Virus record (IMG/VR): IMGVR_UViG_3300011336_000076
Location: 1-60,505 of that record
DNA from: a virus
Lineage: Duplodnaviria; Caudoviricetes
Reading direction: 5' to 3' (one strand)
Length of the DNA: 60,505 bases
Positions 1-60,505 of this stretch are shown piece by piece (within the stretch, counting starts at the first letter, position 1; the number at the start of each line of letters is the position of its first letter). Made by a program: the position numbers and the translations under genes. The notes under the pieces are model-generated. The model ran no database searches. It was not told the origin of the DNA and saw only the letters and a program-made list of their open reading frames with translations.

Positions 1-40
1 CCCTCCCCCCCAACCCCTCCTAAACTTTTGAAAGTAAATC

Positions 41-940
41 ATGAAAACTACGCTAGAAAACTTTATGGGTAAAGTTAGATTTGACCTTTTCCAACGCAAC
101 GTGGAGACAGCACGTGCAAACAACCATGAGCACTGGATTGGTGACATACCCGTGCGCAAAGAAATGGTGGCATTCTTTAAAGCATTCAAAGACAAACGCT
201 ACAACATTGTGCCGTGCGTTGATAAATCATCTATTGTTTTTTGGAAGCGTGATGCAGAAGGTGAGCCAATAGGCATACCCGTGTACGACACATTGGGTAT
301 CACGTTCCCTGATGCGACTGACTTTAGGTCAGGCAGTATTATTGTTGCGCACGATGGCACTGATATGCAGTATTGCGTGGAGTCCGACAAGATCGAGAAC
401 GACAAGTATGCTTACCACAGTGACGGCTATCGCATCCGTCAGTCCAAGGACATCAAGAAGGCATTGAAGATTGCGATGACTTACCTCAAGCCGCTTGGGT
501 ATCAGGACATCCAAGACAAGTGCACGAATCAGTTACATTCAGGCATCAACCAATTGCGTGACCCCGCACGTGAGCGGTTACATGAACGCCTGAGCATTCA
601 ACGTAATGACATAGCACAAGAAGTTGCTCACATGATTGCGTCCGGATATCAGCCAAGCACAAAATCTTTTAAAGATGCTCTTGACTTGCTAGTCAAAGAA
701 GGTGCAGAATTGAAGCGTATGCAGGACTACAAGCCTCGTGCATGCTTTGTGTGGGTCAAGCCTAACAGTTTGTCTTACAAATTCACCGATGAAATGCAAG
801 TGACAGAGTGCACTAGCATGGATGACGTGCCTGAGTTTGTTCGTAATAAGTTAGCCGTGTTGCAGATCGCAAAGAACGGTGATGCTATTACGGATGTTGG
901 CATTCGTGTGTCAGACATTACTTATTGGGTGTTTGCATGA
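41..940 (+). CDS. hypothetical early phage protein
   Basis: 299-aa ORF; its upstream sequence AACTTTTGAAAGTAAATCATG nearly matches that of the AAA ATPase gene at 58146-58166. Confidence 0.85.
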   Translation: MKTTLENFMGKVRFDLFQRNVETARANNHEHWIGDIPVRKEMVAFFKAFKDKRYNIVPCVDKSSIVFWKRDAEGEPIGIPVYDTLGITFPDATDFRSGSIIVAHDGTDMQYCVESDKIENDKYAYHSDGYRIRQSKDIKKALKIAMTYLKPLGYQDIQDKCTNQLHSGINQLRDPARERLHERLSIQRNDIAQEVAHMIASGYQPSTKSFKDALDLLVKEGAELKRMQDYKPRACFVWVKPNSLSYKFTDEMQVTECTSMDDVPEFVRNKLAVLQIAKNGDAITDVGIRVSDITYWVFA

Positions 941-1314
941 AAGACATTGACGTAGTTCAGGAGATGCACAAAGCCCGTATAGAACAGGCACTGATAGAGT
1001 TAAATATCAAGTTTGGTGCACAAGCCAACTTACGTGAATGGACATGGATGATGCAAAAGGGAGAAGTATCTACAAAAGATGTTATCCGTGTAGAGGTGAA
1101 TGATGACGGCACAGTTAATCTGTACGACTTCACACTGCCGAGCAAGGGAGGAATAAAACGTATTGGAATGGCACAAGAAGATGTTGAGCCGTGGATCATG
1201 GAGACAATATCCATGCTACGTATCACTGATGAGAACGATTTAGTACCCGAGTTGGGATTCAAAGTATCGGACACGTTGTACTACATATTAAACAGAGAAG
1301 GAGAGATGAGATGA
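937..1314 (+). CDS. hypothetical protein
   Basis: ATGA overlap with the upstream stop; C-terminus (ELGFKVSDTLYYI) resembles that of the upstream protein (DVGIRVSDITYWV). Confidence 0.75.
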   Translation: MKDIDVVQEMHKARIEQALIELNIKFGAQANLREWTWMMQKGEVSTKDVIRVEVNDDGTVNLYDFTLPSKGGIKRIGMAQEDVEPWIMETISMLRITDENDLVPELGFKVSDTLYYILNREGEMR

Positions 1315-1487
1315 CACCCGAAGAAATTAAGAAACACTTTGGCGAGGACGCATTGAACATGCTGTACGACTGCCTATTACAAAACCCCGTACATGAGTTA
1401 GCCGATTGGATTCTTTCATACCATGATGAACAGCAGATTGGTGATTGGATCTTTGGATTAAAAGCAGATCAGGAGGAGACAGAATGA
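1311..1487 (+). CDS. small hypothetical protein (58 aa, MTPEEIKKHFG...)
   Basis: Read by hand, below the track cutoff; AAGGAGAG RBS and ATGA overlaps at both ends. Confidence 0.65.
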   Translation: MTPEEIKKHFGEDALNMLYDCLLQNPVHELADWILSYHDEQQIGDWIFGLKADQEETE

Positions 1488-1690
1488 AAGACGTATACAG
1501 AACAAGCACAGGGATTGAGATTGGTTGCATGTACAAAAAACCTATGCACCAACTGAACTCTGATGAGGAAGAAATTCAGAGAGCGTTGTTAGGGATGCGC
1601 GGGCCAGATCAAGTGTCGATAGCACTGTACATAATGTTTTTAGTTGTGTTGTTCACAACGCTGGCGCTAACCCTTGGGAGTGGGCAATGA
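1484..1690 (+). CDS. small membrane protein
   Basis: AGGAGG RBS; C-terminal hydrophobic helix IALYIMFLVVLFTTLALTL. Confidence 0.7.
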   Translation: MKDVYRTSTGIEIGCMYKKPMHQLNSDEEEIQRALLGMRGPDQVSIALYIMFLVVLFTTLALTLGSGQ

Positions 1691-1893
1691 ATGATCATGA
1701 GAGCAACCTATACGATTTGTATGCAGGGTTTGCGATGATGGCGATGTTGAACAAAGCACCCAAGTCAACCAAGCCCGAAGAGATTGCAAGTGTTGCACAC
1801 GAGCAAGCCAGTGCCATGCTCAAAGAGCGTAGCAACTTACGTAAAGAGAAAGAGGGCGGCATTGCCGACATCATTAACAGGTGGGAGGGTTGA
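1687..1893 (+). CDS. hypothetical protein (LRDYFA/AMQA-like small phage family)
   Basis: LYDLYAGFAMMAML...AHEQASAMLKER resembles 4428-4640. Confidence 0.7.
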   Translation: MNDHESNLYDLYAGFAMMAMLNKAPKSTKPEEIASVAHEQASAMLKERSNLRKEKEGGIADIINRWEG

Positions 1894-1896
1894 AGG

Positions 1897-2172
1897 ATGA
1901 CACGCGACGAAATTTTTAAACTGATTGAAGACAACGGGCTTACTTTGCATGGTGACATCGAACACTTTGCCGCTCTTGTAGCTGACCATGTTTACGCTGA
2001 ATACTTGGAGCAACCGACCCCACAACTGACAGGTGTGATTTCAATAACCATACCTGAACCCGTTGGATACCTTTGTGAGAACGCAGTAGGGCACAAGTAT
2101 TTTAGGTGGAAGAAACCGCCTAGTACTTATAAGCCGATTGCTTTGTACACCACACCACATAAGGAAAAATAA
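1897..2172 (+). CDS. hypothetical protein
   Basis: MTRDEI...HFAALVA start similar to 7658-7870. Confidence 0.7.
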   Translation: MTRDEIFKLIEDNGLTLHGDIEHFAALVADHVYAEYLEQPTPQLTGVISITIPEPVGYLCENAVGHKYFRWKKPPSTYKPIALYTTPHKEK

Positions 2173-2372
2173 TGCCAAGACCTAAACCGCCAATGCCACT
2201 GATAGGCCGCCAAGTACGTATGTCAGATTTAGAGTGGCTGATATTCCAAGACATGGGAGGTGCTGATTGGTTACGCAAACACTTGAAGGCCAAGGCAAGG
2301 CTACCCTTAAAACATTACGAAGCACAACTGAAAGGAGAAGAGAATGACACCGGAAAAGAAAGTCAAAACTAA
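2172..2372 (+). CDS. small putative DNA-binding protein (ribbon-helix-helix-like)
   Basis: MPRPK...QVRMSDLEWLIFQDMGGADWLRK pattern; AAGGA RBS. Confidence 0.55.
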   Translation: MPRPKPPMPLIGRQVRMSDLEWLIFQDMGGADWLRKHLKAKARLPLKHYEAQLKGEENDTGKESQN

Positions 2373-2643
2373 AGTGGTCGCCGTACTCAAAAGTTTTGGG
2401 GCGTATTACTTCTACCCCGTTACCGGAGGTTACGGTGCATCGGGCGTACCCGACATAGTTGGGTGTTACAAGGGCAAGTTCTTTGCTATCGAGTGCAAAG
2501 CGGGAAAGGGGAAGACAACTGCACTACAAGAAAAGAACATAGCGCAAATCATTGCGCAGGGTGGCGCGGCTATTGTTGTCAATGAGGACAACATACCGGA
2601 TGTTGATAAATTGATGATTGAAATAGATATAGGAGAAAGATGA
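2344..2643 (+). CDS. VRR-NUC domain nuclease
   Basis: E..V, GVPD, FAIECK, TALQ motifs of the PD-(D/E)XK VRR-NUC family. Confidence 0.9.
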   Translation: MTPEKKVKTKVVAVLKSFGAYYFYPVTGGYGASGVPDIVGCYKGKFFAIECKAGKGKTTALQEKNIAQIIAQGGAAIVVNEDNIPDVDKLMIEIDIGER

Positions 2644-3230
2644 TGAACACGTTAATGGAAGAGAAGATCAAGCAAGCATTTCAAGAGTGGAAACAAACCG
2701 AAGTAAAGGAACAGATCATGGAAACAAACAGCAGAAACCAACAACTCTCAAACACGTTGTTGGATATGATTTCAAAGAACCCCGGGATAACTGGTAAAGC
2801 GTTACGGGCATACGTTGCCAAGGAAATGCCAACCGTACCTATCTCATACGTACCTGCAATCCTCAAAGGTTTTTATGACAAGAACTTTGTGAATCGCATT
2901 GAGGTAGCCCCTGACGGTGCCATGGGCAGGACAACATTTTCCTACACGGCAGTTCCAGTAGCCGTTCGTGCGAACATGCCCAAGCGTGAGAAGGTCAAGG
3001 CATATACAAAGAAGAAGGTTAAGGTAGCCAAGGTGGTCAAGCAAGAGAAAGGTATTGACACGTTGATACCCGCAGAACGTACAGAGCGCGTGGTCACGTC
3101 CCCACTGGCTGTTGGTGCAACAACTTTGCACATCACTATCTCTACATCCCTCGGCGCTTACTCTATGCAGTTAGAAGAGGCCAAGTTTATTTACACACAA
3201 CTGAACCAAATCTTTGGAGGTGCACGATGA
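2640..3230 (+). CDS. hypothetical protein, possible winged-helix
   Basis: LLDMISKNPGITGKAL segment is wHTH-like; Lys-rich middle region. Confidence 0.65.
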   Translation: MMNTLMEEKIKQAFQEWKQTEVKEQIMETNSRNQQLSNTLLDMISKNPGITGKALRAYVAKEMPTVPISYVPAILKGFYDKNFVNRIEVAPDGAMGRTTFSYTAVPVAVRANMPKREKVKAYTKKKVKVAKVVKQEKGIDTLIPAERTERVVTSPLAVGATTLHITISTSLGAYSMQLEEAKFIYTQLNQIFGGAR

Positions 3231-3646
3231 TAGACAAGATTAAAAGTTTGTGGGGTTCATCAACGTTGGATCGGGATGAGTATGAGAAAGCAATGGCGAA
3301 TATGAGAGCACAAGAGGTGAGACTCCAAATGGATGCCGCAATGATGAACTCTGCGCAGGGTATGCAGAATGCCGCACAACAAAGTGCCCTACATAACCCA
3401 TACATTGTTAAAGATTCAAGGTACAAAAGTGCCGAGGAAACACTGGTTAATACTCTTGCGGATACCCATCGTGCGATGACGCAAATGGCTGAACGTTTGG
3501 CGAAGCAAGAGAGACGTATTGATATGTTGTCAGGCTTCTACACATGGATTACTGAGGTACATCCCGAGATTGCCGCACAACATAAAGCCATGCGTGATCT
3601 GTATGAAGCGGCTAACGCACCACAACCAAAGGAGAGGGAAGCATGA
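3227..3646 (+). CDS. hypothetical protein (paralog 1 of a tandem trio)
   Basis: C-terminal WITEVHPEIAAQHKAMRD. Confidence 0.75.
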   Translation: MIDKIKSLWGSSTLDRDEYEKAMANMRAQEVRLQMDAAMMNSAQGMQNAAQQSALHNPYIVKDSRYKSAEETLVNTLADTHRAMTQMAERLAKQERRIDMLSGFYTWITEVHPEIAAQHKAMRDLYEAANAPQPKEREA

Positions 3647-3891
3647 GTTTTGGAAAAGCGATACCCAAAGCAGAGGGTGATAGCGTCACAGATTCCTACA
3701 AATACAAAGCGGCAAGTAGATATGTCCCACCCCCATTAGAAATCCTAGAAGGCAACAGGAACGTTAACGTAGGAGCATTACTACTACAACTTGAATACAT
3801 CTTGCAACGTACAGTGCCGGACTACGACGAGCTGGTAAAACAATTTAACGCAATCAAAGATATTGAGAGGAGTAACAATGACATACGGTAA
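3643..3891 (+). CDS. hypothetical protein (paralog 2)
   Basis: C-terminal QFNAIKDIERS; AAGGAG RBS. Confidence 0.75.
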   Translation: MSFGKAIPKAEGDSVTDSYKYKAASRYVPPPLEILEGNRNVNVGALLLQLEYILQRTVPDYDELVKQFNAIKDIERSNNDIR

Positions 3892-4125
3892 ACAAGTAGC
3901 GGCAATGCCACCTAATTCATACCAAACTCAAGACAAGATAAGGTCGGTGGCGGTTGACTTGGCTTCAACACTGTCTTCTTACGAGATGGCACTGCGTGAT
4001 CATGCAGTGGCGATTGATGAGATCAGAGACAAGCAAGAGAAACTTGAGGCGTTCATTGATTGGGTAGAAGGCACGTACCCTGAAATCATGGGGCAGTATA
4101 AAGCAATCAAAGATATTGAGAGGAG
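3850..4125 (+). repeat. 23-bp direct repeat GCAATCAAAGATATTGAGAGGAG at 3850-3872 and 4103-4125
   Basis: Two identical copies, each including the RBS of the next gene. Confidence 0.9.
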
Positions 4126-4144
4126 CGCAAATGAGCAAGGTTAA
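3878..4144 (+). CDS. hypothetical protein (paralog 3)
   Basis: C-terminal WVEGTYPEIMGQYKAIKDIERS; GAGGAG RBS before ATG 3878. Confidence 0.75.
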   Translation: MTYGKQVAAMPPNSYQTQDKIRSVAVDLASTLSSYEMALRDHAVAIDEIRDKQEKLEAFIDWVEGTYPEIMGQYKAIKDIERSANEQG

Positions 4145-4421
4145 AGGTTTATCGGAACTATTAAGAGAACGTATGAACGAGCAACTAACTGATCACACGC
4201 CCCGTATGTTTGGGGAAGTGTTTGATGACGGTCAATTCCGTGGGCACTACAAGATAGATGACGTGCCAAGACATGCCATGGTGATAGGTGACTATCTGTT
4301 GTGGCCACTGGATGGCGGTGAAGAGATCGGCATGGGGTTTCGTCCCACAGGCGAGATGGGTATCTTTAAGACGGCTGACTTTGAGCCGTACTTGAAGGCG
4401 TTTTTTGGTTTGAACTTTTAA
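4131..4421 (+). CDS. hypothetical protein
   Basis: GAGGAG RBS before ATG 4131. Confidence 0.7.
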   Translation: MSKVKGLSELLRERMNEQLTDHTPRMFGEVFDDGQFRGHYKIDDVPRHAMVIGDYLLWPLDGGEEIGMGFRPTGEMGIFKTADFEPYLKAFFGLNF

Positions 4422-4427
4422 GGAGAG

Positions 4428-4640
4428 ATGATGAACATACCGGCATTTCCATTAGAGATGGTTTACACACAAGAGAATGAAAAGTTTAACGGCATGACAT
4501 TGCGTGATTACTTTGCGGCAAAGGCTATGCAAGCGCAACTGGCAAGAACCACATGGGGAACTGAAGACGCCGCCCGTGATATGGCAGACGAAGCCTACGG
4601 CTACGCAGACGCAATGCTCAAAGCCCGAGAACAAAAATGA
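4428..4640 (+). CDS. conserved small phage protein (MTLRDYFAAKAMQA family)
   Basis: PAFP...GMTLRDYFAAKAMQA...AYGYADAMLKAR signature. Confidence 0.85.
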   Translation: MMNIPAFPLEMVYTQENEKFNGMTLRDYFAAKAMQAQLARTTWGTEDAARDMADEAYGYADAMLKAREQK

Positions 4641-6457
4641 ACCTCATAGTTTTGGATTTCGAGACGTACTACACCACTAAGGACTTGGGGTTCAAAACCC
4701 AAACGACTGAAGAGTATGTACGTGATCCCCGATTCGAGGTGGTCGGGGTTGCTGTCAAGGTAAACAACGAGCCAACACAATGGTGCAGTGATTCCTTGGA
4801 TGAGATCGACCTTTGGTTACACCAATTCGATTGGGACAACAGCATGGTGGTTGCACACAATGCGATGTTTGACATGGCGATATTGAACTGGCACTTTGAT
4901 ATCAGACCAAAAGCTATTGCAGATACTTTGAGCATGGCACGTGCTATCAACGGCATCGAGGTAGGCAACAGTCTCAAGAAGTTGGCACTGCACTATGAAC
5001 TAGGCGTTAAGGGTGAGGAAGTGTTACAGGCCGTTAACCTGCGGAGGCGTGACTTCACAGAGCAACAGCTTGCAGAGTATGGGGCGTATTGTAGAAATGA
5101 CGTTGACCTGACCTACGACTTGTTCCTGACCCTGCTACCTATGTTTCAGAAGGTTGAGTTGAAGCTGATTGACCTGACGATTCGAATGTTCACAGAGCCA
5201 CAGCTCCGCCTAGATGAATCTCTCTTACAGCAACATCTTATAGAGGTGAAGGAACGTAAGAAGAGCCTGCTGGACAGTTGCGGTGCCAACATCGAAGACT
5301 TGATGAGCAATCAAAAGTTTGCCGAAGTCTTGCGTGGGTTAGGTGTCGAGCCGCCCATGAAGATCAGTCTGACTACGGGTAAGGAAGCGTTGGCCTTGGC
5401 TAAGTCTGATGAAGGGTTCAAGGCGTTGGCCGAGCACCCTGATGAGCGCGTACAGACACTTGTTGCGGCACGATTGGGTAACAAGACTACGTTGGAAGAG
5501 ACACGTACTGAGCGTCTCATTGGGATTGCGGGAAGGGGAGAGATACCTGTTCCCCTCTCCTACTACGCCGCCCACACGGGGCGTTGGGGAGGGTCGGACA
5601 AAATCAATTTCCAAAACTTTCCCTCACGTGGCGACAACGCAGGGAAGCTCAAGAAGGCCATCCTTGCACCCGAGGGTCACGTGATCATTGACTGCGATTC
5701 TGCGCAGATCGAGGCGCGGGTACTTGCATGGTTCGCACAACAAGATGATTTGGTGGAGGCATTTAGAAATGGCGAGGACGTATACAAGATCATGGCATCG
5801 GCTATCTACCGCAAGGAAAGAGAAGAGGTCACCCCGTCTGAAAGATTTGTTGGCAAAACCACCATTCTTGGGGCGGGTTATGGCATGGGCGGTGCGAAGT
5901 TCCAAGCGCAACTCAAGACTTTCGGTGTGTCGATCAGTACAGAGGAGTCTGCAAGGATTATCTCTACCTACCGTGGTACCTATCCTAGTATCCCCACCTT
6001 ATGGAAGTCTGGTTCCTCGGCGATTGATGCTATGAGCAAGGGGCGTACTGTTACGTGGGGTAATGGTTGTATCAGCATAGGTGCAGAGGGAATTCTCATG
6101 CCCAACGGGTTGTATCAAAGATACCCAAACTTGCGAAAAGTACGAGACAAAGATGGAAAAGACCAGTATATTTATGATTCACGCAAAGGCGCGGTGAAGC
6201 TATACGGCGGCAAGTTGGCAGAGAACATTTGTCAGGGCTTGGCACGTTGCATCATTGGCGAACAGCTAATCAAGATCAGCAGGAAGTATCGTGTGGTACT
6301 CACTGTTCATGATGCTGTAGCGTGTGTGGCACCAAAAGAAGAAGCCGAAGAGGCTATGGCGTATGTGATGGAGTGCATGCGATTTGTACCGTCATGGGCA
6401 CAAGGCATTCCATTGAACTGCGAGGCAGGGATAGGAGAGAGTTATGGAGACTGTTAA
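4637..6457 (+). CDS. polA: family A DNA polymerase with 3'-5' exonuclease
   Basis: ExoI DFET, AHNAMFD, YCRND; HTGRW; motif A DSAQIEAR; motif B RFVGKTTILGAGYG; motif C VHD. Confidence 0.95.
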   Translation: MNLIVLDFETYYTTKDLGFKTQTTEEYVRDPRFEVVGVAVKVNNEPTQWCSDSLDEIDLWLHQFDWDNSMVVAHNAMFDMAILNWHFDIRPKAIADTLSMARAINGIEVGNSLKKLALHYELGVKGEEVLQAVNLRRRDFTEQQLAEYGAYCRNDVDLTYDLFLTLLPMFQKVELKLIDLTIRMFTEPQLRLDESLLQQHLIEVKERKKSLLDSCGANIEDLMSNQKFAEVLRGLGVEPPMKISLTTGKEALALAKSDEGFKALAEHPDERVQTLVAARLGNKTTLEETRTERLIGIAGRGEIPVPLSYYAAHTGRWGGSDKINFQNFPSRGDNAGKLKKAILAPEGHVIIDCDSAQIEARVLAWFAQQDDLVEAFRNGEDVYKIMASAIYRKEREEVTPSERFVGKTTILGAGYGMGGAKFQAQLKTFGVSISTEESARIISTYRGTYPSIPTLWKSGSSAIDAMSKGRTVTWGNGCISIGAEGILMPNGLYQRYPNLRKVRDKDGKDQYIYDSRKGAVKLYGGKLAENICQGLARCIIGEQLIKISRKYRVVLTVHDAVACVAPKEEAEEAMAYVMECMRFVPSWAQGIPLNCEAGIGESYGDC

Positions 6458-7232
6458 TAAAAGGATTGGTAGGGTATTCAAAGGGCATAGCATACCCTAC
6501 GGTACTCTTGTGGGTGCTAGTAAAGAACTGCGTGAGACGTATTACTACCACGGGTACAAAGAAGATTCGATGTTGCCCGAGTTGCCACACTTACCGCATG
6601 AAGATCGGGAGTGCCATAGTCCCGAAGAAGAGTTGTTCAAGAAAGAATTGGTTGAGCGTGTAGAAGAGGTGCTGAACACGTTGACCCCAAGAGCCAAGAA
6701 GGTAATGTGTTTACGGTATGGGATTGGCCTAACGCACGACTACACACTAGAAGAAATTGGCACTAGGTTTGATGTAACACGTGAGCGGATCAGGCAGATT
6801 GAAATGAAAGCGGTACGTGATTTAAAACATCCGGCGCGGGCAATCAAATTTAGAGAAATGCTTGGGCAACATTTAGCCTCAGACAAGAGAGCGGGTAAAG
6901 AATTACAAGCGCAAGCGGCACAAGTGCAGTGGGCGAAAGAACGTAACGCCGCACAACAAAGAGAAGAGGCACGTGCACAATTTAAAGTTACTGCAAGGCA
7001 AAGAGAAAAACAACGTGAGCAAGAGCTTGAGGAGATGTATAAAGAAGACCTCAGATTACGTGAGAAGTGGGAAGATATAAAACCAATGGTGTCCGACACC
7101 GCTTGGGTAGAACATTTGAAGGTAGAGAACCCTGAGATGTACCAAGAGTTGCGAAACGTAGTGACATACATTTGGGGTTACAACGCAGATAAAGTTTGGG
7201 AAATGTACGCAGAAAAGGAGAAGAGAAAATGA
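6444..7232 (+). CDS. sigma-70 region 4 domain protein
   Basis: LTPRAKKVMCLRYGI...YTLEEIGTRFDVTRERIRQIEMKAVRDLKHP closely follows RpoD region 4. Confidence 0.85.
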   Translation: METVNKRIGRVFKGHSIPYGTLVGASKELRETYYYHGYKEDSMLPELPHLPHEDRECHSPEEELFKKELVERVEEVLNTLTPRAKKVMCLRYGIGLTHDYTLEEIGTRFDVTRERIRQIEMKAVRDLKHPARAIKFREMLGQHLASDKRAGKELQAQAAQVQWAKERNAAQQREEARAQFKVTARQREKQREQELEEMYKEDLRLREKWEDIKPMVSDTAWVEHLKVENPEMYQELRNVVTYIWGYNADKVWEMYAEKEKRK

Positions 7233-7426
7233 CGAGTAGATCACATACACCATTAGATATTCAGAAGATACAAAGCGGTTGGCGTAAAAGGCAAGTCAAC
7301 GAAGTGGCTGAAAAAATACGCAATGACGCCATAGAAGAAATAGCCCGTGAGTTTGAAAAGATGAAAGTTTTTGAAGCAGACACCATGGCAAGCATTGCCG
7401 TGAACATAAGGAGCATGAAGCGATGA
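7229..7426 (+). CDS. hypothetical protein
   Basis: AAGGAG RBS and ATGA overlap. Confidence 0.65.
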   Translation: MTSRSHTPLDIQKIQSGWRKRQVNEVAEKIRNDAIEEIAREFEKMKVFEADTMASIAVNIRSMKR

Positions 7427-7665
7427 TTAAATATGACCACTATGATGAAGCCATCATTGGCCCTGCGCTTATATGGCGCGACCAACAACAAGTTAGTGTG
7501 TTAGTGTATGACGCTGAAAAGATCAGGGAGATTCTCATGCGTGACGGCATGGATGCCGAGGAAGCCCGTGAGTTTATTGAGTTCAATATTGAAGGCGGTT
7601 ACTTGGGTATTGATACCCCTGTATTGGTTTGGCCTCAAGATGAATGGGATGGTGAGTATGACTAG
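7423..7665 (+). CDS. conserved hypothetical phage protein
   Basis: DEAIIG...VYD...EEAREFIEFNIEGGYLG..TPV pattern seen in aquatic phages. Confidence 0.75.
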   Translation: MIKYDHYDEAIIGPALIWRDQQQVSVLVYDAEKIREILMRDGMDAEEAREFIEFNIEGGYLGIDTPVLVWPQDEWDGEYD

Positions 7666-7870
7666 AGAAGAAATTACCCGCTTGGCGCAAGAAGCTGGAT
7701 TTGTTGGTATGGATGGTGAACATGGAGGACTTAGACGCTTTGCCGCCCTTGTCGCTTCTGCCGAGCGTGAGGAATGCAAAAAACTTTGCACATGGAAAAC
7801 AGGCAATCAATTTGTTGACGAGGCGGTTGCTGTTTGCTATCGGGCAATAGACCAAAGGGGGCAAGAATGA
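7658..7870 (+). CDS. hypothetical protein (AEREEC family)
   Basis: MTREEITRLAQEAG...RFAALVASAEREEC. Confidence 0.7.
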   Translation: MTREEITRLAQEAGFVGMDGEHGGLRRFAALVASAEREECKKLCTWKTGNQFVDEAVAVCYRAIDQRGQE

Positions 7871-8097
7871 AATACAACGCAGAGCAAGTGGCCTTTATGT
7901 TGCATGAGGCCATAGACCAAAACCGCGAGTACCAGTCATGGCACTGTAGCACTCAGCACTTGATGACCCTTGTTGAGAGGGTCGTTGCCGAGGAGCGTGA
8001 GGCGTGTGCCAATACGGCTAGTCTTGCATTGCTTGGCGCAGATAAAGCACTAAGTGATCGGGTTTTGAAAGCCATCCGAGCAAGGGGACAAGCATGA
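7867..8097 (+). CDS. hypothetical protein (EREACA family)
   Basis: VAEEREACA...AIRARGQA. Confidence 0.7.
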   Translation: MKYNAEQVAFMLHEAIDQNREYQSWHCSTQHLMTLVERVVAEEREACANTASLALLGADKALSDRVLKAIRARGQA

Positions 8098-8219
8098 CTA
8101 AGATGCAAAACGAACAACTAGCCTACATCCTTGAGTATTTGTACAAAGAAGGGTTTGATAAAAAACTTGTCAAAAAAGCCGTTGACATTTGGTGGGACAT
8201 TAAGGCAGGAAAAGTATGA
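8094..8219 (+). CDS. small hypothetical protein (41 aa, MTKMQNEQLAY...)
   Basis: Read by hand; ATGA overlaps at both ends. Confidence 0.55.
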   Translation: MTKMQNEQLAYILEYLYKEGFDKKLVKKAVDIWWDIKAGKV

Positions 8220-8437
8220 GCAACTTACTACGATTACCCCCAAGCACAAACATGACAGCAGAGCAAGCCCTTGCTTCTGCGCTAGTGGATGCCGAGGAAG
8301 GTGATTTGACTGATGTCATCATCATTGGTTACAGAGATGGCGATTTGTACGTGCGGTCATCAAGACTGACTTGTGCAGAAGGTTTGTTCTTAGCCAACAA
8401 AGCGATGCGTTGGGCGGAAGCAGGGGGACAAGCATGA
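8216..8437 (+). CDS. hypothetical protein
   Basis: Coupled ORF; DVIIIGY.DG.LYVRSS. Confidence 0.7.
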   Translation: MSNLLRLPPSTNMTAEQALASALVDAEEGDLTDVIIIGYRDGDLYVRSSRLTCAEGLFLANKAMRWAEAGGQA

Positions 8438-8640
8438 TTGACTGCCCAAACTGTGAACACCACAAAAAACGAGCACAACTTTGGCGTGACGAAGCCTACA
8501 AACAAGCAGGGCATCCGTTGCCTGAACGTGAGTGGGTTGGGCTGACGGATGAGGAGATGGATGAAATATGGGATAACCGTGGTTGGTATGTACCTATGTT
8601 TAAAGCAATAGAAGCCAAACTCAAGGAAAAAAACGGATGA
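8434..8640 (+). CDS. hypothetical protein (WVGLTDEE family, N-terminal CxxC)
   Basis: CPNC...REWVGLTDEE...AIEAKLKEKN. Confidence 0.75.
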   Translation: MIDCPNCEHHKKRAQLWRDEAYKQAGHPLPEREWVGLTDEEMDEIWDNRGWYVPMFKAIEAKLKEKNG

Positions 8641-9320
8641 AAAAAGCACCCGCATGGAGTTACTCAAGCATCACATTGTTTGATCAGTGCCCAAAAAAGT
8701 ATTACCACATGCGTGTGGTGAAAGATATCAAAGAGCCTGAGAGTGAAGCAATGCTGTATGGCACTGCGGTACACACTGCCGCAGAAGAGTACGTGCGGGA
8801 TGGCACACCGATCCCCGAGCAATACAAGTACATGGAACCCATGCTTGAGAAGCTCATGAAGATTGACGGGGAAAAGATTTGTGAGTTGAAGATGGGCATC
8901 AAGAAGGTGGATGGTAAGTTTGCACCTTGTGGATTCTTTGACAAAGATGTTTGGTACAGAGGTATTGCCGACTTGCTGATCATCGACAGTAAAAAGAAAG
9001 AAGCCCGAGTCATTGACTACAAGACGGGCAAGAGTAGCCGCTACGCAGACCCAAAACAACTGGCACTGATGGCCGCTTGTGTGTTCGTGCATTACCCTGA
9101 GATTGAGTTTGTTCGCGCAGGGTTATTGTTCGTAGTCTGCAAGGACTTTATACCCGTGGACTTTCCCATCCACAACAAGTTTGATATCTTTGCCAAGCTA
9201 GATGATGTACTTGTTTCACGTGAAACAGCGTATGAAACTGGGGTGTTCAATCCCAAGAAAAACTTCACTTGCAAAGCATGGTGTCCTGTATCAGAATGTA
9301 GCCATAACGGAAGGAATTGA
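8637..9320 (+). CDS. Cas4-like PD-(D/E)XK exonuclease
   Basis: WSYS..CPKKY, G..H, GIAD, IDYKTG, Q...., C-terminal C..WC....C cluster. Confidence 0.9.
   Translation: MKKAPAWSYSSITLFDQCPKKYYHMRVVKDIKEPESEAMLYGTAVHTAAEEYVRDGTPIPEQYKYMEPMLEKLMKIDGEKICELKMGIKKVDGKFAPCGFFDKDVWYRGIADLLIIDSKKKEARVIDYKTGKSSRYADPKQLALMAACVFVHYPEIEFVRAGLLFVVCKDFIPVDFPIHNKFDIFAKLDDVLVSRETAYETGVFNPKKNFTCKAWCPVSECSHNGRN
9212..9227. promoter_or_regulatory. perfect parS-consensus palindrome TGTTTCACGTGAAACA
   Basis: Exact 16-bp match to the widespread chromosomal parS consensus, located inside the exonuclease CDS; function untested. Confidence 0.5.
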
Positions 9321-9321
9321 C

Positions 9322-9642
9322 ATGCCCTACAAGAACCCCGCTGACCGTAACGTCAAGCGCGAATACGAATTAGAGAAGCAACGAGCCGGTGCGCACGAGG
9401 CGCGGATGGAGCGACAACGTGCACGGCGTAAGCTAGACAAAGAAGGCAAGGATGCCAACGGCAATGGCAAGGCTGACATGCGTGAAGGCAAAGATGTTGC
9501 CCACATGAAAGCGTTGTCTAAAGGTGGCAGTAACAAGAACGGTGTGCGTGTTGAAAGCGCATCGGCCAACAGATCATTCAAGCGCGGATCGAACCACAAG
9601 GTGGTGTCCGAGACAAGTGCAAGAGAGCGCAAGAAAAAATAG
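9322..9642 (+). CDS. HNH-like protein (degenerate HNH endonuclease)
   Basis: GKDVAH.KALSKGGSN..GVRV.SASANRS; AAGGA RBS before ATG 9322. Confidence 0.7.
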   Translation: MPYKNPADRNVKREYELEKQRAGAHEARMERQRARRKLDKEGKDANGNGKADMREGKDVAHMKALSKGGSNKNGVRVESASANRSFKRGSNHKVVSETSARERKKK

Positions 9643-9839
9643 TTTCCTGAGAATAGTCTGCGAGGTAAGGTACGAGTAGTAGCAGACGGGGGTTATGAGA
9701 TTGACCCGTATAACCGTATCAGTCAACGATGTTTTTTAAACTTTCAACAGCGAGTTGACCGTAACCCCCACGTCACGGGGGACTTATAAAAAGAACCTGA
9801 CACACACCGTGTTCAGGACGTTAGTCATTGGAGAGAAGA

Positions 9840-11390
9840 GTGCAAATTATTGATAACCGTGCGTTACTGCTGAAGGTACGCAATCCCGACAGAATTACTA
9901 CGGTGATTCCAAAGAGCAAAGTTGTGTCAGATGATGGGGAGATAGCAGAAGTCTTGGTGAATTGGGATTTGGAAGAGTCCATCGTCTTGAAGAACCTCAA
10001 GATCAAAGATGTTCCCTCGCCCATCAATGCTTCATACAACTGGCCCGGGCTGTATAAACCTTTCGCACACCAAAAAGTTACAGCGTCTTTCTTGACGATG
10101 CACCGGCGCTCGTTCTGTTTTAACGAACAGGGCACTGGCAAGACTGGCTCAGTGATTTGGGCATCGGACTACTTACTTTCAAAGCGCATCATCAAGCGTG
10201 TACTGGTGATCTGCCCACTGTCTATCATGGAGTCGGCATGGCGTAATGACTTGTTTAAGTTTGCTATGCACCGCAAGGTGGACACTGCCTATGGCAAGCC
10301 GGAGAAGCGCAAAGAGATCATTGCAGGGGATGCTGAGTACGTCATCATCAACTATGACGGGGTAGAGATTGTTGCCACTGACATCATCAAGGGCGGCTTT
10401 GACCTCATCGTGATTGACGAGGCTAACGCCTATAAAAATCCCTCTACAAAACGTTGGAAGGTGTTGAACAACTTGATAAAGCCGCACACTTGGCTGTGGA
10501 TGCTGACGGGTACACCCGCATCGCAGTCGCCACTGGATGCCTATGGGATTGCCAAGCTAGTGAACCCCGAGGGGATTCCACGCTTCTACGGGGGGTTTCG
10601 TGATCAGGTCATGCACAAGATCAGTCAGTTCAAGTGGGTGCCCAAGTTAGAGTCAGAGCAAGTTGTTCATAAGGCACTACAACCCGCCATACGTTTTACG
10701 AAAGAGCAGTGCTTGGACTTACCTGAGATGACTTACGTAACGCGAGACGTACCTCTTACTGCCCAACAGGAGAAATACTACGAGTTGCTACGTAAGCGTC
10801 TCATCGTACAAGCCGCTGGCGAGGAGATCACTACAGTCAACGCCGCTGCGAATTTAAACAAACTCCTACAATTATCTGGTGGTGCGGTGTATTCAGATAC
10901 AGGAGAAGTAATCCATTTTGATGCAAGCAATAGACTTGCAGTCTTACGTGAGGTGATCGAAGAGTCTAGCCACAAGGTGTTAGTGTTTGTGCCATACAGA
11001 CACGCCATCGAGGTGGTTGCAGATGACCTACGTAAGCACGGGTACCCGACAGCCGTCATTCATGGTGGTGTGTCGGTGGGGAAACGATCAGAAATCTTTG
11101 ACCGTTTTCAAACGAAAGATGACCTACAAGTACTGGTCATCCAACCACAAGCGGCCTCGCACGGGGTAACTCTGCATGCCGCCAATACCATCGTCTACTG
11201 GAGTCCAGTGATGTCAGTCGAGACCTACCTCCAAGCCAATGCGCGTGTTCACCGAGCGGGGCAAAAGAATCCCTCAGTGGTGGTGCACTTGCAAGGCAGT
11301 GGGGTAGAACGCCGAATGTACAAGATGCTAGAAAACAAGGTAGACATTCACAACCGCATGATTGACTTATACGGGGAAATACTTAGATAA
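9840..11390 (+). CDS. SNF2-like superfamily 2 helicase
   Basis: EQGTGKT, IDEA, LTGTP, HGVTL, QANARVHRAGQ; GTG start after GGAG (track start 9828). Confidence 0.93.
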   Translation: MQIIDNRALLLKVRNPDRITTVIPKSKVVSDDGEIAEVLVNWDLEESIVLKNLKIKDVPSPINASYNWPGLYKPFAHQKVTASFLTMHRRSFCFNEQGTGKTGSVIWASDYLLSKRIIKRVLVICPLSIMESAWRNDLFKFAMHRKVDTAYGKPEKRKEIIAGDAEYVIINYDGVEIVATDIIKGGFDLIVIDEANAYKNPSTKRWKVLNNLIKPHTWLWMLTGTPASQSPLDAYGIAKLVNPEGIPRFYGGFRDQVMHKISQFKWVPKLESEQVVHKALQPAIRFTKEQCLDLPEMTYVTRDVPLTAQQEKYYELLRKRLIVQAAGEEITTVNAAANLNKLLQLSGGAVYSDTGEVIHFDASNRLAVLREVIEESSHKVLVFVPYRHAIEVVADDLRKHGYPTAVIHGGVSVGKRSEIFDRFQTKDDLQVLVIQPQAASHGVTLHAANTIVYWSPVMSVETYLQANARVHRAGQKNPSVVVHLQGSGVERRMYKMLENKVDIHNRMIDLYGEILR

Positions 11391-11397
11391 AATATTC

Positions 11398-11424
11398 TTG
11401 ACAATGTAAAGTTTATGTTATTAT
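11398..11424 (+). promoter_or_regulatory. putative sigma-70 promoter
   Basis: TTGACA at 11398 and TGnTATTAT extended -10; the spacer is short (15 bp). Confidence 0.5.
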
Positions 11425-11452
11425 CCATACACAAAACAAAAAGGAGAGAGCT

Positions 11453-11860
11453 ATGACCGAGACAATATCGGTTGATAAACTCGTCGCCGTCTACATCAAG
11501 ATGCGCGACAAACGTGCCGAACTTTTACGTTCATACGAAGAAGCTGACAGCACGGTAAAGACACAGATGGAAGTTGTGGAGACCAAGCTATTGGACATCT
11601 GCAAGGAGATCGGTGTTGATCGTCTTGGTAGCACTCACGGTACGGTAATGCGTACTGTGAAGACACGCTATTGGACAAGCGACTGGGAATCAATGCACAA
11701 GTTCATCTTGGAAAACAAGATGCCCGAACTGCTTGAACGCCGTATCAGTCAAACCACCATGAAACAACTGTTGGAAGAGAACCCCGAGCTTATGCCCATG
11801 GGTTTGAACACTGACAGCAAATACAGCGTAACTATAAGGAGAACCACAAGTGGAACTTGA
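11453..11860 (+). CDS. conserved phage replication-region protein
   Basis: AAGGAGAG RBS; N-terminal coiled coil, then DWESMHKFI...LLERRIS. Confidence 0.8.
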   Translation: MTETISVDKLVAVYIKMRDKRAELLRSYEEADSTVKTQMEVVETKLLDICKEIGVDRLGSTHGTVMRTVKTRYWTSDWESMHKFILENKMPELLERRISQTTMKQLLEENPELMPMGLNTDSKYSVTIRRTTSGT

Positions 11861-12041
11861 ACAATCATTGACCGTGCCCGAAGTGGCAAAAATGTTGAGG
11901 ATGTCACGTCAGACAATCTACAACATGGTCAAAGCGGGGGACATCCCCCATTTTAGGATAGGCAACAAAGTGCGTTTCAATCGCGCAGACCTTGATGCCT
12001 TAATGCAAACCAAAACTGTAACAACTGGAGAATCCAAATGA
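11850..12041 (+). CDS. excisionase/MerR-type helix-turn-helix protein
   Basis: LTVPEVAKMLRMSRQTIYNMVKAGDIPHFRIGNKVRF. Confidence 0.9.
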   Translation: MELEQSLTVPEVAKMLRMSRQTIYNMVKAGDIPHFRIGNKVRFNRADLDALMQTKTVTTGESK

Positions 12042-12919
12042 GCGAAATGACACTGTTTTCTAAGGGCGGCAACACACTACCTGCCCACTTGAAGAACTTA
12101 CAATTAGACGCAACCACAAAAGCCTTGATGGGCGGCAGTGGTAATGGTGGTGGTAAGCGCATCTCCATTCGCGGCAACGTGTTCCGCATGATGGTTGATG
12201 GAAAAGAAATTGCACAGAATGAAGACCGTGCAATGAACATTATTATTGCGGCGGCAAACGCAAACGTATCGAGAACATTCTATGCAGGGACATACCAAGA
12301 AGGCCAAGCAATGGCACCCACATGTTGGTCAAACGATGGTGTCACACCCGACATCAAGTCTGAGCAACCACAAGCAAGCAAGTGCGCCTCATGTGCACAG
12401 AACATCAAAGGCTCCGGCCAAGGTGACTCCCGCGCATGCCGATTCAGTCAACGCCTTGCCGTCCTCTTGGAGAACGATATTCGTGGAGACATTTATCAAC
12501 TGACTCTCCCTGCGCAGTCAATCTTTGGTGCGGCTGAGAATGGCAAGATGCCTTTGCAATCATACGCAAAGTTCTTGGGCAGTCATGGTTTGCCAGTGAC
12601 CGCCGTCGTCACTGAAATGCGTTTTGATACTGCAAGCGCAACACCACGCCTGACGTTCAAGGCAGTGCGTCCTTTGAACGAAGAAGAGTTGGCACAGACC
12701 CAAGAGAAGGGTCAGTCTGCTGAAGCCAAGTCTGCTATCGCCGCAACTGCGGCACAACTTGATGGTGCTACAAAAGTATCTGCTCCCGCAGTAGAAGCTC
12801 CCAAAGCGGAACCCAAGGTACAGGCTGAAGCTGTAGAAACAGCAGAGCCTACCAAACGTGCTAAGAAAGCCGCACCAAAAGATGTGGCTGACATCTTGGA
12901 CGATTGGGCTGAAGAGTAA
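12038..12919 (+). CDS. putative ssDNA-binding protein
   Basis: RISIRGNVF, Cys cluster (C..C..C..C), Ala/Pro linker and acidic tail DILDDWAEE; lies between helicase and primase. Confidence 0.6.
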   Translation: MSEMTLFSKGGNTLPAHLKNLQLDATTKALMGGSGNGGGKRISIRGNVFRMMVDGKEIAQNEDRAMNIIIAAANANVSRTFYAGTYQEGQAMAPTCWSNDGVTPDIKSEQPQASKCASCAQNIKGSGQGDSRACRFSQRLAVLLENDIRGDIYQLTLPAQSIFGAAENGKMPLQSYAKFLGSHGLPVTAVVTEMRFDTASATPRLTFKAVRPLNEEELAQTQEKGQSAEAKSAIAATAAQLDGATKVSAPAVEAPKAEPKVQAEAVETAEPTKRAKKAAPKDVADILDDWAEE

Positions 12920-12985
12920 TTGAATCGGGGGGAAAGCCGTGCAACTTAGCTTGCGGACGAGCGGTCAGTACCCCCACCTAACACT

Positions 12986-13234
12986 ATGAATAACAGAGGT
13001 TATTCCCGTAAATTTGTAGATGCCAATAATAAGGCAGACCCATTTCATGTGGGTGTGCAACTTGGACGCATTTGTATTCAACGTGACATTCCAGTACAGG
13101 ATGTAGCTGAACATTTAGACGTATCACGTCAGGCCATTTACATGTGGTTCTTGGGGAAAGCACTGCCGCACCCGAGCAAACGCAAAGTATTATGGGAACT
13201 GCTTGACCGCCTAACGGCCAACGCCGCAACTTGA
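12986..13234 (+). CDS. XRE-like helix-turn-helix regulator
   Basis: VQDVAEHLDVSRQAIYMWFLGKALP. Confidence 0.85.
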   Translation: MNNRGYSRKFVDANNKADPFHVGVQLGRICIQRDIPVQDVAEHLDVSRQAIYMWFLGKALPHPSKRKVLWELLDRLTANAAT

Positions 13235-13297
13235 TCCCGCGCCCATGGTCTATCGCCAGTAGATCGGAAGGCTTACCTGTCTGTAAAAGAGAAAACA

Positions 13298-16141
13298 ATG
13301 ACAACACGGAACCCCTTTCTCACATCTGTACTTGCCTCTGAAGGTTTGTACTGTGTGGTTGGATTGAAGAAGGGTGCGCCGAGGCAGACTTTTGTAGAAA
13401 CGATTGATGAGATTGATGGAGTCGTAGATGGACTTATCTCGCAGGGTTTTGACGCATACTTTGGTTGCGCTAAATATCTTTTGGAAGATGAAGGTCGCAC
13501 AGCAAAAAACGCAAAGTGGTTTAAGGCTTTTTGGCTTGACCTAGATTGTGGTGAAAACAAACCATACGACACGCAAGCATCCGCATTGGATGCGCTCAGA
13601 ATATTTGTTAAAGCAACAGGGTTACCTCGACCCACTATCATTAACTCAGGACGTGGCATACACGTTTACTGGACGCTGAAGGAGACCATCGGTTACAACG
13701 ATTGGAAACCAACAGCCGAAGCACTGAAGAAATTTTGTGCCTCATACAATCTGCTTGCTGACCCTGCGGTCACAGCGGATGCCGCACGAATACTGCGTAT
13801 ACCCGAGACGTTGAACTTCAAGGACAACCCGCCCAAGCCTGTATCTGTAATGGTCGAGTCGCAGCCGGTAGAGTTCACACGCTTCAAGACGTTGATAGGT
13901 GTAGAAGAAGAGGACGATGAACCACAAGGTTTGTTTGGCTCAGACTCACCACCACGCCGACCAATAGATGCAACGACCCGCGCATTGATGGGTAACAGTG
14001 TGTCCCGCTTTGGGACTATTATGCGCAAGAGTGCCGAGGGCGATGGATGCGCACAACTACTGCGTATCTATAAAGAGCAAGAAACTGTTGAGGAACCGCT
14101 ATGGAGAGCGGGTCTGTCTATCGCCATTAACTGCGAAGACGGTGAGAAAGCGATCCACAAGATCAGCAATCAGCATCCTGAGTACGATCCACAAGAGACG
14201 TTCAACAAGGCACACGCACTACTGGAGAAGCCATACAAGTGCGCTACGTTCTCAAGCATTAACTCTGCACCGTGTAACGACTGCCCACACAAGGGCAAGA
14301 TTACTTCTCCGATTCAGATTGGTTCACGTATTGCCGAAGCCAAGGCAGAAGACAACATCGTTGTCATGCGCAACGCCATACTGGAAGAAGAAGTCACGGT
14401 TGAAATTCCTGACTACCCGTACCCATACTTTCGCGGCAAGAACGGCGGTGTGTACAAACGTGGTTGGGGCAAAGATGAGAAGGGTGAGGATGAGAAAGAT
14501 GAGTTGATCTACGAGTACGACTTCTATGTCGTAAAACGATTGACTGATCCTGACACAGGAGAATCTTTGTGGATGCGTTTACACATGCCCAAGGATGGAA
14601 TCCGTGAATTCTCCGCGCCACTATCAAGCGTTTTATCTAAGGACAAATTGCGGGAAGTTTTGGCATACCAAGGCGTGACTGCATACAACAAGAGATTGGA
14701 TTTACTTATGGGTTACATCACCAAGTGGGTGCAAGAACTTCAGCACCTAACAGAAGCAGAAAAGGCACGTCAACAATTTGGTTGGCATGAAGACGATACC
14801 AAGTTCATCATTGGTAATCGTGAAGTCACAGCATCAGGTGTGAACTACAGCCCCTCATCCAACGCCACTGCGGAGATTGCCACCTACTACACCAAGAAAG
14901 GTACGGTTGCTGAGTGGAAGAAAGTTGCCAACATCTATGCCGCCGCAGGGAATGAGGTACGTGCGTTCACACTCTTTGCAGGGTTTGGCTCGGCTTTATT
15001 TAAGTTTACGAAGCTCAATGGCTCAATCATTCACCTGACAAACAATGGCTCCGGTGTAGGTAAGACAACGATTCAGCTTGCGGTCAACAGCATTTGGGGT
15101 AGACCAGTTGAACCGTTGATGAACCAAGAAGATAAGTATTTGGCGCGTATGCACCGTATCGCAGTGCTTGGCAACCTACCCCCTACCATTGATGAGTTGA
15201 CCAATATGGGAGACGAGGAAGTCAGTGCAATGGCTTACGCTATTACGCACGGGCGAGGCCGTAACCGCATGCAGTCACAGTCTAATGCTGAACGTAGTAA
15301 TTCACTGCGCTGGAATTCGATTGCGATTACATCAGGCAACAAGAGTTTGTACGATCAGTTGTATAACCTCAAAGACTTTCCGGAGGGCGAACTGATGCGG
15401 GTACTGGAGTTTGCAGTTGCCAAGAACGATACCCTGAGTAAGGCCGAGTCTGACTTGATGTTCAACCCCATGTACGAGAACTATGGTGTAGCAGGGGAAA
15501 TCTTCATCCGCTACGTGATTGCTAACTTACCGGAAGTTCAGCGTCTATTGAATGCGATTCAACGCAAGTTTGATAAAGCCGCAGGGTTCACACAACGTGA
15601 ACGCTTTTGGTCTGCGACAGCGGCATGCGCACTGACATCCGGCATCATTGCCAAGAAGTTAGGATTGCACGACATTGACGTATCCGCAGTCTACAAATGG
15701 GCAGTAGAAACTTTAGGCACCATGCGCATTGAAGTTCGCGCCGATAGCATGACACCTTTGAGCCGCATCGGTATGTTCTTGAACGAGAAGAACAACAACA
15801 TGTTGATTGTTAAAAGCACGGTTGATAAACGGGCAGGTTTGTTTGAAGCCCCGATACGAGAACCCCGTGGTGAGTTGATGACCCGCTACGAGCCGGATAC
15901 CAAGATGTTGTTTATCTCCACCAAGGCACTGCGTGAGTGGTGCAGTGAGAACCAAATATCCTATAAGATGGTGTGTGCTGATCTACAGAAGGCTAAGATC
16001 ATCAAAGGTATTGTTAAGAAAAGTATGTCCAAAGGGTCTGATATGACTACACCTTCAGTGTTTGCACTGATGATTGACTGCGCTGTTGCTACTGACCTTG
16101 ATCCGGAAGTAGAAACTATTACCCATGACGATAACGGCTGA
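13298..16141 (+). CDS. primase-helicase (N-terminal primase, DUF927-like region, P-loop ATPase)
   Basis: WLDLD, SGRGIHVYW, RILRIP; Cys cluster; GWH; Walker A GSGVGKTT and Walker B TIDE. Confidence 0.9.
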   Translation: MTTRNPFLTSVLASEGLYCVVGLKKGAPRQTFVETIDEIDGVVDGLISQGFDAYFGCAKYLLEDEGRTAKNAKWFKAFWLDLDCGENKPYDTQASALDALRIFVKATGLPRPTIINSGRGIHVYWTLKETIGYNDWKPTAEALKKFCASYNLLADPAVTADAARILRIPETLNFKDNPPKPVSVMVESQPVEFTRFKTLIGVEEEDDEPQGLFGSDSPPRRPIDATTRALMGNSVSRFGTIMRKSAEGDGCAQLLRIYKEQETVEEPLWRAGLSIAINCEDGEKAIHKISNQHPEYDPQETFNKAHALLEKPYKCATFSSINSAPCNDCPHKGKITSPIQIGSRIAEAKAEDNIVVMRNAILEEEVTVEIPDYPYPYFRGKNGGVYKRGWGKDEKGEDEKDELIYEYDFYVVKRLTDPDTGESLWMRLHMPKDGIREFSAPLSSVLSKDKLREVLAYQGVTAYNKRLDLLMGYITKWVQELQHLTEAEKARQQFGWHEDDTKFIIGNREVTASGVNYSPSSNATAEIATYYTKKGTVAEWKKVANIYAAAGNEVRAFTLFAGFGSALFKFTKLNGSIIHLTNNGSGVGKTTIQLAVNSIWGRPVEPLMNQEDKYLARMHRIAVLGNLPPTIDELTNMGDEEVSAMAYAITHGRGRNRMQSQSNAERSNSLRWNSIAITSGNKSLYDQLYNLKDFPEGELMRVLEFAVAKNDTLSKAESDLMFNPMYENYGVAGEIFIRYVIANLPEVQRLLNAIQRKFDKAAGFTQRERFWSATAACALTSGIIAKKLGLHDIDVSAVYKWAVETLGTMRIEVRADSMTPLSRIGMFLNEKNNNMLIVKSTVDKRAGLFEAPIREPRGELMTRYEPDTKMLFISTKALREWCSENQISYKMVCADLQKAKIIKGIVKKSMSKGSDMTTPSVFALMIDCAVATDLDPEVETITHDDNG

Positions 16142-16328
16142 TACTGTACCAGTTGCTATAGAATGGCATAAGTTTGTAGTGGGTAGCTCCTTCTACATCC
16201 CGTGCCTAGATCGTCAGGGTGTTGCAGATCAAATAGCCGCCTCTGCCAAAGAGCGCGGCATGAAAGTTAAATTCCGTTTTGTTTTGGAAAGAGGCACCCA
16301 AGGAGTGAGATTCTGGCGAATCACTTAA
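16125..16328 (+). CDS. small conserved phage protein
   Basis: W..F.VG.SFYIP...GVRFWRI pattern. Confidence 0.75.
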   Translation: MTITADTVPVAIEWHKFVVGSSFYIPCLDRQGVADQIAASAKERGMKVKFRFVLERGTQGVRFWRIT

Positions 16329-16348
16329 CAATGTGCTAGAGTTCGCCC

Positions 16349-16416
16349 TAGCAACTTGTTACTCTCTCCTTTGGTTGCTATCTCCTTGAACCCCGACTTC
16401 GGTCGGGGTCTTTTTT
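16349..16416 (+). ncRNA. candidate anti-Shine-Dalgarno small RNA / 3'UTR element
   Basis: Hairpin TAGCAAC...GTTGCTA containing CTCTCTCCTTT, a second TCTCCTT motif, then a terminator; TGcTAGAGT extended -10 at 16334-16342. Confidence 0.45.
16389..16416 (+). terminator. rho-independent terminator at the convergence of the two arms
   Basis: ACCCCGAC-TTCG-GTCGGGGT followed by a T run. Confidence 0.9.
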
Positions 16417-19400
16417 AATCACCGTATGCTTCTGCGGCGGCTTGTTTTAAGTAGGGTGCTAACTTACGATCAAGCTGAACACCGTGGTGCATCTCGCGTG
16501 ATATGCGGTCACGTGCTTTCACTGACTGATTGATTGTCTTTTCACTGATACCCATCTCAGGGTATTTAGCACTTAAGTCAAACAACTTCTCACGTGCATC
16601 CATCATGCCATCGACATCACCCTCACGCATTGCCGCATAATATTTCTTCAGTGCGTTCTTCTCAATAGACCTAATTGCTTTGGCCTTTTCAGTCATGTAC
16701 GCATTCTCTTCGTACTGTTTCATCAAGTCAGCAGGAGCAAAGCCAAGCACTTGCATAGCGGCGTTGTATCCGTTCACATCTCCAACTGCATCACCACGTA
16801 AAGTGTTAGCGCCTTCAACCGCATAACGACCACCCTTCAAGATGTTACGGATACCGATAGGTAACATAGCTTCAATGCCACGCTCATACTGGCCCTCGGC
16901 AATCAGGTCTTTACCTCGCAAGATACTGTCAGCAATAGAGTACGGCGCACCAAGCAGAGTCTCCATGAATTGAGACAAGGCACTTGCATCCGCTTTGCTT
17001 CCCTTTTGCTCACGCCACAGCAAGTCAGTCCAACCCACACGATCCGCAATGCTTAGATTGGTAAAGTAGTTGACAGGGCCTTTAAACGCAAAGTCGCCAA
17101 GAAATTCACGCATGACAGTATCAAAGTCATCATCGTCTTTATCTTGGAACATGTTGTATGCCAACTCAGCGACCCAGTACAAGGGCATACCTTTGGCACC
17201 TGCAAACAGTGCAGACATGCCATACACACCCGCGAGTTGTCTACGAGCCGCTTTGATTGCCTCAAGTTGTTCACCAGTTGCACCTTTGATGGGGAGCGAA
17301 CGGTTCATGGTATCAAACAACATGTAGTACATGCTGAATGCAAAACGCTTAAACACCATCAAAACTTTTCCTACGTCACCCTGACCAAGGCTGGGGCCAG
17401 ACAGCGTACTGCCCGCGCCATGAGTGTATTCCACAAGTGCGATAGCTTTATCAATTGCTTTGGCTTGTTTCTCAGCTTCGCTCATCTTAGAGTTTTTAAG
17501 TTTGGCCATCTCCAAATCAAAAGCGGCAACTGCTGTAATTTCACGGTTCATGCGCTCGGCATGGTGGAACATGAAAGAACCTACCAACGTAGTGATACGT
17601 GCAAGTTTGTTTGTGCTGCCATAACCTGATGAATTGTCATTCTCAGAACGTAGTGCGTCACGTGCAGTGGACGTAACCAGCATGCCACGGTCTTTCATGG
17701 CCTCAATAAGACCTTTATATTGAGTGTACTGACCTTTGTTGACCCAGTTCTCAATAGAAGTCATGGCCTTTTGGCTAGATACATCACCAGTCAACTCAGT
17801 CACATTTTTTATGAGGCCACTGCTTGTGTAGAGTTTCATTGCGTTCTTCAACGCCGCATAGGATTCTTTAAACCCATACTCACCACCGAGTTGCGGGAAG
17901 ACAATCAACGGTGTCTGCAAAGTGTTGACCAATGCAGAGGATACGTTACCGGCAAGGTTGTAGTAAAACGCAGAAGAACTTGCAAACTGTGCCCAACCCG
18001 ACAGCGTAGGCTTCATTGCAAACTTTCGGCGATCTTCAAACTCTTTAATGAGTTCGTTGCCGTAGGTATTGGCATCACCCCGTGCAGTGTTGGCCGTTGC
18101 AACCATTTCCTTTACAAGACGTTGTAGTTCAGGGCCATACTGCATCCGGGCCAACTGACGTGCAGTGTTACTGCTAACGTGGTCAAACACATAAGCGGCG
18201 TTGTCAACATAACCACCAATACCAGTACGTTTCTGACGGCTCTTTAGGATGCTGGCTTCAGGCATGGCTTTGACAACAAGTTGTATCAAGTCATCAATAG
18301 CCGTATCCCCAGCGCCGTTGTCTTTCATGATCTTCATGATGTCGGCCAACATAGTGCCAGACGGTACATTACTAGCGGCCAGTTGATCGGCACGTGAGTA
18401 GGCATCAAAGTTTGTAGCACCACTGGCTTCTAATTTTTTACGCGCAAAGTCACGTTCAGCCTCAGATTCAAAGGCTTCTTTTTTGACTTCTTTACCAACG
18501 TTGTACTGCAACCAAAACTGGCCTTCGCGGAACAAAGGCGCGTAGTGGTCAATACGTACACTAGCGAGTTCTTGCAAAATCTTTTGGTAAGCAGATGCGG
18601 CCTTACCTTTATCACCCACCGTAGCCTCGATGTTGCGCTCCAGCGACTTTAAGAACTCTGTGTCAAGAGCTTTGTAGGTGGCAAATAGATCACGGTATAA
18701 CTTCTGGCCATTTGGTGTAAGTTTCTCAAACCGTGCATTGAGTTGTTTCCACTCGGCTTCTTTCTCAGGACTGCCGTCATAGAGTTTTTTGGCTTCTTTA
18801 TAGGGACGCACATCCACAGTCGTAGCGTCATGTACCAAAGTAGACCATGCCTGATACTCAGGGGTCTGTCTAAATTCAGTCAACCGCTTATGCAAGGGGG
18901 ACATGGCTTCAAGCAGTTTTTCTTGATAACCGGCCATTTCCTCAACCGTAGCGGCAAAACGCTCACCTAAATTACCCAAATATTTCTTAGAGACTTCACC
19001 CAAGGCAGACAAATTCAGTGCCTTGTAGTACAGCACACGGCGAATACTATCAATCTTTTCTGCGCCTTTCCAAAACGCGACAGCATTTTCACGGTTCATG
19101 ATAGGTTCTTTGCGGATGATGCCACCTATCTTTGTAAACATCTCTTGCACAACGTTGGGGTTATGCAGGGATTGCGCATACAAAGTTTCACCCTTACGTT
19201 CAACGGGTGGTGGGCTGATGATGTCGTTGAGCATGCGGTCAATCGCATCCAACGCAGTCGTATGTTTAGGAGGCAAGCGTAGCAACTGACGCACAGCATT
19301 AACCAAACGCTCCCAACCAGTGAGCTTCTCACCAGTGGGCTTGAACTGCTTCAACTGATTGCGGAACGCATCATTGCTCCACGCTTCCGCAGCGAACTCT

Positions 19401-22400
19401 TGTATATCCTTCGCACCATAAGTTCCTTCAGTGCCTTTCTTCATTTGATTGAAGAGAGTTGTGACCTGACGGGTAACGGGATGTGATGGGTTGTCCAAAG
19501 TGTGGGACATGGTTGCATGTGAAGACTCATGCAGAATTTCATACTCAGTAGCACCGTCACGTAGATAGATTGTGTTGGTCTTTGGGTCGTACATGGACTT
19601 CTCAGCACCATAAACGAGGTTCACGTTGCCAACCAGTTTAGATAAGTTCTGTGCAAAAAGTTCTGCTGTTTTAGATGAACCACTATCCGCCAGCCCTTGT
19701 AAAGCGCCTACCAAGTTATTGTCAGCAAGCTGTTGAAGAATCACCGGGTGAGCCTGTGTATGTAACGCCGCAAGGTCTGCATCAGCATTGAACCCACTAA
19801 TATCGGTGTCGGCAATGTCATCGAGATCGCTGTATGGGTCTTTCTCAGCCAACTGACGTGCAAGACGTTGCATTTGAGCTTTACGTTTGCCTGCCTCAGT
19901 CTTCGTACCTTTGGCTTCTGCAATCTCTTCTTCTGTAGGGGCGTACTCGCCTTCTGCTTCAGCGGCGGCGGCTTCCTCTTCAACTTGCACTTTGGTGGCT
20001 TTACGCAAAGTGGTTTGAGATTCTTGACGGCGGCGAATAGCTTTTGACCTTTGCTCTTCCTTTGTGTACTGCGCAATCTTTGCGTCCATGAACGCAACGG
20101 CTTCGGGAGACAGATTTGCGCGTACCCATGCCTCGGCGTTTTTAGCGTGGATACCGCCTTGACCTAAGAAAAATGCGGCTTCGGGTTTGGTATGGTACGT
20201 AGGTTCGGGTGTACCGGCAAATGTCCCCGGCTTCGACACACTAGGTAACTTCATTTTGGAGTTACGGTACGCAGTGGGTTGGCGCACTACATCATCGGCA
20301 ATTGCATCAAGCGCCAACTCAGGAGTTACTTTGCCAAAGTAGGCACGGGCATCCTTGGCGACCTGATCCAACTTGTTCTTTAATCCACCCAACTTTTGTT
20401 GGATAGCGGGCAGTTCTGCGGAAAAGTCAGGGCGGTCTAAGACGCTTCGTGCGGTAGTTGTTGCCGCTTGTCTTTGCGCTTCTGCTTGCTGGGTTTGAGT
20501 GGTCGTAGTGCCATCAGTTTTTGCTTTCGATTTTGGTTGTGGTTTTGACTCTTTGGTTAAGTCACTGTAAATAGTAAGTAACTCGGTAAACGCATTGTCG
20601 TTTTTAAGACCCAACAACTTGGCGATTGATTCAACAAATTTATCCCATGCGGTTGTGTTTTCGTAGCGGATACGGGACAACAAGTATTGGAAGTCGGGGT
20701 TAGACAAACCTTCGGCAATAAACTCTTGTGCGCTTGCAATACCATAGGGACTGCGGAAATTCTTGTCTGTCGCCGCCTGTTGTTCTACAACTTCTTTGAC
20801 ATGCTTGTACAGTTTGTTGAGCCGCTCAACTACAGGTTTTTGTTCCTTTGTTGGATTGGCAACGGCGTTCAATGCTTGGGCATGCACAATCTCATGCGCC
20901 AAAACACTTTCATCTTTAGCAAAATATTCTGGTACGCGGATTGTGTTTGTAGCGGCGTCATACTGACCCGCTACACCTTGTTTAATGGCTGAAGCAGTAG
21001 AAGTAAGACGGAGTTTGTCTTCCCCAAGTTGTTGAGTAGCACGTTCAAAAGCGTCTATAAGTGCTTTGAAATCTTCTTTAGTGCGTAGGTCAGTTCCCTC
21101 GGGCAGTCCAAGAGAAGTGAACATGCTGTTGTTGTTCTTAGCAATATCACGCAACCCTAATTTGCTAGGGTATTCTTTACCATCTTGAATTGCAGGGATT
21201 GAAACTCCTGAAATTTCATACGGCAATGTTGCGCCTTCTGGTAATTGCTCAACAGTGGGAGCCAACTCGCGTAACTTATTGAGAGCATCGAGGTGCATCT
21301 TTGCACCGTCAATTGACATCTGGTCTTCAAACGTACTACGGCCTTCGTAGGTCTCACCTGCGGTATCGTCGATTTCAATTTTTGTATCTAACGCTTTAGC
21401 ACGGCGGGCAACTTCTGCAACGGTTGCGTTTTTGCTATTTTCAAGGGCGGTAACTACACCGGCAAAGTCACCGTTCTTAGCGGCTGTTTGAGCAGGGAGA
21501 TTTACGCGACCACGCAACATGCCGGGGTAAGGTTGTACAGCACCAAGCCCTTTACCAAATTCAATTCGTTGTTGACGGTCTGTTAGTGTACGGGGCTGTT
21601 GTCCTTTTCCTCCAGTAGCGTCTGTAGCATTCTGGTCAGTAGAAACATCTCCACCTCCGACAGTTGTTTCATCGGCTGTGGAATTTTTTGTAGCAGTGGA
21701 TTTGCCAGCCATGCCAGCGCCTCCTCCACTTGGGGTGGTGTCAGGTCTTGTAACATCAGGTACTCCAAATGCAAATTGGCGGGTTTGTTCTTGCTGTTTC
21801 TGCTTGGTAGGGGAAAGCGTTTCGGCTTTCATTTCATCACGGGCGGCTTTGACTTCTTCAGGGTCAAAGGTGCTGATGACATCATCGTAGGCGGCAGGGT
21901 CGATGTTGCCCATGAACTCAGGGTTCTCAAGCGTTTGAATAAACTTGCGGCGACCATCAACCGTATCAAGATCAGTGCCCAACAACTGCAAGCCCACTTT
22001 AGATCGGTCAGACACCTTAAGATTTTTCAGGGTGTCAACTGTAACGGGATCACCGGGGGTGTTTGTAGCTACAGGGCCAAACGCAAAGTCACGTGTAGCT
22101 TGCTGTTGATCAGCACGTTGTTGCTCCAATGCGGGACTGTACAAACCACCAGTGCCGGAGGTAGGCGGCACAATAGAGAACGGTGCACCACGTTCACCGT
22201 ATCGCGCTTGGATTATTTCAGCATCAGCCTTCTGTTGCGCTTCCAATGCTTTGGCGCGATCCGTTTCCATCTTATCAATTTCAGCCTGAGTCTCTGCATC
22301 GGGTGTATAACCACCAGCGGGCCGCCTTTGATCCATGCGGGCCATCTCAGATTCCCGTGTGTCACGGAACGCCATAGCCAAATCAGACTCACGTTGTTTA

Positions 22401-23536
22401 CGTGCATTCTCAAGTGCAATGTCGTACTCAGCTTGTTTCTCTGGCGTAAGGGTGCCAGCCGCTTTTTCAGCGTCATACTGGGCTTGCAGTGCCGCTTCAG
22501 CTTCTTTAGTGCCAGCGTAATCTTTCTTGGCGGTCAAGCCTTGGCTTGTGCCGCTGACAGTACCAAACGCACTACCACCGATTGCACCCTTAACAAATGA
22601 TTCTTTATAACGTTGGATGTTCTCCGGGGAGAGCATGCCTTTAGTGCTCCCTGCAACTTGTTCAGCGGCTACATTGATAGCCTCTTGCGCTGCTTCGGTC
22701 AAACCTTCAGACCCCGCAGTTGTAGCGGCTTCTTTGGCAATGTACTTCCACACCTTTGGTGCGGCACCAGATTCTTTGGCCAACTTCTCAATGACCTTCA
22801 TCTTGCCGTAACCGCCAAGTTCACCCAACACTTTAGCCGGAACAATAGCGTCTAAGACAGAAGACAGACCACCTGCTAGGGCGGCAATCCCCGGCTCCAT
22901 CTTGTCAGTTTCTTGGTAGATGCTTTCAAATACTTCAGGTGCGTTTTGTGCAAATGAGCCAAGGTACACCCCACCATACATTGCACGTTTACCTGCAACT
23001 TCACCAGCCTTTTTGGCGGTAGCTTCTGCGGCGGCAAGTCCTGCACGGGATAGCGGGCCAGCTTCTAAAGCGGCACCCATAGCACCACGAGCGGCAACTC
23101 TACTACCCAAAGCACTGGCACCCATACCGGGGATCATTGCAGTCAAAGCCGTTGGGCCAAGTTCACCCAAAGTTTCCGCACCGTACTGCAATGCCTCGTA
23201 TGGGCTTTCAATTTCTGTGTATGACTTGAACTGCGCAGGGTACTTGGCTTGTAACGCTTGGCGTGAGGCATCGGCTTCAGCCATCTGACGTTGTGCATAC
23301 TCATCAAAGCCAAGCGCAGATGCGCCCATGGCGGGGAGGACATCCCCCAAGGCGATACCTGTTTCCCCCATGCCACGCATGAAGCCCTCTTTTAAGAGGG
23401 TGCCAATTCCTACATCTCGCTTTGGTATCTTAAAGTCATACTTTTGCGCAAGAAGGCCAACCTGTTTGTTTAATTCTTCAGACGACAAATTGTCATCGAA
23501 CCGTACTGGGCCAATCTTAGGTAGGGTAATGATCAT
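16415..23536 (-). CDS. large polyvalent internal virion/ejection protein with two zincin-like domains
   Basis: 2373 aa; HEIVH...QEFIAE and HESSH...QEFAAE; YAPLFREG (PLxRFG-like); last gene of the late arm. Confidence 0.8.
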   Translation of the reverse strand: MIITLPKIGPVRFDDNLSSEELNKQVGLLAQKYDFKIPKRDVGIGTLLKEGFMRGMGETGIALGDVLPAMGASALGFDEYAQRQMAEADASRQALQAKYPAQFKSYTEIESPYEALQYGAETLGELGPTALTAMIPGMGASALGSRVAARGAMGAALEAGPLSRAGLAAAEATAKKAGEVAGKRAMYGGVYLGSFAQNAPEVFESIYQETDKMEPGIAALAGGLSSVLDAIVPAKVLGELGGYGKMKVIEKLAKESGAAPKVWKYIAKEAATTAGSEGLTEAAQEAINVAAEQVAGSTKGMLSPENIQRYKESFVKGAIGGSAFGTVSGTSQGLTAKKDYAGTKEAEAALQAQYDAEKAAGTLTPEKQAEYDIALENARKQRESDLAMAFRDTRESEMARMDQRRPAGGYTPDAETQAEIDKMETDRAKALEAQQKADAEIIQARYGERGAPFSIVPPTSGTGGLYSPALEQQRADQQQATRDFAFGPVATNTPGDPVTVDTLKNLKVSDRSKVGLQLLGTDLDTVDGRRKFIQTLENPEFMGNIDPAAYDDVISTFDPEEVKAARDEMKAETLSPTKQKQQEQTRQFAFGVPDVTRPDTTPSGGGAGMAGKSTATKNSTADETTVGGGDVSTDQNATDATGGKGQQPRTLTDRQQRIEFGKGLGAVQPYPGMLRGRVNLPAQTAAKNGDFAGVVTALENSKNATVAEVARRAKALDTKIEIDDTAGETYEGRSTFEDQMSIDGAKMHLDALNKLRELAPTVEQLPEGATLPYEISGVSIPAIQDGKEYPSKLGLRDIAKNNNSMFTSLGLPEGTDLRTKEDFKALIDAFERATQQLGEDKLRLTSTASAIKQGVAGQYDAATNTIRVPEYFAKDESVLAHEIVHAQALNAVANPTKEQKPVVERLNKLYKHVKEVVEQQAATDKNFRSPYGIASAQEFIAEGLSNPDFQYLLSRIRYENTTAWDKFVESIAKLLGLKNDNAFTELLTIYSDLTKESKPQPKSKAKTDGTTTTQTQQAEAQRQAATTTARSVLDRPDFSAELPAIQQKLGGLKNKLDQVAKDARAYFGKVTPELALDAIADDVVRQPTAYRNSKMKLPSVSKPGTFAGTPEPTYHTKPEAAFFLGQGGIHAKNAEAWVRANLSPEAVAFMDAKIAQYTKEEQRSKAIRRRQESQTTLRKATKVQVEEEAAAAEAEGEYAPTEEEIAEAKGTKTEAGKRKAQMQRLARQLAEKDPYSDLDDIADTDISGFNADADLAALHTQAHPVILQQLADNNLVGALQGLADSGSSKTAELFAQNLSKLVGNVNLVYGAEKSMYDPKTNTIYLRDGATEYEILHESSHATMSHTLDNPSHPVTRQVTTLFNQMKKGTEGTYGAKDIQEFAAEAWSNDAFRNQLKQFKPTGEKLTGWERLVNAVRQLLRLPPKHTTALDAIDRMLNDIISPPPVERKGETLYAQSLHNPNVVQEMFTKIGGIIRKEPIMNRENAVAFWKGAEKIDSIRRVLYYKALNLSALGEVSKKYLGNLGERFAATVEEMAGYQEKLLEAMSPLHKRLTEFRQTPEYQAWSTLVHDATTVDVRPYKEAKKLYDGSPEKEAEWKQLNARFEKLTPNGQKLYRDLFATYKALDTEFLKSLERNIEATVGDKGKAASAYQKILQELASVRIDHYAPLFREGQFWLQYNVGKEVKKEAFESEAERDFARKKLEASGATNFDAYSRADQLAASNVPSGTMLADIMKIMKDNGAGDTAIDDLIQLVVKAMPEASILKSRQKRTGIGGYVDNAAYVFDHVSSNTARQLARMQYGPELQRLVKEMVATANTARGDANTYGNELIKEFEDRRKFAMKPTLSGWAQFASSSAFYYNLAGNVSSALVNTLQTPLIVFPQLGGEYGFKESYAALKNAMKLYTSSGLIKNVTELTGDVSSQKAMTSIENWVNKGQYTQYKGLIEAMKDRGMLVTSTARDALRSENDNSSGYGSTNKLARITTLVGSFMFHHAERMNREITAVAAFDLEMAKLKNSKMSEAEKQAKAIDKAIALVEYTHGAGSTLSGPSLGQGDVGKVLMVFKRFAFSMYYMLFDTMNRSLPIKGATGEQLEAIKAARRQLAGVYGMSALFAGAKGMPLYWVAELAYNMFQDKDDDDFDTVMREFLGDFAFKGPVNYFTNLSIADRVGWTDLLWREQKGSKADASALSQFMETLLGAPYSIADSILRGKDLIAEGQYERGIEAMLPIGIRNILKGGRYAVEGANTLRGDAVGDVNGYNAAMQVLGFAPADLMKQYEENAYMTEKAKAIRSIEKNALKKYYAAMREGDVDGMMDAREKLFDLSAKYPEMGISEKTINQSVKARDRISREMHHGVQLDRKLAPYLKQAAAEAYGD

Positions 23537-23539
23537 GGC

Positions 23540-25267
23540 TTATTCCGTTGCTTTGTACATATCGCTAAAAGATGGAATATTAGCACTGCCGCCTTGACCA
23601 GCAAGCAATGAAGGCATGGCATTTTCGCTGTACTTCAACCATTCTTGTTGCATAAACCGTTGGGCTTCAATTGGTGCCATTTTTTTGGCTTGCGCTTGCG
23701 CTTGTTGAAATTGCGGGCTGGTTTGGAAAGCGGCATACGCTTTTTGTTCCGCTGTAGCAAGAGCCGCCGCCGCACGTTTATCCCCCGCCGCAATTTGGCC
23801 TTTAAGGATATCAAGTCTTTCACGACCAAGCTGCAACTGTGCGTTAGCGGTTGCTGCACTTTGATTAAGTTGGTCTTTTTTGAGTCCTAACTCAGACAAC
23901 CCTAATATGCCTGATTGTTCCAAACTAGCTTTTTGGAAGTTACCTTGTTGTTCAATTTGTTGGCGTTGTATGGCTTGGCTATTACCGGCAGAAGCGGCGT
24001 TTAAATTTAAGTTTGTATATTTATACAAGTTATCAGCGGCGCGTTCTCCAGCCGCTTGAGCGGCTTGGTAGTTACCTTTCTTAGACGCAAGTTTCTGTTG
24101 CTCAAGGTTGTCACGGTAATCTTCTAATTTGTCTTTAGCGGCACGGTTTGCGGCTTCACCACGAATGAGGTCTTCAATACCTTGACTACCTTCGTTACCC
24201 AAAGCACCTGCAAGGGTGCGCTCTTTACTACCCGCAACACGCAGACCCGTTTTAATACCAGTCAAAGCGCGGCTAATCGCATTGTCTCTTTCAAGACTTG
24301 CTTCACGTTTGCCAAGACGTTCTTCACGGCTTTCAAAGCCGGGTCTGTCCATTTCTTCCAACGTTTTTTGCGTAAGATCAACGGCTGTCTTTGCATCCCT
24401 TTTTGCATCTTCCGGTAACTTTTTGGTAAGTGCATCAAGGTCGGTTAATACAGGAGCGGCAGCCTCTTTCATTGTAGGCAACGTAGGCATCTTGAAATTA
24501 CCAGCACCGGGGATTGCAGGGGCGGCGGGAGCCGCAGGAGGTTGTGCTTGCCCCTCAAACATTGAGCGGCGAGTAGCAGTTGCCGGGTCGTATGGCGTAG
24601 CCGCAGGTGTAGCTGTAGGTGCTACAGCAGGGGGAGTTGAGTCTTTACTAAACCCATAGCCCGGTGCGCTTACCAAAGTCTTCAAAGCAGTAAGAGGCAT
24701 ATCAACTAAAGCACTGCCAACATTACCCATTTGTTCGCCGTAAGACATTGTGGGCATGCCACGTTCTTTTAAGTCAGCCACCCGCGCAGCTTGCTCTGCG
24801 GCGGCGCGTTCACGGTTTTCCCTATTCATACGGTCATAGGGGGTTTCGTATGTGTAACCTTTGTTTTGATAACGTTCAACTTGACCACCATCTTCAAACG
24901 CAATGATGCCACCACCGGCATAAGACTGCGGCAAGTTAGATTGCAGAGCTTCAACACCTTGAGACTGATCCGCTTGAGCGGCTTGCGCCATAATTTGTTG
25001 AGCAATCGGGGGGCCATCTTGTGGGGGCTGTGGCATGCCAGCACCGGCAACGTTTTGCGCCATCTTGGCTTTAATTTCTGTTAACTTTTTGGTAAGTTCT
25101 TGAATGAGGGGAATTCCCACATACGATTTAATTGCACCGCTCTGAACACCCGTGATAAGGCTTCTCTGTATGGCTTGAATTTCGTCTGGGCGAGTTGCAC
25201 GTTTAGCCATTGCCGCCATAGAAGCGGCACGGCGTGACATATCGTCTTGTAGGCTATTGAGGCTCAT
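23540..25267 (-). CDS. putative internal virion (ejection) protein
   Basis: Ala/Gln-rich and helical; YAGGGIIAFEDGG motif; position in the ejection cluster. Confidence 0.65.
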   Translation of the reverse strand: MSLNSLQDDMSRRAASMAAMAKRATRPDEIQAIQRSLITGVQSGAIKSYVGIPLIQELTKKLTEIKAKMAQNVAGAGMPQPPQDGPPIAQQIMAQAAQADQSQGVEALQSNLPQSYAGGGIIAFEDGGQVERYQNKGYTYETPYDRMNRENRERAAAEQAARVADLKERGMPTMSYGEQMGNVGSALVDMPLTALKTLVSAPGYGFSKDSTPPAVAPTATPAATPYDPATATRRSMFEGQAQPPAAPAAPAIPGAGNFKMPTLPTMKEAAAPVLTDLDALTKKLPEDAKRDAKTAVDLTQKTLEEMDRPGFESREERLGKREASLERDNAISRALTGIKTGLRVAGSKERTLAGALGNEGSQGIEDLIRGEAANRAAKDKLEDYRDNLEQQKLASKKGNYQAAQAAGERAADNLYKYTNLNLNAASAGNSQAIQRQQIEQQGNFQKASLEQSGILGLSELGLKKDQLNQSAATANAQLQLGRERLDILKGQIAAGDKRAAAALATAEQKAYAAFQTSPQFQQAQAQAKKMAPIEAQRFMQQEWLKYSENAMPSLLAGQGGSANIPSFSDMYKATE

Positions 25268-25276
25268 AATTTAACC

Positions 25277-27550
25277 TTATCGTGGAGTCAAAGCGTTGTT
25301 CAATGCCAAAGCACTAACACCGGCTGTACCATAACCCGCCAATTGATTAGCAAATGTAGGCTGTGCTTGATACTGAGTTGTAGTCTGGCCGGGAACGGCA
25401 TAACCACGCAACAAAGCGTTGTATTGATTGAATGCAGTCATCGGCGCTTCTTGCGCTTGCGCGTAGTTCTGGATCGCTTGGTTGATGATCTGCTGTTGCT
25501 GACCTTGTTGCTGTCCACCAATCTGATTCTGCAAGCCAAGAATACCTGTCTGTGCAGCAAGTTGCTGTGTGCCAAGTGTACCAAGCGTACCAGCAGCTTG
25601 ATTAGCTAACCCGTAACCAGCTTGTTGTCCTGAGACACCTTGCAGACCAACTTGAGCACCCTGCATGCCTTGGGCTGTACCTGCTAGGCCGCGATCTGTA
25701 CCCTGAAGAGCAAGTTGACCGGAAGCCAAGGCACGATCCACACCTTGCAGACCAACTTGAGCACCCTGCATGCCTTGAGCAGTACCCGCCAGTTGACGGT
25801 CAACACCTGCCAGTTGACGATCTACACCAGATAGACCAACACCCGCACCCTGCATAGCGGCTTGAGACCCTTGGATGCCTTGAGCAGTACCAGCGAGTTG
25901 AGCATTGACACCTTGCAAGCCCATACCTGCGCCTTGAATGCCAGTCTGGTACGCTTGATTTGCGGCATTGATACCAGAGAGTCCGGCTTGCGCACCCTGC
26001 ATACCTTGCGCAGTACCTTGCAGTCCTGTCTGTGCGGCTTGAAGTCCCATACCAGCACCCTGCATACCAAGGCCATACAGATTACCCGCTTGGTTCAAGC
26101 CAGAGATACCCGCTTGCTGACCGGCCATAGCTTGACCAATACCTGATAACCCGAGTTGACCGCCTTGCAAGGCAGTACCTAGACCAGATTGCGCACCGCC
26201 CAAACCTTGAAGACCAAGATTGGAGCCATACTGCATGGCTTGAATAGCCTTGTCATAAGCGGCTTGTTGGCCTTGGGCACGGATCATGTCTTGTTGTGTA
26301 GCCAAAGCACGATTAGCTTCAGCGTTCTCGATAGCCTGACGTGAACCACCAAACGCACCTGCACGGGCGGCGGCAGACTTACGGCCTTGAGCGGCAATAT
26401 CAGCTTGACGTTGAGCGGCGGCTACTTGTACATCAGTCACAGCAGACTGATATGGGTTCATGTACTGCTGAACCGCATACGGATCAGTCATTTGACGAGC
26501 GTAATCCCGACCTGCGGCGGCTTGTTGGGCCGCATAGCCCCGTGCTTGCCCTGTAATATCTTGCCCTAACGATTCAGCGCGAAGACCCATACGACCGATA
26601 TCAGCGGCAGATTGTCCGTATTGTTGTGCTTGAGGAGCTAATGCGGCGGCTTGAGAACCATAACCTGAACCCATTTGACCGTAACGTTGTGCGGCATCAA
26701 GAGCTAATTGTTGGCCAATTTGGCCAGAGCCATATCCAGCTTGACCATAACCTTGAGCCGCATTTGCCAAGCCAGCGGCTTGTTGGCCCATGTTAGCGCC
26801 CATACCACCATAGTACGCACCGCCTTGTGTACCAATTTGTTGGCCAAGCAATCCAGATTGTTGCCCTTGCATACCTGCTTGAGCACCCATTTGTCCATAT
26901 TGAGCACCGCCTTGGATACCCAGTTGGCCACCTTGCATACCAAGTTGTTGACCCATCAAACCAGATTGTTGGCCTTGCGCACCGTACCCATAAGCCGCTT
27001 GTTCACCCATGGCGGCGCGTTGAGCCGCTTGTTGAGCCGCTTGCATACCCATCTGTTGACCCATCTGACCAGATTGGAATCCTGCGTTGCCATAACCTGC
27101 GGCTTGTCTGGCGGTGTCTAAGCCACCTTGAGCGGCTTGATTAGCGTAACCCGTAGCCTGATTAAACTGGCCGGGTACTTGTAAGTTGGCCGCGTTGTAC
27201 TGAACTTGTTGTTGCAAGGGGCTAAAGCCCGCTACGTACTTAGACGGATCAGTACTGTAAGGCGTAAACGGTTTGGTGCCGGTAATGTCTTCTCTAAAGA
27301 TTGGTTTACCAGCTTCGTCTTTCTCCCCAGTGTCAACTTTCTGAGTTTGAAATAAGTTCCTGCCCGCACCCATAAGCACGTTCTCAACTTGAGGACGTAG
27401 CCAGTCAGGCACATTAGATTGCGTAACTGTAGAAGAAGTTGGGCCACCACCGCCACCACCGCCATAAATAATACGGCCACCTTCTTTACGGGTTACGGAT
27501 TCACCAAGGGGTTCACCCATGGCATAAAGTTCTCGGCGGGAATAGCTCAT
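25277..27550 (-). CDS. Gly/Gln/Ala-repeat putative DNA-ejection (pilot) protein
   Basis: Leader followed by a poly-Gly run; YMNPYQ..V, GAFGGSRQ motifs; long QG repeats. Confidence 0.7.
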   Translation of the reverse strand: MSYSRRELYAMGEPLGESVTRKEGGRIIYGGGGGGGPTSSTVTQSNVPDWLRPQVENVLMGAGRNLFQTQKVDTGEKDEAGKPIFREDITGTKPFTPYSTDPSKYVAGFSPLQQQVQYNAANLQVPGQFNQATGYANQAAQGGLDTARQAAGYGNAGFQSGQMGQQMGMQAAQQAAQRAAMGEQAAYGYGAQGQQSGLMGQQLGMQGGQLGIQGGAQYGQMGAQAGMQGQQSGLLGQQIGTQGGAYYGGMGANMGQQAAGLANAAQGYGQAGYGSGQIGQQLALDAAQRYGQMGSGYGSQAAALAPQAQQYGQSAADIGRMGLRAESLGQDITGQARGYAAQQAAAGRDYARQMTDPYAVQQYMNPYQSAVTDVQVAAAQRQADIAAQGRKSAAARAGAFGGSRQAIENAEANRALATQQDMIRAQGQQAAYDKAIQAMQYGSNLGLQGLGGAQSGLGTALQGGQLGLSGIGQAMAGQQAGISGLNQAGNLYGLGMQGAGMGLQAAQTGLQGTAQGMQGAQAGLSGINAANQAYQTGIQGAGMGLQGVNAQLAGTAQGIQGSQAAMQGAGVGLSGVDRQLAGVDRQLAGTAQGMQGAQVGLQGVDRALASGQLALQGTDRGLAGTAQGMQGAQVGLQGVSGQQAGYGLANQAAGTLGTLGTQQLAAQTGILGLQNQIGGQQQGQQQQIINQAIQNYAQAQEAPMTAFNQYNALLRGYAVPGQTTTQYQAQPTFANQLAGYGTAGVSALALNNALTPR
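25635..25777. repeat. 38-bp direct repeat at 25635-25672 and 25740-25777
   Basis: ACACCTTGCAGACCAACTTGAGCACCCTGCATGCCTTG twice, 105 bp apart; encodes QGMQGAQVGLQGV. Confidence 0.85.
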
Positions 27551-27978
27551 ATTAGTACCTCGACTAAGGTGTTGCGCGGTTCAAAGTTATAACGTTTCCA
27601 CAAGCGCACAATGGCTTCACGGCCACTACCTTGTATTTTCGTTGCCCCATGTGATTTAAGCAACTGTTTTAACTGCTCAAAAGTAGCTTGGTTGGAAATC
27701 AACTTACCACCAATGCAAGTAACAAACGCTACCCTATGAAGGGGGTAGTTTATAAAGGACACAGTGCAAGCACCGTGGATTTGTTTCTCTTCGTCAATAG
27801 CAACTAACAAAAGCCACTGTCCGGAAGTTACGTACTGTTGTACGTGGTCTATGTTGTAACAATACGCCCAGTCAGGAAAATCATGACCTTTGTTTAACGC
27901 ATCCTCAATGTACGGCTTTACTGTAGGCCATATTTGATGGATGTAGCTTACATCTACTGAACGGATTGTTAGGTTCAT
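27547..27978 (-). CDS. GNAT-like acyltransferase-fold protein
   Basis: IHGACTV...AFVTCIGG...GATKIQGSGR..IVRLWKRYNF; typical position just before podophage ejection genes. Confidence 0.6.
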   Translation of the reverse strand: MNLTIRSVDVSYIHQIWPTVKPYIEDALNKGHDFPDWAYCYNIDHVQQYVTSGQWLLLVAIDEEKQIHGACTVSFINYPLHRVAFVTCIGGKLISNQATFEQLKQLLKSHGATKIQGSGREAIVRLWKRYNFEPRNTLVEVLI

Positions 27979-29393
27979 TCAACATCATCCATCAAAGATG
28001 CAATACCACCTTCAGCACGGCGCATCACGTTAGGGGTGCCACGGAAACCCGAAGATCGACCCACAATAGGAGTTGTTGGGCCAGATGAACGTGGTGTTAC
28101 AGGCTGTGTTGGCCTCTCAGGTGTTGGCTGTTGATAGCTAAATGGCGACTGCATTTGGTATGGATTGTATGACCCAAGTGATTGTTCGTACTGTTGGTAC
28201 GGGTTGTATTGCTGTGGCTGTTGATAGCTCTGTTGTTGGTAGCTAGGCTGATAGCTTTGTTGTTGGTAACTAGGCTGATAGCTCTGTTGTTGGTAACTAG
28301 ACTGATAGCTAGGCTGTTGAAAGCTAAATGGAGTTTGTGGCTGATAACTCGGCTGTTGGAAGCTAAACGGAGTTTGCGTTTGAGTACGGAACAATCCATC
28401 AGGGTATCCACCACTGGAGCCACCACCAAAACCGCCACCAAAAAGACCACCCAAACCGCCGCCAAACCCACCACCAAACCCACCACCATAGCCAGAACTA
28501 TTGGTATAAGGGTTAAACGGTTGTTGTGTCTGTGCTGAAGGCATAGACATCTGAGGGCCGTAGTTGTTTACACCACCCCATGATTGAAAGTCATTACGGT
28601 TAATACCTTTTTCTCGCATGAAATCCAACGTATCACTCATGGATGCGCCTTGAGGATTATCCCGATAATTAGTGTTATAAAAAGTATTAAGCGCACTATT
28701 AACATTGCCACGCGACGTTTGATTTAGTAATGGCGAGTTAACGGGCTGTGTGCCGTATGTGCTGACATCAAATTGCGTAGCAGGACGTGCATAGTTTTGG
28801 TATGACGTGTTGTAGACAGGCTGAAAGAACTGATCAGAACCTGCCATAGGTCTGCCAGTAGGAGAAGTCATACCAGCGTTCTGTACCATTGCGCCCCAGT
28901 TGGCATCAGAGGGTGCACCATACATAGAACTGGCGGAATTTCTAATCTGATCACTGGTAAACCCTTGGTTTAATAGCTCGTTATAAGCAGAACCGGATTG
29001 GCCCCAAGGGGTACCTTTCATGGCGCTTAAAGTAGCCATACCTTGCGGGGTGCTTACACCGGAGCCACTGTAAACACTGGTGTTTCCAGTATTACCAAAG
29101 TTTGTATTTGCGCCAGTATTAGCGGTGTTAGTGTAAGTTGGGGTGTAAACGCTATTACCACCGCCTCCACCAGCATCACCGCCAACACCGGGGCCACCGC
29201 CACCACCAACACCGGGGCCACCGCCACCACCAACACCGCCATCTCCAACGCCCGTCCCCGTACCCCCAATGCCATCGCCGCCATTGGCTGCGCTGGAAGC
29301 ATCACCCCCATCACCGCCACCACCGCCCCCACCGCCGCCAAAGCAACGGCGAACACCACCATGAAAACCATTAAATTTGTTTGGAATGATCAT
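27975..29393 (-). CDS. low-complexity Gly-rich and Gln/Tyr/Ser-rich protein
   Basis: Poly-Gly N-terminus, SYQQQ tandem repeats, C-terminal AEGGIASL. Confidence 0.75.
   Translation of the reverse strand: MIIPNKFNGFHGGVRRCFGGGGGGGGGDGGDASSAANGGDGIGGTGTGVGDGGVGGGGGPGVGGGGGPGVGGDAGGGGGNSVYTPTYTNTANTGANTNFGNTGNTSVYSGSGVSTPQGMATLSAMKGTPWGQSGSAYNELLNQGFTSDQIRNSASSMYGAPSDANWGAMVQNAGMTSPTGRPMAGSDQFFQPVYNTSYQNYARPATQFDVSTYGTQPVNSPLLNQTSRGNVNSALNTFYNTNYRDNPQGASMSDTLDFMREKGINRNDFQSWGGVNNYGPQMSMPSAQTQQPFNPYTNSSGYGGGFGGGFGGGLGGLFGGGFGGGSSGGYPDGLFRTQTQTPFSFQQPSYQPQTPFSFQQPSYQSSYQQQSYQPSYQQQSYQPSYQQQSYQQPQQYNPYQQYEQSLGSYNPYQMQSPFSYQQPTPERPTQPVTPRSSGPTTPIVGRSSGFRGTPNVMRRAEGGIASLMDDVE
28222..28313. repeat. 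27-bp tandem repeats encoding SYQQQSYQP
   Basis: About three imperfect copies of TGTTGTTGGTA(G/A)CTAG(G/A)CTGATAGCT. Confidence 0.8.
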
Positions 29394-29402
29394 GGCTGTT
29401 CC

Positions 29403-30449
29403 TTATGCGTATGTGGGCATGTACTTGCGTGGATCAATCTCTTTACCCTGAGACTTACGGCCAGTACGTGCAGTACGCACTTTGTCCATCATGGCGTAGA
29501 GTTGTTTGGCACCTGCATCAGAGGAGCCATTACCAAGGTGGGAAACCACATCGGCGGGAACCACAAACTCTTCAGTAGCTAAACGAGCGGGGCGCTTACC
29601 TGCAATACTTGCAGGGATGCTGTCAGACATGCCATCACCGGGGCCTTTGAGCATACGACCACCACGTGCATAGTCTGAGTAGCTACCCAGATCAGAGATG
29701 CCACCACGAGCCATATTAGAAGAATACATAGGTTGTTCACCAACCATGCGGTCATAACCACTTGCACCTAGATCAGCAATACCACCTTCAGCATAAGGCA
29801 CGGGGGCACGATAGTTTTCGCTAAGACGGAAACGTTTAAGAGGGCCGTTGTATTCTTCAGGGGCATAAGGGTCTTCTCTTCCACCCATTGCACCTGCTAT
29901 ACCAGCGGAGGCGGCAGTAAAAGGATTAGCTTTTAAAGATGCCATCGGGTCACTGGCAAACTTAGCCATCCCCTCACCAAAAGTTGACGGAACCGCAGGG
30001 GCAGTTACTGGAGTTGGTGTAGGTACAAACGGAGAGGTAGAAGCGGCGGGTAAGCCAGAAATGCCTGCACCACCTAAATTCCCCGTAAGCGGAAGTGCTT
30101 GATTCATTGCCGCATTTGTAGCGGCAGTAGTGTTTGCTAGTTGGCTGGCCTGTGCAAAACTTTGACCCGCCGGAAGCCCTGTAGTAGCTATTGGATTAGC
30201 CGCCATAGTTGACGCAGGTAAAGCCTGTGCCATTGCCGCATTTGTAGCCGCCTCAGTACCCGCAGTAGCCAAAGCCGCTTCTGTACCAGCCGCGCCAGCC
30301 CCACCCAAAGCACCACCAATACCTGCACCAGCACCGCCGGTCAAGCCGCCGAGGAGAGCACCTTTAAGAGGGTCGCCACCAGTTATAGCGGCAGAGCCAC
30401 CACCCATTGCCGCGCCAAGCAGCATCGCTTCACCGACTCCAGTACCCAT
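29403..30449 (-). CDS. putative internal virion protein
   Basis: Gly/Ala hydrophobic N-terminus; AxGG repeats; C-terminal GPGDGMSDSIPA...EFVVPADVV domain. Confidence 0.75.
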   Translation of the reverse strand: MGTGVGEAMLLGAAMGGGSAAITGGDPLKGALLGGLTGGAGAGIGGALGGAGAAGTEAALATAGTEAATNAAMAQALPASTMAANPIATTGLPAGQSFAQASQLANTTAATNAAMNQALPLTGNLGGAGISGLPAASTSPFVPTPTPVTAPAVPSTFGEGMAKFASDPMASLKANPFTAASAGIAGAMGGREDPYAPEEYNGPLKRFRLSENYRAPVPYAEGGIADLGASGYDRMVGEQPMYSSNMARGGISDLGSYSDYARGGRMLKGPGDGMSDSIPASIAGKRPARLATEEFVVPADVVSHLGNGSSDAGAKQLYAMMDKVRTARTGRKSQGKEIDPRKYMPTYA

Positions 30450-30483
30450 AATACGCTCCTCTATGTTTTGTCATATTCTAGTG

Positions 30484-30879
30484 TTAAGGGGTCATTGTGC
30501 CAACTGCCCCAGCCCCAGAAACACCAGTTAAATTTTTAGTAATTGTGCCGCCAACAGGCCCAACACTACCAACTGCCCCCGTACCCTGTACACCAACCAA
30601 GTCAATAGGAACTTTAATACGCAATACGTTTGTGCCAGATTGCAGTGTACCGCCTTGTGTATCCCTGTAAACATCTCCGTAACGCAAACTATTGTAGTCC
30701 GCATCAGTTGGAAGTGTGCGTAAGTCAAGATTCAAACTTGCTAGATTAAGTTGTTGTACCGTGTTGATGGTATTGAAAAACAACCGGATCACGTTACTAA
30801 ACGCATTCATGTACGTTTGGTCATACTCTTTAGGTGCTTGCGGTATGTTAGGTGAAGACCGATTCTGAAGCATGGACAT
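30484..30879 (-). CDS. hypothetical virion protein
   Basis: P.AP.EYD motif; C-terminal LTGVSGAGAVG repeats like those of 37498-38190. Confidence 0.7.
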   Translation of the reverse strand: MSMLQNRSSPNIPQAPKEYDQTYMNAFSNVIRLFFNTINTVQQLNLASLNLDLRTLPTDADYNSLRYGDVYRDTQGGTLQSGTNVLRIKVPIDLVGVQGTGAVGSVGPVGGTITKNLTGVSGAGAVGTMTP

Positions 30880-30882
30880 AGG

Positions 30883-32994
30883 TTATCTCCTACCGTCCGC
30901 TTTGATATCTAATCTTGGCGCACCCAACTGCCATGTGGTGCCAATCTGAGTAGACGCAATCTTAAAGATTAACTGACGACCACGAACACGGGTATAAATT
31001 TGCCCCGTATATTCTTCAGTAATGTTATATGTTGCGCCTTTAGTAACGCTTGCACTACCTACATTCCCTGTGCCAGAGCCAGAGTTTTGTAATGGATACA
31101 AAGTCATAGCTACTGCGGCGGCACCGCCCGTTGTTGGATCAGTAGTTGAATTCTCAAATGTTAAGTCGGGCAATATACGCCATACATAACCAAAGTTATG
31201 ACCATCACCAATGTCAAATTCAGAAGAAGAAATGTAAGCTGGCAACGCAGTCAAGTTACCCAACACAAAAGCATCTACACCATCTTCATGTTGTACAAGT
31301 TCACTATCGTATGTAGCGGCAACGGGTAAAGGTAACAAACCTGAATCTAACCAAGCGGTACGTCCCATACTGCCATAACTCCAAACGTTTTCTACATAGT
31401 TATAAATAACGTACTTATCAATTACAGTCGAATTGGCAGAGCAATAGAACCACCAAATCTCATTAAAGCCTTCGTTAGTACCGGCATAAACTTGTTGAGC
31501 TTGTAAAACATTAAAGTCTTGGAAAATATAACGGCGCAAGTCACAGTTCAGTGTTTGTACACGGCCATCATATTTATAGAATTTATCTACACCCATCCAG
31601 TAGACAGCACCCGATGCAATCACAGCGGCATTAGGGCCAACAACAGATACGTTATCTGCAATAAGTTGTGCTGTCCACACAAAAGGTGGGCCTACGTACT
31701 GCAATGAATACAGTGATGAATCTGTAAACACCACAATCTCTTGACGAGACTGTACGGCAGTAACAATTTCAGAACCATGTGAAAGGCGCAAACTACCTGC
31801 TTGGTTTGTAGCCTGTGGAGTCCATGTGTATGGATCATCTGAATCAGACCAGCGGATCAACATAGGATCAAGGTAAGAAGTACCATAATCATTTGTACCA
31901 AATACCAACACAAACCGGCTGGCGTCCGATACAAGTAAATAGTTTTGGAACAAAGGAGCATCGTCGTCTCCCGCATCAGCCAAATCAATACCACGTTGAG
32001 AAATACGTTGAGTACCAGACTGACCACCAGAAGTTGTAATTGGTGAACCTGCGATGGTTGTAGATACGTTAAATGTGCCGCCTGTAGAGTTCACTACAAA
32101 ATAAACTTGGCCAACAGTTAAGCCTGTGGGTAATGCGCCTGTAGAGGTAAATGAAATTGAAGTGCCATCAGGAAAAGAGAATCCAGCAGGTAAAGTAATA
32201 ACACCCGGCGAGGCAATTGAAATTGTAATTTGAATAGCTGAGTAACCTACGTTGGCACTCCAATAATAAACGCCTTGGCCACGTGGGCCATAAATTAAAT
32301 CTTCACCAAAGTTTTGTTGGTTCCAAATATAAAGAGCAGTTGAAGTGCCTTGACCATTACCCCAAGTACCGCCACCCCAAGGGCCAGCACCCCAACCAAC
32401 CAAAGGCACTTGGTACGAAGCCCCAGTATTAACTTCGTATTGCGTTACGACCGTACCACCCCCGGGGGAACCCGAAGCATCCGTAGCATTTGCCGTAGCA
32501 GACACAGTAATTGTGTAGTTGTCATCATCAACAAACGTAATTTGAAACGTGCCCGTTAGCACTGCGGTAGTAATGTTACCGCCAAGCCCTGTAATACCTG
32601 CACCACTGTAAATAACGGTGTCTCCATCTGCGCACCCATTATTGACCTCAAAAACCGCTATAACATTTGAGCCAGCAGTTGCGGTAAACGGATTGGTTAA
32701 CGTGATGGTTTTACGGATCGGGGTGATGTCGTAATATGCACCGCCATTAAGGATGTAGAAATAAAGATTGGTGCCAACACCTACTAAACTCTCACCAGCA
32801 AGAGTAATCCAATTCCACAAAGAACGGCAAATCCCTAAAAAAGTACCACCCGCAAACGGAGTCCAGCCACCAATTTTTTCAGGATTGCCTTGGCGAAAAC
32901 GAATTTTGTCGCCTTCATACCAGCCACCTTCAGTGGTGTACCGTGTATTTTCCCGGTTGACGCCCGGTTTAAACAGGAATTTTTGTAGTGGCAT
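30883..32994 (-). CDS. tail nozzle / packaged-DNA stabilization protein
   Basis: KPGVNRE..Y..EGGW...DKIRFR, IRWSD, EIWWFY; Trp-rich beta-propeller-like composition. Confidence 0.75.
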   Translation of the reverse strand: MPLQKFLFKPGVNRENTRYTTEGGWYEGDKIRFRQGNPEKIGGWTPFAGGTFLGICRSLWNWITLAGESLVGVGTNLYFYILNGGAYYDITPIRKTITLTNPFTATAGSNVIAVFEVNNGCADGDTVIYSGAGITGLGGNITTAVLTGTFQITFVDDDNYTITVSATANATDASGSPGGGTVVTQYEVNTGASYQVPLVGWGAGPWGGGTWGNGQGTSTALYIWNQQNFGEDLIYGPRGQGVYYWSANVGYSAIQITISIASPGVITLPAGFSFPDGTSISFTSTGALPTGLTVGQVYFVVNSTGGTFNVSTTIAGSPITTSGGQSGTQRISQRGIDLADAGDDDAPLFQNYLLVSDASRFVLVFGTNDYGTSYLDPMLIRWSDSDDPYTWTPQATNQAGSLRLSHGSEIVTAVQSRQEIVVFTDSSLYSLQYVGPPFVWTAQLIADNVSVVGPNAAVIASGAVYWMGVDKFYKYDGRVQTLNCDLRRYIFQDFNVLQAQQVYAGTNEGFNEIWWFYCSANSTVIDKYVIYNYVENVWSYGSMGRTAWLDSGLLPLPVAATYDSELVQHEDGVDAFVLGNLTALPAYISSSEFDIGDGHNFGYVWRILPDLTFENSTTDPTTGGAAAVAMTLYPLQNSGSGTGNVGSASVTKGATYNITEEYTGQIYTRVRGRQLIFKIASTQIGTTWQLGAPRLDIKADGRR

Positions 32995-33002
32995 CGGCAG
33001 TC

Positions 33003-33479
33003 CTAGGATAGAAACACGGCTCGTTCGTCAATACGACGTTTCTGTAGCCCTTTGAGTATTTTGCCACCAGCCATGCAATACTTCAAGAGTTCTTCTGCCG
33101 CGCCTTCCATATCACCACGCAATACCTTTTGGCGCATAGTTGAACGCTGGAGTGTGCCTAGCCCAACGTTAAAAGAAAAGGATACCAACGCATCAAACTG
33201 TCCTTGAGTAAGAGGAACAGGACAATAAGTAGCCACTCCCTTCTCAAACCTAGCAAGATCGGCCCTAAGTATCGCATCGACTTCCTCCATGCTGTATTTA
33301 CGCATTGCGTCTGGTGGGGGTACAAAAGCGTCCCGTTGGTCTATTTTGAGTTTGCCCTGTTCTGGAAAAAGTACATGCCCAACGCCCACCGTCCAAAGTT
33401 TTGCTGGACATTTATACGGGTTTTGCCTGACCCCCTCGTGATGGCGAATCATGTGCAGGCACTTGTCTGAGATGTTCAT
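33003..33479 (-). CDS. endolysin, GH24 lysozyme
   Basis: HEG...Y.C....WTVGVGH, QFDALVSFSFNVG, GLQKRR..E. Confidence 0.95.
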   Translation of the reverse strand: MNISDKCLHMIRHHEGVRQNPYKCPAKLWTVGVGHVLFPEQGKLKIDQRDAFVPPPDAMRKYSMEEVDAILRADLARFEKGVATYCPVPLTQGQFDALVSFSFNVGLGTLQRSTMRQKVLRGDMEGAAEELLKYCMAGGKILKGLQKRRIDERAVFLS

Positions 33480-33991
33480 TTACCAAAAGCCCGACCACCA
33501 AAGTGGAAAGCAATGATTGAAGCAAACAGGGCTTGGGTTTCTGTATCCCATAGCATTTCTAACAGGTCATTAAATGGCACGCTCATGTAGTAGCCGTACC
33601 AGAAGCCCCCAATATCCACAAAGACCAAGAGAAAAAAGAAGCCGTATGTAATAACTGGGCGAACGCTGGCGCGGAGGTTTTTCATCCATTGTGATGTTCC
33701 CTCGTTTAAACTTGCGTCATGGGCGTAGATGGCCTGCATCTCAGCTTGCTGTGCCCCTATAAGAACTTGTTGTGTGTTAGCTGCACTCTCAGTTGCCAGT
33801 TGGTCTGAACGGATGTTTTCAATACGCTCCTGCGCTTCAAAGCCTGCTTTACGCAGTTCTAGCTCACGTTCAATCTGCAACCGAGCAAGCGCCAACTCAT
33901 GGGCTTTATCTTGTCTTGCTTGGAAAAACTCTAGCAACTTGGGTAGACCACCCATCAGGAACGAGATTAAAGTTGAGAGAAGAGTTAGCAT
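33476..33991 (-). CDS. holin-like membrane protein (3TM-holin-like)
   Basis: ASVRPVITY, hydrophobic helices, FHFGGR C-terminus; adjacent to the endolysin. Confidence 0.7.
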   Translation of the reverse strand: MLTLLSTLISFLMGGLPKLLEFFQARQDKAHELALARLQIERELELRKAGFEAQERIENIRSDQLATESAANTQQVLIGAQQAEMQAIYAHDASLNEGTSQWMKNLRASVRPVITYGFFFLLVFVDIGGFWYGYYMSVPFNDLLEMLWDTETQALFASIIAFHFGGRAFGK

Positions 33992-34269
33992 TTGCCATCC
34001 TTTTTAGAGTCTTCATTTTGCATGAGTTTGATACCACTCAGGAACCCAATCATGCCGCCGATAAGAGTAGAAAAAGCGGGTGAAATCATCTTGAAGATTT
34101 CTGCGTTGTCCACTTCTTTGGCCCAAAGGCCAAGCATAAAGCTGACCACCATAGCCAAAACAGAGATGCACAGGGTGCTGCTGACCATCAACGTAACCCA
34201 CAGCGTCAGCTTTTCCTTTGTCTCCATTTGAGGCTTCCTGACTGGTCTTGGTATTGGCTTCTTGGTCAT
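33985..34269 (-). CDS. two-TM membrane protein of the lysis region
   Basis: Two hydrophobic segments. Confidence 0.7.
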   Translation of the reverse strand: MTKKPIPRPVRKPQMETKEKLTLWVTLMVSSTLCISVLAMVVSFMLGLWAKEVDNAEIFKMISPAFSTLIGGMIGFLSGIKLMQNEDSKKDGKC

Positions 34270-34505
34270 ACATAAATGTCCAGCTTACGGTTTGTAAATA
34301 TCTCAAGTCTAAGTTGGTTGCGTTCTGCCTTCTTTACGTACAACTCAAACTCAAGATCATCAATTTTGTCCTTTACCTTTTTCATCTTCAACGCTTGCTT
34401 GTATTCCTCTTCAAGCCGTTCTGTTCTGCGTTCAAGTGCATCCGTTTTAGTCGGGTAGTCGGCGACATCCAGCATTGGATACCACTTGTGTATGGGCGGA
34501 ATCAT
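34266..34505 (-). CDS. hypothetical protein
   Basis: Coupled ORF with coiled-coil character. Confidence 0.65.
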   Translation of the reverse strand: MIPPIHKWYPMLDVADYPTKTDALERRTERLEEEYKQALKMKKVKDKIDDLEFELYVKKAERNQLRLEIFTNRKLDIYV

Positions 34506-34789
34506 TTTTTTTCACGCTCAAGTGCATCTTTGTATCCATGAACAACTTTATTACGCAACCATGTGGAATCGGCGGCACCCGCCCACTCGGACAGGTTGTT
34601 CCAGATCACCACGTATTCTGTTGATTTGCAATGGCCTGCGTTCTGATCCAGCCACGCCATCATTTCTTTGTGCCGCAATGTAGGGTCGTGAACGGTGTAG
34701 GCTATCCCATAAAACTCGCGCACATGACAGCCATTCTTGGCTACGGCTCCGACCAGCCCCAACAGCAGTAACAGAATGAGCCAGCGCAT
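34502..34789 (-). CDS. putative exported protein
   Basis: Signal-peptide-like MRWLILLLLLGLVGAVA; two Cys. Confidence 0.7.
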   Translation of the reverse strand: MRWLILLLLLGLVGAVAKNGCHVREFYGIAYTVHDPTLRHKEMMAWLDQNAGHCKSTEYVVIWNNLSEWAGAADSTWLRNKVVHGYKDALEREKK

Positions 34790-34885
34790 TTACCACATCC
34801 AGCCCCATGCAATCATGTATGTTCCAAAAATCACAAAGGCAGCTATACAGGCCGCTGCAATCAATGCCTCGGCCCAGTCCCACAT
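34790..34885 (-). CDS. 31-aa hydrophobic peptide (MWDWAEALIAAACIAAFVIFGTYMIAWGWMW)
   Basis: Read by hand; fills the gap between neighbouring genes. Confidence 0.5.
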   Translation of the reverse strand: MWDWAEALIAAACIAAFVIFGTYMIAWGWMW

Positions 34886-34888
34886 GAT

Positions 34889-35035
34889 TTACTCAGGTGC
34901 AGGCTCTTTGGGAACCTGTGCTTCAGCCTGCTCTTTGATCTTGAGAATCAGAGGCCAGACACCCGTTTTACTGGGCAACTCGCCAAGCGTCTGTAAGATG
35001 AAATTGATCTCGTTGATGTCTAGTTCTAGCTTCAT
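34889..35035 (-). CDS. small tail-fibre-associated protein (48 aa, MKLELDINEINFILQTLGELP...)
   Basis: Read by hand; overlaps the upstream stop; resembles small ORFs that follow tail fibres. Confidence 0.65.
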   Translation of the reverse strand: MKLELDINEINFILQTLGELPSKTGVWPLILKIKEQAEAQVPKEPAPE

Positions 35036-35247
35036 GCTGCGGCCTGTTGTAGAGGTGCAAGGTTTTCTGTTGTCCAGAAGTCTTTAGCCAACATGATTTT
35101 CAAATGTTCTTTGTTGCGTGATAGGCAATCAGCCCAATCAGCATCAGTCATGTTCTCTGGCTTGCCACCATTGATTAGGTTTACGCTATCCATTGCGGCA
35201 GAGTAATGCTTGGCAATTTGTTCGGGTGTTGGTGTATCAGTAATCAT
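35032..35247 (-). CDS. tail-fibre-associated small protein
   Basis: AAGGA RBS; HYSAAMDSVNLI...RNKEHLKIM. Confidence 0.7.
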   Translation of the reverse strand: MITDTPTPEQIAKHYSAAMDSVNLINGGKPENMTDADWADCLSRNKEHLKIMLAKDFWTTENLAPLQQAAA

Positions 35248-35248
35248 T

Positions 35249-37486
35249 TTAGTTTCCTTCAAGTTGTTTAACACGGGCAGACAATTCTTTTACTGCGTTA
35301 ATTAAGTACCAAGTCAGGTTATCGGTGTCCACAGACAGAACACCAGTAGATTCTTGCTTAACGCACTCAGGTAGAACGGCTTGCAGTTCTTGGGCAATCA
35401 CGCCTAGTTGAACACCTGATTTTTTAATTGCGTCAGTTGGTTTGAGTTCGGCATCAACTTCATCGGGCAAACGATACTCAAAGTTGCGTACTCGAATAGA
35501 GTTGATCTTGCTTAAACCATCATTATTATCGGCAATGTTTTTCTTTAGGCGTTGGTCAGATGTGGTTGACCAAGATGATGAGTTGTTTCCTTGATAAACA
35601 CCACCACCATTAGCATTGATAAATCCTGTGCTACCGCCTTTACCAGTTGTGCTGTATCCAGTAGAAATGTGCATTTCATCTGAAGCTGAACTAGAACTTA
35701 TATTAGTAAGATACCCAATATGAATATTACGTAATCCTGTGGTTAATCCTTGACCAGAACCAGTACCAATACAAATATTTGAGCCACCAGTTGTTATGTT
35801 ATATCCAGCCTCTTTTCCTAAAACAGAATTCTCATAGCCTGTCGTGCAAGAATAAAGTGATGTTTTTCCTATAGAAGTGTTGCCATTTCCTGTGGTGTTA
35901 GCGTTAAGTGCATACCCCCCAAAAGCAGAATTGTTATCTGCTGTGGTGCTGGAGTACAGTGCCGACATGCCAAGCGCAGTATTGCTAGTACCCGTGGTGT
36001 TAGCGTTAAGTGCATACGTTCCAAAAGCGGAATTGTAACTACCCGTTGTGTTGCTTCTTAATGCTTCAAGACCAGCCATTGAATTCTGAATTCCAGTGGT
36101 CATTAGGTAGCCAGATTGGTATCCAACGGCAGTATTGCTATATCCCGTTGATTGCGAATACAGTGCTTGATAGCCTATTGCGGTTGTATATCCATTTGAG
36201 CCACTTAAACTATAAACCGATTGAAACCCTACAGCGGTGTTGAAAGATGATGTGGTGTTTGTGTAAAGTGATTGAGAGCCAAATGCTGTATTGGTTGCGC
36301 CCGTTGTATTGGCTTGAAGGGCATAATAACCAGTGGCAGTATTATTTGATGCCGTGGTGTTGCCAACAAGCGCACCATAGCCAACCCCAACATTGTTACT
36401 TCCAGTGGTGTTAAGTGCAAGTGCATATGCGCCAACAGCAACATCATATTGGCCTGTATTGGTAGCCCCTAACGCATTAAAACCAACAGCGGTATTTTCA
36501 ACACCCGTAGTATTTGCATCTAATGCGGCATAACCTATTGCAGTGTTGTTAGATGCTGTATTTAAATTTAATGCTTGATAACCAATAGCAGTTACACCAG
36601 TTGCAGAAGTAGTGGTAGTTGCGGCCTGATAACCCAATGCAACAGCCGCAGTTGTTGATGGAGTAACACCATACACAGTACCCAATGCAGTAGGCGTAGC
36701 GGCAGAAGCACCACCACCAGAAGCAGCAATCGTAATTGCACCGTTACCATTGGTAATCGTAATGCCTGTACCTTGCGTTAACGTTGCTTTGGTTAGTGTG
36801 TTACCGCTGCTATTGCCAATCAATAATTGACCATCGGTGTATGAAGTCTGTCCTGTACCGCCGTTGGCTACTGGTAGTGTTCCAGTTACGCCTGTAGTTA
36901 ATGGAAGTCCTGTGCCATTCGTAAGAGTGACAGACTGAGGTGTGCCCAGAATTGGGGTAACAAGTGTTGGCGAAGTTGATAGAACAACAGCAACAGTACC
37001 AGTGGATGTTGCAACGCCTGTACCGCCGTTAACAACTGGAAGAATGCCTTTAACGTCCGCTGTCAAGTCAATGACGCTCTTAGAGATCAATACAAAATCT
37101 GAACCGTTCCAAGCAATCAAAGCCTTTTCGCCGTTTGCAACAGTCACACCGGGTGTTGTTGGGCCAGAACCTACCACCTTGACACTAAAACCGCCCGTTG
37201 TGGCGTTGATGACAATATAGGCTTTAGACTGCGCAGGGGCAGTAATGGTTTTGAGTGTTGTTCGAGCACCAGTGCAAAGCAGTACCGCATTACGCGCTTG
37301 ATTAGCAGCGCCATTGGTAGTGGTTAGTGTGACATCGGCATCAGTACTAAGAGTAGTAGTTCCCGCAACAGCAGAGTCAAGTAACCCTGTTATAGAGTCA
37401 TTGACGGTGGTGCCCCACGTACCCGATAAATCCCCTGTAGTTGGCAGTGCCAGACCAAGCAAGGGAGAAAAATTAGTTACTGCCAT
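35249..37486 (-). CDS. tail fibre with C-terminal intramolecular chaperone (peptidase S74)
   Basis: GTWG...N N-terminus, LPVANGGTG repeats, ~14-aa NTAVGY.AL..NTTG repeats, SDQRLKKNI...GVIAQE. Confidence 0.9.
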   Translation of the reverse strand: MAVTNFSPLLGLALPTTGDLSGTWGTTVNDSITGLLDSAVAGTTTLSTDADVTLTTTNGAANQARNAVLLCTGARTTLKTITAPAQSKAYIVINATTGGFSVKVVGSGPTTPGVTVANGEKALIAWNGSDFVLISKSVIDLTADVKGILPVVNGGTGVATSTGTVAVVLSTSPTLVTPILGTPQSVTLTNGTGLPLTTGVTGTLPVANGGTGQTSYTDGQLLIGNSSGNTLTKATLTQGTGITITNGNGAITIAASGGGASAATPTALGTVYGVTPSTTAAVALGYQAATTTTSATGVTAIGYQALNLNTASNNTAIGYAALDANTTGVENTAVGFNALGATNTGQYDVAVGAYALALNTTGSNNVGVGYGALVGNTTASNNTATGYYALQANTTGATNTAFGSQSLYTNTTSSFNTAVGFQSVYSLSGSNGYTTAIGYQALYSQSTGYSNTAVGYQSGYLMTTGIQNSMAGLEALRSNTTGSYNSAFGTYALNANTTGTSNTALGMSALYSSTTADNNSAFGGYALNANTTGNGNTSIGKTSLYSCTTGYENSVLGKEAGYNITTGGSNICIGTGSGQGLTTGLRNIHIGYLTNISSSSASDEMHISTGYSTTGKGGSTGFINANGGGVYQGNNSSSWSTTSDQRLKKNIADNNDGLSKINSIRVRNFEYRLPDEVDAELKPTDAIKKSGVQLGVIAQELQAVLPECVKQESTGVLSVDTDNLTWYLINAVKELSARVKQLEGN

Positions 37487-37497
37487 ATCATTATCCT

Positions 37498-38190
37498 TTA
37501 CACAACCATTTCAACATTTTGCCAGTTAGGGGTTTGGCTATCATTGATCACTGACCAATTAGGGGTTTGACCATCATCAATCACTGACCAATAGAATATC
37601 CCAACATCCCCAACTTGTCCCATTGCTTCGCACCCTGTAATTGCTACCAAACGTGTGCCCATAGAGATAGTACCAACTGTACCAGAGGCGGCTACCCCAG
37701 ACAAGGCAACAGTCCGGCTATGCGATACCGTACCTACTTCACCTGTGGCTACAACTCCGTCTTCAGTTGGAGAGTTAGTTTCCGTTACTGTGCCAACTTC
37801 GCCAACAGCTTCTACTCCAGTAATTCCAAAAACTACTACTGGGGAGACAGTCCCAACTTCGCCCGAAGCCGCTACTCCCATCAGAGCAACAGTTAGGCTT
37901 TGTACTACTGTGCCTACCTCACCTGTAGCTACAACACCATCTTCGGTTGGGGAATTAGTTTCGGTGACTGTACCCACATCACCAGAAGCCTCAACCCCCG
38001 TAAGCGCGATACTCCTGTCTGCTACTGATACAGACCCTACATTTCCAGAAGCCTCAACTCCCGTAAGAGCAACAGCCCCGCTTTGTAATACCGTACCTAC
38101 TTCACCGGACGCAGTAACCCCTGTCAGGGCATCCTGAGAACCGCCCCAAGTGTTATCTCCCCAACCATCTACGCCCCATCCGGTTGCCAT
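37498..38190 (-). CDS. repeat-rich tail/fibre protein
   Basis: GWG..GWG..WGG N-terminus; about 8 LTGV.A.G.VGTV repeats. Confidence 0.75.
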   Translation of the reverse strand: MATGWGVDGWGDNTWGGSQDALTGVTASGEVGTVLQSGAVALTGVEASGNVGSVSVADRSIALTGVEASGDVGTVTETNSPTEDGVVATGEVGTVVQSLTVALMGVAASGEVGTVSPVVVFGITGVEAVGEVGTVTETNSPTEDGVVATGEVGTVSHSRTVALSGVAASGTVGTISMGTRLVAITGCEAMGQVGDVGIFYWSVIDDGQTPNWSVINDSQTPNWQNVEMVV

Positions 38191-38214
38191 AATTCGGCTC
38201 CTATAAGAAGCCTA

Positions 38215-38724
38215 TTAGGTTGTAGCCAAGCGGATCAAAGCAGTCGAAGTTGTATTAGACGGCATTGTCAGTGTGAACGTGCCAGCAGTGATTGTCTGTG
38301 AACCAAACGTATGGATACTTACAGCAGGATAAGCACCAGCCGAACCTTGCGTCAAGTTGTAAATCATCACCGCATCAAAAGCCGTAGACAAAGTTACCGT
38401 TGTGTAGGTGATACTGGCAGATGGTGTCCAGAAAGCCACGCCCGCAGTTGCGGATGAATTGGTGGCTGTAGGAGGAGTTGCATTTGTAATAGCCACGCCA
38501 CCAGCGGTGTAACCCGTGCCAGATACTTCGCCAGACATAGTGACAGAACCAACCGTACCAGTGTAGTTAGAAGAAGACGCGTTAAATGTAGCACTTGCTA
38601 GTAGCAAAGCGCCGTAGTAAGTATCCGCAGTGGTAGTTGCGCGAATAACGCCCGTACCAAAATTATGTGTACCCGTCATGAGCTTACCCATAAACGAAGT
38701 AGACATTGCTTGTGTATTTGCCAT
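38215..38724 (-). CDS. tail structural protein (paralog A)
   Basis: GTHNF...GEVSGTGYTAGG...FG...AGTFTLTMP...ALIRL. Confidence 0.75.
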   Translation of the reverse strand: MANTQAMSTSFMGKLMTGTHNFGTGVIRATTTADTYYGALLLASATFNASSSNYTGTVGSVTMSGEVSGTGYTAGGVAITNATPPTATNSSATAGVAFWTPSASITYTTVTLSTAFDAVMIYNLTQGSAGAYPAVSIHTFGSQTITAGTFTLTMPSNTTSTALIRLATT

Positions 38725-38734
38725 GTTAGGCTCC

Positions 38735-38929
38735 TTAAGTAAAAGATGCGGCTTCAGCCGAAAACATCACCGCTTTTTTCAATTGAACATGGGCAGAACG
38801 ATGCACAAGTTCTCCATCTAACCAATACTCCACCCATGTGGTTGATTCGTTGTCATTATCGACTGAACCTTCTTTTTTCTCAAGAAGAGATTCGTCCATT
38901 TCGCCTTTGGTGGTTGTAACCAGTGCCAT
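38735..38929 (-). CDS. conserved small phage protein
   Basis: TTKGEMDESLLEKKEG...WVEYWLDGELVHRS. Confidence 0.8.
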   Translation of the reverse strand: MALVTTTKGEMDESLLEKKEGSVDNDNESTTWVEYWLDGELVHRSAHVQLKKAVMFSAEAASFT

Positions 38930-38937
38930 ATTTTCTC

Positions 38938-39360
38938 CTATACAAGTCTAATGAGTGCAGCCGTGCTAGTGTTAGCAGGCATCGTTACAGTAAACGTACT
39001 TGTTGATGTCACGTTATTTCCAAAGTCCAGAACACAAACAGCGCCATTAGCCCCGGCTTTATAAATCAACGCGCCACGAGCCGTAATTGCACCAGTCCAC
39101 GCTGGGCTGGAAAAATTAACGTAAATAGTACTGCTGTTTGAACTAAGCGCAGTATTCACGGTCGCCGTTACTATTTGACCACCAGCTACATAATTACCAC
39201 CAGAAGTTTCACCATCAGATGTGTAGGCCGTAGTCAGTTGGTTTAGAGTAGCAGAGTTGGTATACAACGCCAGTCGAAACGTGTCAGTTGAAAAATTCAA
39301 CGTGCCGTTAATCAAGCCTGTGCGCAACGTATTGCAGGAGTAGTTACCTGTAAAAGCCAT
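38938..39360 (-). CDS. tail structural protein (paralog B)
   Basis: DTFRLALYT...Y.AGG...ARGALIY...VLDFG...FTVTMP...ALIRL. Confidence 0.75.
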   Translation of the reverse strand: MAFTGNYSCNTLRTGLINGTLNFSTDTFRLALYTNSATLNQLTTAYTSDGETSGGNYVAGGQIVTATVNTALSSNSSTIYVNFSSPAWTGAITARGALIYKAGANGAVCVLDFGNNVTSTSTFTVTMPANTSTAALIRLV

Positions 39361-40058
39361 CAGGTCACCGCCTGTCTATATTGACCAGAACGATAAGCAT
39401 CCTGACGCTCCATACCATCACCAAGGCGTTTAGCTTGTGCAAGAGCTTCTTTGTATTTGCCGTCGTACAAAGCAAGCATGTCTGCCTCACCTTTCATGAA
39501 CGTATAAGCCTCAACCAGTGAGCCATACAAGAGCACTGTGTCAAAGTTATCGCCAAGCCATGAAGTGCCAGCAGTCACAATAGACTCTGGGTAGTAATAG
39601 AAATGAAGCTCTACCGTATACGCAGCATCAGGAGTTGGGCCAAGAATAAACGTCAGTTCAGTTGTAATTGCGCTACCGGCAATTGCAGGGCCAAACAATG
39701 CGTAATATTTTGGGATGCCAACATCTGTTGTGGGGTTAGGGTATGCCTGACGAATGTAATTTACGTCTTTGTTTAACAAGTACTCGTAGTTACCAGACGC
39801 ATCTATCACAGCCAAAGAATATGTAGCAAGATAGTCGTTTGGGGCTTGAAGATATTTGTTACCTGATTGGATATTACCAACCATATTTTTACGCAAGAAC
39901 GGAAACTGCACCGTGTTATAGATGCGCAATTCAGCTTGTTCAATAAAACGATCAATCTGTTCTTTAGTTGTTTCTGTGGAATTATCGGAAACAGTAAAGT
40001 CCGGAAAATTATTTTCCGTATACGACTGAATGTTAGTGAACAGTTGCGTGTAGTTCAT
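39360..40058 (-). CDS. head-tail adaptor
   Basis: MNYTQL...FIEQAELRI, G.PKYYA, PTPD, LLYGSLVEAY. Confidence 0.75.
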   Translation of the reverse strand: MNYTQLFTNIQSYTENNFPDFTVSDNSTETTKEQIDRFIEQAELRIYNTVQFPFLRKNMVGNIQSGNKYLQAPNDYLATYSLAVIDASGNYEYLLNKDVNYIRQAYPNPTTDVGIPKYYALFGPAIAGSAITTELTFILGPTPDAAYTVELHFYYYPESIVTAGTSWLGDNFDTVLLYGSLVEAYTFMKGEADMLALYDGKYKEALAQAKRLGDGMERQDAYRSGQYRQAVT

Positions 40059-40059
40059 A

Positions 40060-40326
40060 TCAAGCCATTGGGCCTCGTGACATCACGCCTTTGGTAGCAC
40101 AGCCAGTACCGCGCATTTTAATACCAGAGGTCTTTGGTTCTTTGTATGGATCACGACTGATGTTGCCAACAGACATGTTCACATCGTTAGCAGTAAAACG
40201 ATTACCGCCTTGGTAGCCGCTGTTCTTGATGTCCACACCTGCTTCACCGCTCATGTTATGGGGCGGCGCATAAACGCTGGCATCGCCAACTTCTTTACCC
40301 ATCATTTTTTTGCTAAAAGTGGCCAT
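40060..40326 (-). CDS. small basic late protein
   Basis: AAGGAG RBS; C-terminal KMRGTGCATKG. Confidence 0.75.
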   Translation of the reverse strand: MATFSKKMMGKEVGDASVYAPPHNMSGEAGVDIKNSGYQGGNRFTANDVNMSVGNISRDPYKEPKTSGIKMRGTGCATKGVMSRGPMA

Positions 40327-40327
40327 A

Positions 40328-40531
40328 TCAAGCTCCTTTTTTGTATGTGAAGGAAGACTTCTTCTGGTTAGCCACTTTGGCCAAACCACGCCCCAACTGC
40401 TTCATTTGCAGGTTGGTCTTACCACCCTTGGCTAATTTGGTCATAGGCTGACCGGGATGCAGCTTTTTTTCGTGCTTGTGCACGGCTCCAGCCATCATCT
40501 TTTTGTCCTGTTTTAAATCCGCTTTGTCCAT
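40328..40531 (-). CDS. small basic late protein with AKGG motif
   Basis: AAGGAG RBS; AVHKHEKKLHPG...LAKGG. Confidence 0.75.
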   Translation of the reverse strand: MDKADLKQDKKMMAGAVHKHEKKLHPGQPMTKLAKGGKTNLQMKQLGRGLAKVANQKKSSFTYKKGA

Positions 40532-40541
40532 TTCAAGCTCC

Positions 40542-40970
40542 TTATGTAACTGTAACCGTAACTGTACCAAGTTCTATTGCTAACACCAAGCTATTTGGCG
40601 TTAAAAGTGTATCAAACCCACTTGCCCCACCAACGGGACTCCAGCCCCATTCAAAGACCCGACTGCCTTGTTCTGGATAACCAAACCCATCTTGAGTAGT
40701 GCTATCAGTCAGCAAAATTTGTAAGCCACTTTGACCAGAGACTTGGTAGCTCACATCAGGACGTGGTTCACGCACGGCTTGCGGATCATTGACTGGATAC
40801 ATACCCAGTTGCAACTGCGGCTGATCGGGATCCCAACATGCTGGGCAAACCTTGACCTTAAATGGCTTAGTCTTGACTACCTGTGTCTTTAATTCCTTGA
40901 GCATGTACCTCTGCGCACAACGGTCGCATTCAGCAATTGCATGCTTACCAGAAGCAAAACGATTAGGCAT
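40542..40970 (-). CDS. CxxC-CxxC putative zinc-binding protein
   Basis: CDRC...CPAC.DPDQPQ. Confidence 0.8.
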   Translation of the reverse strand: MPNRFASGKHAIAECDRCAQRYMLKELKTQVVKTKPFKVKVCPACWDPDQPQLQLGMYPVNDPQAVREPRPDVSYQVSGQSGLQILLTDSTTQDGFGYPEQGSRVFEWGWSPVGGASGFDTLLTPNSLVLAIELGTVTVTVT

Positions 40971-41895
40971 AGAACAAATTTCTTGGCACGAATCTCAACG
41001 GAGAGGTATCGCGGTCTTCTGACTGAGCCAATTCCCACTGCTGTTCATAATCGGCTTTAAGCGCCATTGTGCGGTTTGGATCAACATTTGGCAGCTTCAT
41101 ACTTAACAAATAAGCCAAGCCCGCTACCATGCAGGGGATAAAACGGAATGGAATATCTTGTACAGTTACACCAGAACCAGCGTCTTGAATACGGCGCATG
41201 CGGTAGTACACAAACATGTACTGGTCACCGGGCGAGTTAGGCGTAGGCCACACATTGATTGCTGGAAGATTTTGTACAGTGATAGCCGCGCCAGTAGTAT
41301 GCGCCGCAGCGGTTGTGCCGTTCTGCCCACGAGCGCAGTTGATCAACTGGTTGTTTACCGGGTCTACATTGGGGTAACTGATTGTTTCGTTGTCAATTTT
41401 GATAAACCCAGCAGTCGTTAAGTTAGCCACATTTGACACTGTGATTGTGGTGGCTGTAGACGATATAGTGCCGTTTAAAGTAACAGTAGACAGGTTTTCT
41501 TGACCAGACTGGCGATTAAACCAATATTGGATTGGGCGACCTTGCGCCAACTTGTTTGGCAGACTCATGTAGGTTGATTCGGAAATACTGCTGATGTTGA
41601 TATCAATCTGGTTAGATGTGCCGTTACTTTGGCGTACAACGGTGTCTAGGAGGTTGATTGTGTCTACCGGCATAGGGTAGATAGCCTGACCCGTCACCAT
41701 TGGAATCTGGCCCTGTTCTACAGTCCAGAAGTTTAAACCCCGGTTTGCCCACTCAATCGTCAACAGGTTCAATGACCGACGTGCAGTGCGGAAGTTATAG
41801 CCCGTGCGAAGTTCTTGACCGCAACGTTCAAACGCCTCTTCAATGAGGTCGTTCATGTCGAGGTTAAAGGCTGTAGTTCCGGTGGTCTTAGCCAT
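40963..41895 (-). CDS. head-tail adaptor/connector with an inserted beta domain
   Basis: IEEAFERCG...ARRSLNLL..EWANRG; inserted LNGTI...ARGQNGTTAAAH domain. Confidence 0.75.
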   Translation of the reverse strand: MAKTTGTTAFNLDMNDLIEEAFERCGQELRTGYNFRTARRSLNLLTIEWANRGLNFWTVEQGQIPMVTGQAIYPMPVDTINLLDTVVRQSNGTSNQIDINISSISESTYMSLPNKLAQGRPIQYWFNRQSGQENLSTVTLNGTISSTATTITVSNVANLTTAGFIKIDNETISYPNVDPVNNQLINCARGQNGTTAAAHTTGAAITVQNLPAINVWPTPNSPGDQYMFVYYRMRRIQDAGSGVTVQDIPFRFIPCMVAGLAYLLSMKLPNVDPNRTMALKADYEQQWELAQSEDRDTSPLRFVPRNLFYA

Positions 41896-42128
41896 TATCT
41901 ATACCCTGCTGTTTTCTTTGCGATTGTCTTGGGTTGGGCTACGAATTGTTTTCCGGCGGCTTTTCCTGCCCGCTTGGCTTTGGTCGTCGCAGCGTACTCA
42001 GCAGGGCTGAGACTTTTGATCGCAGCTTCTGGAAGGTATCTTTCACCTGTTTTACTAGACGGTTTTCCACTTTTGGTTCTCCATTTTTGATCACCCCAAT
42101 CCTTTAGGGATTTTTGAGGCGCTTTCAA
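41895..42128 (-). CDS. DUF5872-like protein, C-terminal half
   Basis: QKSLKDW..QKWRTK...RYLP...KQFV. Confidence 0.7.
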   Translation of the reverse strand: MKAPQKSLKDWGDQKWRTKSGKPSSKTGERYLPEAAIKSLSPAEYAATTKAKRAGKAAGKQFVAQPKTIAKKTAGYR

Positions 42129-42400
42129 TCTCGGTAACCCCCGCCAGCCGCCTTGTACTTCTTGGCAACAAGCTGCGCTTTACGTGCCGACCACTGACCT
42201 GCGCCAGTGCCCTGCGTTGCTGCGGCTTTTACCTGCGCCAAAATCTTCTTGCGAAGACTAGGTTTTGTGTAATTGCCAGCGGCGTTTACCTTACCACCCT
42301 CTTTGTATTGGGTGAAATCAGTGTCATCCCGCCGCGCTTTTGTCTTAGCGCCGGGCATTTTTGAGGGGCGGATTGCGCCCATACCACGGGATGCCATCAT
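42125..42400 (-). CDS. DUF5872-like protein, N-terminal half
   Basis: YTKPSLRK...GQWSARKAQL.AKKYKAAGGGY. Confidence 0.7.
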   Translation of the reverse strand: MMASRGMGAIRPSKMPGAKTKARRDDTDFTQYKEGGKVNAAGNYTKPSLRKKILAQVKAAATQGTGAGQWSARKAQLVAKKYKAAGGGYRD

Positions 42401-42404
42401 AATT

Positions 42405-42668
42405 TTAGTAGGCGCAGCCGCCACCCTTCATAGTGATCATAGTGCCACGGGTCTTGCCTTTGATAGCGCAACCATCAGCCCGCTTAGAAGCCGAGCCAAC
42501 AGAACCACCTTTAGCATACCCTTTTTGACCACGAACTGCGTCACGCGGATCTTTTTTCTCAGGCGCGTATTCAGTAGTAGTCAAAGATTTTGTATAAGCT
42601 GCGTCAGTGGCTGCATTCATTTTGCGGTCAGCCATTTCTTCTCGCGCTTGTTTTTCTGCTGGACTCAT
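42405..42668 (-). CDS. small GG-motif late protein
   Basis: AAGGAG RBS; GYAKGG..SASKRADGCAIKGKTRG. Confidence 0.8.
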   Translation of the reverse strand: MSPAEKQAREEMADRKMNAATDAAYTKSLTTTEYAPEKKDPRDAVRGQKGYAKGGSVGSASKRADGCAIKGKTRGTMITMKGGGCAY

Positions 42669-42678
42669 TTGGGACTCC

Positions 42679-43095
42679 TTAGCACTTTCCACCATTTTTC
42701 ATGGTAATCATTGTGCCTTTGGTTTTGCCTTTAATAGCAATACCATCGCCACGTGAAGAAGCAGAAGAAACTTTACCGCCTTTAGCGTAACCTTTTACGT
42801 CTTTACGGGCTTGCATTTGAGCTGCATCATCCATGCTAGTCATTCTGTTTGATCCAAAAAAACTACCGACTGATCTAACTTTGTCCCCAATGGTATCAAG
42901 ACCTTTGTCAAGGAACTTGTTTACCCCATCAGGGTTTAACATTTTTTCACGTTCGTATTTTCTAGCGGATTGTTCATAAACAGCTTTAGCTTTGGCATCG
43001 TCTCTAGCTTGTTTTGCGGCATCTGTGGCTGCTTGTCGCGCCGCAATTTCTGCCTGTTTCTCTGCCCTGTACGCATCATCTTTTAAACCAGCCAT
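42679..43095 (-). CDS. small GG-motif late protein
   Basis: AAGGAG RBS; GYAKGG..SASSRGDGIAIKGKTKG. Confidence 0.8.
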   Translation of the reverse strand: MAGLKDDAYRAEKQAEIAARQAATDAAKQARDDAKAKAVYEQSARKYEREKMLNPDGVNKFLDKGLDTIGDKVRSVGSFFGSNRMTSMDDAAQMQARKDVKGYAKGGKVSSASSRGDGIAIKGKTKGTMITMKNGGKC

Positions 43096-43110
43096 AATAT
43101 TCTCCTTAGA

Positions 43111-43500
43111 TCAGCAAGTTTTGCCGCCCTTTTTCATCACACGGGAACCGATGCCATTAGGCACACCGGAACCAGCCATTTTAATTTGCGCACCTTTGGT
43201 CTTGCCTTTGACAGCAACACCATCTTTGCTAGGAGCCGCTGTCTTAACAGCACCCATCTTAGTCATACCGCCGCCAGCCATTTTCTTAGCAGGAGCGCCT
43301 TTTTTCTTGGCTATCATTGCCATGAAGCCGGGGTTCATCTTAGAAGCCATAGTATCACCGCCTTTTGAAAATTTGCGGCCCTTGTCCGCAGTTGTAAAAT
43401 CTTTGCCCACGGACTGTGGAACGCCTACTTTCTTAGCAAACGATGGCGAATTTGCAATCGCTGCCATGAAATTGTGTTGTTTCTTGCTAACCGAGGGCAC
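43111..43500 (-). CDS. small basic GG-motif late protein
   Basis: FSKGG, MAGGG, DGVAVKGKTKG, MKKGGKTC. Confidence 0.75.
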   Translation of the reverse strand: MPSVSKKQHNFMAAIANSPSFAKKVGVPQSVGKDFTTADKGRKFSKGGDTMASKMNPGFMAMIAKKKGAPAKKMAGGGMTKMGAVKTAAPSKDGVAVKGKTKGAQIKMAGSGVPNGIGSRVMKKGGKTC

Positions 43501-43735
43501 TGCGTTGCTCCTTCATGAAGTCGTCAATCTTGCTCTCAAGTCGGTCTAGTCTTGCAAGTACCCGGTCAATATCGTTGTGAACATCAGACTTGGTTACGTA
43601 TTTCTCAGCATTCTCTTCACGAGTTTTGCTCAACAGAATACTCAAGCGTTTCACTTCATCGTGAGACGCCTTTACCCAGAACATCAGCAGTGCTGATGCA
43701 AAGGAGAGTATTACGTTCCAGACCATCAGTTCCAT
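43487..43735 (-). CDS. membrane-anchored coiled-coil protein
   Basis: N-terminal hydrophobic helix; LDRLESKID. Confidence 0.75.
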   Translation of the reverse strand: MELMVWNVILSFASALLMFWVKASHDEVKRLSILLSKTREENAEKYVTKSDVHNDIDRVLARLDRLESKIDDFMKEQRSALG

Positions 43736-43736
43736 A

Positions 43737-43982
43737 TCAGCAGTTCCAAGCCCGCAAGGACTTATTGATGCGTGAGTTCGGATCGTTCGCCGTCTTCGCG
43801 CTGGTTAGCTTCTTTTTCATGCCACTCATCCTCGCACAGAAAGAGTCTCGCCGGGAGCCGCCTTCGGGCTGGGGACGTTTTAAATTCATGCCTTGCGCTT
43901 TCGCAGAGGCTCGACCTTTGGCGTTCAACCCGCCCTCGGGGTTCTTGCCTTCTTTTCTCGTCCATGCTGGTGACTTAGCCAT
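43737..43982 (-). CDS. small basic protein (DUF6321-like)
   Basis: GGLNAKGR...RRDSFCARM...DPNSR...WNC. Confidence 0.7.
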   Translation of the reverse strand: MAKSPAWTRKEGKNPEGGLNAKGRASAKAQGMNLKRPQPEGGSRRDSFCARMSGMKKKLTSAKTANDPNSRINKSLRAWNC

Positions 43983-44256
43983 AAAACACCGTAATTTTGG
44001 CGTTAGCAGGCAAGGTTATGTGAACGTCTGTACTAAACAAAACGCCTTCGCCGGGTATCGTAAACGACATTGGATTTGTTGGTGCGGTAGCAATATTAAA
44101 TTCTATAAGAATGGGGCCACCGGAACCCCCGTCACGAAAAGTAATGTCGCCAGCAGTGCCGCCAGTTATAAATTGATATCCTCGCACTCGAGTGCGATAG
44201 GCCACCGCAGTTGCTGTAGCCTCTACGTGCACGGACTTTACGTCTGTTTGCATCAT
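43975..44256 (-). CDS. hypothetical virion protein
   Basis: QTDVK...IPGEGVLF...TVFYG. Confidence 0.75.
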   Translation of the reverse strand: MMQTDVKSVHVEATATAVAYRTRVRGYQFITGGTAGDITFRDGGSGGPILIEFNIATAPTNPMSFTIPGEGVLFSTDVHITLPANAKITVFYG

Positions 44257-44417
44257 GATGATTGCTCCGTTTCCGGTTCTGGGGCTTCTAGCCTGTTTAT
44301 GAGCATCTTGTACGCTTGGATCGTGGCTTGAGCCTGAACTAAAAAGGTTTGCGCCTTCTGTGATTCAGTCTCTAAGCTACGAATCTCAGTCTCCAAGAAT
44401 TCCTTGGTGATCTGCAT
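44253..44417 (-). CDS. small coiled-coil protein
   Basis: ATG directly after the upstream stop. Confidence 0.6.
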   Translation of the reverse strand: MQITKEFLETEIRSLETESQKAQTFLVQAQATIQAYKMLINRLEAPEPETEQSS

Positions 44418-44418
44418 A

Positions 44419-45018
44419 TCAACCAAATGTAGTGTAAGCAGGTACGTAGTACACAGTACCAGCAATCATTACTTTGATTACTTTACCAACAGTAGTCACG
44501 CTGGTTGCAGTTGGAGCGCAAGTAGCGGCTGGGCCTGTTGCAATGTTCATCAACAAAGGAACTTCACCAGTGTTTGCGCCGCTATCAGTTACGCGAATAA
44601 ATGAAGCAGTGGCAGGCAAAGAAGCATTAACAGAGTAGTTGGTATCCAACTGAATCACTGCCAATGTACCGCCGGGGGAAGCCTGTGAACCACCCAAAGT
44701 AGCGCGAATTGCGTTAGCAGCGCCAGAGATAGTGCCAGTGCCATCAATCTCGGTAGAGATGTGAGCGCCGTTAATCGTACCAGCAGTAGCTGCGCCGGTA
44801 CCGGTCACAACAGAGAAAGCACGAAGTGTTTCACCAGAACCTGTAGAGGTAAAGGTAAGTTTGTTGTAGCTTAGACGTGTATCGCCAGTGGTGGCGGACG
44901 TTGTAGCGTAAGCTGCGTCAATATTGGTTGCTGTAGTTACAGTAACGGGAGAAGAAGATGTTCCGGAGATAAAGCCATTGTTAGATACGACTGGGCCGGA
45001 GAACGTGGTGGTTGCCAT
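44419..45018 (-). CDS. Thr/Gly-rich putative head fibre/decoration protein
   Basis: MATTTFSGPV.S.NGF N-terminus; immediately downstream of the capsid gene. Confidence 0.7.
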   Translation of the reverse strand: MATTTFSGPVVSNNGFISGTSSSPVTVTTATNIDAAYATTSATTGDTRLSYNKLTFTSTGSGETLRAFSVVTGTGAATAGTINGAHISTEIDGTGTISGAANAIRATLGGSQASPGGTLAVIQLDTNYSVNASLPATASFIRVTDSGANTGEVPLLMNIATGPAATCAPTATSVTTVGKVIKVMIAGTVYYVPAYTTFG

Positions 45019-45117
45019 GATGTGTCCTTACATACAAGTAGAGTGCATTAGTCTGTATGTCGTCAGCCGGGACTGTCTAATGCACCGGATAACCCCGGGT
45101 TGAAAGCAATATACAAC

Positions 45118-45147
45118 AAAAGAAAAGGGGGCACAAGGCCCCCCTTC
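45118..45147 (-). terminator. rho-independent terminator after the major capsid gene
   Basis: G/C hairpin followed by TTTTCTTTTG on the minus strand. Confidence 0.8.
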
Positions 45148-45166
45148 AAATATTTCCTAAGAAATA

Positions 45167-46075
45167 TTAAGCACCGGTAGAACCGAACATGCCCAGAGGG
45201 TCAGACCAGCCGAAGCTGTAACGCTCACGAGACTTGTAACGGACGTTACCTGTGTCAAAGTCGCCGTCCATAGACTGGGCCAAAGGCGAACGCACAAAGT
45301 GCTTCATGCCGTTAGGTACGTCTGTAGTCAGGAACCAAGCATTGGTATCAGTCAAGAAGTGGTTAATGGTATATCCACCGGGGATAGAACCATTGTTCTT
45401 CAAGGCGTTGATATCATTGTCAGCAGTAGACACGCGCAATTCAGTCTCAAGCAAGCGAGTTGCCGTGAACTGGAGTGCAGGTGGAACCACCAACTTGTTA
45501 GGCTTGGCAGCGATCAACAGGCCACGCTCATCTGTCCACAAGCTAATCTGAATAACAGCGTTTTCCAACGATGTTTCGTTCAAGTCAGCAGGGGTAGATG
45601 GAATGTTACTGTTAGTACCACCAGACACCAAGGGGTGTGATGCGCTAAACAAAGCAACACCGTCACCACCAGCGTAAGCATTGCTGAAGCCGTTATTCAA
45701 AACAGCGGCAGCTTTAACTTGCTTGGTGTATGCCATAGCGCGGGCCAAAGCCTTCGTATAACGAGCAGACAGTGAGTCATACAAGTTATCTTCGATAGCC
45801 TCTTCAGTCAAGCTGAAGCCCAAAGCGATGGTTTCGTGGTTGTATCGGGCAGTCCATGCTTCCTGCGCATTGTCATAAGCAATGGCAGAACCCTCGTTTT
45901 TAACGGGGGCAGCAGAGAAACCAGACAGTTTCGTCTCTTCTTCAAAAGAACGCTCAGAGGTTTCAGTTTCATAAATTTCTTTATGCTCTTCACCGTATTT
46001 TGCGTACTCCAAACCGAACAAAGCGTTCAGGCCGGGGAGAAGTTCTTTAAGTAGTTGTGCGCGTGAAATTGCCAT
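45167..46075 (-). CDS. major capsid protein
   Basis: MAISRAQLLKELLPGLNALFG, K.EG, DGVALFS..HP, LVVPP.L, KSRERYSFGWSD; follows the scaffold. Confidence 0.9.
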   Translation of the reverse strand: MAISRAQLLKELLPGLNALFGLEYAKYGEEHKEIYETETSERSFEEETKLSGFSAAPVKNEGSAIAYDNAQEAWTARYNHETIALGFSLTEEAIEDNLYDSLSARYTKALARAMAYTKQVKAAAVLNNGFSNAYAGGDGVALFSASHPLVSGGTNSNIPSTPADLNETSLENAVIQISLWTDERGLLIAAKPNKLVVPPALQFTATRLLETELRVSTADNDINALKNNGSIPGGYTINHFLTDTNAWFLTTDVPNGMKHFVRSPLAQSMDGDFDTGNVRYKSRERYSFGWSDPLGMFGSTGA

Positions 46076-46086
46076 GATTTAGCTCC

Positions 46087-46920
46087 TTAGACGGCTGCGC
46101 CAGTGTAGTAGGAATGTGTGCCAAAGTTGAGTTTGACAAGCATTTCTGGATACTGGGTGAAAAGAATAGTGGATGCGCTAGGAATAGCGGTAACACTGCC
46201 GGGAACTGCAATCGTAGAGTTAATGGTCACTGACGTTGCGCCAGCAGCCGCAGCCGCAGATACGTACGAACCAGTTTGAACCAATTGACCATTAGCAGCG
46301 ATGTAAGCCACATCAGTACCAACCACTAATGCGTTAGGCAAAGCCGAGCAAGTAATAGTAGTAGAAGAAGATGAGCCAGTCACGCTAGTTTGAATGGCAG
46401 TTTCTCCAACCAAGCCAACTACACGCAAAGCCAAGTCAGCACTTGTAGTAGATGAAGCATACAGGGCAGCAACAGCAGAATTACCTGTGTTGACGTTACC
46501 TGCATTCTGAATCAAACCAAAGTTTTGACCTAACATGGCAGAAGCAGCAGAGGCAATAACTGTGGTTGCAGAGCACATCACCACTTTGAACACCGTGTCA
46601 GGGTCATCGCAAATGATAGCTTGGCAATCACCTGCGGCAGTACCGGCGGGCCAGTATTGCGCAAATTGCTTTTGCTTAGTTGTAGGGTTAGTGTAAGAAC
46701 AACCCAAGAACACACCAACAATACCGGTGCCGGTAGAGTCAGTAGTATCTGCGTTATCTACAATAGAACCACGAATAATGTTTACGATATCACCGTAAAA
46801 AATGTTCGTAGCGTAACCATACTGGATCGGATAATTGCGGGTAGAACCAGCAAATACCTGACCACCGATCAGGTTGATCGGCTTTAGGCCGTAGGGGGCC
46901 GAGACGACGGGATAAGCCAT
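46087..46920 (-). CDS. putative capsid decoration/minor head protein
   Basis: APYGLKP, IFYGD, GVFLGC.Y, DDPD..F; sits between scaffold region and capsid. Confidence 0.7.
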   Translation of the reverse strand: MAYPVVSAPYGLKPINLIGGQVFAGSTRNYPIQYGYATNIFYGDIVNIIRGSIVDNADTTDSTGTGIVGVFLGCSYTNPTTKQKQFAQYWPAGTAAGDCQAIICDDPDTVFKVVMCSATTVIASAASAMLGQNFGLIQNAGNVNTGNSAVAALYASSTTSADLALRVVGLVGETAIQTSVTGSSSSTTITCSALPNALVVGTDVAYIAANGQLVQTGSYVSAAAAAGATSVTINSTIAVPGSVTAIPSASTILFTQYPEMLVKLNFGTHSYYTGAAV

Positions 46921-46938
46921 TTAAGACTCCTTAAAAAT

Positions 46939-47397
46939 TTAAGTACCTTTGCCAAAGCTGGACGAGGACTTACGCTCTTGGAAGAGCGGCATCCGCGCAT
47001 CACTTTGACGCATGAAACTATTGTCTACAGCATCTGTCTGAGATTGAGTGACTTTGGCAAAATGGGCATTTCGCTGGTCTACAAAATCAGTAGGTGTCTT
47101 GCAAAGCAATAATCCACCGACCTCAATGTTGTCTTTAAAACGACTTTGGGGATCGGCTAACAGTCGAAATTTCGGTTGTTCTTCAATGGCAACGGGTTCC
47201 CAACCTTCTCGGAGTTTGGCCGATAAGTTACGTGGGTCAGCATTGTTCATTGTAGAAACACGAATCCAGCGGTAGTTGTATCCGGGCTGTTTGTCTGGCT
47301 CGGGCAAAAGTTCAGGCTGCATCCACTGCTTGGGACGCTCCTGTACCGCACGTGTTGTCAACTCGCGTGTGAGTTTGTTGTCTTTAATATCAGCCAT
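46939..47397 (-). CDS. conserved head-module protein
   Basis: YRWIR...KLREGWEPV...GGLLLCK. Confidence 0.75.
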   Translation of the reverse strand: MADIKDNKLTRELTTRAVQERPKQWMQPELLPEPDKQPGYNYRWIRVSTMNNADPRNLSAKLREGWEPVAIEEQPKFRLLADPQSRFKDNIEVGGLLLCKTPTDFVDQRNAHFAKVTQSQTDAVDNSFMRQSDARMPLFQERKSSSSFGKGT

Positions 47398-48352
47398 TAC
47401 GGGCCTCCAATTCAAGTTGTGCCTTCACATATTGCTCTGGCGTTAAACCCAGTTTTCGGGCTAGGTTTACTTGGCTTTGCTTTAGCTTAACCTTATGAGG
47501 GGCCGTGCTACGAACTGCCGGGGCGACTACAGTACCGGGTCTTGTCCGGGTCTGCTGTCTATTGTCTTCTTGGCTTTCAAATTTCTCTGAAAACCGTTTG
47601 CGCATTGTATTGTCCAATTCGCGGTAATACTCATCAGAACCAACCTCTACACCACTGTCTCTCAGGTCTTCGTGTAAACCTAGAGCAAAGGCCGTCATAC
47701 TCCGATCCTGTCCAAACCAGCTATTGCGCTTTTGCCACGATACAGCTTTATTGTCCGGTTCAGGTATGTTCGGTGCAGGTTGATACTGCACTTGTTGCTG
47801 TTGTACTTGAAATTCTTCCTCTTGTAAAGAGGGCATGCGAAAGTTTTTTACCTGTATAGATTTCAGGTTGGCCATCTGCAACGCTTGGTTGGCCTCCATC
47901 ATCTTGTCAGAGTCACCTGCCTCATACGCTTCTTTATAGGCACGTTGAGCAATCTTCAACTCCATATCAGCATTACTCTGAATGGTAGAGACGTACTCTT
48001 TCTCACCATTGGTAAGAATGCCTTTGATGCGCTTATTCTCTTCAAGCAGGCGTTGTGCCAAAGTGACAGCTTCTTGCTGTTCACGCAGGGCAGACTCTTT
48101 CTCACGGCGCTCGTCGTGCCAAACCTTGCGCATTTGCTTGAGTTTGGTCTTCACGTTGTCGTCGTACTGGTCTAGCTCATCCTTCTCTAGTTCTTCAACC
48201 AGAGGTTTGGGCAGGGGCTGACGGCCACGGTCTTCAGCCGGGGCATCGTCTTCAATTTCAATCTCAATTTCAGGTGCCGCGTTTTGTGCGGGTTTACCCC
48301 TACTTTCAACTTCGTCTGGAAACTTGAATTCTGTGTCGTCGTCTAAAGGCAT
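47390..48352 (-). CDS. scaffolding protein
   Basis: Acidic N-terminus, coiled coil, C-terminal ARKLGLTPEQY. Confidence 0.75.
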   Translation of the reverse strand: MPLDDDTEFKFPDEVESRGKPAQNAAPEIEIEIEDDAPAEDRGRQPLPKPLVEELEKDELDQYDDNVKTKLKQMRKVWHDERREKESALREQQEAVTLAQRLLEENKRIKGILTNGEKEYVSTIQSNADMELKIAQRAYKEAYEAGDSDKMMEANQALQMANLKSIQVKNFRMPSLQEEEFQVQQQQVQYQPAPNIPEPDNKAVSWQKRNSWFGQDRSMTAFALGLHEDLRDSGVEVGSDEYYRELDNTMRKRFSEKFESQEDNRQQTRTRPGTVVAPAVRSTAPHKVKLKQSQVNLARKLGLTPEQYVKAQLELEARNG

Positions 48353-48364
48353 TTTGTGCTCCTT

Positions 48365-48793
48365 TTATTTACGTTTAATACCACGGGGATCGTCTACGAC
48401 GGCCTCGACAGTATCGTCATTGATGATGCGGAACTCACGGCCATGTATGACCAAGCGAGAACCTGAGTGTGGGCGCACGAGGACAAAATCCCCGGGTTTA
48501 CACCATGGCCCAGTAGGGAACTTAGATGGGTCTTGATAGCAGTCTGGCCCCATATCAACAACAAATAAGACCGTTGTGAGGGTCTCTTCGTCGCGCATGG
48601 TCTGGTCAGATTTAATCAAACCTACTTCACTGTCCTCAAACTCTTTCTCTGCCTCTGGTATTGCACAAAGGATTCGGTAGCCAGATGGCCTTGGTAATTG
48701 CTTACCCTTTTCCTCCATTGATGATTCCCAGTTATAGGTTCCCACGACTTGTGGGTTATTGGCGTCTGTAGCCAATAGGATGGAACTAGTCAT
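48365..48793 (-). CDS. groES: GroES-like co-chaperonin
   Basis: P.GYRIL...GLI...VVDMGP...CKPGDFV...G.R...G.EFRIINDD.V.AVV. Confidence 0.85.
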   Translation of the reverse strand: MTSSILLATDANNPQVVGTYNWESSMEEKGKQLPRPSGYRILCAIPEAEKEFEDSEVGLIKSDQTMRDEETLTTVLFVVDMGPDCYQDPSKFPTGPWCKPGDFVLVRPHSGSRLVIHGREFRIINDDTVEAVVDDPRGIKRK

Positions 48794-48974
48794 CCGAAGT
48801 CTCCAATCGTTGTTTCAGGTCTAGGGTGTATCCCCGCATGATGAGTAGACCACGAACCTCACCACACAGTTTCTTGTAATCCTCAAAGGACTCGGCCTTG
48901 CCCTCGGCCAAGTACTCTTTAAGTTGCTCGATCTTTTCATCCGCTTGTTGGATGAGAATCTCAAATGCGTTCAT
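48786..48974 (-). CDS. small protein downstream of portal
   Basis: L.EG....FEDYKKLCGEVRGL. Confidence 0.75.
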   Translation of the reverse strand: MNAFEILIQQADEKIEQLKEYLAEGKAESFEDYKKLCGEVRGLLIMRGYTLDLKQRLETSDD

Positions 48975-51500
48975 TTATTCCCCTTTAGGTTGTCTTTGTC
49001 TCATCTGGATGCGCTCCTGCATTGCCCGCAGTTGCTCTTCATGACTCTTGTTAGAGAGTTGCTTGAGGACATCTACACCCATGTCCATCATGTGGCGCTG
49101 CTTGTCGCTCTCCATCTGAACAGCGGTCTTCATCGCATCAATCTTGATACGCTTGTCATCAGTAGACTGTTGAGTCTGGATGCGGTCACGCTCGATCTGC
49201 AACTGCGCCGCTTTGATGGCGTTGTCGGCCTGATCTTTTGCAGCCTTACGCTGGTTCTCTTGTGCCTTGAGTTGTAACTCTTGCATCTGCATTTGCACAA
49301 TGGGGTCTTGCGCTTGTTGTTGCGCTTGAGCTTGCTGTGCTTGCTGCTGATTCTTCTGGAGCAACTGCTGTGCGGCCTGCGCCAACAGCGGAGATAGACG
49401 AGCTTCAACTTCAGGAGACATCTGAACTTCTTCACCGGACTCATCAGTCTGAGGCGGCAACTGCATACCAAGAGTCTGCTCAATCTGCTTGCGATACTCA
49501 AAGCCTAAATGCTCATTGATGTGCGACATCATGGCTGACTGCATCTGCTGTGCCATCGGGTTCTGCTGCAAGAGTGCCTGAATCTTGGGGTCTTGCATCG
49601 CAGACATGTGCACAACAATGTGAGCCTGATGATCTTGAGACAGGAACGCCTTGACCGGCTTGCCCTTGAGCACATTCTGATTCTCAGATACTGGGTCAGT
49701 CGGCTTCTGATCATCGTCCATTGGCACGAGTTTCTGTGCATCCTTGATACCCAACACATCAAGCATCTGACGGTGCAAGAGTGGCAGGTTGTAAAGTTGG
49801 GGTGCACCCTGTGCAAGCTGAAGAACAGCTTGGTACTGCACAATCTTCTGCGCCATTGTTGACGCATTCGGGTCTGACACGGGGATCACGTCCACATCAT
49901 CATAGTCAGACTTCTTCGCCTTGCGACTGCCTTCAGTAGGCTGATAGTCATAGTCGTCTGGTGTGTACTCAGCGATGATGTGCTTTAAGAGTCCCAACTC
50001 TTGCTTCATTGAGTAGTGAACACGTGCCTGAATGGCAGACATGTTCTTGAGCGTTCTCTCCAAAATCGCCAAGGTAGTACCTACAGGCGCTTGCGCACTC
50101 ATGTCACTCAAGGTCAAGTCGGCTGTGTTAGCGAAGCGTCTGCCTTCTTCAACGATCTGACCAAGCAAAGCCATCAATGTCTGGCTAGGCTCTTTGTATG
50201 GCAGGGGCAGTAAGTTGTCTTTCAGTGTGCCGCTTGCCACATCTGCATCACGCCACTCACCCGGAGCAATCGGTGTATCGTCTCCCTTAACACGCATGCC
50301 ACGTGTCTTGAAGCCACCGGGCAGGTTACTTAAAGTACCAGCATCGACAAGCTGACGAATAAGAGAAGTGCCTGACTTAGCAAAAGCCCCAATGAGGTGA
50401 ATGAGGCCAAAGCAGTAAAAACCAAATCCCGGAACGTAACCATAATGGACAAAATGTTGACGCTTGGTAAAGGTCTCATCATCAGGCTCCCAGTTACGAC
50501 GAATAGCCAGCACGTTGCTGGTTCCCTTTTCAATGGTGACTACATACGGCAGTGCGATGCCAGTCTTCTTACCCTTCTTGTCTTTGTGCTCATAGCCTTC
50601 TAAGTCAAGGTCTACGTTCATCTCCAAAAGTTTGAAGCGATCATCAGCAGTGGCTCTGAAGCCCATCTTCTCTGCGATCTTCTTCTCAACTTCATCCAGC
50701 ACGTTGTCAGGTGTGCCCAAGTCAACATCACAGTAGAACCCAGCCACTTGAAGTTTACGCAACTCATTCTCAGTCTTACGCATCACATGAGTAATACGTG
50801 GAGAAGACTCTAAGTTACTCGCGCCGTAAGGCACAACGATGTCTTCAGCAGGAACGAAGAAAGACACTTGGCGATCAAGCGAGGGATCAAAGTACACCTT
50901 CTTAAACGCATTGCCAGACAGACCCAAGCCCCACAACATGCGCTCATGCTCTGGCCTGTATTCTTTCATCACGTCTGTTAACTGGTAGTTCATGTCGTCT
51001 GCCACACGCTGTGCAGACTCTTTCTTAGCGGGTGTCTCTTTACCGATGATCTGGGTCTTCACTGGCCCAGCGGCAGGAAACGTTGCCATCATTGTTTCTG
51101 ACTGGAACTTCACCAGTGCTTCAGACAACATGGGGTGGAACACACCACACGCGCCTTCCCAAGGTTCTGTACGTTCTTCAATCTTCATGCCCAACAACTC
51201 TAGGCCATCAACGTATGTTTGCATCCAGTCTTTGCGACTGGCTACATCTTCGTCATAGTCACTGATCAATTCTTCAGCAAGACTTTGCAAGACATCTTCG
51301 CCAATGAACTCAGCCAAGTTGGCATTGAAGTCATCTTCTGACTCTGCATCAGGCTCAATCTCAATTTCCATATCGCCCATACCGATCCGCACGGCTTCGG
51401 GGTCTTCGATTTCAATCTCAATCTGAGGGGATGCCTCGTCCATCGCGGCCAGTTCTTCCAAGCCTTGTGGCGCTGCGTATAGTGACTTCTCAATAGCCAT
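48975..51500 (-). CDS. portal protein
   Basis: 841 aa directly after terminase; PWEGAC...HP, G.AFKKVY, Gln-rich C-terminal barrel. Confidence 0.9.
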   Translation of the reverse strand: MAIEKSLYAAPQGLEELAAMDEASPQIEIEIEDPEAVRIGMGDMEIEIEPDAESEDDFNANLAEFIGEDVLQSLAEELISDYDEDVASRKDWMQTYVDGLELLGMKIEERTEPWEGACGVFHPMLSEALVKFQSETMMATFPAAGPVKTQIIGKETPAKKESAQRVADDMNYQLTDVMKEYRPEHERMLWGLGLSGNAFKKVYFDPSLDRQVSFFVPAEDIVVPYGASNLESSPRITHVMRKTENELRKLQVAGFYCDVDLGTPDNVLDEVEKKIAEKMGFRATADDRFKLLEMNVDLDLEGYEHKDKKGKKTGIALPYVVTIEKGTSNVLAIRRNWEPDDETFTKRQHFVHYGYVPGFGFYCFGLIHLIGAFAKSGTSLIRQLVDAGTLSNLPGGFKTRGMRVKGDDTPIAPGEWRDADVASGTLKDNLLPLPYKEPSQTLMALLGQIVEEGRRFANTADLTLSDMSAQAPVGTTLAILERTLKNMSAIQARVHYSMKQELGLLKHIIAEYTPDDYDYQPTEGSRKAKKSDYDDVDVIPVSDPNASTMAQKIVQYQAVLQLAQGAPQLYNLPLLHRQMLDVLGIKDAQKLVPMDDDQKPTDPVSENQNVLKGKPVKAFLSQDHQAHIVVHMSAMQDPKIQALLQQNPMAQQMQSAMMSHINEHLGFEYRKQIEQTLGMQLPPQTDESGEEVQMSPEVEARLSPLLAQAAQQLLQKNQQQAQQAQAQQQAQDPIVQMQMQELQLKAQENQRKAAKDQADNAIKAAQLQIERDRIQTQQSTDDKRIKIDAMKTAVQMESDKQRHMMDMGVDVLKQLSNKSHEEQLRAMQERIQMRQRQPKGE

Positions 51501-51509
51501 GTTTCATCC

Positions 51510-53069
51510 TTAGTAGTACGGTTCTTTCCTGCGGAAAGACTTTGGTTCATCTTCCTCATCAGACGCCAATTGAATAAAGCCACCACGCCTGTAACGCAGT
51601 AATGCCTGAGTCATTGAGTCCACCAAGTCATCATGCTCCCCCGATGGGAAGGACGCGACCTCTTCAATCAATTCTTCTGCCCAGTGTGTATTAGGCACCC
51701 AAACGTGTCCGGATGCAAACATATCAGCCACTGCATTTAGCCGCGCAATTTTATCGTTGCCTTTGCTCGGTGTGAACTCCTGCACCGGAATTCCCATCGC
51801 CCGTAGTTCAAATATCAGGGGCGAACCCGCCGCCTTCGCCTCAACAATCAGCGAATCAACTTCCCACTCTTTGTATTCTTCAAACGCCCGCTGTTTTAAC
51901 TCAGGAAACTCCATGCGTTTCTTGAACGCATTGAGCAGAATAATATTTGCCCGGTTTACGCCCAGATCATCGTCTTTATAGAACACACCCCACGTTGTGC
52001 ATGCAGAGTAATCGGCCCGTTCTGTCTTTAAGAACGCCGTATCCCACGACTGAATAACAAATTCACAGCTTGGGGGGCTGTCGTGCTCCCAAATCTTCCA
52101 CCATTCACGCTTCACAATCGCAGAAACGTCGCTGGTAGGCGACTGCATGTACTGCGCTTGCCATTTACTATTAGGCAACTCTTCTTTTAGGGCTTGTAAC
52201 TCTTTTAAATCCCAGAATTCAGGCCATAAGGGTTTACCCGAAGGCAAAATGGCAGGAAACTCGATCACTTCCCACTCTTCACCCGACCTTTGGGCCGCAG
52301 ATTTGATCACTTGACCCGTTAAGTCCCGTTTAGACCACCGAGTCATCACTATTACGATAGAGCCACCCGGCTGGAGACGCTGACGAGGGCCAGATGTGTA
52401 CCACTCGTATGTTTTATCGTAGATTTCTGGGTTGGACTGGGCCATAGCGGCCTCTTGTTCTGAGTGCGGGTCATCAATAATCAGAATATCCGCACCTTTA
52501 CCGGTCACAGCACCGCCAATACCGATAGCAAAGTACTCACCGCCAAAGTTAGTGGCCCAGCGACCCGCCGCTTTGGAGTCAGACTGCAAATCTAGGGCCG
52601 GAAAGATGCGCTTATAGTTAGCAGAGTCCACCAAGTTACGTACTTTTCGACCAAAACCCACCGCCAACTCACCTGTGTGGCTGGTCTGGATGATCTTTTT
52701 ACCCGGAAACTTACCAAAAAACCACGCTGGTAGCAGGTAACTGGCAAATTCTGACTTGGTATGCCGTGGCGGCATGTTGATGATGAGCCTTTTACACTCG
52801 CCCCGAGCCACCCGCTCAAATGCCCGGGCCATTTTCTCGTGATGCCGACCGTTAATGAAGTTAGGCCACATCTCCCTGATGAATACCATGAAGTCATCAG
52901 ACGCTAGGGTACGCAACTTGCGGGTATTTAGCTCGTCCAGAATTTCTGTAATGGCTGCTTGCTCATCTTTGGGGAACTTTTTCAGTAAAAGTTGTTGTTG
53001 GTGATAGGGGAGAGTTTGTAGCTTCTCCAGTACCAATTCAAGTTTCGTCTTTTCGAGAACTTCAGTCAT
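51510..53069 (-). CDS. terL: terminase large subunit
   Basis: NMPPRHTKS, IIDDP, MTRW, QYMQ, SWDTA, HDDLVD. Confidence 0.95.
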   Translation of the reverse strand: MTEVLEKTKLELVLEKLQTLPYHQQQLLLKKFPKDEQAAITEILDELNTRKLRTLASDDFMVFIREMWPNFINGRHHEKMARAFERVARGECKRLIINMPPRHTKSEFASYLLPAWFFGKFPGKKIIQTSHTGELAVGFGRKVRNLVDSANYKRIFPALDLQSDSKAAGRWATNFGGEYFAIGIGGAVTGKGADILIIDDPHSEQEAAMAQSNPEIYDKTYEWYTSGPRQRLQPGGSIVIVMTRWSKRDLTGQVIKSAAQRSGEEWEVIEFPAILPSGKPLWPEFWDLKELQALKEELPNSKWQAQYMQSPTSDVSAIVKREWWKIWEHDSPPSCEFVIQSWDTAFLKTERADYSACTTWGVFYKDDDLGVNRANIILLNAFKKRMEFPELKQRAFEEYKEWEVDSLIVEAKAAGSPLIFELRAMGIPVQEFTPSKGNDKIARLNAVADMFASGHVWVPNTHWAEELIEEVASFPSGEHDDLVDSMTQALLRYRRGGFIQLASDEEDEPKSFRRKEPYY

Positions 53070-53682
53070 CAGTCTCGTCCAACTCTTTGCCAGTCATACC
53101 CAGTTCTTCATCCAGATCAATCACCTGCACCGCAGGTGCGCCATTGAGATACTTCTCTTCTGTGGGTTGCAGTTGCTTGGCTTCCACATCAATGATGCCA
53201 TCCATATAAGAAGACAGCTTACTGGCCAGTTCAGCCTGTAACTCTTCAGTCGTTCGGTGCGTCACATTGATTTCAAGCCGTTCGGTAAACGCCTGCACGT
53301 CTGACATTTTGCCTAGCAGTTCTAACGCCTTTAACTGGGTGGACTCTTTGTCAGAACCTGTCAGCATGAGAAGACGCATCTTCACGTAGTTTCTAACCTG
53401 TGCCGCATTACGTACAACTTCTACGTCGTACTCATCCAACATGGACTTTAACAAAACGGCTGCTGCTGTATTAAGTTCTTTACCGGCAGTTGGGCTTTCA
53501 AAGAACTGAGCGTGAGCTTCTTTTTTGTCAGCGGTTGTGACAGTGGGTAGTTGCATTCCGTTGGCTGTCAGGAACTCAACGGTATTGAACGCAGCTTGCG
53601 CTCGTGCATGCAAGTCTTTAGCCTCCTCGGTTGTTAGCGAGAAAGGCAGGGGGACATCTAGTTCTGGTGTAACAAGAATCAT
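53062..53682 (-). CDS. terS: putative terminase small subunit
   Basis: Directly upstream of terL; QLKALELLGK...F.ER motif. Confidence 0.7.
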   Translation of the reverse strand: MILVTPELDVPLPFSLTTEEAKDLHARAQAAFNTVEFLTANGMQLPTVTTADKKEAHAQFFESPTAGKELNTAAAVLLKSMLDEYDVEVVRNAAQVRNYVKMRLLMLTGSDKESTQLKALELLGKMSDVQAFTERLEINVTHRTTEELQAELASKLSSYMDGIIDVEAKQLQPTEEKYLNGAPAVQVIDLDEELGMTGKELDETDD

Positions 53683-54135
53683 GGGTAGCGGTTTGTGGCT
53701 CCAATTTGGGCGGAGTGTACACGTTTTTTAAAAAATAATATAGGGGGGTGGGGTTTGTTGTTAAAAAAGGTGACGGGGGGTGTTTCTAAAACAACGCTAA
53801 GAAGTGCAGAGTAAAAAACATGATAGGGGTACCCTACAACATCTTGTGGTGTTGTAGTTAGTTGAGTTGGTGGCCACCGGATTGTTTATTTGCACGGTTT
53901 AGATTTTTCGTTGTAATCCTTTGAGCATATTACAGTGCATAGCCCTGCCCCAGACAAGCCGCCCAATCTAGGGGGTGCCCCCTCCCAATTTCCCACTGTG
54001 GGAAAATCAATGGCCCACGTGTCAACTTAGCCCTATCTCGTGCAAGGTGTAACAACTTATGGTGTAATACATTCATGGATCGGGAAAGTGCACTCGATAC
54101 ATACTCTTATTAACTTGCACTGATGAAAGACTCTC

Positions 54136-54654
54136 ATGAGTAATACAAAACTCTCTTATACGGCTCAAGCCGTTTCTATGGCCTCTGATTTGATCGAGGC
54201 TAAAAAGTGCGAAGACAAAGCAACGTCTTTGCGTGAAGGCGTCAATAAGCAAATTATTGGCATGCACAAAGACAATGTTGTCATTGGCCGTTACAGCAAA
54301 GACGGCACCGGTTGTTCTATTGCTACGGCTTGGGTTGACAAACTAGTCCTTGGCGGGTTGTCCAAAAAGACGGCTCAAAATTATTTGAGTCTTCTACGTG
54401 AAGCCGTGAAAACCGGCAAGCCAGTGAAAGACTGGGGCGGCACGAAAGCCGGAGGACGGCAAGCCGCCGCCGGTGCGAAAGGTAGCGCGAAAGGTAAAAA
54501 AGAGTTTGCCGATAAACTGGCAACGTGTTTCCGTGATGCAGAATTTGAAGGGTTTGTAAATGACCTTGAAGCATCATGGGACAATGACGAAATCAAGTCC
54601 TTGCTTGAAGGCATCAAGTCCTACCTTGAAGCATCCGGCTTGAAGATCGACTGA
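54136..54654 (+). CDS. hypothetical early protein, first gene of the + arm
   Basis: 172-aa ORF followed by its own terminator. Confidence 0.8.
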   Translation: MSNTKLSYTAQAVSMASDLIEAKKCEDKATSLREGVNKQIIGMHKDNVVIGRYSKDGTGCSIATAWVDKLVLGGLSKKTAQNYLSLLREAVKTGKPVKDWGGTKAGGRQAAAGAKGSAKGKKEFADKLATCFRDAEFEGFVNDLEASWDNDEIKSLLEGIKSYLEASGLKID

Positions 54655-54665
54655 TCTCACCTCCC

Positions 54666-54697
54666 AAAACCCTCCGAGAAATCGGGGGGTTTTTTTT
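54666..54697 (+). terminator. rho-independent terminator
   Basis: AAAACCCTCCGA-GAAA-TCGGGGGGTTTT plus a T run. Confidence 0.9.
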
Positions 54698-54760
54698 CGC
54701 CCAAAATTTCCCAATGAATACTTTTCCATTACCCCCCAACTTTTCCACGTGGAAAAGTTT

Positions 54761-54943
54761 TGATAACTGTTCCCTCGACGCGGGCCGCAAGACGCGCAAT
54801 ACAATCATCCAGCCAACAAGTTGTCACGTGTTTTTAAAATCAAACACACCACAAGATGTTTGTAGTTTAATTTCTATCTTATTTCCCACAGTGGGAAATA
54901 GTAACAACTTATACTGATAACTGTTCCCTCGATGCGGGCCGCA
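54761..54943 (+). repeat. 29-bp direct repeat TGATAACTGTTCCCTCGA(C/T)GCGGGCCGCA at 54761-54789 and 54915-54943
   Basis: Two copies with one mismatch. Confidence 0.9.
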
Positions 54944-55025
54944 CTGACGCATAGGGAATTCCCCCACGCAATAGCAATTCCCACTGGTTGGAACGTTTTC
55001 CCACTGTGGGAAAATGTAAACGCAG

Positions 55026-55388
55026 TGCGATGTAGTTATGTCTAATGTTTTATTCAATTATGCAAGAAAGTTCTGTGACTACAGAATATTACAAACCCAA
55101 TGAAATCAAGCACTTGCAGAGGTTTTTCCCCTATTATTCTATTATTCTGTAAAAATATATATATGAAGAGACAATTTCAAAAACAACCAAATCTCCCGTT
55201 TTTTCTTTCTCTCACGTGATCTCTTACGCTCTTTCTCTTGTTTCTCTCTTATCTCTCAAAACAACAGAATATTAGAACATTACCCCAAAACCCTCTCGCA
55301 ACCCGCGCCAGTGCTTGCTTTGCTTTATTCCGTGGCTACAGAACTTTGTTGCATAATTGAATAAAACGCTTCCTATCACTACATCACA
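55026..55388. repeat. long imperfect inverted repeat, putative replication origin
   Basis: 55047-55076 and 55338-55367 are reverse complements at 29/30; arms extend ~125 bp around an AT- and pyrimidine-rich centre. Confidence 0.75.
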
Positions 55389-55403
55389 ACACATAGTAGC
55401 AAC

Positions 55404-55432
55404 TTGACAATGGGGTTTCCTTGTGGTAAAGT
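55404..55432 (+). promoter_or_regulatory. sigma-70 promoter
   Basis: TTGACA-17 bp-TAAAGT with TG extension. Confidence 0.75.
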
Positions 55433-56083
55433 AGAGGCTCAACACGTGAAAACATGTTGTAGCGTGAAATATCACGCAGGGTAAATGGTGATCGTACCTA
55501 ACCCGTAATGCTCTTTAAAAATTCACAAGACAGGATTTTCCCACTGTGGGAAATCCAACCAACCGCCGCTTGCTCAATGCAAGAAGCGCAAAGGGGAAAG
55601 TAACGACACATGTCACAACGTGTGTCCGGATCAAAGAACCTTCCATGCGTGAATAGGCGTCTCGTAGTCAGTCGAGGCACTTTGTGGTGTAAGTCAGTAG
55701 TGTGCGTCATTTGTGGCACCGAACAAGACCGATAGCAAAGCGCAAGTCAATATAGATACTGCCTAAATGTGTGGTGTGCTCTGCGCTAACAACGCAACAT
55801 GCCTAACGTGGAGTATGTATGTGAGAGTGACGTTCACTTAAATCCGTGGGGCAATCAAGCCTTAGAACAATCACCGAGCACATACCAACCCCCACTAGGA
55901 ACACGAACCGCAAGGGATAAGCGTGAACGACAAACACTATCGCAGTTAAAAACAACCGTATCAAACAATACAACTGTAGGCACAACGCTACAACATATCA
56001 CAAGATAACAACCCGTAGGGCATGCGCATAGCGTGTCCTATCAGATGCGATCTTGCATCAAACCTTTTTATTAGGGAAACATT

Positions 56084-56359
56084 ATGAGCTATCAAATCCA
56101 AACCTACACCGTACGTCCTGACGGCGTATGGGAAAACAACGCCCCAATCGAAGTGGAGCATAAGCATGCCCCATTGCAGTGTCACAAACTGGGGCTAATG
56201 CAAACGGCCACGGGTTACGGCAAACGCATTGCCACGGCCACGATGGTCAAGTTCAACGGCAAGTGGAGACGTGTGTACTGCTGTATTTATTCCAACGTTG
56301 GCACGTGCTACATCGGCAAACTATCTGATGCACATGTTGTATCAGGCTACCCACAGTAA
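56084..56359 (+). CDS. conserved hypothetical early protein
   Basis: TATGYGKRI.T..MV...GKWRRVYC..YSN.GTCYI. Confidence 0.8.
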   Translation: MSYQIQTYTVRPDGVWENNAPIEVEHKHAPLQCHKLGLMQTATGYGKRIATATMVKFNGKWRRVYCCIYSNVGTCYIGKLSDAHVVSGYPQ

Positions 56360-56414
56360 TTTCATCAACCCCCATCGTTTTCCCACGGTGGGAATTTAAC
56401 CCAAAGGAATCATC

Positions 56415-56771
56415 ATGACGAAAGCAAGAGTAAGTAACCGTGAGACACGTGACTACGTGAAACAACTCAAAGAATTCAAAGCCAACAACTTGTGGAGTGA
56501 ATGGGTGCGTGACGAGGACACCGACACCAACGATGCACGTTACATCGTCTACTCATACGATAGGCACTGGCCGTTGTTCATCTACGAAGTCAAGACTGAC
56601 ATGTGGTTTGAGAACGCAAGCAAGTACAGCGTGACAACATCTAAGCACAAGACGCAGAGTCACCCATATACAGACACTACCAAACTGCACGTAGATGACA
56701 TGATCAAAGTGCGTAACAACGGCGTGGTAGGAATGATTCAACCCCTGACATGGAGAGAGGTGCAGTTATGA
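56415..56771 (+). CDS. conserved hypothetical early protein
   Basis: AAGGA RBS; VYSY..HWPL...KYSVTTSKH. Confidence 0.8.
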   Translation: MTKARVSNRETRDYVKQLKEFKANNLWSEWVRDEDTDTNDARYIVYSYDRHWPLFIYEVKTDMWFENASKYSVTTSKHKTQSHPYTDTTKLHVDDMIKVRNNGVVGMIQPLTWREVQL

Positions 56772-56974
56772 AACAAGCAATCGACAACAAGACCATCGAC
56801 ATGTTCGATGACAAACCCAAGGCAACAAGTTATACGTTCCATGTGATCCTTGAAGATGGCACGACTGTTGAATGGAAAGGTCTGACTATCACCCGCGCCA
56901 AGCGCATGTGTGCGGCAACCGAGACCAACACCCCGAGCAACGTAGCGGCCTTTGGTTTTAGGGAATTCAAATGA
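56768..56974 (+). CDS. hypothetical protein
   Basis: GAGG RBS and ATGA overlap. Confidence 0.65.
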   Translation: MKQAIDNKTIDMFDDKPKATSYTFHVILEDGTTVEWKGLTITRAKRMCAATETNTPSNVAAFGFREFK

Positions 56975-57060
56975 CACGATGGGAAAAATTAGAGCGTGTG
57001 GTGTTCCTACTGGCAGTCATCGTACTGCTACTTGATCTCTTGTACTGGAGACCTAACTGA
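56971..57060 (+). CDS. 29-aa single-TM peptide (MTRWEKLERVVFLLAVIVLLLDLLYWRPN)
   Basis: Read by hand; ATGA overlap with the upstream gene. Confidence 0.55.
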   Translation: MTRWEKLERVVFLLAVIVLLLDLLYWRPN

Positions 57061-57064
57061 GTAT

Positions 57065-57093
57065 TTGACACTCACTTGTCAATCTGTTATAGT
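57065..57093 (+). promoter_or_regulatory. strong sigma-70 promoter
   Basis: TTGACA-17 bp-TATAGT with TG extension. Confidence 0.85.
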
Positions 57094-57172
57094 TTAGTCT
57101 GTGTTAGTTAAATGTGTAACCCGATGTAACTTCCCACTGTGGGAAAACATCAACAACTGAAAGGTAATCATC

Positions 57173-58063
57173 ATGAGTAATTTTGCAATCGACTTGGGCA
57201 ACTTTAGTGTGTCCAAACTTTCAAGCTCTGCCTTGATCGTCAATCTGTCCCTGTCTGTATGGACTGGCCGCAAGTTGGACAAGCGTGTGTCCGAGGAAGT
57301 TGACCAACAGAACAGCACGAAGACCCGTGCCGGTAACTACCACAAGAACTTGTTGGCAGGGTCAAGCAAGCTGACCGAGATCACCAAGATCGCCAACGCT
57401 ATCCGTGGTTGGATGTATGGTGTGACACAACCTTGGGGTGACAACGGTGACCGCATCTTGAACATGGCCTACTTCATGGAGTTCAAGGATCGACTGACTG
57501 ACTACGAGTCTCAGTTCTCAACTGCTGTCAACAACTTTCTCAGTGACTACGACACACTGGTTGCCGCCGCCGCTTTCCAGTTGGGTGACTTGTTCAATCG
57601 TGAGGACTACCCCACACGTGAGACCATCGAGGCCAAGTTTGGTTTCCGTTACAGCATGATCCCACTGCCTCAGTCCGGTGACTTCCGTGTTGACATCGGT
57701 GAGGATGGCTTGCGTGAATTGCAGTCTCAGTACGAGGGTGTCTTACAGCAACGTGTTACTGGTGCAATGACCGAAGCATGGGAGCGACTGCATGACTGCC
57801 TCTCACGCATGTCAGAACGTCTTGAGGATAGCGATGATGGCAAGCGTAAGATTTTCCGTGACTCGCTTGTCGAGAATGCCATCGAGATTTGTGGCCTGTT
57901 GAAATCTTTCAACATCACCAACGACACACGTATGGATGAGATGCGTAAGCAACTCGAAGATGCTATGCGTGGTGTAGATGCTGACTCGCTACGTGACAGC
58001 GACTCTCTGCGTGAGCAGACCAAGCGCAAGGTGGACAACATCTTGTCTAAGTTCGATCTGTAA
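57173..58063 (+). CDS. DUF3150-like protein
   Basis: L.LSVWTGRKLD...K.LL...T.PW...G.R.L...YP....KF pattern. Confidence 0.7.
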   Translation: MSNFAIDLGNFSVSKLSSSALIVNLSLSVWTGRKLDKRVSEEVDQQNSTKTRAGNYHKNLLAGSSKLTEITKIANAIRGWMYGVTQPWGDNGDRILNMAYFMEFKDRLTDYESQFSTAVNNFLSDYDTLVAAAAFQLGDLFNREDYPTRETIEAKFGFRYSMIPLPQSGDFRVDIGEDGLRELQSQYEGVLQQRVTGAMTEAWERLHDCLSRMSERLEDSDDGKRKIFRDSLVENAIEICGLLKSFNITNDTRMDEMRKQLEDAMRGVDADSLRDSDSLREQTKRKVDNILSKFDL

Positions 58064-58163
58064 TTTGGTGGGGCATTTCCCACTGTGGGAATTTGCCCTG
58101 TTCTTTTGTTTAGTGTTTAATCCGTTTCCCTTAGTTCATTAACTCAACTTTAGAAAGTAAATC

Positions 58164-59246
58164 ATGTACAACTCAATCACTCTCAAACAATGTGCTGACC
58201 TGATCGCCGCCGTAGGCGACAAACAAACTGTCCTAGTGCAGGGCGAGATGGGCATCGGCAAGTCTGCCATCCTCAAGATGCTCAAGTCATACCCTCAGTT
58301 CAAGGACGCGTTCTTTTGCTACGTAGATATCACTACCAAAGATGTTGGTGACTTCATTGTTCCCAAGATCCGCACCATTGACGGTAATGAGGTGTGCTCA
58401 TTCATACCCAATGAAGAGTTCGGGTTCCACTTCAAAGGCAAGAAAGTTGTCATGATGTTGGACGAGATCGGCAAGGCACGTGGTGGTGTGATGAACGCAT
58501 GCTTGCGTCTCATGAATGAGCGTGGTCTAGGCGTTGACCAACTCTCTGAGGGTAGCGTTGTGTTCGGCACTACCAACTTGTCTGTCGAGGGACTAGGTGA
58601 CAACGTGCCGCCACATGCTCTCAATAGGGTGACCCGTGTACGTGTCAAGAAGTCTGACGCACCGACATGGATCGAGGACTATGCGATACCTACGGGCATC
58701 AACCCCGTCATCATTGGCACCGTGGCCGAGTACCCCGAGATGTTCGCATCGTTCGAGGACTACGAGAAGCCCGAGCAGAATGTTTACATCAGTGATCCCC
58801 GTACTGTGCGTGGTGCTGTCGTGACACACCGTTCTATGGAACGTGCCGCCTATGTGTATGAGCATACCCGCATCTTGGGTGACGCTGTGATGTGTCACGC
58901 ACTGGCTGGTACCGTGGGTGAAGCGGCTATGCACAACATCTTGACGATGGATAAGATGGACTCGCAACTCACACCATGGGATGACTTGATCAAGTCTCCC
59001 GAGACTGCCGTTGTGCCTACGTCTGCCGCCGCTACATGTATGTTGGTAGCCAAGGCCGTGCATCGTATCGAGAACAGCAACATCGTTGCATGGATGAAGT
59101 TCTTGAACCGCATCCCCAAAGAAGCGCAGGGTTTGTTTGCCCGTAGCGTTATGTCAGAGAAGTGCCCCAAGCGTTTGGTTGCCGCACGTAACACCGAGTT
59201 CGCTCTGTGGGCATCAGCCAACAACTTCATGTTCGCTAAACAATAA
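58164..59246 (+). CDS. AAA+ ATPase (MoxR/dynein-related type)
   Basis: Walker A GEMGIGKS, Walker B MLDE, TTN sensor, ALNR. Confidence 0.9.
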   Translation: MYNSITLKQCADLIAAVGDKQTVLVQGEMGIGKSAILKMLKSYPQFKDAFFCYVDITTKDVGDFIVPKIRTIDGNEVCSFIPNEEFGFHFKGKKVVMMLDEIGKARGGVMNACLRLMNERGLGVDQLSEGSVVFGTTNLSVEGLGDNVPPHALNRVTRVRVKKSDAPTWIEDYAIPTGINPVIIGTVAEYPEMFASFEDYEKPEQNVYISDPRTVRGAVVTHRSMERAAYVYEHTRILGDAVMCHALAGTVGEAAMHNILTMDKMDSQLTPWDDLIKSPETAVVPTSAAATCMLVAKAVHRIENSNIVAWMKFLNRIPKEAQGLFARSVMSEKCPKRLVAARNTEFALWASANNFMFAKQ

Positions 59247-59276
59247 TTCCCACTGTGGGAAATCAAGGAGATACCT

Positions 59277-60473
59277 ATGTCATTCTTAACACAACTCAAC
59301 ACGTTGACACCCATGCAACGTATCCAACGATCACACGTTGAGCTTATGGGTCACCCCGACACGATGGAGTATGCGTCTGTCATCATGGTCGGTAAGTACG
59401 AGGTGCGTGATGATGTTCCTACTGCATGCACCAACGGCATCGACTGCAAGTATGGTAGCAAGTTCATCAAGGACATGTGCGACTCTGACTTGCGTGGCTT
59501 GATCATGCACGAAAACTTACACAAGACATTCCAACACATGTTCTTGTGGCAACATCTCTACAAGGAAGATGGCCGCACCGCTAACATGGCATGCGACTAC
59601 GTGATCAACTTGATCATTGACGATATCCGCATGCGTAGCCATGGGTTCGTTACTCTGCCCAAGGGTGGCTTGCTTGATCGTAGGTTCGAGGGTATGGACT
59701 CGCAGACTGTCTACAACATCTTGCGTCAAGAGAAGGACGATGGCGACGGCGAGGGTGGTGAAGGTGGTCAGGGTGGTCAAGGGTTCGATGACCATGATTG
59801 GGACTCAGGCCAAGAGATGTCACAAGAAGATATCGAGCAAGTTACCAAGGACATCGACCAAGCTATCCGTCAGGGTCAACTGATGGCGGGTAAGTTAGGT
59901 GGCAACAAGTCACGTGAGTTAGGTGCGCTCCTTGAGCCAAAGGTTGACTGGCGTGAACAGTTACGTGACTTTGTTTCATCCACTGCTGTAGGCAAGGACA
60001 TCTCTACGTGGCAACGTGTTAGCCGCAGATGGTTGCAACACGACATGTACATGCCCTCTACTATCACTGAGAATGTTGGTCGCATCGTGGTTGCCCCTGA
60101 TATGTCAGGGTCTATCGGTGACGCTGAGTTGTCCAAGTTCTTGTCTGAGGTGCAGGGTATCTGCATCAACACCAAGCCCGAGAAGGTTGATCTGTTGTAT
60201 TGGGACACTGAAGTGGCAGCTCATGAAGTGTACACACAGGAACAACTTGATAAGCTCACATCATCTACTAAGCCCGCCGGTGGTGGTGGCACTGACGTGG
60301 CATGTGTGTCCAAGTATCTCAAGGACAATCAGATCCGTCCTGAGTGCGTCATCGTCTTGACTGACGGTTACATCTACGGTGATTGGGGTACATGGACTGT
60401 CCCCGTGCTGTGGGTAATCGTAGGTGGTAACAAGGTTGTCCCTCCCATGGGCACGACCATCCATCTCGACTGA
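59277..60473 (+). CDS. metallopeptidase-vWA protein (DUF2201-like)
   Basis: TACTNG, HENLH, N.ACD..IN; MIDAS DMSGS, GGGTD, LTDG. Confidence 0.88.
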   Translation: MSFLTQLNTLTPMQRIQRSHVELMGHPDTMEYASVIMVGKYEVRDDVPTACTNGIDCKYGSKFIKDMCDSDLRGLIMHENLHKTFQHMFLWQHLYKEDGRTANMACDYVINLIIDDIRMRSHGFVTLPKGGLLDRRFEGMDSQTVYNILRQEKDDGDGEGGEGGQGGQGFDDHDWDSGQEMSQEDIEQVTKDIDQAIRQGQLMAGKLGGNKSRELGALLEPKVDWREQLRDFVSSTAVGKDISTWQRVSRRWLQHDMYMPSTITENVGRIVVAPDMSGSIGDAELSKFLSEVQGICINTKPEKVDLLYWDTEVAAHEVYTQEQLDKLTSSTKPAGGGGTDVACVSKYLKDNQIRPECVIVLTDGYIYGDWGTWTVPVLWVIVGGNKVVPPMGTTIHLD

Positions 60474-60505
60474 CATGCGGGTCTCTTCACAGAGACCTGT
60501 TCCCT

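Follow-up and report, generated by a model that had tools for sequence, protein, structure and literature searches.

A candidate small-RNA gene at the convergent-arm junction of an uncultured phage family, with a seed that co-varies with the ribosome site of an early gene

To our knowledge, regulatory RNAs described from non-model phages are very few, those from uncultured environmental phages the fewest, and the known ones were obtained by experiment in a handful of hosts. Among bacterial sRNAs, DapZ and MicL lie in mRNA 3′ ends, are transcribed from promoters of their own within the end of the preceding coding sequence or directly at it, share the mRNA terminator and carry the seed upstream of the terminator hairpin; RNAs of this class are chromosomal and, in enterobacteria, Hfq-dependent. 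We know of no description, for this class, of a promoter box within a covarying hairpin of the long transcript. In phage T4, the protein endoribonuclease RegB inactivates a subset of early mRNAs via the Shine-Dalgarno GGAG. The c4 RNA serves temperate-phage immunity and is cut from a precursor upstream of its target. Encoded by phages P1 and P7, it acts in trans through loops complementary to a ribosome-binding region of the same phage and blocks translation, as outlined in PMC12197685. For the 'toxic' double-hairpin sRNAs of Betaproteobacteria, the proposed mode of action is a global damping or re-programming of translation via many GGAG sites. The Burkholderia RNAs ncS03, ncS05, ncS27 and ncS62 and the similar Neisseria NmsRs are ~57–92 nt long with a terminator as second hairpin, often lie between convergent genes and, in Burkholderia, match ribosome sites by complementary CU-rich stretches that are left unpaired (PMC4603805, PMC5688073); ncS27 over-expression slows growth (PMC5688073). 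Phage lambda LPR1/PreS is summarized as a phage base-pairing sRNA of the lytic cycle that regulates host genes and enhances initiation of dnaN translation (10.1101/2024.10.31.621285).

The locus compared with these systems here lies in a 60,505-nt window (IMGVR_UViG_3300011336_000076; Caudoviricetes), the whole stretch of DNA analyzed, and all coordinates are plus-strand positions in it (Table 1). An 86-nt gap separates the convergent replication and structural arms, and the element occupies all of it. As the best explanation, it is proposed that the whole gap is probably a self-contained plus-strand small-RNA gene. The 67-aa ORF before it is kept as coding sequence in relatives, and family searches with it gave no match; at the other end, the terminator's U tract runs into the convergent 2373-aa gene and overlaps its stop codon. 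In the whole window, ARAGORN found 0 tRNA or tmRNA genes and Rfam gave 0 matches at gathering thresholds; a T-loop or tRNA-like reading of GAGTTCGCC was rejected on its misfitting register and the ARAGORN result. Megablast of positions 15000–18000 against GenBank phages returned no match. The nearest phages by tblastn with the primase-helicase were Pseudomonas phage Rollin (31%) and Rhizobium phages (24%); at the Rollin convergent junction the genes overlap, without such an element. A primase-based scan of bacterial genome contigs gave no relatives and hence no clue to the host.

Table 1. Positions of the predicted module, its neighbors and its candidate targets in the window
Feature	Position	Strand	Details
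14-nt complement, ribosome site of gene 3643	3623–3636	+	window-specific candidate target
Start region of the 135-aa gene, proposed target AAAAAGGAGAGAGCTATGACC	11438–11458	+	11 nt complementary to seed 1
135-aa early gene	11453–11860	+	phrog_13900, E = 1.1e-20
67-aa ORF	16125–16328	+	last replication-arm gene; hairpin A takes its first base pair from the stop codon
Hairpin A	16326–16361	+	outer stem TAACAA/TTGTTA, 2x2 internal loop, inner stem TGCTAG/CTAGCA, loop AGTTCGCC
Extended −10-like box TGTGcTAGAGT (TGn + TAGAGT)	16332–16342	+	promoter-like, predicted
Hairpin B, TAGCAAC/GTTGCTA	16349–16380	+	16-nt loop displaying seed 1; mutually exclusive with hairpin A
Predicted primary sRNA, ~66 nt	16350–16416	+	presumed start from the −10, end from the terminator
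Seed 1 CTCTCTCCTTT	16362–16372	+	anti-Shine-Dalgarno plus flanks; exact complement of 11440–11450
Seed 2 TATCTCCTTGA	16379–16389	+	single-stranded between hairpin B and terminator; exact complement of 59263–59273
Intrinsic terminator ACCCCGAC-TTCG-GTCGGGGT then CTTTTTT	16390–16416	+	hairpin 16390–16409, 8 bp, 6 G-C
2373-aa gene, LPD39 domain	16415–23536	−	convergent; last structural-arm gene
11-nt complement to seed 2, ribosome site of metallopeptidase/vWA-like gene (59277–60473)	59263–59273	+	exact complement

The best Rfam match of both the window and relative L026 was RF02278, the aligned parts being U-UCUCC (from the seed 2 part) and the terminator. The window scored 21.9 bits (E = 0.009 in a 111-nt search) against a gathering score of 50, L026 scored 28.6 bits, and seven other relatives searched gave no match at E ≤ 0.5; the central hairpin of the RF02278 model is deleted in the window alignment. 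The two hairpins, the CU-rich anti-RBS stretches and the convergent-gene setting are alike: hairpin B with the terminator is predicted in 26/27 variants of the module, CTCC occurs in 27/27, and exact complements of ribosome sites are present. Unlike the RF02278 RNAs, which are chromosomal betaproteobacterial genes in several copies, the element is phage-encoded and single-copy in the virus record, its co-varying target is a phage gene, and seed 1 lies in the 5′ hairpin loop rather than at a free 5′ end. Overall, it resembles the CU-rich double-hairpin sRNAs and is not a member of RF02278. By analogy it is proposed to work like P1 c4 RNA, as a phage RNA acting on an mRNA of the same phage; C4 (RF01695) was absent from the 16 Rfam matches up to E = 10 over 16250–16480, and, unlike c4, the element lies at an operon 3′ end with a promoter-like box and terminator of its own. 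Promoter position, shared terminator and seed placement are as in the DapZ/MicL class, from which it differs in that the promoter box is itself part of covarying hairpin A. The analogy to RegB is functional only, since RegB cuts and the phage RNA is proposed to mask. LPR1/PreS differs in its host targets and in having no anti-Shine-Dalgarno design, and has no sequence relation to the element.

The first-pass annotation had proposed an sRNA antisense to the phage's own early ribosome sites, and had named conservation at the arm junction and of the anti-Shine-Dalgarno segments as tests. The DNA occurs in river, lake and drinking-water habitats. A search of 97 loci with a covariance model of the module (R1) placed it at this junction in 43, every one from a single uncultured phage family; 42 matches were full-length (73.8–106.9 bits) and one was cut off, and the other six matches scored ≤21.2 bits. 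The 43 loci reduce to 27 distinct sequences, in which CTCC is present at least once in 27/27 and at least twice in 24/27, the single-stranded region being 74% pyrimidine. Mean pairwise identity was 0.883 in the core (16332–16355) versus 0.714 and 0.566 in flanking coding DNA. An exact-pattern scan of bacterial genome contigs gave 17 hits, none of which was the element by the covariance model (best 20.1 bits, partial), and one of 32 viral pattern hits (L084) was set aside as a chance match.

The extended −10 reported earlier, TGCTAGAGT, was confirmed at 16334–16342; TG precedes it, giving TGTGcTAGAGT. A good −35 is absent (TGGCGA stands at 16314–16319), and without one the promoter scan does not call the site at 16332–16342. 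In TGnTAnAGT, the TG, TA, A, G and T are identical in 27/27 distinct variants while the 'n' varies (C/T/A), and the box T and A are retained even where their hairpin partners are lost, for example in the L019 clade. Equivalent boxes occupy the same place in distant groups (TGTGaTACATT in L045, TGTGgTAGATT in L048, cGTGgTACATT in L043), in which everything downstream is different. The TGnTAnAGT −10 class is shared by two textbook early promoters in the window (55404–55432 and 57055–57093; TTGACA-17-TAnAGT). Lying within covarying hairpin A, the box could owe some of its conservation to structure. These features suggest transcription from the element's own promoter, with a 5′ end at ~16350 (7–8 nt past the −10) and a 3′ end placed by the terminator at ~16416. 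In the predicted product, a 5′ hairpin with pyrimidines predominating in its loop comes first, followed by a second CU motif left unpaired, the terminator hairpin and a U tail; on folding from the presumed start, 26/27 variants place hairpin B right at the predicted +1. The RNA-library sample consisted of assembled contigs from four metatranscriptome runs (one without any contig), which carry no ends, strand or level. One 1206-nt contig from a ~94%-identical relative spans the element, its ends and strand not readable and DNA carry-over possible; two further contigs end at 16250 and 16295, uncovered parts being uninformative in assembled contigs.

A 7-bp hairpin had been described, and TAGCAAC (16349–16355) and GTTGCTA (16374–16380) do pair in the minimum-energy fold of 16329–16418. 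This single-hairpin picture was incomplete: two mutually exclusive hairpins were found, the alternative at 16326–16361 having been missed. Hairpin A, whose outer stem takes in the TAA stop of the 67-aa ORF, is predicted to form solely in transcripts begun upstream (the 3′-UTR form). It is the minimum-energy fold of 16319–16418 (z = −3.97) and, when upstream sequence is present, of 22/27 variants. Four of its six outer-stem pairs show both-side changes, and cognate flanks pair at −5.8 versus −2.55 kcal/mol for non-cognate flanks (0/10000 permutations as good). In hairpin B, 93.7% of cells are paired and mostly invariant, with both-side changes in 2/7 pairs, one cell each (read by eye, GGCAAC/GTTGCC of L019), and the longer hairpin A is better supported by covariation than the 7-bp hairpin B. 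The near-invariant GTTGCT pairs only in hairpin B. The terminator placed downstream of the element by the first-pass annotation was found at 16390–16409, as a G+C-rich hairpin followed directly by a U tract (the T run is on the plus strand only), with its helix kept by covariation (5/8 pairs changed on both sides; 96.3% of cells paired). For hairpin A and terminator together, 88.5% of cells pair versus 80.9% in shuffles, and nine pairs are changed on both sides versus 4.6 expected, each value being reached by 0/500 shuffles; slid controls paired in 25–46% of cells.

All three exact reverse-complement matches listed earlier were verified: 14 nt (16364–16377 to 3623–3636), 11 nt (16362–16372 to 11440–11450) and 11 nt (16379–16389 to 59263–59273). 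The first site ends 7 nt before ATG 3643, and the others precede ATG 11453 and ATG 59277. Of 500 dinucleotide-preserving shuffles of 16329–16389, 51% had a complement of at least 11 nt elsewhere in the window, so each single 11-nt match is at chance level; one of at least 14 nt arose in 1%, and the observed 11-mer hit count of 6 (four within the 14-mer) was reached by 1.4%. Against window start regions, the top five duplexes averaged −26.7 kcal/mol versus −21.0 in composition-matched shuffles (1/300 reach). Pairing in the window favors the replication arm (difference −2.92 kcal/mol; 0/300 shuffles reach); late genes likewise use AAGGAG, yet pair less well with the seed. The asserted preference for early genes is clear in the window and in genomes G001 and G003, weak in G005 (23/100 shuffles reach) and, by Mann-Whitney under a second gene calling, non-significant in 3/4 genomes. 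Seed 2 is present in most variants and lost in L041 and L017 (read by eye). Pairing of seed 2 in cis with the SD-like CAAGGAG in the 67-aa ORF (16299–16305) was rejected by eye on the alignment, because the glycine codon wobbles GGA/GGG/GGC/GGT without matching seed changes.

Co-variation singled out the 135-aa gene at 11453. Its product has 1285 relatives at E ≤ 0.001, its ESM-Atlas neighbors partly carry DUF7307, and Pfam gave a sub-threshold Mu-Gam/Gp157-like hint (E = 0.088). The AlphaFold model (pLDDT 89) had no Foldseek match in the PDB at E ≤ 0.001, and in a wide VIA-align search the long N-terminal helix alone matched (Z ≤ 6.0). Seeds and start regions were compared in 20 distinct locus pairs, with five genes from the same loci as controls. 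Cognate duplexes averaged −22.05 versus −19.05 kcal/mol for non-cognate ones (0/5000 permutations as good), the cognate pair having a median rank of 3 of 20, and the longest Watson-Crick match was 9.5 nt in cognate versus 8.38 nt in non-cognate pairs (0/5000). The five control genes gave p = 0.37–0.59 in the same energy test, with one exception elsewhere, the primase, at p = 0.004 in one of four metrics (Watson-Crick plus G-U). Because these sequences share ancestry, the permutation p-values imply more independent events than there were; lineage-specific matched changes of seed and target number about 6–8. Matched pairs are UCUCCUGUGGUU/AACCACAGGAGA in L012, CUCUCCUGUU/AACAGGAGAG in L044, UCCUCUCCUUC/GAAGGAGAGGA in L018 and GCUCUCUCCU/AGGAGAGAGC in L015; those of L011 (GUCACUCUC/GAGAGUGAC) and L017 (UCUCUCUGU/ACAGAGAGA) are gapped pairings read by eye, each with an exact 9-nt core. 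In distant L045, GGAG and CUCC were lost jointly (UUUCCUUUGU/ACAAAGGAAA; 10-nt pairing), and in distant L048 a 15-bp duplex (2 G-U) extends from the Shine-Dalgarno site through the AUG. Among plus-strand duplex sites of the window ordered by raw energy, the 11453 start region comes only about 49th, and the corresponding region ranks 12th in L045 and first in L048 by only 0.1 kcal/mol. For the 135-aa gene, then, a seed complementary to the start region has been kept through compensatory change, as in a base-pairing sRNA. Since the seed changed in step with this ribosome site, the sRNA most likely switches the gene off.

The other proposed targets fared less well. The gene 3643 site gives the window's most stable duplex (−31.7 kcal/mol), but the gene is not conserved, being absent from 4/5 related genomes; the stretch 3300–3900 (601 nt) is matched in only one of the five, where the match is confined to 34 nt covering the ribosome site and the first codons. 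For the vWA-peptidase gene, the exact match to seed 2 holds in the window, but the relatives G001, G003 and G005 use the other seed, the start regions of their orthologues carrying a GGAGAGAG-type sequence that fits seed 1. The original idea of an sRNA antisense to the phage's early ribosome sites thus gained comparative support from the 27 variants and the co-variation with 11453, while its 14-nt and vWA matches were not kept. The best predicted sites include several unrelated early genes and differ by genome: 3643, 3878 and 6444 in the window, an ATPase gene (19/20 nt, counted by eye) and the 135-aa gene in G001.

A general anti-Shine-Dalgarno RNA, which would bind many GGAG sites of host or phage or mimic the 16S rRNA 3′ tail and so damp or re-program translation globally, would fit the CTCC of all 27 variants, the varying set of early genes among the top sites and the best Rfam match, RF02278, whose Burkholderia members carry CU-rich ribosome-site complements. 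It is nevertheless unlikely: a generic RNA need not track the flanks of one gene's start region, yet the flanks do track; L045 has replaced the CUCC core itself together with the target GGAG; L011, with one CTCC, keeps 9+7 nt of pairing to its own 135-aa gene; and late AAGGAG genes pair less well. Somewhat less probable still is an element that acts only in cis, stabilizing or terminating the replication-arm mRNA and insulating the arms, with the box conserved as a hairpin tip. In its favor, hairpin A starts right at the stop codon, shows covariation and is the preferred fold of most variants, the −35-less site is not called as a promoter, and the element fills the whole intergenic gap beside the only strong terminator. 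Left unexplained are the near-invariant GTTGCT, the box T and A kept despite lost hairpin partners, the boxes of L043, L045 and L048, the conserved CTCC motifs and the matched changes of the seed and a site 4.9 kb upstream. Even if that pairing took place in cis, over a long distance in a single mRNA, it would amount to antisense occlusion of the 11453 ribosome site.

Least probable, and by a wide measure improbable, is a reading on the minus strand or at the DNA level, in which the complement serves as an RBS-like decoy or tiny ORF, or 11440 and 16362 are sites of one co-evolving protein. The minus strand has the stronger fold z-score (−4.96, versus −2.62 for the short stretch of the plus strand) and lacks a T run after the hairpin, so late transcripts may read through, and the L048 complement reads SD-5 nt-ATG and then a 16-codon frame (by eye). 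A minus-strand mini-ORF was rejected as not conserved, since a 1-nt CC/CCC indel shifts the frame among close relatives, and the window has no start codon at a workable distance. The promoter-like box and T run are both on the plus strand, which the wobble balance also favors weakly (36 G-U versus 23 A-C cells). A shared protein operator would likewise predict co-variation of two similar DNA sites, but covarying helices whose sequence is otherwise free to change are typical of RNA and not of such an operator.

The reading preferred here, a ~66-nt plus-strand sRNA that occludes the ribosome site of 11453 and perhaps other GGAGAG-type early sites, has in our estimate a better than even chance of being correct. 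Host RNA polymerase would start ~7 nt past TGTGcTAGAGT (~16350) and stop at the intrinsic terminator (~16416), giving an RNA in which hairpin B shows CUCUCUCCUUU in its 16-nt loop and UAUCUCCUUGA stays single-stranded before the terminator hairpin and U tail. Pairing of the RNA with the 135-aa gene, at its Shine-Dalgarno site and start region, would block ribosome access; looser action at GGAGAG-type early sites such as 3643, 6444 and 59277 is possible. Repression is the presumed outcome of pairing, and the timing of action and any chaperone are likewise conjectured from sequence. In the replication-arm mRNA, the same sequence would stand at the 3′ end, and this longer RNA would fold hairpin A instead. 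A bolder and more doubtful reading, offered tentatively, is a two-state riboregulator and dedicated, co-evolving silencer of the DUF7307-like 135-aa gene and other GGAGAG-type early sites, sited where the two arms meet in a widespread uncultured freshwater phage family; hairpin A in the mRNA 3′ end would bury the promoter box and part of the seed, and hairpin B, in the short primary transcript, would expose the seed in its loop. If true, this would be an RNA-based early-gene shut-off, an antisense RNA doing what T4 does with the RegB nuclease, and the natural variants would be ready-made orthogonal pairs of sRNA and ribosome site.

An sRNA gene and a specific target were here proposed by comparative genomics alone, and the co-variation gives a clear and cheap test. 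The 27 natural variants would supply seed/target pairs usable for working out specificity rules. For annotators, a caution follows: a short gap where convergent phage arms meet can harbor a gene and not just a terminator. If confirmed, the CU-rich anti-Shine-Dalgarno sRNAs of betaproteobacterial type would have phage counterparts, and this phage would have an RNA-based route to shut its own early gene.

The window (a 60,505-bp virus record of 96% estimated completeness) is organized as two convergent arms. The plus-strand arm runs from ~54136 across the record ends to 16328 and carries replication and regulation functions (family-A DNA polymerase, SNF2 helicase, exonuclease, a sigma-factor-like protein and an HTH protein), and the minus-strand arm runs from 53682 down to 16415 and encodes the large terminase, portal, major head and tail-fibre proteins. 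LPD39 in the 2373-aa protein is a 'large polyvalent protein' domain, and this protein also has weak metallopeptidase-toxin-like similarity. Window DNA, whole or partial, occurs in riverine, lake and drinking-water metagenomes, which fits a freshwater phage. The sole inter-arm gap, 16329-16414, is bounded by the stop codons of a 67-aa ORF and the 2373-aa gene; by sequence comparison it holds a real, conserved and previously uncatalogued predicted phage small-RNA gene of an already known kind, a base-pairing RNA directed against ribosome sites.

Coordinates of the features discussed in the window
Feature	Position	Strand	Description
262-aa protein gene	6444-7232	+	matches RNA polymerase sigma-factor family phrog_351, E 1.7e-16
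135-aa protein gene	11453-11860	+	early gene, proposed conserved target
DUF927 primase-helicase	13298-16141	+	replication arm
Hairpin A	16326-16361	+	outer stem TAACAA/TTGTTA from stop codon; 2x2 internal loop; inner stem TGCTAG/CTAGCA
Promoter-like box	16334-16342	+	extended -10
Hairpin B	16349-16380	+	7-bp hairpin
Seed 1	16362-16372	+	pyrimidine-rich, anti-Shine-Dalgarno
Seed 2	16379-16389	+	pyrimidine-rich, anti-Shine-Dalgarno
Terminator	16390-16409	+	followed by CTTTTTT
2373-aa LPD39-domain protein gene	16415-23536	-	last gene of structural arm
Textbook sigma-70 promoter	55404-55432	+	TTGACA-17-TAAAGT, TGn extension
Textbook sigma-70 promoter	57055-57093	+	TTGACA-17-TATAGT, TGn extension
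Palindrome TCCCAC(T/A/G)GTGGGA	53991, 54884, 54999, 55539, 56381, 57132, 58078, 59248		range 53991-59260

The 13-nt palindrome occurs in 8 copies vs ~0.05 expected, all in the leftmost early region and mostly immediately upstream of gene starts; relatives carry other palindromes at the same places (e.g., TTCATATGATATGAA in the complete relative genome G005), and possible roles are that of an operator or of an RNA hairpin, co-evolving with a regulator. A 60-nt CT-rich tract (~55196-55260, +) lies within a large non-coding region (54920-55600) and is flanked by a long inverted repeat (~55044-55090 / ~55335-55375); the region could be a replication origin or a second non-coding RNA.

An IMG/VR scan with the primase-helicase gave 73 related loci (54-99% amino-acid identity). 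At 16334-16416 the first-pass annotation had placed a candidate anti-Shine-Dalgarno small RNA complementary to early-gene ribosome sites. In an alignment of 37 loci the gap was better conserved than the adjoining genes: mean pairwise identity was 0.883 for 16332-16355, compared with 0.714 in the terminal part of the 67-aa ORF and 0.566 in that of the 2373-aa gene. CTCC, the core of the anti-Shine-Dalgarno segments, occurred at least once in 27 of the 27 distinct sequences of the RNA module (variants) and at least twice in 24. Searching 97 loci with a covariance model made from 26 variants gave 42 full-length matches at 73.8-106.9 bits and one truncated match, all 43 at the arm junction of the same phage family. 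The other 6 matches scored at most 21.2 bits and included the best of 17 bacterial-genome loci, which were chance matches to a 17-base pattern. The window holds one copy of the element, which matched no Rfam family at gathering level; a tRNA or tmRNA identity was ruled out.

The T run after the terminator hairpin and the promoter-like box are on the plus strand, the T run exclusively so, and wobble pairs weakly favour this strand (36 G-U cells vs 23 A-C cells). Thermodynamically the minus strand gives a fold that is no less favourable, and the strand therefore cannot be chosen on folding energy. A mini-ORF on the minus strand was rejected, since a CC/CCC indel between close relatives shifts its frame. 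Because the minus strand has no T run past the shared terminator hairpin, late transcripts may read into the small RNA antisense.

The three exact reverse-complement matches reported by the first-pass annotation are present, each just upstream of an ATG, as are the extended -10 (TGCTAGAGT, TG directly before), the 7-bp hairpin, which is the minimum-energy fold of the gap, and the strong terminator. Among 500 dinucleotide-shuffled versions of 16329-16389, 1% contained a complementary match of at least 14 nt and 51% one of at least 11 nt, so that each 11-mer alone is ordinary. The 14-nt match, to gene 3643, is not a conserved pairing, the gene being missing from 4 of 5 relatives. AAGGAG is used by many genes in both arms, so any CTCC-bearing sequence matches some ribosome site, and since such matches are expected anyway, single-genome matches do not carry the case. 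Genes 3643 and 3878 (within 3643-4144, +) are paralogues (44% identity over 32 aa), and 3878 and 4131 have an identical 20-nt start region (ATCAAAGATATTGAGAGGAG), which suggests a local duplication in a mosaic early region that is absent from close relatives.

For the co-variation analysis, start regions of the 135-aa gene and five neighbours were taken from every locus also holding the element, and the pairing of each start region with the seed of its own locus was compared with the pairings made by seeds from the other loci. The 135-aa gene, located between the SNF2 helicase and HTH genes, was recurrent among the best pairing sites in the window and in the complete relatives G001 and G003. 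Its cognate pairings averaged -22.05 vs -19.05 kcal/mol for non-cognate pairings over 20 distinct pairs, a result that 0 of 5000 permutations equalled, and cognate pairings had a median rank of 3 of 20; the longest Watson-Crick match was 9.5 vs 8.38 nt (0 of 5000). Trimming the first 8 bases off the seed left the result intact (0 of 5000), as did narrowing the target window (p = 0.0004). The five controls (HTH, 293-aa, 82-aa and primase genes, and the 67-aa ORF) had no cognate preference (p = 0.37-0.59); among 20 control tests, one gave p = 0.004 (primase, G-U allowed).

Seeds and 135-aa gene start regions in the window and related viral loci
Locus	Seed	135-aa gene start region	Pairing
Window	CUCUCUCCUUU	AAAGGAGAGAG	
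L012	UCUCCUGUGGUU	AACCACAGGAGA	
L044	CUCUCCUGUU	AACAGGAGAG	
L018	UCCUCUCCUUC	GAAGGAGAGGA	
L015	GCUCUCUCCU	AGGAGAGAGC	
L011	GUCACUCUC(U)CUUUUUG	CAAAAAG-GAGAGUGAC	gapped, by eye
L017	UCUCC-UCUCUCUGU	ACAGAGAGA(A)GGAGA	gapped, by eye

In the distant group L045, where the site of the 135-aa gene has turned into AAGGAAA, the RNA has UUUCCUUUGU, matching over 10 nt; the corresponding duplex in L048 spans the Shine-Dalgarno site, spacer and AUG with 15 bp, 2 of them G-U. Cognate pairs would gain nothing from independent drift of the two sites, and the phylogeny is common to the control genes; the sequences are related, which leaves few independent events (~6-8). These comparisons show the predicted seed co-varying with the start region of one early gene, the 135-aa gene, and the computational evidence for one specific target of the predicted small RNA is unusually good. 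By raw duplex energy the 11453 site ranks only ~49th in the window, so several early genes may be hit, with the 135-aa gene as the conserved core target.

The seed region is 74% pyrimidine (27 variants). Against the 86 predicted start regions of the window, its 35-nt seed region gave a top-5 mean of -26.7 kcal/mol vs -21.0 in 300 composition-matched shuffles, 1 of which reached it. Replication-arm genes of the window paired better than structural genes by -2.92 kcal/mol (shuffles, -0.49 +/- 0.91; reached by 0 of 300); by eye, its early ribosome sites tend to GGAGA(G) and late ones to GGAGC/T. Three complete relatives, each analysed with its own seed, gave a mixed picture of the arm bias (reached by 0/100 shuffles in G001, 3/100 in G003 and 23/100 in G005), and Mann-Whitney tests were significant in G003 only. 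Best single sites vary from genome to genome. That of G001 is a 19-of-20-nt complement (hand count) of its small-RNA loop at the start of an ATPase gene, and the window orthologue (58164) has no such complementary site at its start. In the window, 58164-60473 (+) encodes an early-arm pair, the ATPase (phrog_1297) and a metallopeptidase/vWA-like protein (DUF2201_N + DUF2201). At -24.4 kcal/mol, the start region of gene 6444 (AGGAGAGAG) also ranks with the window's best predicted partners; the 262-aa sigma-factor-like product of this gene may bring about the switch to late transcription.

The 135-aa protein is a member of a large phage family (phrog_13900, E 1.1e-20; 1285 relatives at E <= 0.001), and some of its ESM-Atlas neighbours carry DUF7307. 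In its AlphaFold model (63 sequences; pLDDT 89), a 47-residue helix leads into a small alpha/beta domain. Foldseek and a wide VIA-align search with this model returned no informative match, and Pfam gave only a sub-threshold Mu-Gam/Gp157-like hint (E 0.088).

Adding a dozen upstream bases switched the minimum-energy fold of the gap to hairpin A (z = -3.97), which leaves ~28 pyrimidine-rich bases single-stranded ahead of the terminator. Outer-stem pairing is kept through change in relatives (TAACAC/GTGTTA, TGACAG/TTGTCA, TAACGG/TCGTTG, GATC/GATC, GACCA/TGGTC, by eye). In a model-guided alignment of the 27 distinct sequences, which is fitted to the model's structure and so favours it, hairpin A and the terminator had 88.5% of cells paired vs 80.9% in shuffles and 9 pairs changed on both sides vs 4.6 expected; 0 of 500 shuffles reached either value, and slid controls had 25-46% paired. 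A permutation of outer-stem flanks, independent of this alignment bias, gave a hairpin A stabilisation of -5.8 kcal/mol with cognate vs -2.55 with non-cognate flanks (0 of 10000 as good). Together these data show covariation of the predicted hairpin A and terminator. Hairpin B had 93.7% of cells paired, mostly invariant, with two-sided change in 2 of 7 pairs (one cell each, both in L019, by eye). Since CTAGCAAC is common to both, A and B cannot coexist. Which of them is the minimum-energy fold depends on where the RNA starts: B, the hairpin of the first-pass annotation, forms at the extreme 5' end in 26 of 27 variants folded from 7 nt past the -10-like box, and inclusion of upstream sequence gives A in 22 of 27 variants and B in 5.

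Several observations favour a promoter at this box. All 27 variants share TGnTAnAGT exactly, with C, T or A as the 'n' after TG, and the L019/L017/L025 clade retains the box T and A unpaired, though their hairpin partners changed. Three distant groups retain TGTGaTACATT, TGTGgTAGATT or cGTGgTACATT despite unrelated sequence after the box, which lies a few bases ahead of a hairpin, a pyrimidine-rich stretch and a terminator. An inserted extra gene separates the 67-aa ORF homologue from the RNA module in L043 (5390-5870), and box, hairpin, CU stretch and terminator remain one block. The two textbook sigma-70 promoters of the early region, from which early genes are taken to be read by host polymerase, have the same -10 class. 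Against a promoter role, the box sits inside the covarying hairpin, no good -35 was found upstream, and the site was unlisted in a consensus promoter scan of the window. On balance we lean towards a predicted small RNA with its own promoter; the same RNA could possibly be released by processing of the mRNA 3' end, which is compatible with such a promoter.

The closest Rfam resemblance was to RF02278, the betaproteobacterial 'toxic small RNA' (window 21.9 bits and relative L026 28.6 bits vs a gathering score of 50). Burkholderia members are described as double-hairpin RNAs of 57-92 nt in which unpaired, CU-rich segments are complementary to ribosome sites, and Neisseria NmsRs as resembling them (PMC4603805, PMC5688073). 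By analogy the element would act like these RNAs, yet it is not a family member. Nearest in logic is c4 RNA of phages P1 and P7, whose loops are described as masking the ribosome site of a same-phage gene (PMC12197685), although it has no sequence or structure relation to the element. Pseudomonas phage Rollin, the nearest cultured phage, has no such element. Among the papers that literature searches returned, none describes, by title or abstract, a phage-encoded anti-Shine-Dalgarno RNA of this design, which does not prove absence from print.

The comparisons thus show a conserved plus-strand module of promoter-like box, predicted alternative hairpins, CU-rich seed and terminator. The predicted ~66-nt primary transcript would adopt the hairpin-B form, with seed 1 in the loop and seed 2 single-stranded, and would pair with the 135-aa gene mRNA at its Shine-Dalgarno and start region, and also with other early mRNAs of GGAGAG type, blocking initiation at the paired start regions. 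In the long mRNA hairpin A would conceal part of the seed, so that full activity would be confined to the short RNA. Build-up of this stable, terminator-ended RNA would then bring about a delayed shut-off of the targeted early genes.
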